From: Chlorokybus atmophyticus
Taxonomy: Eukaryota > Plantae > Mesostigma and Chlorokybus algae
Direction: 5' to 3'
Length of the DNA: 64,000 bases
Assembly: GCA_009103225.1 (NCBI GenBank)
Contig: RHPI01002204.1
Span: 310,001 to 374,000 of the forward strand
Below are positions 1 to 64,000 of this stretch, one piece after another. The number at the start of each line of letters is the position of its first letter. The first letter of the stretch is position 1. A program made the translations under genes and the position numbers. The notes beneath the pieces were generated by a model, which saw only the letters and a list, made by a program, of their open reading frames with translations, was not told the origin of the DNA and did not search any database.

Positions 1-1765
1 GCTTTGTGCCTAATCAGCTGCATGGCGTTCTTCCAGTCCCACAAGACTATCAGGCCGTCATGGTGACCCTCGACAGACACCAGATGCTTGCCTGCGTAGA
101 TAGTGCATGATGTGTGAGACGACAAGCAGTGAAGCTAAACTAGTCCATCAACAGCTTAGTGCCAGTATCAGCGATCGCATACACGTCGGCCCATTAAACT
201 GCTTTGATGCATGTTATGCTTGCAGGGACGCTTTGAAACACTATCCCCGAGAGCGGACATAAAGCATTGCAATCAAGTGGAAACTAGGTTGACATATAAG
301 CGATAACGCATGCAGTGACCTATCAGACATTGAACCAAGTTCAGGCAGGTGTATTAGCCAATCGGTTATTGAAGAATCAGTTGCCGTTTTGAACAAGCAA
401 CCAACAACTGCACTGACTACAGACTCGACCAAACACCCTCACCGCAACCGAAACAGCCAATCAGCACAAACCAACAAACCACCCCAACCAAGCCCTCAAC
501 CGATCAATGCTCAGCCGGTCAGCAAAGCAGACGTGCGCAATGCATAAAGTACATCGTTACCGGATGCTGATGCCGCAAAGCATGCACTGCCGTATTGATG
601 AGTCTTGAGCTCCGCCACAATGCCGCCCATGGTCGTGTCCCATACAACAACAGCTGGCTGATGACCACTCTGTGCACAGACAACCACATCAGCATTGGTC
701 TGAATGTGCATGTGGTTGTGTGCACGCACTCTCACCTCGCTAGCAGCAAGGTACTGCCACGAAAGCGCGATGTAATGAAGGCATGTGAGGGCCTTGCAAG
801 TTCGTGTGTTGAGCAGAAACTGCGTCTGCCAGTCCTAGCGCGGGCTGTTTGAGCAAGACGATGTAAGTACTGCAGATGCAGCACAGCACAACACAGCACA
901 ACGACATGCTTTGCAAGTGATGTAGCACGATGTACACAGTGGTATGCAAAGTTGGAGTACTTGCCAGGCACTGAGTGTGGTGCAGGGCAACAGGGTGCGC
1001 TACCAACATGTAAAAGTGGGCAACAGTCAACTACAGTGTAGATGTAGTAGAGTAGTGCGACAAGTTGAGACTACTGCCGTACAGCAATTTGGTGTAAACT
1101 GCAACAACACAGCGGAGTGACTCAAAGTCCACAAACAGCTCGGCGAGCAGCAGTAAGTTGTTGCAATCCGCAGTAATGTGCAACGCACACCAGTCCAAGG
1201 CAGGCCAATCGCATGCACGCGCATGGAAAACCTAACTGGAGTACTGTGGAACTTGATTGTTAAGCCTTCAGGCATGTTTGCAGCTTGCATGCCGATTATG
1301 TCACCTATACACGACAACAACCCGGCCGGCGATGTAAGCGACGTCTCCCGGCAGAGTTGCCAACGAACGCGCTCTGGTTGCATGCCGTCAACCCGGTCAC
1401 GCGCTCCAGCACACAACACTTGAGCGCTAACTCAGTTTACGACCTATGTCATACGTTGCAACTCCTTCTACGCATTGGCAAGATAGATCCCTCCCACTTC
1501 CAAGCTGAGGTTATCATCGGCTTGTGTCAAATTGCGTAATGGAAGTGTGTGCAGCATTAGTACGGCAATGCTGTAACAGCACAAACAAACTGTTGTCGTG
1601 CTCACAACACCTAATCAAAGTATAAAACAGTGGTACAAACAGAAAGAGAGCATCGATCAAGATTATGGTAGTGCAACCCTCATTCACATCATCACACAAC
1701 CGACACACCTTGCTTCTTGGATCCTGTGCCTGGCGGCGGCTAGTCCGCCGCCGCACCGCCGCCAT
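1..1765 (-). CDS. WDR62/MAPKBP1-like WD40 protein, 5' part (continues off the left edge); frameshift near 1348
   Basis: Minus-strand exon translations: LERVTGLT..GDVAYIAGRVVVVY (~1301-1410), SGHQPAVVVWD..VAELKTHQYG (~560-699) and GKHLVSVEGHHDGLIVLWDWK (1-91) follow the order of the WDR62/MAPKBP1 N-terminal repeats. Putative first exon 1709-1765 (MAAVRRRTSRRQAQDPRSK|gt). The upstream exon structure is tentative. Confidence 0.6.
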
Positions 1766-1959
1766 CGCCAGCGGATCAGACCACAAGTTCGCAACCGCCC
1801 AACACGCCCCCACAGTCATCGGCGGCGCTATCGCCGACCACCCCGTCGACATCGCCGCCCTGGCCGCCGACAGCTTTTCCCGCCAACGGTTTCATCCATT
1901 TCAAACATTCAATTCATTCGCAGGCAAACAGCATGCTTTGCGGAGACAGAACAAAGCCA

Positions 1960-1967
1960 AAACCCTA
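1960..1967 (+). promoter_or_regulatory. telo-box-like motif AAACCCTA upstream of ITPA
   Basis: AAACCCTA ends 56 nt before the first ITPA ATG, in the GC-rich region between the divergent genes. The telo-box is a known plant promoter element; its function here is inferred. Confidence 0.35.
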
Positions 1968-2023
1968 GCCTGAGCGGCGGGGTTTTGGGGGTGGGCGGCG
2001 GGGCGGCTGGAGGTGTGTGCTTC

Positions 2024-4149
2024 ATGAGCGTGACCGTTTTGGCTGGGCGGGGACTGCTTGTCAGCGGAGCCGTTGCTGCTAGCAAGGGTAGCTTTGCGGC
2101 AAGCAGCAGGCAGCATTGCCGCCGCAGCGCTCTGCGTGCTGTCGCCGCCACCAACATGGCGGAGGACAAGGCGGAAGTGGCGGAGGCGGCAACGGCCGTC
2201 GTGACGTTTGTCACCGGCAACAAAAACAAGCTGGCGGAGGTGCAGGCCATCACGAGGGGCGTCGTACCCATGCGACACCAGAAACTGGACTGTGAGTACT
2301 AACCAGCTGATTGAGCATGACTGCGCGATTGCTGTAATTCCCTAACCACAAAGTAAAGTTTGATGCAATGTTGAGTTATTGGTAATCCAACCCATTTACA
2401 TGACTCTGCATGCACCACCAGCATGGCATGGCGTGGGGACCCAGAGGAAGTGCCCTCTGTTTATCCTTGCTTATGCGTGAGGCCAGTGACTGCTGCGTAA
2501 ACAAATGGAAATGCAGTGCAGCAAAGCCATATGTGCGGTGTCACTGTCAAAGCACAATGACTGCGTTACAATTAGCATATGAACAGCCATATCAATAGTT
2601 GCACATACGCATTGCTTTGCATGCATGTGCCAGTGTTAGGGCATGTGCACAGTCGCGTCCTTATAACGAGGGAGAGCTTGATGTGTGCTCATGTATCTGC
2701 GTGGCTGCCTGCGCATGCATTACGAGCATGAACACAGCCATGAATTCAGTCGACTTATGACACAGGCCTCTATTCATGCATGGTCCGGTTGCCATGGGTT
2801 TCAAGGCAGGCAACATCCTGCTGATCACCATCACTCAGCCATTGCATTCTTTGCACAGATTGTGTTGTCATACTATCTTGTGATGTCCAGCATGTTGACT
2901 GAGCAGTGCCAGAGCTGCAAGGAGAGCCAGAGGAGATATCCAAGGAAAAATGCCGCATTGCTGCACGTCAGGTCAGTCCCGTCCATCCCCCAAGATGAAT
3001 GGACCCCTCGCGCATTTGCCTGTGGCAATGTCATGTGCTCTTCTATCCAGTATTGGTCGTTGTTGCTTGTTGTGGTCGTTGTAGCTATGTCGCGGTTGCA
3101 TGATAGGTACGGATTCTTGTATTGTGCCTGTCTTGTCAACTTCACTTAGGGAGGGAGTAGTGGCATGACATTATGTTGTTGGGCAGAGGCAACGCATTGA
3201 TAACCTGTAAACACGCAGATTGATGGTCCGGTTTTGGTGGAGGATACATGCCTGTGTTTCAATGCTTTGAAGGGGCTGCCAGGTATGCCATGTTGGCCGC
3301 ATGTTGGCTCGTGAAGCAGATCTAGTTGGGGCATACATCCTAACCATAAGCATGCAAGTTCTGACATGGTGCAAACTTGTCTGTGTTGGGACGTGGACAC
3401 GTCAACCTGAAGGCCCCTACATGTAAGTGTTTCAGGATGCTTCCCTGGCTAGGTACTATTCTCCTGTCTCATGCTAGCCAGCGCTGATATGTCGTTTCTT
3501 GATGCTGCATTTCTGCTGATGCATCGCAGCAAATGGTTTCTGGAGAAGCTTGGCCATGATGGTACGTCCTCTAAACATAGTTACAAGCATTTCATTACAG
3601 ATTATGTACGCGTGATAAAGCTATTAATAATAGTTTCATTGCTAAACGCAAAGTGGCGTGCAGGGTTGAACACAATGCTCTCTGGCTTTGATGACAAGAC
3701 TGCGTATGCCCTATGCGTTTTCTCTTACTTGGAGAGCCCTGAAAGCGAGCCCGTCACATTCTCCGGCAGAACTGAGGTAGTGTGGCCCGCACAAAGCACT
3801 CTACAGGCAGCTTGTGAGTGCATACTGCATGCTTGGTTGAGTGATAATTTCGTTTTGTTTGCTCTGCTGCAGGGAAGGATTGTGCCTGCAAGAGGGCCGC
3901 CTGACTTTGGCTGGGATCCAATATTTGAGCCTGATGGCTATGAGCAGACGTACGTGTGCGCACTTGTGACAGTCACTGGGGTCATGAATGTTAGGTCGTG
4001 GCACACTCTGCTTGTGTTTGAAGGATTCCATTGCTTGCTGCAGGTACGCGGAAATGCCAAAAGAGGAGAAGAACAAGATCTCGCATAGAGGACGCGCGCT
4101 GGAGTTGGTTCGGCAGCATCTTCAGGGTGCCAAACCATTGAAACAATGA
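2024..4149 (+). CDS. ITPA: inosine triphosphate pyrophosphatase (Ham1/ITPase), 8 exons
   Basis: Exons 2024(or 2156)-2291, 2907-2971, 3219-3282, 3413-3422, 3530-3561, 3664-3776, 3873-3949 and 4044-4149 all have GT-AG borders. They splice in frame to [56 protein letters not shown], with all family motifs including SHR intact. Confidence 0.95.
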
Positions 4150-5249
4150 AGGTGGGACTAGCCTACAACCCCCGTACCATGTAGGGTGTTGCCCTCAGAT
4201 ATTGTCATCAGCTCTGGTCCGCACGAAGCTTGAGTAGTGGTTGCTGTTGAACTTGCTCGTTATTGTTATGACATGCAACACTATGACGCATGGCTGCCGC
4301 CATTGTCGTGCTGTTTACATGGACGTGCGGCAGTCCTGACATGTCCCAGTGCACCACCTCCGCCTTGTGTGTGACTGTTCAGCCATTAGGGCCCATGCCC
4401 AGGCCTTGAACGATTACTGCGATGCAAGCTGGTTGGTTGCTTGTTTACCTCGTACTCAGTGACTAGCTGCTATTCACTGCTGTCATGCACCTTGTTTGTC
4501 TGTGCACAGTGAATGGTTAGAATGCGTACATTCAGGTTATCATAACTTTGATACCCCGAGAGAGAACGCTTTCCTGAAATGTATTGCATTCTCCATTTAA
4601 GACGCTGGCATTACCCACACCCAGTGATAACGGTGCAACCTTTTGTGGCTTGGCAAAAAGTGCATGCCTCCAAGTGCAACCGGTGACTGATGGCGAAATT
4701 CTAACATAAGTTGTGTATAATACATCATGCTAAGCTAACAAACACCGTTGACTAAAAGCAATGAAGCGAGATAACCTACATGCATACACTCTTAGATGTT
4801 GTTTTACTGTCACAAGTGATGGTCAAATGTATGTATATAAGGGGTATATGACATTGCAATATGCAATGTATGATATTATATGCTCGTAATGATGATTAGT
4901 CAACTTACTTTGAATGTCCTTAAATAGGTCATGACCATTCCCACTATGGTGCTATGATTGATAATGCCATTGTTAATGTCTTTCAGATATTTGAAACATA
5001 ATCGCGTTGAGATCTATGGACTGTTTCACAGTAAAGTTCCTTGCCAACAGCAGCGATCTTGCGAGAATTGATAGGTTTCGCCACTCACAAAAATGGACCT
5101 CTGCCGATCGTCGCAAGTGGATTGCCGATTGTGACAAGTCATAGCAATCATCCGGCTTCAGTAACATTACAAATAGGGATCATTGGAATAATGGCGGAAT
5201 AGTAATCCGCAATTAATGTTAGGCTAGGTTCATTGCAATATTTATAAAT

Positions 5250-8200
5250 TCCAACCTGACTTCTGTAGTGGCCTGGCTTCTGTAGTGGATGCAGCCACAG
5301 TAGGCTGCAACTTGCTGTTCCAGCTGATCACCCCACCACCACTTGCTTGTACACATAGCCAGTAGTTGACCTTCATGTATCAATATCACCAGCGTAGTCT
5401 GCAACACAGTAGCCCCGTAGTTCTACGCTGCCCTGGCCATACTTGATGCCCATTGCCGATGTTGTTGACAAATAGCGCAGCACTCCCTTTGCTGCCAACC
5501 AATGCTGCATCGTCGGAGCTGACATGTAGCGTGCTAACTGTCCCACAGCATGTGCAATGTCTGGTCTTGATACCACTGAAAAGTAGAGAAGACTTCCAAC
5601 AAGCTCATAGTAGGGATACCTCTGCTTGTCTAACTCCTCATCACTGTTTTCGGCTCTGATCAACAGAGCTCCAACGCTCGGGGGTACCTCTCTCATTTTT
5701 GCGTCATCCAGACCAAATGTTGCCACCAATTGCTTCACCATCTGCTCTAAAGTGATGCGGATGATTCCTGAAGCCCCGTTCCTTGAGACAACCATACTGA
5801 GGAAGTATGTGGTCTCGTTTAGATCTCTGCACTCGAATGCAGTCTTTAGCTGAGGCTTCACTCGCTGAACATCACACATTCCTATTGCTGCAATCATGAT
5901 GTCATCCACGTACACCAACAACCACATCCTCTTGTTCCCATGATAGAACAAGCTAGGATATGCCAGACTTGCAGTGAAGCCTTGTTTCTTCAGCTCCTTG
6001 CAGAGTCTCACATGCCACACTCTTGGTGCTTGCTTCAGCCCGTACGATGCCTTGACCAGCTTGCATGCACTACCAGGTGGTCCCTCCTGATACTCTTTTT
6101 GTTACTGATGGTAGATCTCCTCCTCCAGCTCACTATACAGAAAGGCTGTCTTAACATTAAGGTGATGAAACTCCAAGTTGTCCACAGCAACAACTGCCAC
6201 CATAGCTCTGAAAGTTGCCAACTCCCCAGCTGGAGCAAATACTTCATTGAAGTCACCTCCTAGCTGTTGCGAACGCTTGGCGAAAAGCCTGGCCTTGTAT
6301 CTCAATGTTGCCATGACCATCTCTCTTCACCTTATACACCCACTTGACAGGGATGGGCTTTGTTCCTGGGGGTGGAACCTCCAGCTCCCAAGTATCATTA
6401 GCATGCAGCGACGCAACTTCTTCATCCATTGCCTGGCGCCATTGCTCTAAATCAGCTGCTCGCAGTGCTTTTTCATACGTTGCAGGCTCCGTTTCTTTCA
6501 AAGTTTAAAGTTTACATTGGAATTTGCCAGAAATGACTGCACATGACACCAATCAGGCTGATTCCTCTCACGCTATGATTATGCTCGCTGGCTGCTGTGT
6601 TGCTGAGCATGCTGCTGATGATGTCTCTGCCCACCACCTGCTGCAGCACTGCTTCTTGTAGGGTTGAGCTCCCTTTCCTCAGGCTCAGAATCACTTCTAC
6701 CCGAATAAGGCATGGTGTCTTCAGTGTTGATTCAGGGCAATGCTGACCTTCATCTTCATCATCAGAGCTCCTGTCTTCATCACCAGAACTGTCGCTGTGA
6801 TTAGGGCTCTTCTGCTGCTGTGTTCCCACGCCTTTATGGAAGACAACATCTCTGCTGAGGATGATTTCTTTGGTCTTGTCCACCAACACTCAGTATGCCT
6901 TTGAGTCTGGTTCATACCCAAGGAAATACCCTTCTGGCTAGCGGGATCCAGCTTTTTCTTATTCTGCTTGGGTACTAGCACATACGCAATGCAGCCAAAC
7001 ACCCGCATATTGCTTACATCAAGAGCCTGCTTATGAAACAGCTCCCATGGAATCTTTGCCAAAGCACGTACATATGACCTGTTCCTGATGTAGCTGGCTG
7101 TCAGGACCGCCTCTGCCCACTAGCAATACTCCAGCTTGGCCACACTAGTTATCGCTCTCACTCTCTTCTTCAGACTCAAGTACAGCCTCTCTGTTGCGCC
7201 ATTCTGCTATGGAGTGTAAGGAGCAGTTGTCTGATCAACAATGCCTTATGCAGACCAGAGGGATACCAACTCTTTATTCAAAAGTTCTCCACCCCTGTCA
7301 CTGCGCACTGTCTTCACACTGTGCCCTAATTGCGTCTTCATCTAGAGCAATACCTCCTTCACCACAGCTGGTACATCAGACTTCAACTTGATAGGACGAC
7401 CATGATGGAAAGCTTTGAGAAGTTGTTTGTCAAGGAAGGTGACAATGTACGCAGCTCCCCCCTTTGACTTCTAAGACAATGGACCACACACATCTGTGTG
7501 CACTAGCTGACCCACGTGCTCGCTGACATTCTCTGAACTTGAAAAGAGCTGCCTATGCATCTTAGACAACACACATTGCTCACACAACACTCCCCTGGCA
7601 TCCTTGACCTGCTGTTTAGTCACATTGATGCCTTTGACCAGATGTGCAGCAATCAGCCAGATGAGGTTGTCATAGCCCAGATGACCGTATCTTCTATGCC
7701 AAAGCTCAGCTAGATCTGCCGTTATAGCCACCAACGCAGTACCAGACTCTGCCTCTTCTATCTTATTTTGACCTCCAGGCTGTTCCCCGTGCAGTCAAGC
7801 AGAGCTTGCCATCGAACTGCCAACCTGCACTTGTCTCCTTCTCTAGATAGTTAGGCACCTGCCTTTAGAGCACTCCGGACAGAGAAGAGGCTTGCCTGTA
7901 CACCAGGTACATGGAGGACTGACTTCAACTCCACCCTTTGTACACCTTCTCCAACCTCGCACTGAAGCACAGCCTGTACACTTCACATCTAGAGTATGTC
8001 CAAAGGCTTCCATCGTGCGAGGTGTCACTTGAGCCTTGCACTCGTGAAGTAGACCATCAGCAGAAGTCAAATGAGTACACCCAGGATTTAACACCCACCC
8101 AGGACATTGCCTGCTTGTGAATGCTGTGAAGGCTATTGCACCTCCACCACCACCATTGTTCTGCCCTCAAGAAGTATTGCCCTTCCCAGCCTTCTTCTCC

Positions 8201-9495
8201 TTCAGCTGCGGACAATCCCTCTTCAGATGACCTTCCTGCTTACACGGGTAACACTGGCCTCTGAAGAGCTTCTTCTTCTTCTGTTCTCCCTTGCCACCAC
8301 CACTGCTGCCACCATGGTTGTTGTTGCTGGTGTTGCCATTGCTGCTAGTTGCATCTCCACTGATTCTGCATCTCGCTGCATAGGCACTGGCATCACCATC
8401 AGCATCGTTGTTTATGATCTTGGACTCTGTCTTCAGCAGCACAGGCAAAATCTCACAGTTTCAACCTTGATGATGCACTCCTTCCTTCCAGCAAGATGAC
8501 CACAACTTCATACTCTGTAGGCAGCTCGGACAGCACGCTCGGACACAGATCATACTCTGAGACAGTCTTTCCCATAAAGGTTAAATCATTCTTGAGCTGT
8601 TGTGCACGTCTTATATACTCTATAACTATCTCTGAACTCAGCTTTCTTGAACTATTGAATGCTTGCTTTAGCTCAATCTTACGGCTAACAGAGCGTGTAG
8701 CAAACAGATTTTTCAATACTTCCCATGCTGCTTTGGCATCAGAACATGACTGCAGCATTGGCCTATGAAACGGCTCAACATGCATGCACATTAAAGCCAA
8801 AGCAGGCATAATCTCCTTCTGCTAAGCAGACTCATTTTCAACATGTACACTTAGCTTTGGGTTGAACGTAGTCCCAGAACTCTTTGTAAATCAGCTTCAT
8901 CATCATCTCGAAGCTCCAGCTGGCGTAGTTGTCATTTCCAAGGGGTTTGATGGTATATATCTCAGGAGGCTCCTTATCTGCATCCATTATGATTGCCATT
9001 GGATTCTCCAAGCCGCTCAACCTTCAGCAAACTTCCAGCAGACCTCCTGCCCGTTAACCTACCCTCTTAGAACAGCTCCACCAACTTCCAGCAATGTTCC
9101 AACAACGTCCAACACAGAGGACAATCACTCTCTCAAGCTACACACAGCTCTAGCATAGGTGTGGGCCAATAGCCTGTCGACTGAAGCTATTGCATGCAAC
9201 CATGCACAGCATACAACATATACACGCAATGGTTGAGCTTGTGCAAGCTACACCGCCAGAGAACTGACTCGAAAGTAGACTGTATAGATAGGACGCGAGC
9301 TGCGTCCGCTCTAGGCCCTGACTTGTGTCTTATAAAAAAAAAAAACAGCCCGAATTTGCCAGTCCTAACTGCCTGCAGCCTATACACAACTGCAGTGGAG
9401 AGTAGCTTATCTAATGTCACTAGATAAGCTACTCAGAGTCCTAATAGACAAGCTGACTGCATACAAGTTATGAGAGTCATAAACCATACATAACA
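5250..9495 (-). mobile_element. Ty1/Copia retrotransposon (Copia-1), decayed, 3'-truncated in RNase H
   Basis: Minus-strand order: gag N-terminus (LGNDNYASW), CCHC (CYPCKQEGHLKRDC), pre-integrase (LWHRRYGHLG), integrase, RT (DFNEVFAP, NVKTAFL, VYVDDI) and RNase H start (DYAGDIDT). Many frameshifts and stops. No 3' LTR. Confidence 0.92.
9175..9495 (-). repeat. 5' LTR of Copia-1
   Basis: On the minus strand it runs TGTT..GACA and is followed by GGCTATTGGCCCA, a degenerate form of the half-tRNAiMet PBS GGTTATGGGCCCA. It shares ACAAGCTGACTG and a similar end with the Copia-2 LTR. Confidence 0.65.
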
Positions 9496-9601
9496 TGATT
9501 TATTCTCAACAATGTATGCTACATTGCATTACCAACCAGCACAGCGCATATATGCGTGAATGCCTGCGTATATACGTAGGCATCCACCTCGACCACTCCC
9601 A

Positions 9602-10989
9602 TGCATGGTGGCTAGGAAACATTGTCAACTTCTTTATCATTCAGAATATAGATCATTCAAAATACAAAAGCACCTTTACAGAATTTTAACATGAGGCGGC
9701 CATTATCATTTAGCTGGTGTAGCACCCACGCAACTGCAGCATGTCCACCATCTACCAGTAACTTCAAAGATAAACGAATTGATGCTGTCAATGGAGTTAT
9801 TAATGAAGTTATTAATGAGACACTACGTGAAGCATAACCCATGAAAGATAGCACTACGCCTCCAACACCATTGCGAATGTCGTCGCGCTTAGCAGCAACA
9901 AATCAATAGCTCTCATCACGATACTAAATATTGACTTTTACATGAGACATCAAATCTCACGAATGGGCATTAAAGTGAAGCATGAGTTGCTGTGCATAAC
10001 TTCTTACAAGTTACTTGTCGCGTCTAACTTTTAGTCAGCTTTTTGTGCATCACATGTACAAAGTCGATGCGCCGTGCATTACAGATGTACATGCCACAGT
10101 GTGGCAAGAGACAACATCGGGCGACATGCAAGCTTTGTGAATTTTTCACAAAAGCATATTTCTTATGTAATATCAATACAATTAAAGCTTAAGGCTAGTA
10201 GCTTCAAGCCTTGATGCTCCGGCTTCAAATGAGCTTTACCAAGTTGATGAAGCTAATCGCAACTTGCGATTAGCTCAAGAACATCTTTCGCGTTATAGGA
10301 AAAGTGCGATCAGAAAACCGTCATTATACTTGAATGGTTGGTATTTTGTAGCGATATTCATTTTAATACAAATGCCGTTATTACTGTGAATTGTTCTTAA
10401 GCTTTGAAAAGCTGCTTGCTACAGCATGAGCAACAATGCTGCCCCTCAAACAAACGTGTAAGAGAAAACAACCTTGATAACCCTGGTGCCTCCGTGAAGC
10501 AATGCTCAGGACGATAAAGAAAACCATTGAGTTGCCGACTTGCCGGTTCGGCAAACATACGATAAAACACGCCATGCGCAGCAGGAAAATATTGCCAAAA
10601 CATTATCAAGTCAAACCGAAGCCTCTGCCAATGCCGATACGCAATTTCTTCCTCCATAACGGTTACATGAGCACAAGTGGCAAGCTGAAGCTTTATCCCG
10701 GTGCATGAAAGACTATTGAAGTGCATAGGATGCTGTCACTGAGGCGCCAGAGCCCTATGCTACCACAGCTAATGTTTCAAATACATTTTGTATGACTTGC
10801 CACCAATTTACAGGTTATTGACATCGCGGGTATGTGTTTTGTATGTCACACCTACAAAGTATTTGCAATGCTGACCACTTCATTATGCATAGCATAGTAT
10901 GCTAGGAAACATTGTCAACTTACATATCGTTGCAGAATACAAAAGCACCTTTCAGGACTTTTAGCCTGAGGCGATCACCGCGATTAGCT
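9602..10989 (+). repeat. dispersed ~100-bp direct repeat pair (9602-9715 and 10891-10989)
   Basis: Both copies contain GCTAGGAAACATTGTCAACTT..AATACAAAAGCACCTTT..TGAGGCG..TTAGCT. Confidence 0.75.
10400..10730 (-). pseudogene. possible hAT transposase C-terminal (dimerisation) remnant
   Basis: DLIMFWQ..YRMFAEPAS followed by a shifted SATQWFS loosely resembles the hAT D.L.WW...L...PASSA.SER.FS pattern. Weak. Confidence 0.25.
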
Positions 10990-12857
10990 AATGTACTACC
11001 GGTGCAGGTGCGTGCGTAAGACCTATTAGCACTCACGCACGCACCTGCACCATGTTAAGCTGCCAACAGCTCCAAGATAACACAATCAGATGGAAACCAC
11101 AAATGAAGTCATTGGGATACGTATTATATATATACTTGTGCTCTATATACGTATTATATATATCATACAATATAGAGCACAACCTATTAAAGACACCACC
11201 CCTGCAACATCATTGCGAAGATTGTCACGCTTGGCAACAACAAACTCTCTCGTAGCTCTCACCATCGCAAAATACGACACTTGACGATTGTCTAGGTATA
11301 CATAACGGCCGTCAACCTGAGCATGGTGTTTTAGACGGCCGTTGCCCTAAGTACTTAGGGTAGATACCCGCCGTACCAATACGAGGGTCTGATACCAATG
11401 GCAGTCAATAGCATTCACTCGCCTTATTGAAAGCGGTCGTGACTTAATGTAACAGATACCTGTGGCATTACAGTGTGTTTTAGTCAAAATGTGCCTTGCA
11501 TACACCCGTTGAAAATTCAAAAAGCGACACTAGAACGTTTATTATAGAAGTTGGATGAGGATTTTCATATAGGTATGGAAAAACAAATAGGTTACATATC
11601 TCTTTACGACGGTTGTAAAGAGATATGTGTAAGTTGCGCAAAAAAATGCATGCATTAGGCAATTGAGAGCGACCTACGAAATCTCCAGCTCTTTAAAACG
11701 ATACGCGCCGATGACTTGGTGATTTAAACTTTAATATAAGTAAGAACGCTATACATCTTCCGCGCAGGCAAAGCTTATGCCGACCCGATCCGCGTTGTCA
11801 AGCGTGAAACCTCTTCTGTTGCGCTATTGGACCGCGTAGGTTGTAACGTAGTTATGATGTTGGGATGTGTATTAGCAGCGTTGAAATGCTTATAGTCGCG
11901 ACAATGTGACAGTGAAAGATGCATGGTCGACGCTGATTAATCAGCATCAATACATTGTTAAACTGTATCGGCTTTGCGCTGCCGATCAGCGCTTTAACCG
12001 CGCCGTTTATGAGTGCACATTGTTTAATCACCCGTTGTTACCGATAGTAAATCGGTGGTCACCGTTGTGGATAAGCAGTTGGTTGCGGCGTCATGTATTG
12101 TAAATAGGATTTCCGCACCGGATTGATGCACGGTATTTTCATACTACCATGCACGGTACACACTTTATACACTTTCAATACATAACTTTGTGATGGTAGT
12201 GTGTATTATGTCCATATATGGATTTAACAATCACATCAATTTTATTCTCTGTAGTGTAATACATACTATATTGTGATAAGTAGTACTTAACATGCTCAAT
12301 ATGTGTATATAGGCTTGACAAATGGTGTCATACAAAAAAAAGCAACACGACTGCGCGCATGTAATGTTTGCAAGTTGTATGTCGATCAGCAAGACACTAT
12401 ACTATCGTAGTGACCAGAACTATACGTATGAAAAATACTTCAAAGATGTTCTTGCACGTAAATTGTATTAGACCGCACTAGCACTCCAACGTATTGCCAG
12501 AAACCAGCCGCTAAAGGGCTGCGCGCCTCGTGCGCCAATGAGTTAATCATGTAATGCTTTGCAGGCACAATGTGAGAAGTCGCGAGCTTCGCGCGTAAAT
12601 AACGTTACATCTGAAACAGGCTGTGAGACGGCATACGCAGTCACAACTAGCAAGAGAAATTCAAAAGTGGACGTATTGATTTGGACACTACGGTGCACAT
12701 GTACACATGCATTGCGTAAATACATATGCTACTGGTATACTTACATGGTATGTGACATTAACACCGCCGAGCAACGATTAACACAAACGACTTCATACAC
12801 TGCTCTGCATTAGTCGTTGACGCCACGGGTAAATAGTCGTTAATTAGTCGTTGACAG

Positions 12858-13265
12858 CCGTTAACGCACGCCGGTTAAGGGGGCAACAGCGCCGACAAAG
12901 GCGGTGAACGCGCTCGCTTCACGGTCTATCTCCGATGCGAGACTTCATCGGAGCCGTCCGTGTAGTGCAATCTGAGAGCACCAGCAAGCAAAAGGCGTCT
13001 GGCGTCCTGATTGATATGTGCGCTTTTATTGTTATGACTGTGACTGGTGTGAGGCCACACACGCGCATACCGATGCACACGCAGCGACCGGGCTGTACCC
13101 TGGTGCGAACTTATTGGTGCGGCGACCAGGGCCGGTACACTGAGCGCCAGCATTGGTACAGCCTTCCCTTGTTATAAGAATTACGTCTGTCCTTACCCCT
13201 TTCATTCCACTAACGGGGTAATTCTCTTGATATTTAAGAGAATAGGTACTCTCGTACCGTTAACA
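12858..13265 (-). other. GTTAACGG-bounded, hairpin-rich segment A
   Basis: CCGTTAAC occurs at 12858 and 13257. Internal stems: CTCCGATG/CATCGGAG, GGCTGTACC/GGTACAGCC, CCCTGGT/ACCAGGG, ATTCTCTT/AAGAGAAT. Confidence 0.45.
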
Positions 13266-14282
13266 GCATAATCATGCTCTTAATGAGGTTTCCGCCAGAA
13301 ATATGTATGCGCATTGAAGAGAATATTTATGCTACTAACGAGGTGCTTTAACACATGCTTATAATCGTAGTAATCATGTTGTTGTGCGTGGTATGCAAGT
13401 GTGTGTATGGTATACACATACGTATATAATATATAGTGTTGTACTGTAGCATAGAGGCTAACAAATGGGCCAAGTAATGTGCTCATGTCCGTGTATACGC
13501 GCGTGTGCGCATGCAACCAACCCTGCTCGCATGTGTCGCCGTCGAGACTTGGTGTAACAGCCTGGGGCATTTTTTGTATTTTATTGTACATAAAGTACTT
13601 ATTTTGCCTTTTTTGCTGGCTTGATGAGGGCTTTTATGAGCTTTATTAAGCCCATGTGGCGCCTGCCCCTGCTGCCGCGCGCGACTCGCCTGCGACCTGC
13701 TCGACAGCAGCTAATTCGGCGACGTGACCCACCTGCCACGCGGTTGTGACACAGCCGCTGACTGGACACGCGCTGTGCAATGCCAGGTGACGCGGACTGC
13801 ACAGTCACACAGCCGCCGAAGGCCCAACGCGCGTGGCGGGGAGCCTGCACTTGGACCTGCCTTTAGATTTGGTAGTGAATAATGAAATGCCTGTTAATTG
13901 GGCTACTTCTTCCTAAGTGCTTGTATAAATAGAAAAACCCTATGTAATGCAACCAACTTTGTTTTCTGCTCTCTGCTGTGAGTATGCTGGTGCATGCTTG
14001 AGGGAGTTGTGGTCCAAGGCACACTGCTGCGTTTTTGCTTGGCGTGAGAAGTAGTAGTGTTCGTGTGCGTGGGCGCGCTCGACGCGTGCGTGCGTGCGCG
14101 AGTGAAGGCAAGGTTCCGGTGTGAAGATTGTGCTCAGCTGCACACATGTGTTGTATGACTTGTGTGCTGTGTATGCGAGCACGAGCATCGTTACAGTGGT
14201 ATTGGAGCCCTTGGAGGGGTTGGGTTTCTTGTTTTAAGGGGATATTAACTATCTCTTTGGTGTGTGAGGTATTTTTCTGTTT

Positions 14283-15329
14283 ATGGACGCTACCATGGAT
14301 GATGCACGTGTTGTGGAGCTTCAGCAAGTGCTGGTAGCTGCTCATGAGGAGCTGCAACGTGTCCAAGCATCTGCCCAAGCTCAAGTGGCACAATTTCAAC
14401 AAGCCATGGCGCAAGCGCGCGCGTCCACGCCCGTTACAGCTCCTGTGGTTGCCCCATCAGCCTCTCGTCATGTGAAGCTACCAAAACCAAAGCCATTCAA
14501 GGGTCAGAGGGACGGTGACTGTGTGGAGGAATGGGTGTTTGCCGTTTCGACATGGTTAAAGCTCACCGAGGTACCTATACATCTCCGTGTCGATGTGGCT
14601 GCTACTTTCTTTGAGGGAGCTGCACTTGTGTGGTGGCGTCATCGTTGTGCTCGTGTGGAAGCTGGTCTTGAGGTTCCTTTCACTACCGTGGCTGAGCTGG
14701 CTGCTGAGGTGAAGAAACAGTTCGTACCGGTGGAGAGTGTGAAGACGGCACGCGACCAGCTCTCTACGCTTGTGCAAACGCAGTCCGTGATGGCCTATAC
14801 CTCTGCGTTTCAGCGTCTTGTGCTCTCTGTACCGAACATGACTGAGGAGGAGCAGCTGGACCGCTACACGCGCGGGTTGAAGACTCTTTGTCGCAAGGAA
14901 GTTGAGCTTCGTGACGCCAAGACTCTCGCGGAGGCCATTCGCATTGCTGAGCGCACGGACGTGTTGTACTTCAAGGGGGCTGCCAAAAACACTGATCGTG
15001 GACATTACAATCACTTCCGTGGAGGTTCGTATCGCTCATACGCATCTGTTGGGGCTGGTTCGGGAGCTGCAGCAGCTCAGGGGGCTGGCTTGGGACCAAC
15101 TCCAATGGAATTGGGTGCGCTCCATGTTGCTATGAAGGCCCCAAAGGGTCGGGAGGCTGCCAAGGCTGTTCGGAAGTGCTGGGAGTGCTCTTCTGCTGAT
15201 CACGTGCGCTCCAACTGCCCTATCTATAAGGCAAAGTCTGCTGCACATGCCCGCAACGCTCGCAGCGGTGGACGCGTGAACATGGTGGAGGAGGAGATGT
15301 TGCAGCCGGGAAACGGCTCACCTCAGTAG
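14283..15329 (+). CDS. gag: chromovirus Gag
   Basis: 348-aa ORF with retrotransposon gag domain, PTPMELG motif and CCHC knuckle CWECSSADHVRSNC. Confidence 0.93.
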   Translation: MDATMDDARVVELQQVLVAAHEELQRVQASAQAQVAQFQQAMAQARASTPVTAPVVAPSASRHVKLPKPKPFKGQRDGDCVEEWVFAVSTWLKLTEVPIHLRVDVAATFFEGAALVWWRHRCARVEAGLEVPFTTVAELAAEVKKQFVPVESVKTARDQLSTLVQTQSVMAYTSAFQRLVLSVPNMTEEEQLDRYTRGLKTLCRKEVELRDAKTLAEAIRIAERTDVLYFKGAAKNTDRGHYNHFRGGSYRSYASVGAGSGAAAAQGAGLGPTPMELGALHVAMKAPKGREAAKAVRKCWECSSADHVRSNCPIYKAKSAAHARNARSGGRVNMVEEEMLQPGNGSPQ

Positions 15330-15352
15330 CTGGAGAGGCTCCTGCTGAGGTG
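15308..15352 (+). promoter_or_regulatory. -1 programmed ribosomal frameshift signal
   Basis: Slippery heptamer G GGA AAC (15308-15314) is in the gag frame. It is followed by an 11-bp stem, CACCTCAGTAG (15319-15329) / CTGCTGAGGTG (15342-15352). pol is in the -1 frame. Confidence 0.85.
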
Positions 15353-18300
15353 GTGATGCAGCCTCACTATGATGTTGAATGTCCAGCGGCTGGCGTGGAA
15401 GCGTTGTTGACGGTTGGCGGCATGTGCGCAACGGCAACGCAAAGCGGTATGGTTCGAGTGCCCGACAAGGCGAGGCAGCTGTTGGGAGTCATGGCTCTGA
15501 TCCGTGAGGGCAATGGGCCATGGATGGAGTGCAAGATGCTGGTGGATTGCGGCGCGAACAGCAATTTCATGAGTCGTGAGGTTGCGCGTCGGCACAAGTG
15601 GTTGTCATGGGCAAATGCCGGCTCGGTGGCTCTAGCGGACGGCTATGCGCCAGCAGGAGGAGCTTCCAAGCAAAGCAAAGAGCTTGAAATGCACGTGGGG
15701 ATGATGAAGGATCGCCTACGGTTTTGCTGCATCGAGCTGAACAACGGCTTTGATGGCATTTTGGGGCTGCCTTGGCTTTGGTCACATAACCCCGCCATTG
15801 ATTGGAGGAAGCGGGTGCTCACTACCCCGGAAGCTGGTGGTGAGGTTTTGATGTGCTTCAATGCTTCAATGCAAGGCGCGTGTGTGGTTCAAGAGCGTGT
15901 GAGCTGCGTCGAGGCTGCTAGCAATGTGCTGCATGCGCGTGACGCGCACGACACGACGGCGCGCCAGCAAGCTGCACCACAACATGCTTCTAGCTCAAGG
16001 GGAGGGGTTCCAGAGCTGGTGTCACAAGTTTCTAAGACCAAGATGGAGCAGATCTGGTCCGGGAACAATGTGAAGGATGCATGGCTGTGCATGGTGCGTG
16101 AGACACCTCCCAAGTCGGACTTGGAGCTGGTCGGCACTGGTTCGGAGAGTTCGAAGGACCCCGAGGTGCAGAGGTTGCTTGAAGAGTTCAAAGACGTCAT
16201 GGTGGATGGGCTACCAGCTGGTCTGCCACCCACGCGAAGTGTTGATCACCGTGTGGAACTGATAGAGGGCGTGCACAAGCCGCCGTACCGACCGGTGTAC
16301 AAGTTGTCTCCGGCTGAACTCGAAGAGGCGAGGAGCCAAGTCGAGGACCTTCTACAACGTGGGTACATCAGGCACAGCAAGTCTCCTTACGGTGCACCTA
16401 TCCTATTTGTACGTAAGAAGAGCGGAGCCTTGCGCATGTGCATCGACTATCGGCCACTCAACAACATCACCAAGAAGAATGTGTTCCCTTTGCCACGCAT
16501 TGATGAGTTGTTGGAGCAGCTCGAGGGTGCTGAGTTCTTCTCAAGCTTGGACCTAGCTGGTGGCTACCATCAGATCCGTGTTGCGCCCGAAGACGTTGAG
16601 AAGACGGCTTTCAACACTCGCTATGGCCACTATGAGTGGTTGGTGATGTCCTTTGGCATGACAAATGCTCCGGCAACCTTTCAAACCTTGATGAATGAGG
16701 TCTTTGCTGATCTGATTGGCAAGGGCGTGCTAGTGTACCTCGACGACATCCTTGTGTACACAAAGAGCAAGAGAGAGCACGTGGCATTGCTACACGAGGT
16801 GATGCAGCGTTTACGTACACACAAGTTGTTTGCTCAGCTCAACAAGTGCCGCTTCTTGCTTGAAGAGGTAGAATACCTTGGCCACATTGTATCCAAGCAA
16901 GGAATCAAGGCAGATCCAAGCAAGCTTGCCGCGGTGCGCGATTGGGCTGCCCCGAAGGACGTGAAGGGTGTCATGTCGTTCCTAGGGCTTGCCGGCTACT
17001 ATCGTAAGTTTGTAAAGGGCTTTTCGCACTTGGCGGCACCATTGACGGCATTGTTGAGGAAGGGGGTGGCTTGGAGCTGGTCGGAGGCTGCAACAAAGGC
17101 ATTTTCCGACTTGAAAGAGGCCCTGACATCGGCTCCCGTGCTGCTGCATCCCAACATGCAATTGCCCTTTGTGGTGGCGTGTGATGCGTCCGACAAGGCT
17201 ATTGGGGCTGTTTTGCAGCAGGATCACGGCAACGGCTTGCAACCGGTGGCCTATTTCAGCAAGAAGATGAGCGGGGCTGAGCTCAACTACCCCGTTCATG
17301 AGAAGGAATTGCTGGCGCAGGTGCTAGCGCTACGGCAATGGCGTTGTTTCCTTGAAGGCAAGCGGTTCACACTTGAGACGGACCACTCGCCATTAAGGTA
17401 CCTTCAAACGCAGCCTCACCTCTCACGGCGGCAAGCTCGTTGGCTCGAGTTCTTCCAACTCTTCGACTTTGAAGTGAAGTACAAGCCGGGCTCTTCAAAT
17501 AAGGTTGCGGACGCATTAAGCCGTCAACTCAACGCGCTTGAAACGGTGGTGCAAGTGCAGCCCAAGTGGCTTGACCAGATCCGTGCCTTATTGCATGAGG
17601 ACGCGGTGGGGGAGAAGACCATTGAGGCGTTGGAGAATGGGACTGAACATAGCGGCCTTTGGGCATTGAAGGACGGGCTGCTATGGCATGGCGATCGCAT
17701 GTACATACCCAAAATTGCGCACATGCGCGTGGCATTGATGAAGGAAGCGCATGATGTGCCAATGGCTGGTCATCAAGGTCTGCAACGGACACTAGCCTTG
17801 TTGAAACAGAAATTTCTCTGGTCGGAGATGCATCGTGACGTTAAGGACTATGTGGCATTGTGCGACACTTGTCAAAGGGTGAAGGCGAGCAATCAACGCG
17901 CCAGTGGGCTGCTCCAACCATTGCCGATACCTTTGACGAAGTGGGAGCAAGTTACTCTTGACTTCATCACGGGGCTGCCACGGACACGTGAAGGGCATGA
18001 TGCTATCTTGGTGTTTGTGGACAAGACTAGCAAAATGGTGCAATTGGCGCCATGTACGGAGACTTGCACAGCTCCCGAGGCTGCCAAGTTGTTCATCAAG
18101 CATGTGGTGCGCTCTCATGACGTTCCAAAAAGCATTATCAGTGATAGAGACCCGCGGTTTACTGGCAACTTTTGGAGAGCTCTCCACGCAACTCTAGGCA
18201 CGAGCTTGAAGTTCAGCACCGCGTACCACCCTGAAACGGACGGCCAAACGGAGCGCGCCAACCGCGTCATCGAAGACATGCTACGGTGCTATGTGAACAG

Positions 18301-19036
18301 CCGCCAAGACAATTGGGGAGACATGCTGGAGCTGATTGAGTTCACCATTAACAACCACAAGAGTGCAAGCACGGGCGTGACACCTTTCCTTATGAACTAT
18401 GGGCAACATCCATTGACGCCATTGACGGCGTGGGTGCCTAGCATGCAAAGTTCAGATGTGGAGGCCGTGGACGGCTTTCTTGAAAGGTGTGCCGACATTA
18501 CCAAGGCAGCTCGAGAGGCTCTGCTTGTGGCGCAAAACCGGCAAAAGCAATACGCCGATGCGCGTCGCAAGGATGTTGTGTTCGAGGAGGGTGACCTTGT
18601 AATGCTTTCAACCAAGCATGTGCAGCTGGTCACGGGGGTGCGCAAGCTGAGTGAGCGATGGTTTGGGCCCTTTAAAGTGATCAAGGTCATCTCGAAGGTG
18701 GCCTACAAGCTGGAGCTGCCCAATACCATGCATGTGCACCCTGTTTTTCATGTCTCGCTTCTTAAAGGTTATCGAGGGGAGCCACCAGCTCGTCCGCCTC
18801 CAGATGTGGTTCGTGAAGGTGAGGCTGAGTGGGAAGTGGAAGCAATTGTCACGGACAAGCTGATCCGAGGCGTGCGCAAGTATTTAGTGAAGTGGCGTGG
18901 CTATCCAATGCACGAGGCGACATACGAGCCCGAGGAGAGCTTTACCAATGCCAAACAGGTCTTGCAAGACTACAAGGCCAGAGGAGGCAGTCGTCAGCTT
19001 CGAGGACGAAGCTCCCCCGGGGGGGAAGGGGTGTAA
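15350..19036 (+). CDS. pol: chromovirus Pol (PR-RT-RNase H-IN-chromodomain)
   Basis: LVDCGA protease, YLDDIL RT, CDASD RNase H, HHCC plus DDE integrase, and C-terminal chromodomain WEVEAIV..YLVKWRGY..TYEPE. Confidence 0.96.
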   Translation: MVMQPHYDVECPAAGVEALLTVGGMCATATQSGMVRVPDKARQLLGVMALIREGNGPWMECKMLVDCGANSNFMSREVARRHKWLSWANAGSVALADGYAPAGGASKQSKELEMHVGMMKDRLRFCCIELNNGFDGILGLPWLWSHNPAIDWRKRVLTTPEAGGEVLMCFNASMQGACVVQERVSCVEAASNVLHARDAHDTTARQQAAPQHASSSRGGVPELVSQVSKTKMEQIWSGNNVKDAWLCMVRETPPKSDLELVGTGSESSKDPEVQRLLEEFKDVMVDGLPAGLPPTRSVDHRVELIEGVHKPPYRPVYKLSPAELEEARSQVEDLLQRGYIRHSKSPYGAPILFVRKKSGALRMCIDYRPLNNITKKNVFPLPRIDELLEQLEGAEFFSSLDLAGGYHQIRVAPEDVEKTAFNTRYGHYEWLVMSFGMTNAPATFQTLMNEVFADLIGKGVLVYLDDILVYTKSKREHVALLHEVMQRLRTHKLFAQLNKCRFLLEEVEYLGHIVSKQGIKADPSKLAAVRDWAAPKDVKGVMSFLGLAGYYRKFVKGFSHLAAPLTALLRKGVAWSWSEAATKAFSDLKEALTSAPVLLHPNMQLPFVVACDASDKAIGAVLQQDHGNGLQPVAYFSKKMSGAELNYPVHEKELLAQVLALRQWRCFLEGKRFTLETDHSPLRYLQTQPHLSRRQARWLEFFQLFDFEVKYKPGSSNKVADALSRQLNALETVVQVQPKWLDQIRALLHEDAVGEKTIEALENGTEHSGLWALKDGLLWHGDRMYIPKIAHMRVALMKEAHDVPMAGHQGLQRTLALLKQKFLWSEMHRDVKDYVALCDTCQRVKASNQRASGLLQPLPIPLTKWEQVTLDFITGLPRTREGHDAILVFVDKTSKMVQLAPCTETCTAPEAAKLFIKHVVRSHDVPKSIISDRDPRFTGNFWRALHATLGTSLKFSTAYHPETDGQTERANRVIEDMLRCYVNSRQDNWGDMLELIEFTINNHKSASTGVTPFLMNYGQHPLTPLTAWVPSMQSSDVEAVDGFLERCADITKAAREALLVAQNRQKQYADARRKDVVFEEGDLVMLSTKHVQLVTGVRKLSERWFGPFKVIKVISKVAYKLELPNTMHVHPVFHVSLLKGYRGEPPARPPPDVVREGEAEWEVEAIVTDKLIRGVRKYLVKWRGYPMHEATYEPEESFTNAKQVLQDYKARGGSRQLRGRSSPGGEGV

Positions 19037-19679
19037 CAGCCTGGGGCATTTTTTGTATTTTATTGTACATAAAGTACTTATTTTGCCTTTTTTGCTGGCT
19101 TGATGAGGGCTTTTATGAGCTTTATTAAGCCCATGTGGCGCCTGCCCCTGCTGCCGCGCGCGACTCGCCTGCGACCTGCTCGACAGCAGCTAATTCGGCG
19201 ACGTGACCCACCTGCCACGCGGTTGTGACACAGCCGCTGACTGGACACGCGCTGTGCAGTGCCAGGTGACGCGGACTGCACAGTCACACAGCCGCCGAAG
19301 GCCCAACGCGCGTGGCGGGGAGCCTGCACTTGGACCTGCCTTTATATTTGGTAGTGAATAATGAAATGCCTGTTAATTAGGCTATTTCTTCCTAAGTGCT
19401 TGTATAAATAGAAAAACCCTGTGTAATGCAACCAACTTTGTTTTCTGCTCTCTGCTGTGAGTATGCTGGTGCATGCTTGAGGGAGTTGTGGTCCAAGGCA
19501 CACTGCTGCGTTCTTGCTTGGCGTGAGAAGTAGTAGTGTTCGTGTGCGTGGGCGCGCTCGACGCGTGCGTGCGTGCGCGAGTGAAGGCAAGGTTCCGGTG
19601 TGAAGATTGTGCTCAGCTGCACACATGTGTTGTATGACTTGTGTGCTGTGTATGTGAGCACGAGCATCGTTACACNTGG

Positions 19680-21130
19680 AGCGTGCTAGGATGTTGAAGT
19701 GACGCCACTCTTCTTCCAGCATCTTCATGGTGGTGGCGGTCAGCTTGCTATACGCCTCGCGACACCATATGATCGCCTCTCTGAGCCGCACTTTAACTTT
19801 GCTCAGATTGGTTGTGGGGTCGGCATCGTACTGCTGCAACAAGGGGGCAACAAGCTTCCGCTTGTACCTGTCACATATCACGGGAGAACGCATATCAAAC
19901 TCCGACGAACAAAGGGGGTCCGGCGCAAATATTTTTATACGTTTTTAAATTGATCAGCTTGTTGCTTACCTGAGCAATGCAGTAATTGCAAGGAAAGCAA
20001 TGTGTACTTGGCTTTAAACGCTGCAATGATGCCAGCGTCCATAGGTTGAACCTTGCTGGTCGTGTTGGGAGGCAGGAACAGGCACTTCACGTTGTCCACC
20101 TCCAGCGTCTTAAACCCCTTTTCCGTGCCACCACACCATACTTGCAGGTGTGTGTAAAGGAGTTGTCCACCAGCAGCAGGACTTTGCGCTTCCGCAGCTT
20201 CATGTGAAAGGCGAGGTTGCACAACCAGCGGCTGAAGATCTGCACAAGATACAATGTTCAATTGCATGCCACATACATAATCAAACTTGCAGTTGACAAC
20301 ACCTTACCTCCAATTCATCCAAGCATTCTTGTACTCAACACCAATGCGAATGGGAGTCCATGTGCTTCCGAAAGACTTTAGCCTTTTTAGATGTACCAAT
20401 GAGTAGAAGTGGCAACTTCTCGGACCTGTCTGCATTCACACATACGCCACCGTGAATCTGTCCTTCTCTCTCTTCCCCCTCGAGCTTCCTTACTGGCAAT
20501 GACCAGTGTGCGACGGGGACGGGCTCTATAGAACACGCCACTCTCGTTCTTGGTAAAAGTGTTGCAGGGGCCATACTCCTGAATGATTTCTGGCAAGTCC
20601 GCGCGGGCGGGATATCCACCCCCTCTTTATCTGCATCATTCGCTTCACTGTGCAGAGCTTTTGCAGATATGGCATAACGTGGCTTAATCAATTCACCCAC
20701 CCGTGTGATGCGTTAAATCTTTTATGCCAACTTTGCTAGCAAAGTCTGGACTCTTCTCTATGAAGATCTGATCCGTGATGGTGGCATTGCGAGCATGAGT
20801 TTGTGTAAACCATGTGTACAAAGCTTCCTCTAACTTTAGGTGAGCGGCAAGACGCATTCGCTTTGCAGCAAAATTTCCTTTTTAGGCTAACGTGCCCACA
20901 ATCTTGGCACAAGTATGCAACAGCTTGTGCTTCCAACTAATGAAACACGACACTCTGTTTGATAACCAACTTTAACTTGGCCTTCATGTTGGCGATGAAG
21001 TCCGCTTGCTTGACGATGGAGTTGGCACATTTTATCATACAACTCGAGAATGCGCTTCTTATCCTTCAAAGTGCTGTTGCTACATTCGAGGGGCCGTTGG
21101 GATGATATGCTACCGTAGCAAAGCATGAAC
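19680..21130 (-). pseudogene. pogo/Tigger (CENP-B-like DDE_1) transposase remnant, interrupted at its 3' end by the chromovirus
   Basis: Frameshifted fragments: TLKDKKRILE (N-terminal HTH), NESGVFYRARPRRTL, CVNADRSEKLPLLLIG, FLPPNTTSKVQPMDAGIIAAFKAKY and AIIWCREAYSKLT..WRHFNIL. The sequence resumes left of the 5' LTR at 13547. Confidence 0.88.
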
Positions 21131-21522
21131 ACCCCTCAATATGCGCTCACGCAGTCACACTCCGAGTGGAGTCCATATTGGAACGCACGTATAAACATCA
21201 CACGCCTTGGTAGAAGCGCCTCACAAGTTTGGTTCAACTACGCCCCTACCAGTGCGTGCAATGCCTTGCTACATTTCATTCTCCTGCAGGCACCTCCCCA
21301 CGCGCCGCCGCCGTCGCATCGTGGGCCACCTCCAGGGCCTGCTGGACGAGCTCGTGGCGGCGTCAAGGCACGTGCACGCTTGTGCCTACGCTGCGGCTAC
21401 CCCGATAACAGAACACAAGCACCAGTTTTTTGAGCCTGAAAAGTTAGGCTTATTACGTTGGAGAATATTCTGTTGAGCAGCAGTATTTGCCTGTAAAATG
21501 ATCGGTCTTGAAAAAATTACGA

Positions 21523-21790
21523 TGTTAACGGGGTTGTTCTCTTAAACCAAAGTCTGTTGCCGGGGTAAGACTATACAGAGCGTCTAACGACTGGCGCGCG
21601 CGGTTTACGGTACAGTGTAGGCTGCCGGCCAACTGACCGGGAAGTTTACCCAGTCAGTTAGCCGTAGTCAAGTCGCCCCTTTCGCTCCACGGTTTTGGGG
21701 AGCAAAAGGTGCGACCTAGCCGCGGCTAAGTAGCCGCGGATCAGCCTGATCGCTACCAGGCTAGTTGCTTACGCTGCAAACTGTTAACGG
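21523..21790 (+). other. TGTTAACGG-bounded, hairpin-rich segment B
   Basis: TGTTAACGG occurs at 21523 and 21782. Consecutive stems: AACTGAC/GTCAGTT (extended by G-U pairs), GTCGC/GCGAC, CCGCGGCTA/TAGCCGCGG, AGCCTG/CAGGCT. Confidence 0.5.
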
Positions 21791-21826
21791 AATCATAATC
21801 TCAAAAGCAAAACGTGTTGTAACTTA

Positions 21827-22240
21827 CCGTATTTACCCGGTCAGAGCCCCCCAATTGATGAGGGGGAGTACTCTATAACGGAGTCATAACCTCAAAACAA
21901 AACGTGTTGTAACTTACCGTATTTACCCTATCAAGCCCCTCAATTCATGAGGGGGAGTACTCTATTGAATGGGGGCTTCTATCGGTCGAGGGGGGGCGCT
22001 ATCCGGCCGCAGTATGGTATCGACAGTAACATACGACGGCCACGGCATTGTGTCTTGGCCTCTTTTACAATGTCATGACCTGTTGTATAGTGTTTTGGCC
22101 GGTTATAGGGGCGTCGGTTGTAGGGGGCAAAAGGGGGGTTGTATACGAAAAGGGGGGCTGTGCATGTAAACATAGCCCCCCTCCCAAAAAACCGGGGGGG
22201 AACACTATTCGAGGGGGGGCTTCAAACCGGGTAAATACGG
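21827..22240. mobile_element. non-autonomous Tc2/pogo-type MITE
   Basis: TA|CCGTATTTACCCGGT..ACCGGGTAAATACGG|TA (TIRs plus TA TSD). A second left-TIR copy at 21917 lies within a ~91-bp tandem duplication (21785-21875 and 21876-21964). Confidence 0.85.
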
Positions 22241-24529
22241 TATATCTACTTGTGAGGGAAGCATGTGTGACGCATATGGCAAGGTGCGTGGTTTACATGC
22301 CTCGAGCGCGTGCCCAACCCGCCGGAGGGCAGAATGGCACAAATGCTTACTGCTCTTATGACAGTGATATTTCTCATGCTGCATGTTAATTTAACTAACC
22401 TTTAACAATGTCATACATAAGCGTTATACGAATCGCGCGAAACCAGTGGGGACAATCGTGGAAACCGGGCACCAAAGTTGGTTTTTGCGGTTCCATGCCA
22501 GATGCGATCTTGGTTCGCGGGCTTCCACAGCCAACTATTGCCCCCCGGTGCGGACGACCGCACCATACATAGTTGTATAAAGTTTTTTGCGGTAGTAGCA
22601 TTGCTGATGCATGGCCTTCAAGCATGTATGGTGTTGTTTAGTAATGCAATAATTAACATGTGCAGTACATAACATCTGCACACCTATTAGCTAATATTGA
22701 GACCTTGAATTTTATAACGAAGGTAGTACATAACGGAGTCCCTAGAATTGCGTATTAATTATAAACTCGGGTTACATTCAACAAGTTGACATGCGAACTG
22801 GTGTGCACACGTATCTTTTACATTGTTGACACGTACATACAATGTAATGTACTACATTATCGTACATTGTAATGCAGCTAGCCTTGCAATTGACCTCATA
22901 CCACAACAAAACACTTAACTCATTCAAGTGGTGCAAGATCATAGCAACACCACCGCAATGCGCTATAATGCCTTGCATATTGCTTAGCGCGCTCGTTTGC
23001 AGGTCAACAATCACATAGCATGCTGGCATGAGTTATGCGGCACACCTGAACTGAGCATTTGCACTTTGCTTGCATTGACATTAATTGTTTTCCTCAATTA
23101 TGAGATGTACCAAGATTCAAGTTGCCATAGTTAACACGCGTGTTGCGACTTGTGTCCAGCCATGCGTCCAGCCAGAGTGTGCAGGTGAGACTGCACCTGA
23201 AGGTATTGGGTTGATGAAATCCGCTTTATTATCCGCACCCCTTGGTTACAATTGACAATTGAGCCAAGTTTATAGACCCCACATTTCTTAAGGTTGTCTG
23301 GCTCCATCTTTTTTCTGAAATGTTTCATGGCGATGGTTTACAAATGAGTCAATAATCCTGAACACAGTGTACGCACCGAGTGTTTATTTTGGGCATAGCA
23401 GCACCACACAGTTAGCCTGCAATTAACAGATGCAATGAGCACACGTGCTATGGATAGCAGCATGCAATACGCACCTCCAACAATAGCGCAAATATTTATA
23501 GAAAAGTGCAAAAATGAGATGCGGTGCTCTGTGCATATGACTTGCGCGTAGCAAGTGGTGAGCTACACTGCAAAGAACAAAAGGCAAGGATCACACAGCT
23601 CATGAGATAAAGGCACGAACTTGGTGCCTTAATGGCGAAAGGTCATATATAGAAAGCACACTTTCGGCAACTTCTTTCCCCAGCCTTGATTGGGCGGAAG
23701 TGGTCAATAAAGGAAAACAGCAACATGAAAAGTCATACTTCTGGTGTATACTGTTTGCTGGCGCTGCAACAGATGGTCGCTCACCTTTTTGTATTAAAGA
23801 GTACCTTAATTGTGTTAATTACACTGTTGTGGATCCCGGCGGAAAGCAATTCGGAATCGGGGTTCCACAAAACCGAACCGGGCCTGGTACGATCGGTCGC
23901 GCCAAGGATGCCGCCCTGAGACCCTTGTCGGATGGAGTCCGTGCCATGCTTAGCGTGGATATATGGTGCGAGCGTCTGCACTAGGGTACAAATTTGGCGC
24001 AATCGGGTGCCAGGGCTGCGAGGCGGCGTACAAAGCCGCGTATCTATGGCGCGCAACTGAACTTAGAAGCACGCGTGTACTCACATGAAAGATTCAGCGT
24101 AGACCATACTTCCGTAAACAGCATGCATAGTTCGCCTGCAGTTGCCATACAAAGTTCTGATACAGGCCATGCATGCACCATATGTGGTGGCATGGGTAGT
24201 GTCAGCCATATTCCCCACCTGTTACACCATACAAGCTGCATAATCATGCCATATCAAGGCCGGTGCAAATAGTGAACCATGCAAGGTTCGCACTCAATCC
24301 ACCGCCACACATGGCGTATACATCTTTATGACCATGCATGGCGTCACATGTTAATCACCATATGTAGTGTATGAGGCACGGCCATGTATGGCGCGCGTGT
24401 TAACCATACCTCTAGTGCATTGCTGCCAGGCATGGTCTAAATATCTGACCAAGTGTGGCCACAGTTATGTACGGCCATGGCCGGTGTACACATGCGTGTA
24501 TATGGTGTTACAGCTTGCCATAAATGGCG

Positions 24530-24780
24530 AACGGCGTTACTTGCTAGCACCAAGTGTCACGGTGCTGATATACTTGCACAATGGCAATCAACGTCAGCCA
24601 TCAGTTGAAAGGAACCTCAAATGCGTTACTTGCCCAAAAAAAGTGGCAGGCCTGTTGCTGCATGCACAGAATGGCAGTAAACGTTAGCAATCAGTTAAAT
24701 GCAACCCAAATGGCGTTACGTGTGAAGAATAATGGCAGGTTTGTCGCTACATGCGCATAATGGCAGTTAACATCAATTTT
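24530..24780 (+). repeat. degenerate tandem repeat, ~88-91-bp unit x3
   Basis: Recurring GCGTTAC..AATGGCA(A/G)T..AAC.T.AGC.ATCAGTT. Confidence 0.6.
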
Positions 24781-25319
24781 GCAACAACTATAGCTACCGG
24801 CGTGTTTAAGCGCTATGCAATTGAGAGCTATTGATTGCCGTTCGTTTGATGCACGCTTGACGCGTTGCCTAAGCATGGTGGCAAATAGCGTGTGTGAGTG
24901 GTCATAAGCAATCACATGACACTGTAACACTGTGCGCATTGGGCAAGCTTGGAAAAAGCAAGCAATTGAAGGCATGGAGGATGTCTGGCAATCGCCGTGG
25001 CGCCACCGTGCCGCTACTTGTGTGGACAACGCGTGCGTAGTAGGACGCGAAGACAAACAATGGCACAAGAATTCTGACCATCTGAGCGTGGTTGCTGTTT
25101 GAGAAGTGCCGAACACGCGTGCCGACGCATATCTTGTTGTGCATGCTCCATTCCGAATGACCACATTGATTTACAACAATGCATTGCTATTTTCACATTT
25201 TCATCGCCACACATTAATATCATCAATGCACACAACCTTTACGCTTGTTGCATAAAGGTCTTGACACTCAAGCAATATCCCTACCCACAAGATAGCTACC
25301 TTCTTACAATACTTGACCC

Positions 25320-25900
25320 ATCCATGTCAAGGAGACGCTCCGAGTTTCTCAAAATGTCAATATTTGTAGTAATGAATACTGGCAATAACAATGACGTAAT
25401 CTCCACCACCACAAAGTGGTTACATGCTTATTGTACTTAACCCAGTATTGTCAAGGAGATACTCTTGATTACTAGCAGTGGCAACATCAATAATGCTCGT
25501 GACACTCAAACAATCTCCCCACTCACAAGGTGGCTACATGCTTCTTGTTGACTCATCCTTGTGAAGAAGACATTCCAGATTACTTGTGTCATTATTGATG
25601 ATTTACTATGTCATTAACATTGAAGCAATCTCCGCCACAAAGCAATAACATGCTTACCCATCCTTGTCAAAGAGACTCGCTAAGTTACTCAAAGTGTTAA
25701 AATTGGTAACGAGTATTACTGTTCGTTATAAATATCGATTAATGGTGGTAACAATGTAACAATCTCCCCACTCAAAAGATGGCTACATGGCTACATGCTT
25801 ATTGTACTTACCGATCCTTCTTAAGGAAACACTCTAAATTGTTTGAAATGTTAAAATGGATTATTGATAATTCCATTAACTACAAGGTGGTTACATGCTC
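25320..25900 (+). repeat. degenerate tandem repeat, ~115-135-bp unit x4-5
   Basis: The core AATCTCC..CACAA..TGG(T/C)TACATGCT recurs at ~25399, 25512, 25627, 25761 and 25882. Confidence 0.7.
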
Positions 25901-26634
25901 ATTATTTCTTAAAAGCCAATCAAGCATTTCCGACAAAGTTGATGAGTTCATATGGGTTAGAGTGACTTTTGCTAGTGCTACATGCGTAACTATTGTAAGA
26001 TAGCTCTTCAATTGTGCTTGTTGGTTTTTTATTAATGTTATGGTCATTGTTATTTAACACATTTCATTAACCTTTTTCATACTTTGCTACATCAAGTAAT
26101 GATGACGGCAGCAACCGGCGGCTCATCAGGTCATCATTTTATTTATCACGGTCCAAGCCTTTGACCCTTTAACTCAAAGGGTCCAAAGGACGCTTTATCA
26201 ACATTAATGGTGTTGTACAGTCAGAAAGCCAGAGGCCTTCCCTATGGCAGATTGCAGGAAATGGTCGGTCGAGATGGATGCTCGCGTCGTATGTAGGCCA
26301 TGAGTAACGTGTGAGCATGGGTGAACTGGGGTGATCGACAGCCGTGGTCTCTGTAAGTTTATCGTTGATTGTCGGCGGTGTTGGTAAGGTGAACAGCGTA
26401 AGTTAACGACCGTTTATGAGCGATGTTGCATGAACGATCGACTGTGTGCGTTGTTGGTTGTCGTTTGCAGTTGTCGTTGCTCACGGCAAAGTATATCACT
26501 GTCGTCGATGCGGAGGCGCCGGTGTACCCTGATATCAGCTTATGCCAACGGTGGTAGTATTCGAATTTGCAAGTGCAGATGAGGCGGGGTGTTTGCAGTG
26601 TTGGCTGGGCTGTGTGTTGTGGGCGGCGGCGTCG

Positions 26635-29600
26635 ATGGCGGATGATGCTAGTCTAGCGTCGCTTTTGGAGGAGCAACGACAGAAGCTCGAGTTGATAGAG
26701 GCGGCGAGGAAGGGTCGCAATACAAGCCAGCGTGACTATGCCAGGCGTCGCCGTGAGGAAGATAAGAATTACATTCAGCAGCTGAAGGAAGAGTGTGGGC
26801 TGGTGAAATCTCGGATGAACGCAACTGGCGTGTTTTTGCATGCATTGACATGTGGGAAGACTTGGAGATGGCAAGGAGATAACCTTGTTTTGGTTCAGGT
26901 GCGTGTGGAGGGTGCTTCGTGTGTTCATGCGTGTGTATTGTGTGTATCGTGCATTGTCTCCACCTGTGACTGCGGTTTAATTTGGCAGCTGATATGGATG
27001 AGAAGTGTTTTGTGCTCGACATACTGACCCTGATGTATTGTTTGAGCAGGATACCTTGCCGACGCCTGGTGGCGCACCTCTTGGACTATGTGCGCAGGTG
27101 AGGTGCGGTTGCATGCTGCATGCTGCGTAGCACTGTAGTTGGCTGCAAAACCGTGCTCAATGGTGCATGTTGCAGGAGAATGATGGTGAATTGGCTCTGT
27201 CGTCGTCCGATGAGGAGGAAGATCAGGAGAATATCCATCAAGTACTTTCGCAGCGTAAGAAGCAGAAGCAGCATCATACGCCTCATCAGCAGCAAGTGCC
27301 ACCAGCCTCTGCACTGCACCAGACACCGCATGGCAATGTGCGCCATGATCAGAATGGCAACCGTGTCGTGTTGGGACCGGCCATGTCTCGGTTGAACACA
27401 GCGAGAGGCGTACCTAAAACGCCCAAGACACCACTTGGCACCTTGCCAGGTGGGCGCTTAGCTTAGCCTGATTTGCTTTGCTAGGCGGTACCCTGAGAGA
27501 CCATGAATTATGTGTAGTAGATGAGACGATGTTGTATACCTATTGCCTAAATGTGGATTTGAGAACTAGTTTCCACAGCTTGATGCATGTGTTGTGTGCA
27601 GACCAGGTTCGTCGTGCCAGCGTGCATGCGGATGATGCGTACAGACAGACCCGTGTGTTCAGCCAGCTGGAGGTATAGTGGGAGTGGGGGGCACGCAAAC
27701 AAGTAAACATGCTGTGTAGTTGATCCTTCAATGCACAGTCATCTTGTCAGCAGCTTGTGTTAGGTTCAATGTATTGGCGTTCGATGTAGAAAATGGGGAT
27801 GTGGTCTGTAAATTTGCCTGGCATCCATACTCAAGTCACCATGTGGAATGGCAGAGTGGTATGAACAGGTGTCATTATAGTCTACATCACTATGTATGTA
27901 AGCACTTTTTCAACAGTAGTCGGCAGATTGCGAAATAGGGGACTACATCCATATGATAATATATGCTCTGGGCGCCCAACCACTGTGTCTATGCAGTCAG
28001 CGACTTTACAAGTTCAGAGCTTGAGGGCGGAGATGGCTTCAGACAAGCAGGGGAGAGATCGTGCGCAACGCGACTTGGATGCGGCGCTGGTGAGGCTGCG
28101 TGTCATGGAATCAAGCGGCAGCTCCAACACCAACACTGCCTTGCAGAATGCCTTGCAGGAGGTGCTGCAGTTGCGCACACAATGCGAGGTTGGTGTTGCC
28201 TAATCCTTGTATGATGTATGTGGTGTATATTTGGGTTTGACTTACCTCTGGCTTGCATGGTGTAGGACTTGCGAGATCAGCTCACACAGAATGTATGTCA
28301 AGATGACCAACGCCGCGCAGAGTCTGCACGGCCTGTTGGGGAACTGGAAGAGGAGTTGGATGCAATGACCCTGCATGCTGAGGTGAGTGGGTGCACAACC
28401 TTGCATGCAATATTATAATGACTATCAGAGGCCTCCATGTCCTGAAGTCGAACATATCACCAGGTGTTGGAGACCAGGGTGGGCGAGGAAGCGGACGCTT
28501 ATAACGCTGAGAGGAGACACTGGCTGCAGGTGGAGTGCAATCTGTCAGGATATCGTGGCAAGTTAGTGGAGCTGGAGGACGTGATCGCTGGTCTACGTGA
28601 GACTGTGCGCACAAACAGGGCGTGCCATCCATCGCAGCACGATGCACGTGTGGCGGACGAGGTGCGCCAGCTCTATGAGGACGATGTGCAGCGAGCAGCC
28701 AATGAGGACTGTCACGAACCTTTGGCATGTGCGGTGAGAGATATTGCTTCCCAATTGCTGCAGAGGGATGCCGTTGTATTCCTGACTGCAGTAGCAGTCA
28801 AGTACAATATTACACCTGCGCGTGTACTGCTGCGTGCTGTGAACCAGCGCTTACCGGGAGCGGGTGTGGTAGTGACCGGCGCCAGGCAACAGGCGCCGGT
28901 CCTTTGGTATGCCTGTTGCGCCATGGGATGAGGGTTATTGAGGTGCCGGCCAGCACACAGCCAACTCGTACGGGTACCAGCGCGGTTGATGGCGACCAAC
29001 TGCCTGCTGCTGTACTTCGTCACCTGAACAGGGTTATGGAGGCGGAGAGGCAACGGCATGTCGAGCGCAACAGACAGGACCCTGATCTGCGCTGCGTGAA
29101 TTGGCAAGAGGAGTGGGAGAAATAATGAAATGAAATGAAATGAAATGCGGACCTGTAGTGCGACAGTTGTTTGGCACACTGACTGGCTACAGTCAGATGG
29201 AGCGATTGCCATCTTCTGGTCCTAAACGGGCTCGTGCTTTAACAATCCTGCGCAATAAGACTGTGTTCCTGATGCACTGTGCATTGTATGCAAGGAGCAA
29301 GTTTGCATACTCTCCATTGCATCTGGCGGTCACGGACGAGGTGGACACACATTCTGAAGGGAACAAGTTAATCAGGACCCTCAACCGCCTGGGTGTGACA
29401 GTAAGCCGAAGCCACATCGATCGACACATACACACCAGGGCGCTTCACAATCTGAACAGCATCGCTCGATTGCAGCCCCGACCTGGTATACACATGCTGG
29501 CATCGATTGATAATCTAGACGTAAAGGCAGGCCACCAGGCACGCTACAAAGGCAGGAAAGCAGGAGACATCCATGCCACTTCAACTCAGCTTACCTCGAC

Positions 29601-32600
29601 AGCCGCTCGGATGCCTCCAGAACAACTGACTCTGCAGGTGAGTTGTCAGCCCATGGTGATCAGGGAGACCAATTACTGCGAGTACAGGTCAGTCAGACCC
29701 GCATCTTGTGGGCAATGCATGTACTCATTGTTGGTGTTGTTACAGCCATTGAGGAATCGCACGCTGGCAGAGTCACTGGTGGCTGAGCCGTGCGTCGACA
29801 ATATGCCTCCTCCTGCGCCCATGCAAAGAGCACCAGTTGTTGTGCGGAGCGTTCCAATCTTGAACTTAATGCCTGAGGAGGTTGCGGCACTGGAGAGTTT
29901 CCAAAAAACGTTACATAATGCCGTGTTGATGCGCATGCAAGAGCCGGACCAAACAAGTCTGCCAACACTCAAGGAGGATTGGGCACGGTGGCTGCAGCTG
30001 GCCACAGGCAGAAGCACTGAAGTTGCCAACGACATTGAATACCTGCCTGTGTTGCCTTTCTGCCCTGACAATATAGAGAACCTCAAGTTTGCGCTCTTGC
30101 AACTGCGCGCCAAGGTTGGCATCACGGATTTAACAAGCAAGATCTGTGTTACTGGGGACCAGAAGACGTTTGCCCTGATGCAAGCACTAAAAAAGGCAGA
30201 GCCGGGCTACTTAGACTGGGTGGTGCCTTTCCCTGGAGATTTCCATGTCAAGATGAACATGCAGCCCGTCATTATGAAGATGGCCTGGGACGCTGGTCTC
30301 GATGCTATGTCCTTGGAAGCCAGTTTTTCTGCAGCCACGGCACGCAATTATTTAGCAGACGGCTCTCATTGGAAGAAGATACACAATTTTCTGTGTAAAG
30401 TCTTGGAGGCACTGTACAGACATATGTTCAAGTTGTGGCAGCAAGCAGAAACCGCAGAAATCAAGAACTTGTGCAGAGCTGACCTGGAGGAGAACGGAAT
30501 CAATGCCTTAAAGTCTGCTTCCTTCTTTCGCGAATGGTGCGAGGGTCAGTGCAAGACCGATCATACCTAGCAGTTCTGGTGGAACTTTGTGAGCCGTGAT
30601 ATGCTGCATTACTTTGGGCTATTTTGTGGTGTTCGCCAGAAGATCTGGCATCTCCGACTGGCCAGCTGGAAGGGTCTGAGCCCGCTTCCATTCGCCTGGG
30701 ATCGCTACCATTATCAGAAAGTCATGACGCTGCATCTTGCAGACCTGCAGAGCATGCCGCGCTCTTTGCTGGATATGCTAGCCGAAGGTGGCTTTGCAGT
30801 CAGTCTAACAGGATCGGCTGGCAGACTGGTTGCTCTCGATGAAGCCCATGAGTGCCAGGTCAACAGAGATATGAAGATGTCACTGCGCAGGCCCACCACC
30901 GAGCAGCTCCGTCAGAAGTCATTGTACTCCGGGGAGCGCAGTCAAGCACACAAGCAACTAGAGCGTCAGCTACTGCTTGACACCAACCTGGTCAACAACG
31001 AGCTGGATGATGACGCCGACGACGACCACGAGAGGGTAATGCGGACACTGGCTACCGATGCCGCCAGGTGTGGCAGCGATCTAATGCATCTTGCTGAGCT
31101 GCTGGAGAATACACAAGCCTTGACAAGGCCACACGCGCTGCACTTGACGCATCTTACCACCGGGGTACCAGCGGCGGCTGCTGCTTCAGCAGATCTTGCG
31201 CGACACTACCAGGTTGGTGTTGAGGCCATGAAGTCCTTTGTGGAGGTTGACGTCTGCCGCGAGGCACCTGCGTGCAAAGTCAGTCGCAGATTCAACTTGA
31301 AAACAATGGCACCTGCTAAGAAGCGCATGAGCAAACAGGCCACCGTGATCAAGCAGTACCGTCAAGAGATGTTGGTGGCCAAGCGCCTGGCTGCCAATGG
31401 TGCTAGTCAGGAGACCGTCACAGCAAGATACTGCGAGCATCCATGGGCGCTGTTTGAGGAGCTCCAGGCAAGATGCGGTCTGGCGACAAGGCCAAGTTTA
31501 TGGCGGAGGTAGCTCCTCTCGACAACACATGCTGGAGCCGCATGTCCCCGCAGGGCGTGGAGTGCATCATCCTGGAAGGCATGTTCCTGATTAATCAAGA
31601 ATGCCACATGCTGCAAGGCACCATCAAAAACTATATCCAATGCTTGATGCGCACCTGCGTGCTCAGCCGGCTCGCTAATTAGACCGTGCGCAGCGTGCAA
31701 GTTGTGTTTGACACTCCACGACTTTAAACGGGGGTCAAGTCTTCACTGCAACGCGCACGTGACGGTGCGGCGCAATCCTCTGGTGGTCGTCTAACTCTGG
31801 ACACTGAGCTGCCGAGATTGTGGCGGGATGTGCTAAGAGATCGTAGCTTGAAGCGATCTCTGTGTGAACTGATAACAGAGGACATGCCCAACATGATTGC
31901 GGAGTACCTGCACCCCGACCAAGAGGTTGTATTCGCTGGCGGGTCCGATATAGACGAAGTTGGAGACCTTGCGCGTGTCGTGGCACGCGCTTCGGACAGC
32001 CCTGCACGCGTATATTTTGTGAACGACTATGTTTGTAACCATGGAGAAGCTGACTCTCGCGTCTGGGTGCATGCGCACAAATGCCCCTACAACAACATCC
32101 TCGTATACTCACCGGATACCGATGTGACCATGATTGGCCTGGCGATCACCGACGGGTGGGATGCAGTGTTGAAGGACGTCACAGTACAAGTGGCACAGCA
32201 CTCCAGTGGCTCCACTCGACCACCCTTCCTGCACTTGTCTACACTGCAATAACAAGTCAACAGCATGCACCAGGTGCAGAGCATCGCCACCGGGTTGCGT
32301 GGCTGGTGGCTTCTTCTGGTGTATGCAGCAACTGGTTGCGACTACACCTCATTTATTGGCGGCATCTCGAAACAGTTCATCTGGCGCACGGTCCTGGCAC
32401 AGCATGCAACATTCATCACCGGCAATGTTAGTGAAGTGGAACATGAGATGTGTTTCGCTATACTGCGCCTCATTGGGTGCTCTTACTTCGAGAAGTACAG
32501 GTCCAGCTTCGACAGCGGCACTCCTGCATCTCTGTACTTCGAGTTGCACGGGCCTGAATCAACCACCAGCGATAAGGGATGATTGGCAGACTGGTTAGAG

Positions 32601-33137
32601 GCAATCCACAAAACAGTGTGGAAGAAGATTGCCACGCCACGAGATACCATGCCCACAGTCGATGCACTATGGCTGCATGCACTTCGCTCGGTGTATGCAG
32701 TGCAGATGTGGATGCAGAGCTGCAATGGTGACATGCACATGCCTGACTTGTCTGATTATGGTTTCACTGAGGTCAATGGGTTATGGACTGCTGTCCAAGA
32801 TCTGCCAGAACACATGGTGGAGGCGAAAGCTAGGAGGCAATTGCTGATGAAGGGTTGTGGATGCAAGACTGGACGATGTATCAGCAAGAGATGCAAGTGT
32901 CGCAAGGCAGGACAAGCATGCACCGACAGCTGTTCGTGTTTGGGATGTGACAACCACGGTAATCACGTGGACGAGGGCGCTAGTGCAGCTCCTAGTTGCC
33001 ACACAACAACCCCCCCGCCCGTGGTCAACCCAACAGCCGAACCGTCAACACAGGCAATGGACAACGATTATCCAGATTCTGTCAACTTAGACAGTGATGA
33101 GGAAGACCTCACCATGATGGATATGGACGACGTCTAG
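26635..33137 (+). pseudogene. Academ transposase-XPG/PIN-like nuclease-Cys8 finger gene, intron-containing 5' part, disrupted
   Basis: Coiled-coil-like spliced N-terminal exons, then IDNLD, GDQKT, PFPGDFH, DEAHEC.VNR (transposase part); ILEGM, VVFD, HGEADSRVWVHA, VYSPDTDV, TGCDYTS (XPG/PIN-like, H3TH); and GCGCKTGRCISKRCKCRKAGQACTDSCSCLGCDN (Cys8). In-frame stops at ~30568, 31680, 32250 and 32580, plus frameshifts at ~29125, 31470 and 31725. Confidence 0.85.
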
Positions 33138-33569
33138 GGCGGCCTGCTACTCTCGCAGAAGGCGCCGCGAGCAGTAAGTTCTACCATAGCCACGCCCCAC
33201 TGCACCTCACCCAACCCGCTCAACCTCAGGCAACCCAATCTACTGCACCTGTCAACGCCGCCGCCACCGGCAGCATCCTCATCCGCAACCTCCTCCGCAA
33301 CCGCCGCCGCCTCCGCCGGGTGCCCAAACCGCAGACACACAACCACATCAACAGAAGGTGCCGGCACCGCCGCCGCCACCGGCAGCTTGCTCCCCCGCCT
33401 CTGCCTACACCGCCGCCCCCGCCAGCCTCGAGCAGAGATCTGTGCTGGCTGGTATGTAGCAAGCGCATGTTTTTAGGGTTTGCAACGCGTGTTTTTAGGG
33501 TAGTGCAGCTCAGCAACATGTGTGTTGCATTGCAAGGCGGCGGAGTTGGCGGAATGCAGTGGCACCAAC

Positions 33570-34025
33570 ATGGAGACGGCGGGCACGGTCAAGAAGGTCA
33601 TGGTTTGTGACGTGTGCCATTCCTACGTCGTCAACAACGGTCAGCGTTCGCGCCTTCAGAAACATCAGGCTCAGTGCAAGGCGTACCAGGAGCGCTTTGG
33701 ATACACTGCCGCATGCTGGCATCACCACGCTGCAGGTCATCACATCCTGCACTGCCGAGTGAAGCTTAGGTGTGCGCAACCAGAGTTTTTTAATATGCAG
33801 TGCGCATGCCATCAGTGCGAAAGCTCTCTGTTTGAATGGCACGGCCTACCCATGCGATACATGCCTTACGTCCGCCCCACCACCATGATCGAAGGGATGC
33901 AATGCCGCCTGCTGGCGGTGAGTGGCACAGATGGCACTGATGATACTGCACGCATTTGTGCCAACACTAATACTGTATATACAACTTGTGCGCCAGGGCC
34001 AGCGCGTGCGCTGCGGACGCGGTGA
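33570..34025 (+). CDS. Cys/His-rich ORF, possible Zn-finger; possibly the 5' exon(s) of the Tudor-methyltransferase gene
   Basis: METAG..CDVC..HQAQC..CWHHH..CACHQC, preceded by a GC-rich tract and two TTTTAGGG motifs (33471, 33493). The link to the downstream exon is not resolved. Confidence 0.4.
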   Translation: METAGTVKKVMVCDVCHSYVVNNGQRSRLQKHQAQCKAYQERFGYTAACWHHHAAGHHILHCRVKLRCAQPEFFNMQCACHQCESSLFEWHGLPMRYMPYVRPTTMIEGMQCRLLAVSGTDGTDDTARICANTNTVYTTCAPGPARALRTR

Positions 34026-34143
34026 CGCGCAGACCGTTGTCATGCTGCCAGAGATAACCGCTGTTGCATCAGATTTCCTCGAGGTTGGTGTTTCAATGTG
34101 AACGTGCATCACACCTAGTGCATTACACAACAGCATTGTAATT

Positions 34144-35332
34144 GTGGACAACCAGACTGAACGAGAAGGAACCGATGCCGCCAGCGTGCTGCGCCAGCGT
34201 TGCGCGCGCGGGGGTGATGCATTGGAGGGCCTCGATGTACTGGTGTACTGGCCGATGGACGAGACTTGGTATACCGGAGTCGTCTACATTTACAACCCAC
34301 GCAATGGTGAGTTATGCACTGTCAAGAGCATTCACACGCGACACCGGCCATGGACTCAACGTAGCGCACTGCAATTGCAGGGCGCCACAGTGTGCGCTTT
34401 GTCGACGGCGACAAGCAGCATATGAAGATCAACGAGCACAACATGGTGGTTGTGTTCTGGCACCAAGGAGCTCAGTGTTGCCACCGCGTTGGTGGTCAGC
34501 GCGTACCCACTCACCGCAAGATCCCTCCGCCTCTGCCGTGTCTCCCGCTGTGGTCGTCATCAGCGCCATTGCTGATGACACACACTCCTGTCAGAATGGA
34601 GGGCACACCGCACCGTCCCAAGGTCCTTGACCTGTGCTGCGGCGGGGGAGGTGCTGGGATGGGGTTGTACCGAGCAGGGTTCGACGTTACCGGCGTTGAC
34701 ATCAATCCACAGCCCGAGTACCCGTTCCCCTTCATACAAGCTAATGCCCTGGTAGTCGACCTGGCGCCATAAAACTGATTTGGGCTAGCCCCCCTTGCCA
34801 GGCATATGCCCGATGCATACCAGATTCACAACGTCACCAGCATTCCACACGATGGAAGCACAGCACACTGCTGCCATCGCTGCGATTGCGCCTTCATGAG
34901 TCAGGAAAGAACTACATCCTGGAGAACATACCAGATGCTGCATGTCACATGCAGCACAACATGGTGCTGTGCGGCACCATGTTTGGACTGCCAATCTTCC
35001 GGCACAGGCTTTTTGAGACACATCCCAAGGTGGTAGCCGACCTGGTGTGCGACCATACGTCCAAGAGTCTACGTCCACTGTCGGGTCATGTGTCCAGCAC
35101 TGCCAGCCGCACACTGACCAGCACTACCCAGCAGATGTACCCCGTGTATGGCTCCGCTGCATCGCGCGGTACCATATCCGGCTGGCAGCAAGCATTAGGC
35201 ATTGACTGGATTGATGCTAATGCCACACTCGTCGAATGCATTCCGCCTGCATACTCTGAGTATATTGGGCGGTGCATGTTGCAGGCAATGGGATACACAT
35301 TGAACAGCGGCCCCATATCATGGGGCCGCTGA
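34144..35332 (+). pseudogene. Tudor domain fused to phage-type C5 cytosine DNA methyltransferase (single -1 frameshift at ~34770)
   Basis: Removing the GT-AG intron 34307-34380 gives [34 protein letters not shown] (Tudor) in frame with [38 protein letters not shown]. After a 1-nt deletion it continues LIWASPPCQAY..YILENIP..LCGTMFGLPIFRHRLFE..ALGIDW..ECIPPAYSEYIG. Confidence 0.88.
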
Positions 35333-35783
35333 GTATCAATCCGCATGCCTATTTGTGTTAGTTTACAAGTCAATTTGTACACTGGTGCACATTGATTCTC
35401 AATGCACATTTCCTGGTCAATATATGGTTGCAACCTTGTATGACCACAACTTTGCATTCGCGCTCACACATCAACGTCAGTTTTCCACTGCCGCTCACAC
35501 ACAGCACCAGACATCCTATCTCCATGTGTGGTTATCCATGTTGCAGGCAATGGGATACACATTGAACAGCGGCCCCATGATATGGGGCCGCTGAGTATCA
35601 ATCCGCATGCCTATTCGTGTTAGTTTACAAGTCAATTTGTACACTGGTGCACATTGATTCTCAATGCACATTTCCTTGTCAATATATGGTTGCAACCTTG
35701 CATGACCACAACTTTGCATTCGCGCTCACACATCAACGTCAGTTTTCCACTGCCGCTCACATATAGCACCAGACATCCTATCT
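35275..35783 (+). repeat. 247-bp near-identical tandem duplication (35275-35521 and 35537-35783)
   Basis: Duplicates the last codons and the 3' region of the methyltransferase gene. Confidence 0.9.
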
Positions 35784-35924
35784 GCACGCCCATGCCGGTC
35801 TAACTACACAACGTCACCGTCCAGTTGATGCGGAATAGGGGACATGCATACACTGCGCGCAGTCACCTAGCGAGCAGACACACACGTTATGTACAAGTAG
35901 CTTGTTGCGTACAGTGCACACTGC

Positions 35925-37095
35925 CTAAGACACCACAGCTGCACTGGCATCCTCACTGCCCTCCTCGCTGGTGTCACACCCTGCCTGCGATGGAGTCTCT
36001 TTGTCGTATGCACCAAACCATTGAGCGCCGTACTCGGACTGGTCAGAGTCAGTGTCGTTGTCCATGTCTCTGAACACCTGGGTGAGGTCGTCGTGAGCAA
36101 GCATCCATTCCACAGGCGTGAATACATGTGACCCAGGCACACAATACCATGATCAACATCACCCATTTAGAAGCGTCTGCCTGTTATATACCCTACCTGT
36201 CAAGCACCCTGATCCATATGCCAAGCAGAGTGAATCACCACTGTAGCCGCAGCTTGCACATCGCAAGCGACTCGCAACCCAGGCCACACACGAGACAGAT
36301 CTCAACCCAGCTGGTCGGCAATCCAGTGCATATGCATACATCGATGAGGGGCAGAATACAACTGAGTCTCGTGACACAACACACACCCAATCAATATATA
36401 CACCCACCACATTGATTACAGTTGCAACACACATACGTGCGCACATACCAGGGTTTGCAGGCACGACAGGATCCTAACCTCCACCGACAACTGCAGGGGG
36501 CGGGTGGGGCAAGCCAGGATTATCTGATTGGGCATCGTTGCCACCCTACAATGGATGCATGCTCCACTGACCGATCTCAAACGGGCTCCAATCAGTGTCA
36601 TGCCACTGCTCAAGCCAATGCCGTCGCCTTCCAGGTTCCACATCACAATCAGTGGCGATCACCCAACGTGCCAGCACCACTCCACCCACCACATGCTCCA
36701 ACACCAGCAGATCACTACTCAAACGCATTGGCCTGCCGCCTGCTCGTCGAACCCTATGCAAGCTGTACCTAAACCCAAACCCACCCAAAAGCTCCACGTG
36801 CAGCTCCTTGACACCATCGCCAGACTGCACCCCAAACCCAGCAACCTGCAACGGTCAGCCTAGCGAAACCTACACAAGACCGGGGGACAATATCACATGC
36901 CACGCATCCGCCTATACAGAGACCAAAGCAACACGAAGCTGCACAACGACAAATCATGCACATTACTTAACGCTGACTCACCTGCTCGTATGCAGACTGG
37001 TAGAATGTGCTACTCCGATGTATGTGAGGGAGTGCCCTGCTGTCAGCAATAGTAACTGCCAAGGGGTTGTCGCCGCCCCCGCCGTCGACATCCAT
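35925..37095 (-). pseudogene. unidentified spliced gene remnant inside the Academ element
   Basis: MDVDGGGGDNP..YQSAYEQ|gtgag, then Trp-rich coding-like blocks (LLVLEHVVGGVVLARWVIATD..HWLEQWHDTDWSPFEIGQW; MHWIADQLG..VWPGLRVACDVQ; FTPVEWMLAHDDL) with stops. No family recognised. Confidence 0.4.
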
Positions 37096-38565
37096 CACAC
37101 CCACCCACCCAACGCAATCGCCGACCCCCGCCGCCCACCAGCACCACCCGCCAAGCAATGCCCCCATTCACGACCGATATATCAACGCCAAACAGAAGTC
37201 AGCGCGCTGATATCCACCGGACGGCGGCAACATTCACATCCGACCAACAGCGTCAACCGCCGTTTACTTAACAGAACCACACGCACCTTCCACCATGCAA
37301 CAGCGTTAAACATCGCATGAACATGCGTGGACAACAGCGTTGTGTCGACCACTCAACACCCTCAGCCGACGCTAGTCGATCAGCGCAGACACTAGACAAT
37401 GCACCATTGATCACCCGATCAACTACAACCAGGTCAGCGGTGTCAATAAACGTTGCAACACCGCCATCCCACGCGTTTCAGCAGACCAACACCAACAGCA
37501 GCCGCGCGCACAGCGCTGCCAGGCCTGGCCTAAGCTTTGCCCGGCGAGAGGCCTCTGGCTTTCTGACTGTGTATCCGGGCGCGTCTACGAAGTACTTAAA
37601 ACGTCATCATGTTTACGCGGCCTCAGCTCCCCTCAACGGACGGTCGTTCTTCCCACTGTCCAGCATGCTTTCCCCATTGATAGGTGAACGGACAGAGGTG
37701 ACACTGTGAGAGACGTGCAAACGGTCGGTATCTGGCTTTGCGGGTTCTCATGTAGGCGGCGACGGCGGCGGCGGCGGTGCTGGTGGCGGCGAGGCAAGGG
37801 TGAGCGAGGTTTACGGCGTATCCTAAGCTGCTTCAGCTCGTGGTCGTGAGGTCGGCGATGGCGGAGGGTCAGCATGCGCCGGTGTGGCCTGGGGCTGAGC
37901 CTGGCAGGTGAAGCCGGCGGCCGGGTTGAGAGAAGGGGCGCTTTTGCAACGGTACGAACAAATAGCTGTATATCACGCACTGTTACCATTGCATCGTCGC
38001 TGCCTAGCCATATGCTCCGTGCACCGGCTTTTAACCTCTGCCTTGGTCGCTTTCCTGGTGGCATAAAGTCAGAGCGTTTCTTGCATTTATGAGAGGGATG
38101 GTCATTTGGAGTGTTTGTATGTGTTGTATAACATGGTGCATCATTGCCTGCTAGCCTGCAGAAACCGCTGTGGTCAGCCTGTCAAGCCTGTTGCAAGCTG
38201 CATGACGCTCCTACATCTTTTCCTTTGTGCACGAGCCTGTTACCCTAAGTGCACAACGTTGAGCTCAGCGATGACGTGACTGCGTTGAAAGTTGGCTACA
38301 TACTAAAACGCGCTCACCCTGCATTATGATGTCACTGGAACACAGCAGGTCATACGCGGCAGTGAGTGAGGTGGGTATGTTTCGGCGTCACTCACCAGCA
38401 CTGAAAAGGTATCACAAATCCGTGTGCATCAGTCTTACTGCTTTATATTGTTCTTATTGCATGTCACAGCTTGCGTCTGCACAGAAACAGCCGATGTGCA
38501 ACGAGTGCTGTAAGTCATGCTGAACATTGCAGGTTGAGTAGGCGGGCAGTGGCCCGTAAGTGATC

Positions 38566-40796
38566 ATGCCGGCTGCCAAAGCAGCAAAGGCAAGTGTGGA
38601 CAACATTGTTACAGTCAGCAAGCGAAGGCTCACTGTTTTGGACGCATGGATCCCGAAAGTTTTCAAGTGGCAAGCCGAGTTGCAAGAATTGCTGGAGTGG
38701 TTAGACAATAAGGCAAAAGAGTGCAAAACAGCCCTCAAGGTGCGTTGCTCTTGCATACCCATGTGGGTGCTAAGTATGCCAACAATGTTGTCCTGTTGTA
38801 GTAAGGACTGGTGCGGTTTGCTTGTAACGGTGCTCAGCCCTTGATTGCATGTACGTAGAATGTGCAGGTTGCTGCGGAGCCTCCTCAGGCAGGCTTGAGG
38901 CATGCAAGAACATGGAGGCTTGAGGCATGCAAGGACATGGAGCATGAAAACAAAGAGAACATCTCTGCTGCAGTCCCAGCAGTCAAAGACAGCATCAACC
39001 CCTTGGAGGACTGTTGTCCCCAGCAACCTCCGATCTTGTATGCGGATGCTGAGCAGCCGCAAACCAGCACCCCGCCAGCACCACCAAGGAGCGCATTTGC
39101 AGTTCAAGAAGTCACGGCAGTCACGCCGATGATGACCGCTGCCCTCGCGGCACCTACACCGGTGACAGAACCGCGGCGAGCACCGCGCGTAGCTGACAGT
39201 ATTCCAGCTGCCATGGCACATTCGGCAGCTAAGGACTCACCAGGCTCTGCTGTGGCTGTAGCGGAGACGCCTGCAACAGCAGAGAAACCCGTGCCCAAGG
39301 CTGCTGCACAGTCGCCACCTTCCTTGCCCAGACGCTCTCCTCGGCTAGCATCCACCCAGAAGACACCGGAAGTGGAACAGGTAAGCATGCAGGAGGCAGG
39401 GTCATGAGTGTTCTACTTGTACATAATGTAACCAGTGCAACCCCTGCAGGTTGCTGATGCTAAGATGGTGACGGATGACAGCGATGCACGTGCCAAGGCA
39501 TCACCAGCACTATCAGGTCCTGAGCTTCAATCTGCTAAGGCTGCAGAACCGGCAAAGCCTCCACAGCAAATGAACAACCTCGTGTCCTTGGTGAAGTCGT
39601 TTTTGCCTTGCGTCATCTGCGCGCCAGCTGCGGAGCCTCTGGCTAACAATAAAAAGAACATCAAGGTACATGCGCAAACAGCGCAAATGCTGCAGCAGAA
39701 CATGCATAGCCTGCCTGGATGTGGGAGGGAGAATTTTGGCTTGAGTAGTCAGCGCTGCTTGCAAACAATAATGCTGTCGTGTAACAGGTGAAAGCATTGG
39801 AGGTTGCAAAGGCAGCAAGGCTTGAAGAACAGCAGCGGTTAGAAGAGCGCCAGGCACGCAAAGCCCTTCTGGACAAGCAAAGGCTAGACAGGCAGCAGCA
39901 GGAGCGAGAGGAACAGCAGCGTTTGGAGCAGCGGCAGGCAAAGATAGCCTTAGCAGAGAAGCAGAAGTTACAGAAGCAGCAGTTGCTGCAGCAGCACCCG
40001 AAGCCCCAGCTCAAGACCCCGGCGAAGAAGAAGCAGATGGCGAGCAGACCTGAAGAAGGGCAGGCCAGGAAGGGAGATGCAGCCGTGAACAGTACCTCCA
40101 AACTGCCAGCTCTTGCAGTGTCCAAACAGGTTCCTGGAAGCAGCCCCAGGCCAATTAGCAAGCTGCCCATGGTGCAGGCCCAGCCAAGCTTCGCAGCTGA
40201 ACAGCCGCGCACAGAGCCTTCCAGGCCTGCGCTTGGGGCACTTCCGGTTAACACCACCTCCAAACCCAAGACACCTTTGCGACCTCAGGGCAATGCAGGT
40301 TGGCCAACATGCGGCAGTAGTCGCAGTAGTGATATTGGGTGTGTGTGTAAGCCGGTCGTTTCTTACACGGTGCACTTTGCAGCTGCTCCTGCCTCATCTC
40401 CGCACGAGCCTGAGTACGTCATCTCTCCATACAAGAGCGGCTCCGACTCTGATGACGATCACCACGAGACAAAGCCAGTGCCATCTTGGGCACGCAGCAC
40501 AGCATTATGGCCTGCACTATGCCAGCAAGTAAGTTGCCCTTTGAGTAATGGTCACAAGTTGACGGTGTCAGGCCATCATGCGACATCCTGACAAGTGCAA
40601 ACCGCTCAGGCCAAACTGGACCCAGACACCATCTTTGTGTCCAGCAAGACCTGCAGCCTTGAGGAGATCTTCCAGTACAATGGTTCAAAGAGGAAAAGAG
40701 ACTTCAACCGCAGATCCGACTCAGGCAACTGGCTGGAAGATCGGCTCACGTGGCAGGAAAGAGCTCGCGTACAAGAAAGACATGGGTTTTGCTTAG
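38566..40796 (+). CDS. INCENP: inner centromere protein (INCENP/WYRD-like), ~6 exons
   Basis: Helical N-terminus, ENKEN (KEN box), long charged single-helix region (EEQQRLEERQARK..) and C-terminal IN-box PSWAR..DPDTIF..CSLEEIF..RRSDSGNW..DRLT. One extra A at ~40758 shifts the terminal EELAYKKDMGFA*. Confidence 0.85.
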
Positions 40797-42642
40797 GGAC
40801 GTGCGCATTGTGGCATTGCGAATTGGATTGTCATACATTCCACATGCAGTTGGTCTTACTTGTGCTTGTGGCACACAGGCTCACACCTGCAGCCTGTTCT
40901 GTAAAGCCTGCACAGGGATACATGGTCGTGCTGCGTGCTGCATGTGATACACATTGATTGGGGAGTAAGAGTATGTTGCGCTTAGCTCAGCGCTAGTGCT
41001 ACTTGTTTCTATATATCGTCAACAGTACTGCGCTTGAGGTCTACCTTTGGCATTGGTGGTATGAGCAATCTGTATTTTCAACCAATAATGCTGACCATGT
41101 GTGTTGCGTGGCGATTGCAACAAGTCAGGAGCAATTCCTGGTGATTGGTGCATGTGTATGGATATGAGGCAGTATATACATAGCTAGCAAGCGAATGCTT
41201 CCTATGTGAGAGCAGGTGTGCAGGCAAGTGGTAAAACATAGCAGCGCGATATGGCATCGGCCGACTTGCAGTACCGACTTGCAGTACCTTATATACATAC
41301 CTCCACACTCAAAGCGTCTGTAGAGACGGTGTGCTATGAGTGGCCGAGACGCTCAGCGTCTCTGCCGGTTGGCTAGTGTATGGCACATTACATGTATAAG
41401 TCCCTAATCTAGCCTAGGGTTTTACATCCCCCTAACCGGGCCGGGATTTTACATTTGGTGCAGACTGTTGATATACAACCCTTGCTAAGGCTTGGATATC
41501 AGCAATGTCATTCTGCTTGCTGGCGTTGCTGCCATGGGCGGCGGCGGCAGCGGCGGCGCAGAAGGAGGCGGCGGAGCCAATATATTGTGCATTGTTATTG
41601 GGTGGCGGCACTGGTTGGTTTATTGTGCAAGACTCCACGTTTGTGTACTCCACTGGTTGGTCAATACGTTGCCTGTCTGCGCGTGCGCGTGTGCTGGGTA
41701 TCAATGTGCATGTGTTGGTGGGTAGGTGGCTAGTTGAGTGGCATAGGCAACAACAACATTAGCATACGCGTTGCTGGCATGAGCTATTTGATGAGAACCC
41801 ACAACATTGTGTACGTATGTGCATGTGTGGTTCTTTTTTCTGTTGCTGCGTGTGTGTAGCATAGGCGTGTGAATGCCTACAACTGCTCATTAACTAGCTC
41901 AACCCTGAACCAAGCTTGCTTGTGCTAAGGCTGTCAAACCGGAATTGAGGTAAAGCAAGTTGCGAAAGCTAAACTGCATGTAAAAAACATCCATTCTGCA
42001 TGTGAACAGCACAAGCGCAATGTATTGGCATCCCCATGGGCCATGGGCAACAATGCAAGGGGCTATTTAGGCAACATACACTTGCTGGGATTTAAGTTGC
42101 GCTGGCTCCAACCAATTGTGGACACCCCTCTTAGTGCGGAACTCTTGCAGCATTCGCGAATATATCGACGATTTGGTGGTGGTCGGTGTGCCTGAGTTTA
42201 ATTCCTTTATGTATCAGGTTGAGGGTGCTTTGGGTGGGGGGTTGTACAAATGAAAGATACAGCCCGAACCATATATGGTTTCCCGATCACGAGCCATGCA
42301 TTTTATTCTTGGGCCAATTCCACAGCCATATATGACATGACTGATGCGGGGAACCCCGAGCCATATATGGTGCACGTCGGTCCTGATCGCCGGTTCGCGA
42401 CTATACTGGTGGTAAATAAATGATATATCCACGCCAGGCATGGTGGAGAAACATACCGCCATACATGGCCATGACAGTTACCACCACACGGTCCTGCATA
42501 TACACCAACCATGATCATAATCATTGTAACGGGAAGGTACATTAGATTACACAAATCGACCATAAAAGCACCAAGTCTTTTGTGGTCGAGTGGGTTGTGA
42601 CATTGGTCATCGGAACTGAGACCCGGTTTTGATTCCTGCCTT

Positions 42643-45600
42643 TGTAGCGACGCAATGCTTATTATCAGTGTCCTGATTAGCGCCGCATTATCAACATGCT
42701 CTTAGTCAGCCAGCGAGGCCACGCGCCTCAATAGAATGCACAGTAGATATTGCATTAGCCAATAGCATGCTTTGTTTCTCATAAGCTTGTACTAGCTACA
42801 TGCCACACTTGAGCCCTATTTAAGCGGGCCCTTTCTATTCCATTAATTCAGTCTTGCTTATTATCACCTGCTCAGTGTGGCTTGCTATATGCATGTGAGA
42901 TGCCGCCGTTATAGTGAGTGCCGACATTACATTGGTGGAGACGCGGATTGAGTGCCTTTTCACCACTCACCGCCCCTGCTTACGACAATTCAGTTATATA
43001 TTGTCACCGATTTTATTCTTTTTTCTGTTACCGGCTCCGGCATTTTATCTTTATTTTCAGTCAACGTTGACCTTCATGGCGCATAACACACGCGGCCGAG
43101 CCGCCGAAGGCAACGTGACCCCTCCTGAAGCAGACTCGGCGTCCGCCGCCATGGCGGGCGTCCTCGACCGCATTGTTGACAGGCTTGAGCACCTGTCGGC
43201 GACGAACCCTGGTACCGCCGCACAGTCCGCGGCTCAGCAGCAGGCGGGCCGCGACCGACGCGCCCGGCCTGACAAGTTTTCAGGCGATCGCACCAAGGAA
43301 GTACGACACTGGCTTGCCGAGGTCAGCCAGTACGCCGAGTACCATGGATGGGACGACGCCGCCAAGTGCCGCGAGGTCTCCCTTCTACTAACTGGTACTG
43401 CCGCTGGTTGGTTCATTAACCAACCCATTGACATCAAAACCACCTGGTCCAAGCTCCGTGATGCATTACTTTTTGCCTTTTCGGCAACACCAGCTACATC
43501 CGCCTCAGCATGGTCACATATCTTCGCCATGAAGCAACGTGAACAGGAGACGGTCACCGAGTATTTTGTGCGCTTTAATGAGACCCTGGTGTTTGCGGAT
43601 GATAATTTAACAAAAAAGACCAGAATTGGTTTGTTTTGGGCCACCGTCAAACCACATTATAGAGACAGAGCAGCAACATCTCATGCTAACACATTGGAGG
43701 AAGCTTTTGCAATAGCAAGGAGGGTAGAAGCAACAATTAATGATTTACAGCCCAGTTAGTTGCCCAAAGTGACTTTAAATGCACAGTCAGTTGCTCCAAG
43801 ACCCCATAGTCAGTTTAACCGCTCACAGCCACGCCGATTTGTTGCCAACAGTGGCGGCAACGTACGCCACTCCCACATTCGTGGCAAGTCACGTCATGAT
43901 GGCTACCAGTCACGTCAGCATGCACAGCAGCGTCCCATGCCGAAATTCAATCAACAGGGGGAACCAAGATGTTTTAATTGCAACAAATATGGTCATTATG
44001 CCAATGATTGTCGCTTGGCAGGCCGCCGCATGCAGCAGAACGCCATGCTTACTACCGGCGAGGAGAACACGCCGCTCATCACTCATTTTGACATCCAAGC
44101 AGTGACATCTGCGACAGCAGCAGCCAGAGGCGTGTGCACCGTTTTTGGCAAGTTGGAGGGCAAGCCAGTGAATGTTCTCTTTGACACCGGCTCCTCAATT
44201 TCGTCAGTGTCCTCTGCACTCGCCGCCGAGCTTGGCTTACCAGTCACGTCAGCCCCACGCATTACTGTACAGTTTGGTGATGGCCACATCACCGCCGAAT
44301 CTGCTACTGCCTGCTCTGCTACCCTCATCATTGGAGAGGCGTACACCCAACGTTGGAGGTTCCGCATCTTGCCAACACAGCTGTTTGATGTGGTCCTCGG
44401 CACTGACTGGTTGAGGGCGACAGACTGCAGTGTGTCTGCGCACTTTCTGCGGTTTCCTGACGGCACGGAGACTGCGCTGTCCCCACCAACTACTGTGTGT
44501 GCTACCACTATCGCTGCTCATGTCCCGCTCTCAACAGTGCACGTACCAATACGTGTCCGGCCTCAGTCGCTGCCAGTTCAATCTACTGGAGTGTCAGCTC
44601 TGCTGTCGGAGTATGCAGCACTGTTCGAAGCACCGGATCCTGCAAAAACCACTGACGTTGTACAACATGTCATTGATACGAGGGGGGCGAGGCCTGTTCA
44701 CATCAGACAGTACAGGCGCTCACGGCAGGAAAACACTTTGGTGGAGGACCTTGTCAAAGATATGTTGGAGGAGGGCTTTATTGTACCATCCTCAGAATGG
44801 TGCAGTCAGGTGGTCCTCGTGGACAAGCCTGACGGCGGCAAACGTTTTTGCGTTGATTACAGAGCACTGAATGACGTAACAGTAAAGGACAAGTATCCAC
44901 TGCCGAACATAGATTCCATGTTTGACAGACTGCAAGAGTACAACGTATTCTCCAAGATGGACGCTGCCTCTGGATTCTGGCAGGTCCGTATGCACGCTGA
45001 GAGCCGTGCAAAGACAGCATTTCAAACGGAATCTGGTCTATACGAATGGACTGTCATGCCTTTTGGCTTGTGCAACGCGCCAGCAACATTTCAACGTCTG
45101 ATGCACAGTATTCTACGTGACCTGCCCTTCGTACTTATCTACCTCGACGACATTCTGGTGTGTTCTCGAGATGAAGAGGAGCACGCTACTCATCTGCGGC
45201 AGGTGTTTGAGCGGCTCACCGCAGCAGGCATCGTACTGAAGGAACCTAAGTGCCTGTTCGCTGTCTCCTCTTTACGGTTCTTAGGCTTTATCGTGTCATC
45301 TGAGGGCCTGCGCGTTGACCCTGACAAGACCAACGCCATCAGTGAGTACCCTCAGCCTTATGGTGTTAAGGCTGTACGTCGATTCCTTGGCATGTGTGCG
45401 TTCTACGCACGTTTTGTTCCTGGCTTTGCTACCGTATCAGCGCCACTGCGTGCTCTCGTGTGCAAGGACGCTAGCTTTGAGTGGACAGAGAATTGTCAGA
45501 AGGCATTCGTTCAGTTGAAGACAGCACTGGCTTCGGCACCGCTGCTTCACTTCCCTGACTTCTCATCAAGCTTTGTATTGCGCACGGATGCAAGCAACTA

Positions 45601-48079
45601 TGGGCTCGGGCTTGTGTTGCTACAATACTCTTGCGCGCACGGTGCGTATGCGCCATTGTTGTTCGCATCGCGCTCGTTGACATCCGCGGAGAAGAACTAC
45701 ACCACGACGGAGCGCGAGTGTCTTGCGGTGGTGTGGGCGTTCAACAAGCTTCATCCTTACCTACATGGTGCGGACGTGCAACTCGAGACCGACCATAGCG
45801 CATTGGTGCAACTCTTGCGTACGAAGCAACCTAAAGGTCGCATTGCTCGGTGGGTGCTATCCTTGCAAGCATACACCTACACTATCTCGCACCGCCCGGG
45901 TACATTGTGTGGTGATGTTGACGCGCTTTCGCGCGCACCCGTTGATGATGTTCAAGCCGCACGCGTGGTGTTAGAGATACCACCACCTCCACGCCGAACA
46001 CGCAGCAGCATCACACGTTCAGCATCAGCAACCAGCAACAGCAGCGCACAGCGGCAGCAGACAGCATCGTATGAGGGAACTGTGCAGACTTCACGCACTG
46101 CAAGTTCTCCCCCTGTTTACTCATCCTTCATTGATGAGCCCTACCAGGACGTTCCTGCTGGTTCTTACAACCCTACTGAACCCTACGAAGACAACCTCAG
46201 CGCCAGCGACACCACCGCCGCTCCTGTGCAGCTGCCTGCACCGCTCTACAAGGCCGCCCCAAGCACTACCCCTCAGCGTATTCCAGCTGAGATTAGACAA
46301 AATACAACGTCTCCGGTGCTACAACCACGCCAGTCATCTTCTACTCTTCAAGATCTACAGGACAAGCATGCAACATTGCCTCCGCCGCCGCCGTTGCCCT
46401 CACCCTCAACGCCACAAACCACACCGCCGCCAACTTCCTGGCCCAGTCCGACTAGGCCAGCCCTGCCCAGCGTAACCGAGTTACGCGGGGCCCAGATATC
46501 GGACTCGGCGATATCTAAAGTTCGCGATATCGTGAAAGCTGACGTCGCAGGTACCGTCCCCAGTGGCACCTTGATCTCGTACTCGGTACACGGCGCGCTT
46601 AGTACAGGCGATCTGCTGTACGCGCGCGTCGCAGGATCAGAGCCGCGCCTCGTCATTCCGGCGCGTTACAAGTCCCTTTATTTAGCGGCTTGTCATGATG
46701 ACCCACTGATGGGCCATTTAGGGTTTCACAAGACACTGGAGCGCGTGCGCTCGTTGTACTTTTGGCACGGCCTCCGCGAGGACGTGCACAATTTTGTGAA
46801 ATCGTGTGACATTTGTCAGCGTCACAATGATGCCCACGGCAAGGCCGCGGGATTACTGCAGCCCATCACCGTTACAGAGCCGTTCGATTTGTTGGCCTGG
46901 GACATCACCGGTCCTCTGCCAACATCAGCATCCGGCAATCAGTACATCATCGTATGCTCAGAGTACGTAACACGCTGGACGGAGACGGCACCCATTGCGG
47001 CTGTCAATGCTGACACCGTGGCATCCTTTCTGCTTGCCATCATCAAGCGCCACGGCTGCCCTAAGAAGATCCTGTCCGACTGTGGCTCATATTTTACCGG
47101 TGATGTAATGGCGCGCGTTGCCAGTGCCCTCGGCATCGCACAAACCTTCACCTCACCGTACCACCCTCAAACGGACGGCCTGGTGGAGCGTATGAACAGG
47201 ACGCTCAAACGGACAATTTCCAAGTATATTAACGAGTTTCATAACAATTGGGACTCAATTCTGGGGGCTGTGACCTTTGCCTACAACACCTCTATTCACG
47301 CCTCCACCGGTCATACGCCTTTTCGCCTGTTGTATGACCGAGAAGCCCAGCTGCCGCCACAGGCCCAGTTGCCCTCATTCGGCCCAGCCATTGATGGTAC
47401 TACTTGGTACCGCCAACTCACACAGGAGTTGCCCATTTTGCGGGAGGTAGCAGCTGACAACCTACGTACGGCACAAGAACGCCAGAAGAAAAATCATGAC
47501 GCTCGCCACAAGATGGTGGAGTACAACGTGGGTGACCAGGTCCTTGTGAAGACCGTGCGCATGACTTCCAAGAAGCGCGAGTATGGCTACGATGGGGTCA
47601 TTCATCACACGGTAAAACTGAAGCCCAGATGGTCCGGTCCTTATATAGTGTTGGAACGCATCCGCCCCAACACATATAAACTTGAGAGGAGGGACTATAC
47701 ACCAGGTGCAAGGAAGACCAGTAACATCCAACATGTTTCTAACATGACGCCTTATTTCGAGCGTAGCTCTCCTTTTTAAGGAGAGGGTAATGTAGCGACG
47801 CAATGCTTATTATCAGTGTCCTGATTAGCGCCGCATTATCAACATGCTCTTAGTCAGCCAGCGAGGCCACGCGCCTCAATAGAATGCACAGTAGATATTG
47901 CATTAGCCAATAGCATGCTTTGTTTCTCATAAGCTTGTACTAGCTACATGCCACACTTGAGCCCTATTTAAGCGGGCCCTTTCTATTCCATTAATTCAGT
48001 CTTGCTTATTATCACCTGCTCAGTGTGGCTTGCTATATGCATGTGAGATGCCGCCGTTATAGTGAGTGCCGACATTACA
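42643..48079 (+). mobile_element. young full-length Ty3/Gypsy (no chromodomain)
   Basis: 289-bp LTRs (42643-42931, 47791-48079), identical by eye. 4-bp TSD CCTT. PBS TGGTGGAGACGCGG (tRNA-Ala-like). PPT AAGGAGAGGGTAA. Confidence 0.97.
43076..47779 (+). CDS. Gag-Pol in one frame with an in-frame TAG at 43757-43759
   Basis: Gag capsid, then TAG, then CFNCNKYGHYANDC, LFDTGS (PR), YLDDIL (RT), TDAS (RNase H), HDDPLMGH..CDIC and DDE integrase. No other stops. Confidence 0.93.
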
Positions 48080-50451
48080 CCTTGCACACGAATTCCGCGA
48101 TCGTTGTTCCTCGATCCAGTAACATCGTAAATGGTCACTTCATAAGTGCCATCATCGATGGGTCGCGACTTGCCTAATGGCAGTCGCGCCGACGTTTAGT
48201 CCTGCCGCGCCGACGTTCAGTCGGCGCGGCAGGACGCGACCTGCCTGTCGCGATGCGACCTGTGGGGCCGGCAGCGGTGCGCTATGCGCGCGTTGACCGG
48301 TTTGGGCCTAAATTAGCCGGTCCTTGGCCGTGGGGCCGGTGACCGACCCTAACAAACCCCTGGGATAATCCCCCAGCTGAGCGGGCAGCTGCCGAGGACG
48401 TCAGCGTTTTTAAGTGGGGGGGAATGTAACGGGAAGGTACATTAAATTACCACAAATCGACCATAAAAGCACCAAGCCTTTTTTGGTCGAGCGGGCTGTG
48501 ACAATCATGCACGCCCTACTGTACTGCATTTGCACCAATAATGATCAAGACCATGCATGCCATACGGTCCTACATTCGCACCAACAACAATCAAGACCAT
48601 GCACGCCATATCATTTCACATTCGCACCGAGCATGGTCATGATCACGCGTGCAATACTGTCCCGCATCCACACCAACCAAGGTCATAACCACGCACGCCA
48701 TACCAACCTGCATCCACACTAGTTATGGTTATTGTGTAGACCTGCCATAAATGCACACCAAGTCTAGTTGCATATTCACGGCCAGTGTGGCAGCAATACC
48801 GTGTGACACATCAGTCTTATGAGATGCTAGAACAGTCCATAATGGCCTATACACATCATGATGTTTGCTGTTGGCTGTGGCCATACATGGTGTATGCACA
48901 CATTAATGGCATTGTACTTGAATGGCATTGTGACAAAGTAGTTATCAACATTGGCATGGCACAATTAACCATTAAAATGGTACAACCGTACCATGAATCA
49001 ATTTACATAATACGGTTGTGCCATTCAAGCCATGACAACACCATGGCTTGAATGGGAATGAGACTGAGTTGCTTGCGTATGTATCATTCGGGTGATATAT
49101 CGCCAACAAGTTGTTGGCAACAGCAGTCAGGCAAAACCCTTTTGCTTATACGGTGGACGGCCGTTGATAAGTTGTACCCACTTTAAAACGGCAAAGGGGT
49201 TTTTTTATTATCGATAGGGTCGTAGCTTGCCAACTATTGGCAAGCAAAGGTTATGTGGCGTACCATTGGCATGCCGTTAACCGTTGTCCACAACGTTGCA
49301 CTGCAATAACATGTAAGATACCATTGGATTAATGGCTAATTGTAAGCATTTAGTAACCATTGATGGGCATGACACGCTGACCGTTTGCAGCAATCCACGT
49401 TTGCCGCCGGCGGATCCTACAACCCATTTATGGATTCATCCATCCTGCTTGATCAACGTCAAGCACCCATCATTGGTAGTTCCTCACTCCTAATCCGTCA
49501 TGCTAAAAGATTTGCGACATAACCGGTACGGGTCTTATCTAGACGCAACTTCCGTATATGGAACATGACAGTGAGTACAACAGGACAACCATGTTCTTAA
49601 CTACATAGTGTTTTGCATTGCTTTGTTTATTATATAGCCAGTCCGACATGTCATGCGGATTGTCTTCGCCTATTAGCCTTCATCGAGTATGCCTACATCC
49701 AAACCCTCGTTCAGCCTATCGGCATGAGGACTCACGCGCGTCACTAGTGAATAGGTAGGTTATGACTATAGCCTGCATAGGCACCGCGCGTAATCTAATC
49801 AGTTGTGCGTTTGGTTAGAAGTTGTGTTCTATATCAAGTGGGGGTGTCTTTGCAAATAGCATGGATATCACCGTTAGCTTATGTTCCGAATAGTCATAAT
49901 TGAATTTGTATAAGTAGTAAGTCGTGGTATTTACCGGATCAGCAGTGGTGACATTGTGAGCGAGAAAGCTAAGAGCTTGTGAAGCGACTTGAACTGCGAA
50001 CATGCCGTCCCGGTTACCAAGATCCCCTCACCGTGTGAGAGCCTGCATGCTCGTGTGCACCGTGCTTGTCATTGCTGTGGACTTGATGTGCTTAATTGCG
50101 GTGTGCTTGGTGGCATTGGTAAGGGCATAGCATCCACGTGTTGCTTGCTCATTCACCTTACTTAACAGTGTAACACATTTTGCACTCGTGCAAAGAACTG
50201 TGTAAACAGCACTACCTTCAGTAGTGGCTTGTTGACTCACAATGTCACCCTCTTTGCTCAAATGAGTATGGTTGCATTCTGCACATCAGAAGTGCAGCTT
50301 GCAATTGGATGCATCCTCGTGCATAATTATCACTGTCATCATCACATAGTGCGCACAAGCACTAGTGCGTTAGAGTGGTCGCAGCATTGGGATAGCTTTA
50401 TAGAGCACAAACATTCTACCCTTCATACACATCCACTATCGCATCAGCTGT

Positions 50452-53400
50452 ATGAGCAGGCCCACCCCGTTCTCGCCAATAGACGAGGGGGACCTCAGCA
50501 GCTGGAGCCCAACCTCCAACCTCACCTACGAGCGAGCAAGTGAAGGAAGCAGTTACCGTAGCAGCAGAGGCTCTCACCACGTCTCCGGCTTTACAATCTT
50601 CCACTTCACTTCTCGCCATCCAGGTAATCCACCTCTTTCGGACAGTGACGACGAAGAGATGGAGCCTTCCTAGCTCAACCACCTCCTTGCGCACCTCCGA
50701 AGGTGCAGGGACCACTTGATGAGTTCATCATATAGTTCCAATCCAAGATGCGGCAGTAAGCCCTCTGAAACAAGGACCGGTCAGATGAGGTGTCATTCCA
50801 TATTATGGCTCACTACCTTCATCAGGCACACGATGTGTGGAAGTCCATTGCTGAGCTGCACAGAGTTGATGGCTATGGCGAGCCTTGCCAGCACCATAGC
50901 ACCTGCATCGACGCACAGCCCAGCAGCTGCTGCCCCAACAGCAGTGGTCCCTCCAACCCCGGTCACAGGGCGGGCGTTAGCTGCAGCTATGCAACAGGCG
51001 GAGGACGAAGAAGTCGAGCTGGTTGCCTTGCTAACACCTGCAGAGGTCGAGGTCAGAAAGGCCTACCGACGGACCATAGTGCAAAACCGCACCGCTGCTA
51101 GCATCGAGGCTCAGCGAGCTGAACAACAAGCTGCAGCCTTGGAGACGGGGACACCAGTACCACCAACACCTGGCTTAAACTCCGGCAAGAGGCAGCCTTC
51201 TCACACTTGGCTTTGTGGTGTTGCGCACACCAGCCATCACCATTGGTGCTATTATGTCGGACTCCTCGCAAGGACTTGTACGCTGCACTGCGGCGTACCT
51301 TCCCACCCCAGACCGCCAGCAAGATGAAAGAGTTGAGACGCTTTCGTCGGAAGCCCAACGAGGACCCTCTTCGGCTGTATTCGTGGCTGGAAGGACTACT
51401 TAAGGACATTGACTACAAGATCGTCATTGAGGAGGCAGCCGCAGTGGTGTACGTGGTTGAGTTGGACCCAACCTTGAGTGAGCGGACGCGCTTGACACCG
51501 AACTATAGTAGATCCCTCGGCTACACCCTCAAGGAAGCTTTCGAGACTGCACAAGCCATTCACAAGCGTGCGGTGTATGAGAAGGCAGTCTTGGACACCA
51601 ACCGAAGCGCCTCACGTCCCATGGCAAGCACGAGTGCTGAGGCCCCTCGACGAGACCGCAGTCGGGATGCTCCAGTCACGCGCAACAAGGACAAATGGTC
51701 AGCTCATGCTGCCCTTATCGCTCCAGTGCTGTGCCATCGGTGTGGTCACTATGAGCACTACTAAAAGGAGTGCACCGAAGATTATGGCAACCTTGTGTGC
51801 GACTACTGCCACAACACCGCACACTTGGAGGCGGTATGCTGGTTTAGATTCCCAGAGCTGCGGCCCTCTATTGGCTACAACAACAGCAACAACGCTGGTG
51901 GCTATTGCAGCAACAACAACAACAACAACAGCGGGGGCTACAACAATGGCAACAACGCTGGTAGTTACAACAACGGCAACAACGCTGCCGGCGCTCGAAA
52001 AAAGGAGACTGGCTACAGAGGGATCAACCGCCCTCTACAGCGCAAGGGACCCGAGGGACGTCCTCGCGCTGGAGCTGCTGTCAAAGCATCAGTTCACTTG
52101 CTGTCGATCAAATCGCGACCCTCATAGCACGAGTGGCCCAGCTGGAAGAAAACAAGGAGCAAAAGTATTAAGCCTGCTACGTTGCCCGATGGGCATTGAT
52201 GGCACCGAAGCGCGAAAGAGACACCCCCACGCCTTCGCGTGTTCAACCATGAAGACGTGCGCGCGGTAGCAGCTACTGAGCGCGGTATGCCTGCAGCCCA
52301 TGCCATAGTGTCACCACTGGACCGATGTGGACACAGAGCCCACAGCCACGTGGAAAGGGACATTAGTCAGAGAGGCAGCTCATGCTGTCCAATGGACCTA
52401 CGCCGCAGAGCAAGCAAAACGCGATGCAGGCCCGCAAACACCGGGTTTGCCGGGCTTTCCTCCACAACCATTAGGGATGCCGCCAAGCATCATGCCACCC
52501 TCTCTGCGGCGGCATCCACCATCACCTCCAGCACAGCCAGCACCAGAACCCCTAGCGCAAAGGCCTCCCCGTGTACCAACCACCACGACAAGCTCAATTT
52601 GGCAGAGGGCGAGGATAAGGAGGGGGTCCTCAAGACCCAGCTGGCAAATGAGCTTTGGCTGCGATGCACTCAGCACCTCCAGCTGGGAGACATGAGGCAC
52701 CGGTGCCGACAGCTTGCACTAAGAGGCTACGCATCAACGCCAACGCTGCCATGGTAGCCAACCAAGGCAAGCATGTGACCATCAACGGCCAAGCACCCAA
52801 GCGGGTGAAACTGGACACCGGAGCACAGGCAGTCATCATTGGGCGCTTCCTCGCGCGGTCCCTTAGCATCACCAGCTTGGATCTAATGCCCTGCCTATAC
52901 GTATTAGACACAACGGGGAGCCATGACAAGGTGATGGGGGGGGTCACCAAGGAGGCCTTCTGCATTCAGCTAATATGGCTGGACCCAACTCACACCACAG
53001 AGGTCGTTCAGCAATGCGTGGTCACCAACGCTGGCTCTTTCGATTTTCTTCTTAGACAGGACTTCAACTTCCCCGTGGGCATGGGCCTTAACTGCTGGAC
53101 ACAGCGGGCTTGGTTCCGGCCACATTGGGATAAAGATGATGGAGAGGTGCAGGGCTTCTTGCCTTTCAAGTTGGTGTCACGCACGCGCGCCCAGCTGAAA
53201 GTGGCAGCAGCAGCCATTGGCAGTCATGTGCGCACACGGGAGGTTGCATCAGCCACATATAACAGCGCCCGCACAAGAGTTATTGCCGTTGCCGCAGCCG
53301 CTTGCCGCATAGACGACTCCGCTCCCATTCCTTACACTGAGGAACAGGAGGATGCCACTATTGAGGTGGCATTACAAGACCCGGCCGAACGCCGTTGGCG

Positions 53401-54670
53401 TGCACAGGTGGACGCGCACCTTTTACTGACCCAGCCACTTATCACTTCGCGCTTCGACAACTACAAGGGACACGGCAAGGTGCAAGACCAGCATATGGTA
53501 GCCACCGGAGTTGTGGAGTTTTTTACCTTTCAGCGGCAGCAGAGCATCACGGTGTTGAAACTATTCGAAGGCATTGGCAGTGGTGTCGCTACGGTCCTCA
53601 ATACAGGTGTTAAAGTCACCAGGTATTATTATTATTGCGACTGTAACCCGCACGCTCAAACAGCCCTTAAGCACCATCTGAGTCAACTGCACGAGCGCTA
53701 CCCACAACAATTGCCCTCGTCGGCACTGCAAGGCAGCCTCAAGACATTGCCACTAGACATCCAACTGATCACAAAGGACCACTTGCTGTCCCTCGGCAAC
53801 TTTAATCTGTTGGTAGCTGGATGGGAGTGCCAAGGACACTTCAGGGCAGGATAAGGATAAGGCCTCAACGACCCTCGCTCAGGTCTGTTTTGGGAGTTGA
53901 TGAAAGTCATCCACCTCCTCTAATAGCATAAGATCTCCAGGCCACTAGGGAACGTTATCAAAAACGTGCACTTAAAGGGCGACAAGCGTCCCCATGTAGC
54001 CTCCACCTACCGGCAGGTTGAGGCCATGCTTGTGCATCCACTTAAGGTGAACGCAGTGCGCCATGGTTGCCGTGCACATCGTGTGCGCGTCAAGTGGACA
54101 AACTTGGCCACCACAGAAGAGCTAATGACAGCAGAGTACACGCGCAGCACACGGCCACGCAACCTCGTGGTCAATGACATCCTTGACCCCGATTGTAAAG
54201 CCCAACCTGTCATGCGTCTTGACCACAGCCACTCCTACCAGTGTAAACAACCTGGCCAAACGCGTACTTCCCACTTTGGTGTCCCACCCAGGGTCATCCC
54301 TTCCACAATGGAGGCGATGGCATGGTGTTCGACACCACGACGGGCAAGATGAAAGAATCTAGTGCACGTGAGCGCAAGCGCGCCAGGGGCTTCTTTCCCA
54401 ACAATATCGCAGGGAAACCGCTGACCGACAATCAGCAATGTGAGCTGCTCGGCCGTGCCATGAACCAAAGCAGCATGGTCTGCTTGAGCTGAGTTTTGTG
54501 TTGTAGGACCGCCATGTGTTCTTCGAGGATCTCAAACACCTGGCTGAGGAGTGGGCTGATCGCGATGCAGATACCAAGGCAGCTCACACAGCCCTTGAGG
54601 TGGCTCACAGAGAAGAGCAAGCAGCAATGATAGTAGAAGACATCCCCGTGGTTGCCAACGCAACTGTTAA
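50452..54670 (+). mobile_element. decayed Gypsy-like retroelement: gag-protease-C5 DNA methyltransferase, truncated before RT
   Basis: Gag-like region with CHRCGHYEH..EC and CDYCHNTAHLEAVC knuckles, Asn/Gly repeat, protease KLDTGA..FDFLL, then methyltransferase motifs in the same strand and order. No LTR pair is identifiable. Confidence 0.8.
53546..54490 (+). pseudogene. retroelement-borne C5 cytosine methyltransferase domain
   Basis: VLKLFEGIGSG (motif I), LVAGWECQGH.RAG (IV), GLNDPRSGLFWE, IKNV (VI, ENV mutated), AHRVRVKWTNL (VIII) and ERKRARGF..CELLGRAM (IX/X). Several stops and frameshifts. Confidence 0.88.
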
Positions 54671-54939
54671 ACACTGAGCTAGAGGTGGCCAACTACAGCA
54701 TACACATGCACCGGAACATACACATAAGGCTTGCAAAGGGGTTTCACCAGGGGTTTCATCAAGGCTCCTGTCGAGGTGCTCTGTCTCACTTGTTAAACAC
54801 TGAGCTAGCGCTGGCCAACTACAGCATACACATGCACTAGAACATACACACAAGGCGTGCACACAAGGCTTGCAAAGGGGTTTCACCCGAACCAACAACT
54901 TGTTAATGCTGTTGGCTTTGATATCAGCCCGACTACACA

Positions 54940-57730
54940 TGTCTACTTTAGCAAGCACCGCGTGAGCTATACTCAGCTGATTGCCAATATGTAAGCTTAG
55001 CTCTCTAGCTTACAGCCAAAGCTTTCCAACAAGCTAAGCCACGTCTTTCAAGGCTAAGTATACGCGGAGTTCTCGCCGTTCTCCTAAGGCGTTGGCTGCG
55101 TCAGGCTGCGCCAGTCTCATGAGCAAGTCCGGAGTCTCCTGCTTGGTCATACTTCGCGTAGTGGACTCGATATCCGCTCAGACTCTTGACTGATCGATAT
55201 CAGCTCATACTAGTAGCAGTATCTCTAAGGCTCATGCCTTAGCCAATTCACAAGCTGACTGGAGTGAGCAGTGTGCAAGACATGCTCATGCTAACACTCC
55301 CACGCAGGCAGCTTAGTAGACTCTAAGTCCTACAGTGCAGTCATGGAACTTCTTCGTCACGAAAGGCTTGGTCATGCAGTTAGCCAGGATCTCCTCCGTG
55401 TTGCAGTACTTGAACGCCACCTCGTTCCTTACCACACGCTCACACACAAAGTGGTGAATCACGTCAATGTGCTTTTACCGGACTGAAGCAATCGGTTGCT
55501 TTAACAGCTTGATTGCGCCTTGGTTGTCGCAGTTGATGCTGATGCAGCTTACAGGGTAGCATAAGTCCACCATCAGCTTCTTCAACCACAATGCCTCCTT
55601 CATTGCCGATGAGGCAGCCATGTACTCCGCCTCTGCTATCGAGGCAGCCACGGTAGGTTGCAGCTTATTGTTCCAACTAACAACTCCACCATTGATCAGG
55701 AACACGTATCCAATAGTTGACCTCCTCGTGTCGAGGTCCCCAGCGTAGTCAGCGTCACAGTAGCCCTCCAACTCCTTGTCTCCAGCACCAGCTCCCTCTC
55801 CAAAGTGAATGCCCACGCTTGTGCTCCCCTCACATAACGCAGCAACTCCTTTGCAGCTCTCCAATGCTCCATGGTGGGTGCTAACAGTGTAGCGTGAAAG
55901 CACTCCCACAGCATGTGCGATGTCTGGCCTAGTGCTCACGGACATGTAAAGCATACTCCCAACCAACTCACAGTAAGGGAACTTGCTGCTTCTGTCGAGG
56001 TGCTCTGTCTCACTCATTGCTCGCTGCAGCTTGGCTCCCACGGACATGGGTATCACCTTGTCTTTGGCGTCTCCCATCGTAAAGTTCTCCACAACCCTTC
56101 ACGCCATCAACTCCTGGCTAATCTTGGCTGTCTTGTTGTCTTTGTCCCTCTCAATCACCATGCTCGGAAACAGCTTTGCCTCTCCTAAGTCCCTCATGTT
56201 GCAGGCAGACTTGAGAGTTGTCTTCACCTCCTCCAAATCCTTCAGCTTCTTCGCAGCAGCCATAATGTCGTCGACGTAGACCAACAGCAAGATCTTCTTC
56301 TCCTTGTGCGTGAAGAGTCCAGGATCAGCTTCAGAAGGTGTGAAGCCAATCTTCTTCTCCAACTCCTTGGTGAGCCGGATGTGCCATAAACTTTGCGCTT
56401 GCTTAAGCCCATACAATGCCTTTACAAGTCTGCAAGCAGTGCCTGGTCCTCCCTCCTCATAGCCCTTGGGTTGCTGCATGTAGATCTCCTCCTCCAACTC
56501 TTCGTAGAGGAATGCAGTCTTCACATCCAAGTGGTGTAGCTCCCAATCTTCAGCTACCACAAGTGCAAACGTGGTGCGAAAGGTTACAAGCTTACTAGCA
56601 GGGGCGAACACCTCATCAAAGTCAATGCCCTCTTGCTGCAAGTACCCCTTCACCACCAATCGTGCCTTGTATCTCTCGATGCGGCCTTGCCCATTGCGCT
56701 TGATCTTGGACACCCATTTCACCGGTAAGAGCTTCACTTCAAATGGGACCTTCTCCAGCCTCCATGTGCCGTTGGCATGCAAGGATGCTATCTCCTCGTC
56801 CATTGCATGCTGCCCCAGCTCTGTGTCTAGGACTGTCATTGCCTCCTCATATGTGGTAGGCTCCTCCTCCTTGGATGATGCTGCCAAGCTTTTGAAGCGT
56901 TCTTCCTTAAGTCCCGTGCTCCTCAGCATGTACCTGGGCTCCTCCTGGACCTCCACAGCTTCTTCCTCCGAAGCTTGTTGCTGACTGACGGCTGGTGTCT
57001 GTAGTTTGGTCCTCAGGGTGCGATATGTTGATTGGTGACTCCTCCATGTTGGGGTCCTCCTCCTCAACAACCTTTGGGACATCACCTGTGATGCCTTCCT
57101 CCACAAAAATTACATCCCTACTCACCACCACGTTGTTGTCTTCCAGTAGCACGCGGTAGGCCTTTGAGTTGAACTCATAGCCAATGAACACGCCCTTCTT
57201 GCTCTTGGGCGCCAGCTTCTTTTGCAGCTGCTTGGGGATAAGATTATACGGTGTAGAGCTGAAAACCTTTAACATAGAGATGTCTGGCCTTTGCTTGGTA
57301 AAAAGCTCCCACGGTTTCTTCGATGGAGATGCTTCCACTGAACGATTGCGCGCATACGCTGCAGTAAGCAATGCATCTCCCCACCTATGGTCTTGCATTT
57401 TTGCCACCCACCAGTCCACCAGCATTGCTCTGACTTTCTCCAACATGGTTCTGTTAAGCCTCTCAGCTGCTCCGTTCTGCTGCGGGGTGTAGGGTGCCGT
57501 GTATCGGTGCGTAATCCCGTGCTCGGCCAATCAGGTCTTCAGCTCCTTGCTGATGTATTCTCCACCTCTATCTGATCGCACTGTTACCACCTTCTTTTCT
57601 AACTGTTTCTCCATCAGGGTGAGTACCTTCCTCAGCTGTGCCGACACTTCCGACTTCAAATGCAGGGGCACCACCACCGCAACCTTGCTGTAGTCACCCA
57701 GGAATGTACAAAAATACCTGTACCTTCAGC
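54940..57730 (-). mobile_element. Ty1/Copia (Copia-2): 3' LTR, RNase H, RT and part of integrase; cut at ~57730
   Basis: RSDRGGEY, YTPQQNGAAER, RYKARLVVKGY, DVKTAFL, YVDDI, DADYAGD, KHIDVIHHF. PPT GCGTGGGAG precedes the LTR at 54940-55296. Confidence 0.92.
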
Positions 57731-57739
57731 AGTTCCAAC

Positions 57740-58470
57740 AGGCAGTGGTCCGCATACATCAGAGTGTACCAGCTGCAGAGGCTTGGTTGTCACACTCTGT
57801 CACACGGATTGACGTTCAAGGATCAGGTATGGTCTTTTCACGGACCCCCAGGACCATGCATGGTCCGTATCCCGCGGGCCAGGACTGCCTGGTCCGCGGG
57901 GGACGGACCATGCATGGTCCGTTCGGGGTCCCGAATCCTAGTGCGCAGTCACGCACCAGATGTGGTGCGTGGCTGGACCAGACATATTACCGGTCCTACT
58001 GGCCGCGAAAGACTGGACCATACACGGTCTGCAGCCGGACCAGGCATATTGCCGGTGCGACTGTCAATGGGTGTACGGACCATGCGTGGTCTGGACCACA
58101 ACAATGTCGGACCATATGTGTTGCGGTGAATGAAATCGATGGGACTGGTCCGAACCACATTGATTGGGCGGACCGTTGCTGGTGCACGCTCAGCTTATCG
58201 GTCATTTTGGACAAGCAGCACGCACCATACATGGTCTGCCGCCTTAACAAGCTCTTACTGGTCCAAATGCTAACAAGTTGTGGACCATTCATGGTCCTTA
58301 AGCTAACCAGGCAGCTATTGGTCCAAATTGTCGTATACTTGCGGACCGTATATGGTCCTTGACTTAACCAAGCTCTTCCTGGTCCGAAGGTCTGGGAGAG
58401 TACGGACCATGCGTGGTTCTAGGTTGGTCCGCAGAACAGTGATTGGGACCATCGCTGATGCACGCTCAGC
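57740..58470. repeat. array of palindromic GGACCATRCRTGGTCC-type motifs
   Basis: About 7-8 full palindromes (e.g. 57851, 57906, 58281, 58343) interspersed with GGACC/GGTCC half-sites, beginning where Copia-2 breaks. Confidence 0.85.
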
Positions 58471-58789
58471 TCCTTGACAGTCGCACCATGCATGATGCGA
58501 CTGTCAAGGGTAAGTCTTCATGGCAGCCTCTAGTAACCGTCGATCCAAGCTTATCGAACGGTGTGCAGTTACTCCATAGAGTCAAGCACCTTGCATGGTG
58601 CGACTGTCAACTCACGTGCATGGGCTCAGAGTACCGTGGTTTGTGCAGTAGGGTTTTACCGCTCAGTGAGGTGGCGCCGGCGGAGGGAGCAGGCGGCGGC
58701 GCTCTTGTTGGTGGCGGCGGCGGCGGCCTCTTAGCGGTGTACTTAGTGGCGGAATGCTGGCGTAATATCAATGGCAGGCAAAAAAGCTG

Positions 58790-59473
58790 TCAAGTTTGCC
58801 AGGGACATTAGTACCAAGCTGGGAATCAACTTGCATGGCGTTGGGCTCACGTTGTTGCCCGTGTACGGAATTGATGTAAGCTGCCACATTGCCAGTGCGG
58901 GGGTGGCCATCGATAACAACCTGATATTTGTAGGGGTTTTTTGGCGGGAACAGGTTGACGTGATATCGTCTGTGGTGTTGAAAGCCGGTTGTTAGCTGGC
59001 AACTGCGGAAGACATCCCGCTGCTCCTGGTATGTGAACCATTTGCCGTCGTATGGCATCAGGTACTCCTCTGCAAAGTTGCACACAGGTCATCAGTTATA
59101 AGCACAGGTGTATACACAAACACATCGCGTATACACGTGCACGCACCATTCGCTATGTCCTGGCGGGCAAACAGTCCCCGTCCAACACCAATGATTGTGG
59201 AGTTCTTGATCTCCCAGTCGTGCAGGTGATACTTGAACTCCTCTTTGACCGGAATGCTTGTGGATGCTTTCACATCCTTCAAATAGTTCAGCCGCCACAG
59301 CTGGTGCTTGTCTCCAGCTCCACGATGGATGAGCTTCAGGTTGGGAATCTCATTGTCAGTCTGTTTGAAGCAGTGGTCAGTTGCAATGCTTTGAGAGCCA
59401 CACAGATGACAGTCTTGCTTGACAGTCCTCAACACTCATGACAGATGACAGTCTTGCTTGACAGTTCTCTAAG

Positions 59474-59507
<34 letters not shown>

Positions 59508-59749
59508 AATTCACGACATATGCTTACCCTCAAGATGTCGTCCGACAGGTTGGGTGGCTGTGTGGTGCCCGTGGAACTGTAGCGTTTCACTTCAAACCTC
59601 TGCATCTCATAAAGAGCTGCACGGAACTCTTCTTTGGGATCCACCGCAGGTCCTTTGCCGCGTTGCTGTGCGGAGGATTTACGCAATGATGGACTTGTTG
59701 AGACATCTGCAGTCTCCTCCGAGTCTGCCTCCTCGCTTCCTTCCGGCTT

Positions 59750-59800
<51 letters not shown>

Positions 59801-61000
59801 CTCCGTTTGCTCCTCTTCCACCTCCAACTGCGTATTGCGAGGCCAAAAGATATATTGCCTTGACAGCCGTCCCGCTTCGTCCCACAGTTCTTGCGTTTGT
59901 AACCTTGGGTAAGTAAGAATGCCGCGATAATTGGTGTACAAATGCACTCACCCATCCTGGGATGGCCATGACTTTTGCCATTTTGTAGTACTTCAGCACC
60001 GCGACATGTGGGTGAGGGTGGGCCGGGAATTGATCCTTCTGCAATACGCTGCTGGTGAGTTTCTCATGCAATGGGACATGTTACGCAAATGTAAGTTGAT
60101 AACTAGGCTGATAGAACAAATTAACATCATGCATAGCAAGTGACATGCACAGGATCCCAGCAGCGACTGTCAATGCGATGCGCGATGCCTTAGCACAGAG
60201 CATTGACAGCCTATGCATGTCGTAAACAATCTTAATTGTTGAACGTTCTTACCTTGATGACTTGCTGGTATTGAAGCCCCATAGCCTTGCACACATCCTG
60301 GTCCTCCCTACCGCCCCGGTTGTTGATCATGCGCACGCATCGGCACACCTGCGTGTTGAAGTGCTGTCCGATTTTGGTGGGCTTGGTCTCTCCCCCAGTT
60401 GGTTGACCCCTTGCATCACGGTGACCAGCTTGCACATTGCATGCAGAATGGGCAGCCCCAAATAAACGGCGCCCCTGTGGACGCCCGCCTTCGTTCCATG
60501 ATGTCCAACTGCCTGGCAATCCTTCTCCTAGCGACTGTCTTGTACAACTCCTCACAGCTCCGCACACCTCTCCTCGCTTCACCCTGCGCCCTGAGCTACA
60601 CCCACACCCACAACCACAACCACCACAACCACCACAACCACAACAATAGCAAACTATACTAGGGAGACCATGCAATGGCTATATACGCCGCCAACCTCCC
60701 GTCCAATCTATGATGTCCCATCAATGACAGCCGCCAAGTTGGTGAGTCCCTAGCCCTACCACTGCTAACCCTTAACAGCCGCCTTATAAATTCTACGCAA
60801 TTTGTTGCTAGCAGTGCGTTTGGCGTCGATTCGACGTCCAATAAATGACAACCCCCAGATATAAGGTGAGTATAGGGATTGACAGCCGCGTCGCTAGCTT
60901 TGTGAGTTTCATTGACTGTGTCGCACTGCATTTGGCACTGCACAATTGCGGCTTGTGCGGCGGTCACAATGCTTGTGCGGCTCGTGCGACTGTCCATATG
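58790..61000 (-). pseudogene. multi-exon gene ending in a SET domain (lysine methyltransferase-like), decayed
   Basis: Removing intron 59070-59146 gives WEIKNSTIIGVGRGLFARQDIANEEYLMPYDG..IDGHPRTGNVAAYINSVHG..EPNA. Upstream exons include a poly-Q tract (~59750-59795). The post-SET C-terminus is not recoverable. Confidence 0.75.
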
Positions 61001-61244
61001 GAACACAGTAGGACTTGACAGTCCTAGTCAGTGAGTAGTGAGTTCGCTTGCGAGTTTGCATGCGCCATGGTTGTGTGTTGCTTGAAAAATTGCATTAGTC
61101 GTTTGTGGTTTGCTGCTTGAGCTGTCAGCGCTTACCTAAAAGGTGTTTGTTTTGCTTTGAAGCTTGCATGCCTTGTTGATTGTGCGCTGAGTCACTGTCT
61201 GTGCACTAAGTTCGGTTGCTTGTTCAGGCTGTTCAGCTGACATT

Positions 61245-63670
61245 ATGGCTATTGGGGAGGGCAGCCTACTGCCTGCTGCAGCTGATTGCTTCAGGGCCAA
61301 GGGCAACCATTTGCTGGGCCAGGCCAGCAAATGGTTCCTAATGAATGAGGAGTACAAGCATATGCGCACAACGCTGATGGTCAACCTAGAGAAGCTGAAG
61401 AAGGAGATGTTAAGCAAGTGGCCACTACCTCAAGGTATGAAAGGCAAGGACTTCAAGATGAATGCCGAGCACCGGCAGGAGCTCGACGAAGTATGCGAGG
61501 CGGTCTTGCAGCAGTCACTTCCACTGGTCTTTGACGTAAACCACACGCTCACGTGGACAAAAGGTGAGCTGCTTTCTTGGTGACATCTGCTGTTTGACAG
61601 AAACTTGCATTCAGCTGTGTTGAAGTGAGCTTTCAAGCATGTCGTTCAGCTTTCAGTTCACTCACTGTTTGCTTAGCTGTCTTGCCATTGACAGTCCTTG
61701 CCCTGGTTGATGTGTTTGTGCTTGTTGATTCATTGACCAGTTGCGATATGCTGTCTTTGAGGCTGTCTTCTGCTAGATGCCATCTTCCAACAGCTGAAAA
61801 TGCTGTATTGGAGCTGTCTTGCCGTTGACAGTCCTTGCCGCTGGTACTTTGCTGTACTCTTATCTGCTTGTGTTGCAGCACAAATCAAGCAGCATGTACT
61901 GGTGCTGCAGTACTCCGTTGGCGCGAAGCGCGGCAGTGGTACCGGGAAGAGCGTCTAAGAACGCAATGAGGCCAAGAAGCAAAGGCGTGCAAGCGACAGG
62001 GAAGCTGCACAAGGTAGCCGCGCTGCTCAAGCTGGAGCTGGCTGGGGCATGACATTTTGTCTGGGGAGGGACATGAGGGCCAACCAGCAGGTGGTCATGC
62101 TTGCGCCTTTAACCGCTCTTCCTCTCACAAACGCTCAGTACCGGGCCACTTGGCTAAAAGAGAGGTAAGCAACTATGGTGATGTCGGTCGACTGTCGGTC
62201 CTGTTGTACTGTTTTGCTGAGCTGCTGCCTCCATGCATACTGGCTTAACACATGGTGCCTGCTACTCTGAATGCTACTCTGCGTGTCATGACAGGGGTGC
62301 GGACGGATATGCTGAAGATCAGGTGTTCGACATTTGCAACAACGCAGTAGTTGTTGGCGACGCCACCATCGATTCCGTATGCGAGCCAGACCAACCAATG
62401 CGCACGTATCCAGTCTCTGTTAACCACTGGATGGCAATGAGAAGTGAGGATGGCAACCTTGCCGATCAACTACCTGTGAAAGAAAGGCATTTTCTCTATG
62501 GCACGCCGACAAGCAGCTGCCATGGTGGGCGTACTCTGGAGGTACATTGCTTGCTGTGGATGGGCACATGCTCCTGCTGTGACTGTATGGTGTAGTGCAT
62601 GAGCATTTCTTGTGTTAAACACAACAACATGCAGGGCAGGGAGATGGAGTGGCCCATGATGGTCTTGGCCAGCGGAGGCATCTGCCCCTGTGAGGCATGC
62701 GCTAACGATGAGCGCATTGCGGTGCCGGGTTGCATCAAGGACCGGCTACCTACGCCCGCAGCCAGGCACAGCACACACACAGAGGTTAATAAGGGCTGTT
62801 GTTAGGCTGTTGTCACATCATGAACAGTCGCCAATGCAGCCATTGATCACGCCTTGACAGTCGCAAATTGCATTACATGTTACAGTTCTTGACAGTCATT
62901 AATGCACTGCAGACTGTCAATGATATTGACAGTCGCCAATGGACTGCACTGACCACTCTGGGTCCTAGGCAGGTTGCTGGGGCGATCTCTGACTGTGAAG
63001 ATGAAGAAGCCGCCGCCATGGACTTGCGAACTGCAGCGGGGATCGTGTGCAACACCAAGCCCAACGCCCCCACCAGAGAGGAGGCAATGGACATGTATGA
63101 GTACTACCACCACATCGAGCACACGCTGTTCCACAATGGTCACCAGCTGGCATTCAAGGACCCCAACCAAATGGAGCGTGTGCCAGACGAGCTGATGTTG
63201 AGAGCCATTGTCAGCTTTGCTGCCAGGAAAAAGTGGTTGATGTCCAACAAAGATGTTGAAGGAGGGTGCAAGTGGGGATCCAATCGCAAACTACCAGGTA
63301 TGCATACTTCACTGCAGCAAGTTAACGACAGTCCTTTGCTGGTTTTCAAGAGTGATGATTTGGTACAATGCAGGGCTTTTGAGCGAGGCAAAGAAGAGAA
63401 AGCCATTCCGACCCAAGAGGCAGTGGACGCGACAGCCCTCGTCATCCTCCTAGGTGGGTGGTTTCCTGTGCTATGGTCAAGTTACATTACTGTTTGTGTA
63501 AGCACGTGACAGTACAGTTGTTGTGCAGAGCTCAACAAGCACTCGCTAAGTGTTTGCAAGAGATGCTGTTGAGCAAGGCTGTCGCGGGTGTCTTCACATT
63601 GGGGTTGAATCAACCAGGGAGAGCACAAGTCTGGCTTCCTGGCGAAGGTGCTGGCAACACAAGAGACTGA
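61245..63670 (+). pseudogene. uncharacterised multi-exon gene divergent from the SET gene
   Basis: Exons ~61245-61563, 61880-62164, 62294-62542, 62635-62782 and 62973-63297 have GT-AG borders with compatible phases. There is one in-frame TAA (~61958). No family recognised. Confidence 0.5.
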
Positions 63671-63849
63671 TGTTGTTAGCTGCTCCTGTTACCTCCTGTA
63701 ACCGCAGCTTGAAGTGCATGTAGGAGACTGTAGCTACAGTCTCACTGGCTTGACACTGATGGGCTGTCGTTTGACAGTCCATTACAGCATTTCTGTGAAT
63801 TGCATGCGTGTCGGATTGTATGCACCGGGCACGGTGCAGGCACCAGTGC

Positions 63850-64000
63850 TAAGACCATGCATGGATTCAATGGCTGTGACATCATGACAGACCATGCATG
63901 GTGCGACTGTCAATCAGACCATGTGGTGCGTTGTCTGTTAGGACCAGACATGGTGCCGCTTGTGGACCATGCATGGCTTCAATGGCTGTGACATTATGAT
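63850..64000. repeat. second ACCATGCATGG array at the window edge
   Basis: AGACCATGCATGG, GGACCATGCATGG and GCGACTGTCAA recur, matching the 57.7-58.6 kb array. Confidence 0.75.

Follow-up and report, generated by a model that had tools for sequence, protein, structure and literature searches.

The question raised by this locus is whether a cut-and-paste transposon has come to encode a DNA methyltransferase, transposons being usually the targets of DNA methylation. The window (the whole stretch of DNA analysed, 64 kb) includes an 11,352 bp (~11.4 kb) segment at 26218-37569 that an earlier note had described as an AcademX transposon with a methyltransferase gene of its own. Our reading, to which we assign a probability of roughly 0.7, is that this segment is a single insertion of an AcademX-type cut-and-paste transposon that includes a Tudor-C5 methyltransferase gene as its second gene, and that the copy is dead.

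The ends of the element are well defined. The perfect 21-bp terminal inverted repeats (TIRs) and the TGTA duplication listed in the earlier note were both seen. The left TIR (CAGTCAGAAAGCCAGAGGCCT), which starts with 5'-CA, lies at 26218-26238 on the forward strand and is the perfect complement, with 0 mismatches, of the right TIR at 37549-37569 on the reverse strand, giving the element the termini 5'-CA...TG-3'. This 21-bp sequence occurs only twice in the 64-kb window, with 0.01 matches expected by chance. The target-site duplication (TSD), TGTA, was read directly at 26214-26217 and again, as the identical 4 bases 3' of the right end, at 37570-37573. The right boundary was confirmed independently by a contig from another run, X1, which is identical to 37182-37569 and then leaves the element for a different, unrelated flank. 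Neither further copies of the element nor a paralogous empty site were found within the window, and an exact TIR search of metagenome contigs gave no match.

The first gene is on the forward strand and encodes a transposase, an XPG-type nuclease and a Cys-rich domain in that order, as claimed before and now borne out by Pfam, by collinear relatives and by predicted folds. The transposase core (29134-31509) matches Pfam DUF6589 (E 6.9e-11), includes the conserved motifs SxDNxD, GDxKT and LDEAHE, and has 457 relatives, among them animal ones, in an exhaustive search. When a model of a homologue's core was compared to known structures using VIA-align, the best match, over 323 aligned residues, was to the P-element transposase (Z 9.9), and there were further matches to Hermes (Z 9.3) and to retroviral integrases (Z about 8). 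Foldseek, used with a 716-residue model of the transposase, returned only rows for Hermes, and these were non-significant. Judged from the motifs and the modelled fold, the core is that of an RNase-H-fold DDE transposase. The N-terminal part of the transposase is probably encoded by exons in 26542-29122, which appear coiled-coil-like and to be separated by several introns, and codon-bias scores were positive for the forward-strand open reading frame (ORF) pieces at 26533-27024, 27131-27463, 27865-28200 and 28446-28928. The N-terminal pieces matched nothing in Pfam and showed no resemblance to the relatives at this end, and the OTU or other N-terminal domains found in relatives are absent from this gene.

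The XPG/FEN-type 5' nuclease domain (31458-32579) that follows is collinear with that of the relatives. The profile of the nuclease family matches human EXO1 (E 1.6e-3), and an AlphaFold model (pLDDT 89) matches XRN1/2, EXO1, FEN1 and Rad2 in Foldseek. The Cys-rich (CXC) C-terminal domain (32580-33137), which matches Pfam TCR/CXC (E 1.6e-6) and is collinear with the C-termini of relatives (E down to 5e-23), ends at the true stop codon at 33135-33137. Across the core, the nuclease and the Cys-rich tail together, full collinearity was found with at least 17 long relatives. A scan that took in most, though not all, of the element's ORFs of at least 70 aa detected no helicase.

Downstream and in the same orientation is the second gene. 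The earlier claim that it is a Tudor-C5 methyltransferase gene interrupted by a GT..AG intron at 34307-34380 holds at the sequence level, and three exons are predicted. Exon 1 (33570-33917) is an open frame of 116 codons from an ATG that is Cys/His-rich (codon-bias score 0.15), with a GTGAGT donor at 33918. Exon 2 (34156-34306), between an AG acceptor at 34154-34155 and a second GTGAGT donor at 34307, would encode the first half of the Tudor domain, and removal of the predicted 74-nt intron that lies inside this domain (34307-34380) restores a single frame across it. Exon 3 (34381-35332) would complete the Tudor domain with its second half and continue through a linker into a compact C5 DNA methyltransferase. 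The first Tudor half alone (31 aa) matches PDB 7DE9 (E 2.8e-4), which is the Tudor domain of PDS5C/RDM15 bound to H3K4me1. The Tudor piece scored E 0.002-0.006 with Pfam Tudor_KDM3B, which is below the cut-off, and the nearest Atlas clusters were Tudor, Agenet and Spin, with scores of 0.85 or lower.

The methyltransferase portion includes motifs I (SAM binding), IV (PCQ), VI (ENV-like), VIII and X in order, among them the stretch IPPAYSEYIG, and has 7,939 relatives (best E 2.9e-43), many of them with PF00145, though PF00145 was not scored by Pfam on the separate methyltransferase ORF pieces. The closest relatives are in giant-virus-like contigs that also include viral-type PolB, D5 primase, TopoII and SET genes, and the enzyme is predicted to be a compact C5 methyltransferase of the phage/giant-virus type. 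No close relative of the fused Tudor-methyltransferase was found in the protein collections, and the methyltransferase search of metagenome contigs was empty. The last methyltransferase codons and their 3' flank form a tandem duplication on the forward strand (35275-35783, 1.9 copies of 262 bp), each unit of which includes a 27-nt palindrome across the methyltransferase stop codon.

The remainder of the interior, 35784-37548, is without a recognisable gene. A third, antisense gene had been placed here; we could not substantiate it, as neither Pfam nor Atlas gave a match for the minus-strand ORFs at 35.8-37.5 kb or for either strand of the region, and the codon-bias hints are weak, positive values being confined to the minus-strand ORFs 35928-36152, 36549-36854 and 36970-37167.

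The copy in the window is a dead, pseudogene-laden relic. The transposase frame includes five in-frame stops, namely a TAG at 30568-30570, which falls on a conserved F/Y column of the relatives, three in the nuclease domain (31680, 31725 and 32250) and a TGA at 32580 ahead of the Cys-rich domain, and there is a frameshift near 31455-31465. The methyltransferase reading frame is also interrupted: between motifs I and IV there are a frameshift and a TAA, at 34770-34775. With lesions in both genes, no product is made at 26218-37569. Introns do not hide the stops, which occupy gap-free columns aligned with the relatives. An alternative genetic code was rejected because TAG, TAA and TGA are all present and because other copies have the sense codons CAG, CAA and CGA in these places. 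We also considered a missing G near 34764 as the cause of the methyltransferase frameshift, and this was discarded as contigs from other runs put the change at 34771-34775.

These contigs, from runs X1 and X2, are at most 457 bp long and cover parts of 31650-37640, and none spans both genes. In both runs, the stops at 31680, 31725 and 32250 are replaced by a codon with C (Gln) and the TGA at 32580 by CGA; hence, within the covered stretch, four of the five stops are sense codons. At the methyltransferase frameshift, X1 and X2 have one extra base each, and the X1 version reads ...LAPYDLIWASPPCQ in a single frame. The contigs differ by 0-4 % from most of 35784-37548, with 36050-36249 uncovered. 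Among the copies compared, the 13 coding substitutions that do not involve stops comprise 6 synonymous and 7 nonsynonymous changes. The contigs are other copies or alleles, one of them at another insertion site, and they indirectly support the methyltransferase being a constant part of the element family.

The assignment to AcademX was judged by description and not against named Academ sequences, and on that basis it fits. A DDE transposase and an XPG-type nuclease are in the same protein, the TSD is 4 bp, TIRs are present, there is no helicase, and the protein has a Cys-rich C-terminus, a Cys-rich motif after the nuclease reportedly being a defining feature of AcademX. The domain order, TSD and termini that the earlier note gave for AcademX stand. 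The element departs from AcademX in having a second gene, that for the Tudor-C5 methyltransferase, inside its ends, and in its host: the hosts in which Academ has been reported are animals, fungi and a single red alga, and the host here appears to be a green-lineage alga. It is highly improbable that the element belongs instead to another or an undescribed superfamily, with a DDE transposase that happens to carry a FEN-like nuclease. Pfam names the core only as DUF6589, its fold is nearest to the P-element and hAT transposases, and the class comes from descriptions, all of which would be in keeping with such a superfamily. Against it, AcademX is defined as the lineage that encodes a nuclease and has 3-4-bp TSDs (Kojima 2020, as cited in PMC10045372). 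The domain order, TSD length, termini and range of relatives (animals) all fit Academ. We consider it extremely improbable that the AcademX-type structure is a composite, with TIRs from two elements or with a methyltransferase gene between them that inserted independently or belongs to the host. The 1.8 kb at the 3' end (35784-37548) is without recognisable function and the short second-copy contigs (≤457 bp) join no transposase to a methyltransferase, as a composite would allow, whereas the identical TGTA on both sides fits one insertion, most of 31650-37640 is found again in both X1 and X2, in highly identical contigs of similar depth, and neither another transposase gene nor a further Academ fragment is present in the window. 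A nested insertion, raised earlier as a possible origin of the methyltransferase gene, has left no sign, as no TIR or TSD flanks that gene.

What the methyltransferase does for a transposon of this kind is a separate matter. In intact family members, the transposase would move the whole unit, including the methyltransferase gene. The methyltransferase would be a reader-writer enzyme: the Tudor domain would dock on a methylated lysine, which by similarity would be H3K4me1, the mark of plant gene bodies, and the enzyme would write 5mC on the DNA there. The likeliest benefit would be control of the element's own methylation state or of its insertion neighbourhood, and this could take the form of self-dampening or of a mimicry of gene-body methylation that evades the silencing-type methylation of the host. 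We regard as unlikely the full version of this proposal, namely that intact members are active transposons with a reader-guided de novo DNA methyltransferase, in which a virus-derived enzyme with its Tudor domain on H3K4me1-type chromatin sets the methylation of the element or its targets and accounts for a measurable share of the host methylome. It is also somewhat doubtful, if plausible, that the Tudor-methyltransferase gene was captured by an Academ lineage and hitch-hikes without a role, making this a case of capture and not of function; the gene could stem from a giant virus that had become endogenised, the Tudor exon being an addition from the host. The methyltransferase has its closest relatives among viruses, the copy in the window has decayed, and 6 synonymous against 7 nonsynonymous changes among 13 give no clear purifying selection, all consistent with a passenger. 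Orphan virus-type DNA methyltransferases (DNMTs) of eukaryotes are, likewise, often silent acquisitions, without companion domains (PMC12344493). The gene in the element resembles these in being a compact DNMT of viral/bacterial ancestry in a eukaryotic genome, outside DNMT1/3/5, and differs in its Tudor domain and Cys/His module, its predicted introns and its location in a transposon. That a passenger should have gained introns (as predicted) and a host-type reader domain, have kept every catalytic motif and persist in open-frame versions in other copies argues against this reading.

C5 DNA methyltransferases have been described before as products of mobile elements. KnitGypsy-Dnmt3, SymbioLINE-Dnmt and SymbioDIRS-Dnmt3 are retrotransposons that encode one, one of them from the charophyte Klebsormidium (de Mendoza 2018, PMC5890265). 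In these, the DNMT is within pol or ORF1 and is of the Dnmt3 or another type, whereas the element in the window is a cut-and-paste one, and its methyltransferase, a Tudor fusion of the compact phage/giant-virus type, has a separate gene that is predicted to be spliced. Within 26218-37569 there is no reverse transcriptase or integrase among the scanned ORF pieces and no long terminal repeat; though DNMT-bearing, the element is not a DNMT-carrying retrotransposon. The window also includes, at 50452-54670, a Gypsy-like element that bears a DNMT. Within the window, no similarity was detectable between the DNMT of this retroelement and the methyltransferase of the AcademX-type element.

A close parallel among cut-and-paste DNA transposons with a C5 cytosine methyltransferase as cargo is Mariner-1_OLpv of the Organic Lake phycodnavirus, in which the methyltransferase gene is beside the transposase (Bao and Jurka 2013, PMC3627910). 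It differs in residing in a giant-virus genome, in belonging to Tc1/mariner, in combining its methylase with an endonuclease of restriction type and in lacking a reader domain. Other DNA transposons have cargo enzymes or regulators that act on epigenetic marks, including TET/JBP dioxygenases (Plavaka and others), SET domains (HarbingerS and MuDR) and the VANC protein of Vandal, and the introduction of PMC12730594, from which these examples come, names no C5 methyltransferase among the cargoes of DNA transposons. Those cargoes remove or oxidise 5mC, add methyl groups to histones or prevent silencing, whereas that of the element in the window would write 5mC. Plant Tudor readers, PDS5C/RDM15 and MSH6, recruit cohesin, RdDM or mismatch-repair factors (PDB 7DE9; bioRxiv 10.1101/2024.10.15.618488). 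The H3K4me1-binding Tudor domain of PDS5C/RDM15 aligns with the first half of that in the second gene, which differs from these readers in joining its Tudor domain, of putative H3K4me1 specificity, to a DNA methyltransferase. An equivalent element, an Academ with DNMT cargo, was not found in the literature searched, in agreement with the earlier statement that none was known, and in that literature methylase cargo was found described only for retrotransposons and for one transposon inside a virus.

The elements known so far to carry a writer of DNA methylation are retrotransposons of dinoflagellates and Klebsormidium and one giant-virus mariner. A cut-and-paste element would add to these in three respects, namely its place in a cellular genome, a cargo gene that is predicted to be spliced, and the fusion in that gene of a host-type histone reader to a virus-type methylase. 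Because a DNMT-bearing Gypsy-like element shares the window with the AcademX-type element, this genome may be a hotspot for the acquisition of DNMTs by mobile elements. If the proposed history is true, genes would have flowed from giant viruses to transposons and on to the chromatin machinery of algae, and the family would provide a compact natural reader-writer enzyme, the specificity of which would be directly testable.

The element occupies 26218–37569 (11,352 bp) and is bounded by the 21-mer CAGTCAGAAAGCCAGAGGCCT at 26218–26238 on the forward strand and by its perfect reverse complement at 37549–37569 on the reverse strand, with TGTA directly outside both ends (26214–26217 and 37570–37573). 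A repeat finder returned arms of 22 bp; the 22nd A/T pair belongs to the TGTA and not to the TIR. No further match to the 21-mer with up to three mismatches was found in the 64 kb, where 0.01 would be expected by chance. A contig from another sequencing run (X1) is identical to 37182–37569, with 0 differences, and beyond that point runs on in sequence unrelated to the window (CTGATGACC...), so the element ends at 37569 and has a second insertion site. The right boundary is therefore settled by outside data, and both the perfect 21-bp TIRs and the TGTA duplication proposed in an earlier note can be read in the window. Transposons abound in the neighbourhood: two Ty3/Gypsy pol genes are found at 15.3–19.0 kb (15350–19033) and 42.9–47.8 kb (42914–47776), one from a chromovirus with a chromodomain and the other accompanied by gag, protease, RT, RNase H and integrase. 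At 39788–40588 there is an INCENP-like fragment.

The transposase gene (gene 1) is on the forward strand in pieces that fall into two frames, 29134–30567 and 30571–31509 in one, and 31458–31679, 31728–32249, 32253–32579 and 32583–33134 in the other. Together these are collinear with long proteins recovered in an exhaustive HMMER search, which found 457 relatives at E ≤ 0.001 (best 3e-27); the few that are named are from animals (Antedon, Owenia and Sycon). The order core, nuclease, Cys-rich tail is common to at least 17 relatives. DUF6589 was the sole Pfam match of the core (E 6.9e-11), and the acidic motifs conserved in the family alignment are present in the window as ASIDNLD, VTGDQKTF and ALDEAHE. 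When the core of a homologue was modelled with AlphaFold (pLDDT 73), the best structural matches were the P-element transposase (Z 9.9, 323 residues) and Hermes (Z 9.3), followed by retroviral integrases, Tn5 and Mu. Hence, judged by the modelled fold of this homologue and the acidic motifs, the core is an RNase-H-fold DDE transposase. The nuclease domain includes the motifs VVFD, GEAD, SPDTD and GCDY. Among solved structures, human EXO1 was the single match of its family profile (E 1.6e-3, over collinear stretches), and its model (pLDDT 89) resembles XRN1/2, EXO1, FEN1 and Rad2/XPG. A CXC cluster of cysteines makes up the tail (Pfam TCR, E 1.6e-6).

In PMC10045372, AcademX is defined as a nuclease-encoding lineage with 3–4-bp TSDs. 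As the transposase includes a nuclease and the TSD is 4 bp, the element is AcademX-type by this published definition. On that definition the classification made earlier is retained, and no helicase was found among the ORF pieces of the element that were scanned. In some long animal relatives an OTU cysteine protease (P0010 and P0023) or a NADAR domain (P0079) lies N-terminal to the DUF6589 core, and neither domain was found in the window copy of gene 1. The DUF6589 transposase family seems prone to acquiring accessory enzymes.

Gene 2 follows gene 1 at a distance of 0.4 kb and is likewise on the forward strand. It is predicted to consist of a Cys/His-rich exon (33570–33917), an intron (33918–34155), a second exon (34156–34306), a further intron (34307–34380) and a third exon (34381–35332), with canonical splice sites and a single frame kept across the exons. 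A putative Tudor region is read across predicted exons 2 and 3. The first half of this region alone matched PDB 7DE9 (E 2.8e-4), the PDS5C(RDM15) Tudor domain bound to H3K4me1 (bioRxiv 10.1101/2024.10.15.618488); Pfam Tudor matches were below the cut-off, and the Atlas neighbours of the region are Tudor, Agenet and Spin clusters. The remainder of exon 3 includes C5-methyltransferase motifs, among them IPPAYSEYIG, and is related to thousands of compact DNA cytosine methyltransferases of about 200–340 aa. The motifs and homology, together with the half-Tudor match and the in-frame splice model, bear out, at sequence level, the co-oriented C5 methyltransferase gene reported earlier, with a probable Tudor fusion. 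At E < 1e-3 its methyltransferase is unrelated to the DNMT of the retroelement at 50452–54670. Between the two genes is a CCG/CCGCCA-rich low-complexity stretch (33240–33430), which draws high-depth unrelated contigs from the runs X2 and X3, and depth there is therefore uninformative on the element.

No sign of a nested insertion was found at gene 2, around which there are neither inverted nor direct repeats beyond chance. One TGTA duplication is also what would be expected had all 11,352 bp been inserted together. Contigs from X1 and X2, which carry different organism labels and come from different studies, cover most of 31650–37640 and span the 3′ end of the transposase gene, the spacer, gene 2 and the 3′ region, mostly at 95–100 % identity and similar depth; each is at most 457 bp, and this coverage is therefore no proof of linkage between the two genes. 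From them it follows that each part covered exists in one or more further copies or alleles, and that the right end has a second insertion site.

The window copy is broken. Five in-frame stops interrupt the transposase on the forward strand (30568 TAG, 31680 TAG, 31725 TAA, 32250 TAA and 32580 TGA). Location of the stops in introns was ruled out because all five are within the stretch aligned to relatives, several at conserved columns, and a variant genetic code was ruled out because three different stop codons are present. At the last four, X1 and X2 have CAG, CAA, CAA and CGA, and these stops are therefore C-to-T changes in the window copy; the first is outside the stretch compared. A frameshift near 31455–31465 splits the transposase core from the nuclease, and the methyltransferase frame is broken at 34770–34775, between motifs I and IV, where the X1 and X2 contigs each have one extra base and the X1 version reads ...LAPYDLIWASPPCQ, as in relatives. 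Across 31650–37640, 20 sites have T or A in the window copy against C or G in X1, and 9 show the reverse. Had the repeat been silenced, deamination of its methylated cytosines could account for this excess and for the C-to-T origin of each of the four nonsense codons that could be compared.

Downstream, the end of the methyltransferase gene is repeated in a 262-bp tandem duplication (35275–35783), each unit of which has a perfect 27-nt palindrome over the stop codon (CAGCGGCCCCAT..ATGGGGCCGCTG). The third, antisense gene claimed for this end of the element was not confirmed: 35784–37548 matched nothing in Pfam or Atlas in either orientation and has no supported gene. The codon-bias score, by which the known exons of the element can be told from their off-frames, is slightly positive there only for three short minus-strand ORFs, and a gene on the minus strand would agree with the strand skew.

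In the methyltransferases most closely related to that of gene 2 (30–44 % identity), an MBD interrupts the variable region. They include P0276 (L004:8803–9858), P0272 (L006:2874–3716) and P0152 (L001:53–985), with further examples in P0151, P0153 and P0271–P0274. The contigs examined for these and for the next-nearest relatives (e.g. P0154) mostly look like those of giant viruses, with densely packed, intronless genes, among them PolB and SET (L002), TopoII and kinases (L004) and a D5 primase-helicase (L006). At least two MBD-bearing methyltransferases are on such contigs (with TopoII and D5 primase), and no viral marker was found on L001. A viral 5mC writer with a 5mC reader inside it looks like a self-contained maintenance device, and we found no description of this viral arrangement.

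Retrotransposons with C5 methyltransferases are already known (PMC5890265), as is a mariner carrying one (PMC3627910); that mariner lies inside a giant-virus genome, whereas the element studied here is in a cellular genome. DNA transposons with TET/JBP, SET or VANC are also known; among the cases of this kind given in the introduction of PMC12730594, none is a DNA transposon carrying a C5 methyltransferase. Orphan virus-type DNMTs are described as being without companion domains (PMC12344493), whereas gene 2 has a predicted Tudor domain fused to the enzyme. In the literature searched, we found no description of a reader-fused C5 methyltransferase in Academ or in any DNA transposon of a cellular genome.

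The window copy has the anatomy of a cut-and-paste element, includes a predicted reader-plus-writer gene within its ends, and has decayed. The main rival to a role for this gene is that it is a functionless passenger. In the favoured reading, intact family members would move as one unit, and the Tudor domain would tether the enzyme to a methyl-lysine mark, by similarity H3K4me1. This is a mark of plant gene bodies. The tethered enzyme would deposit 5mC locally, and the element would gain by setting the methylation state of itself or its neighbourhood. Klebsormidium has CG methylation on active gene bodies, and CHG/CHH methylation on silent transposons (PMC5890265). By analogy with this CG marking, one concrete possibility is that the gene 2 product may lay down a gene-body-like methylation signature.
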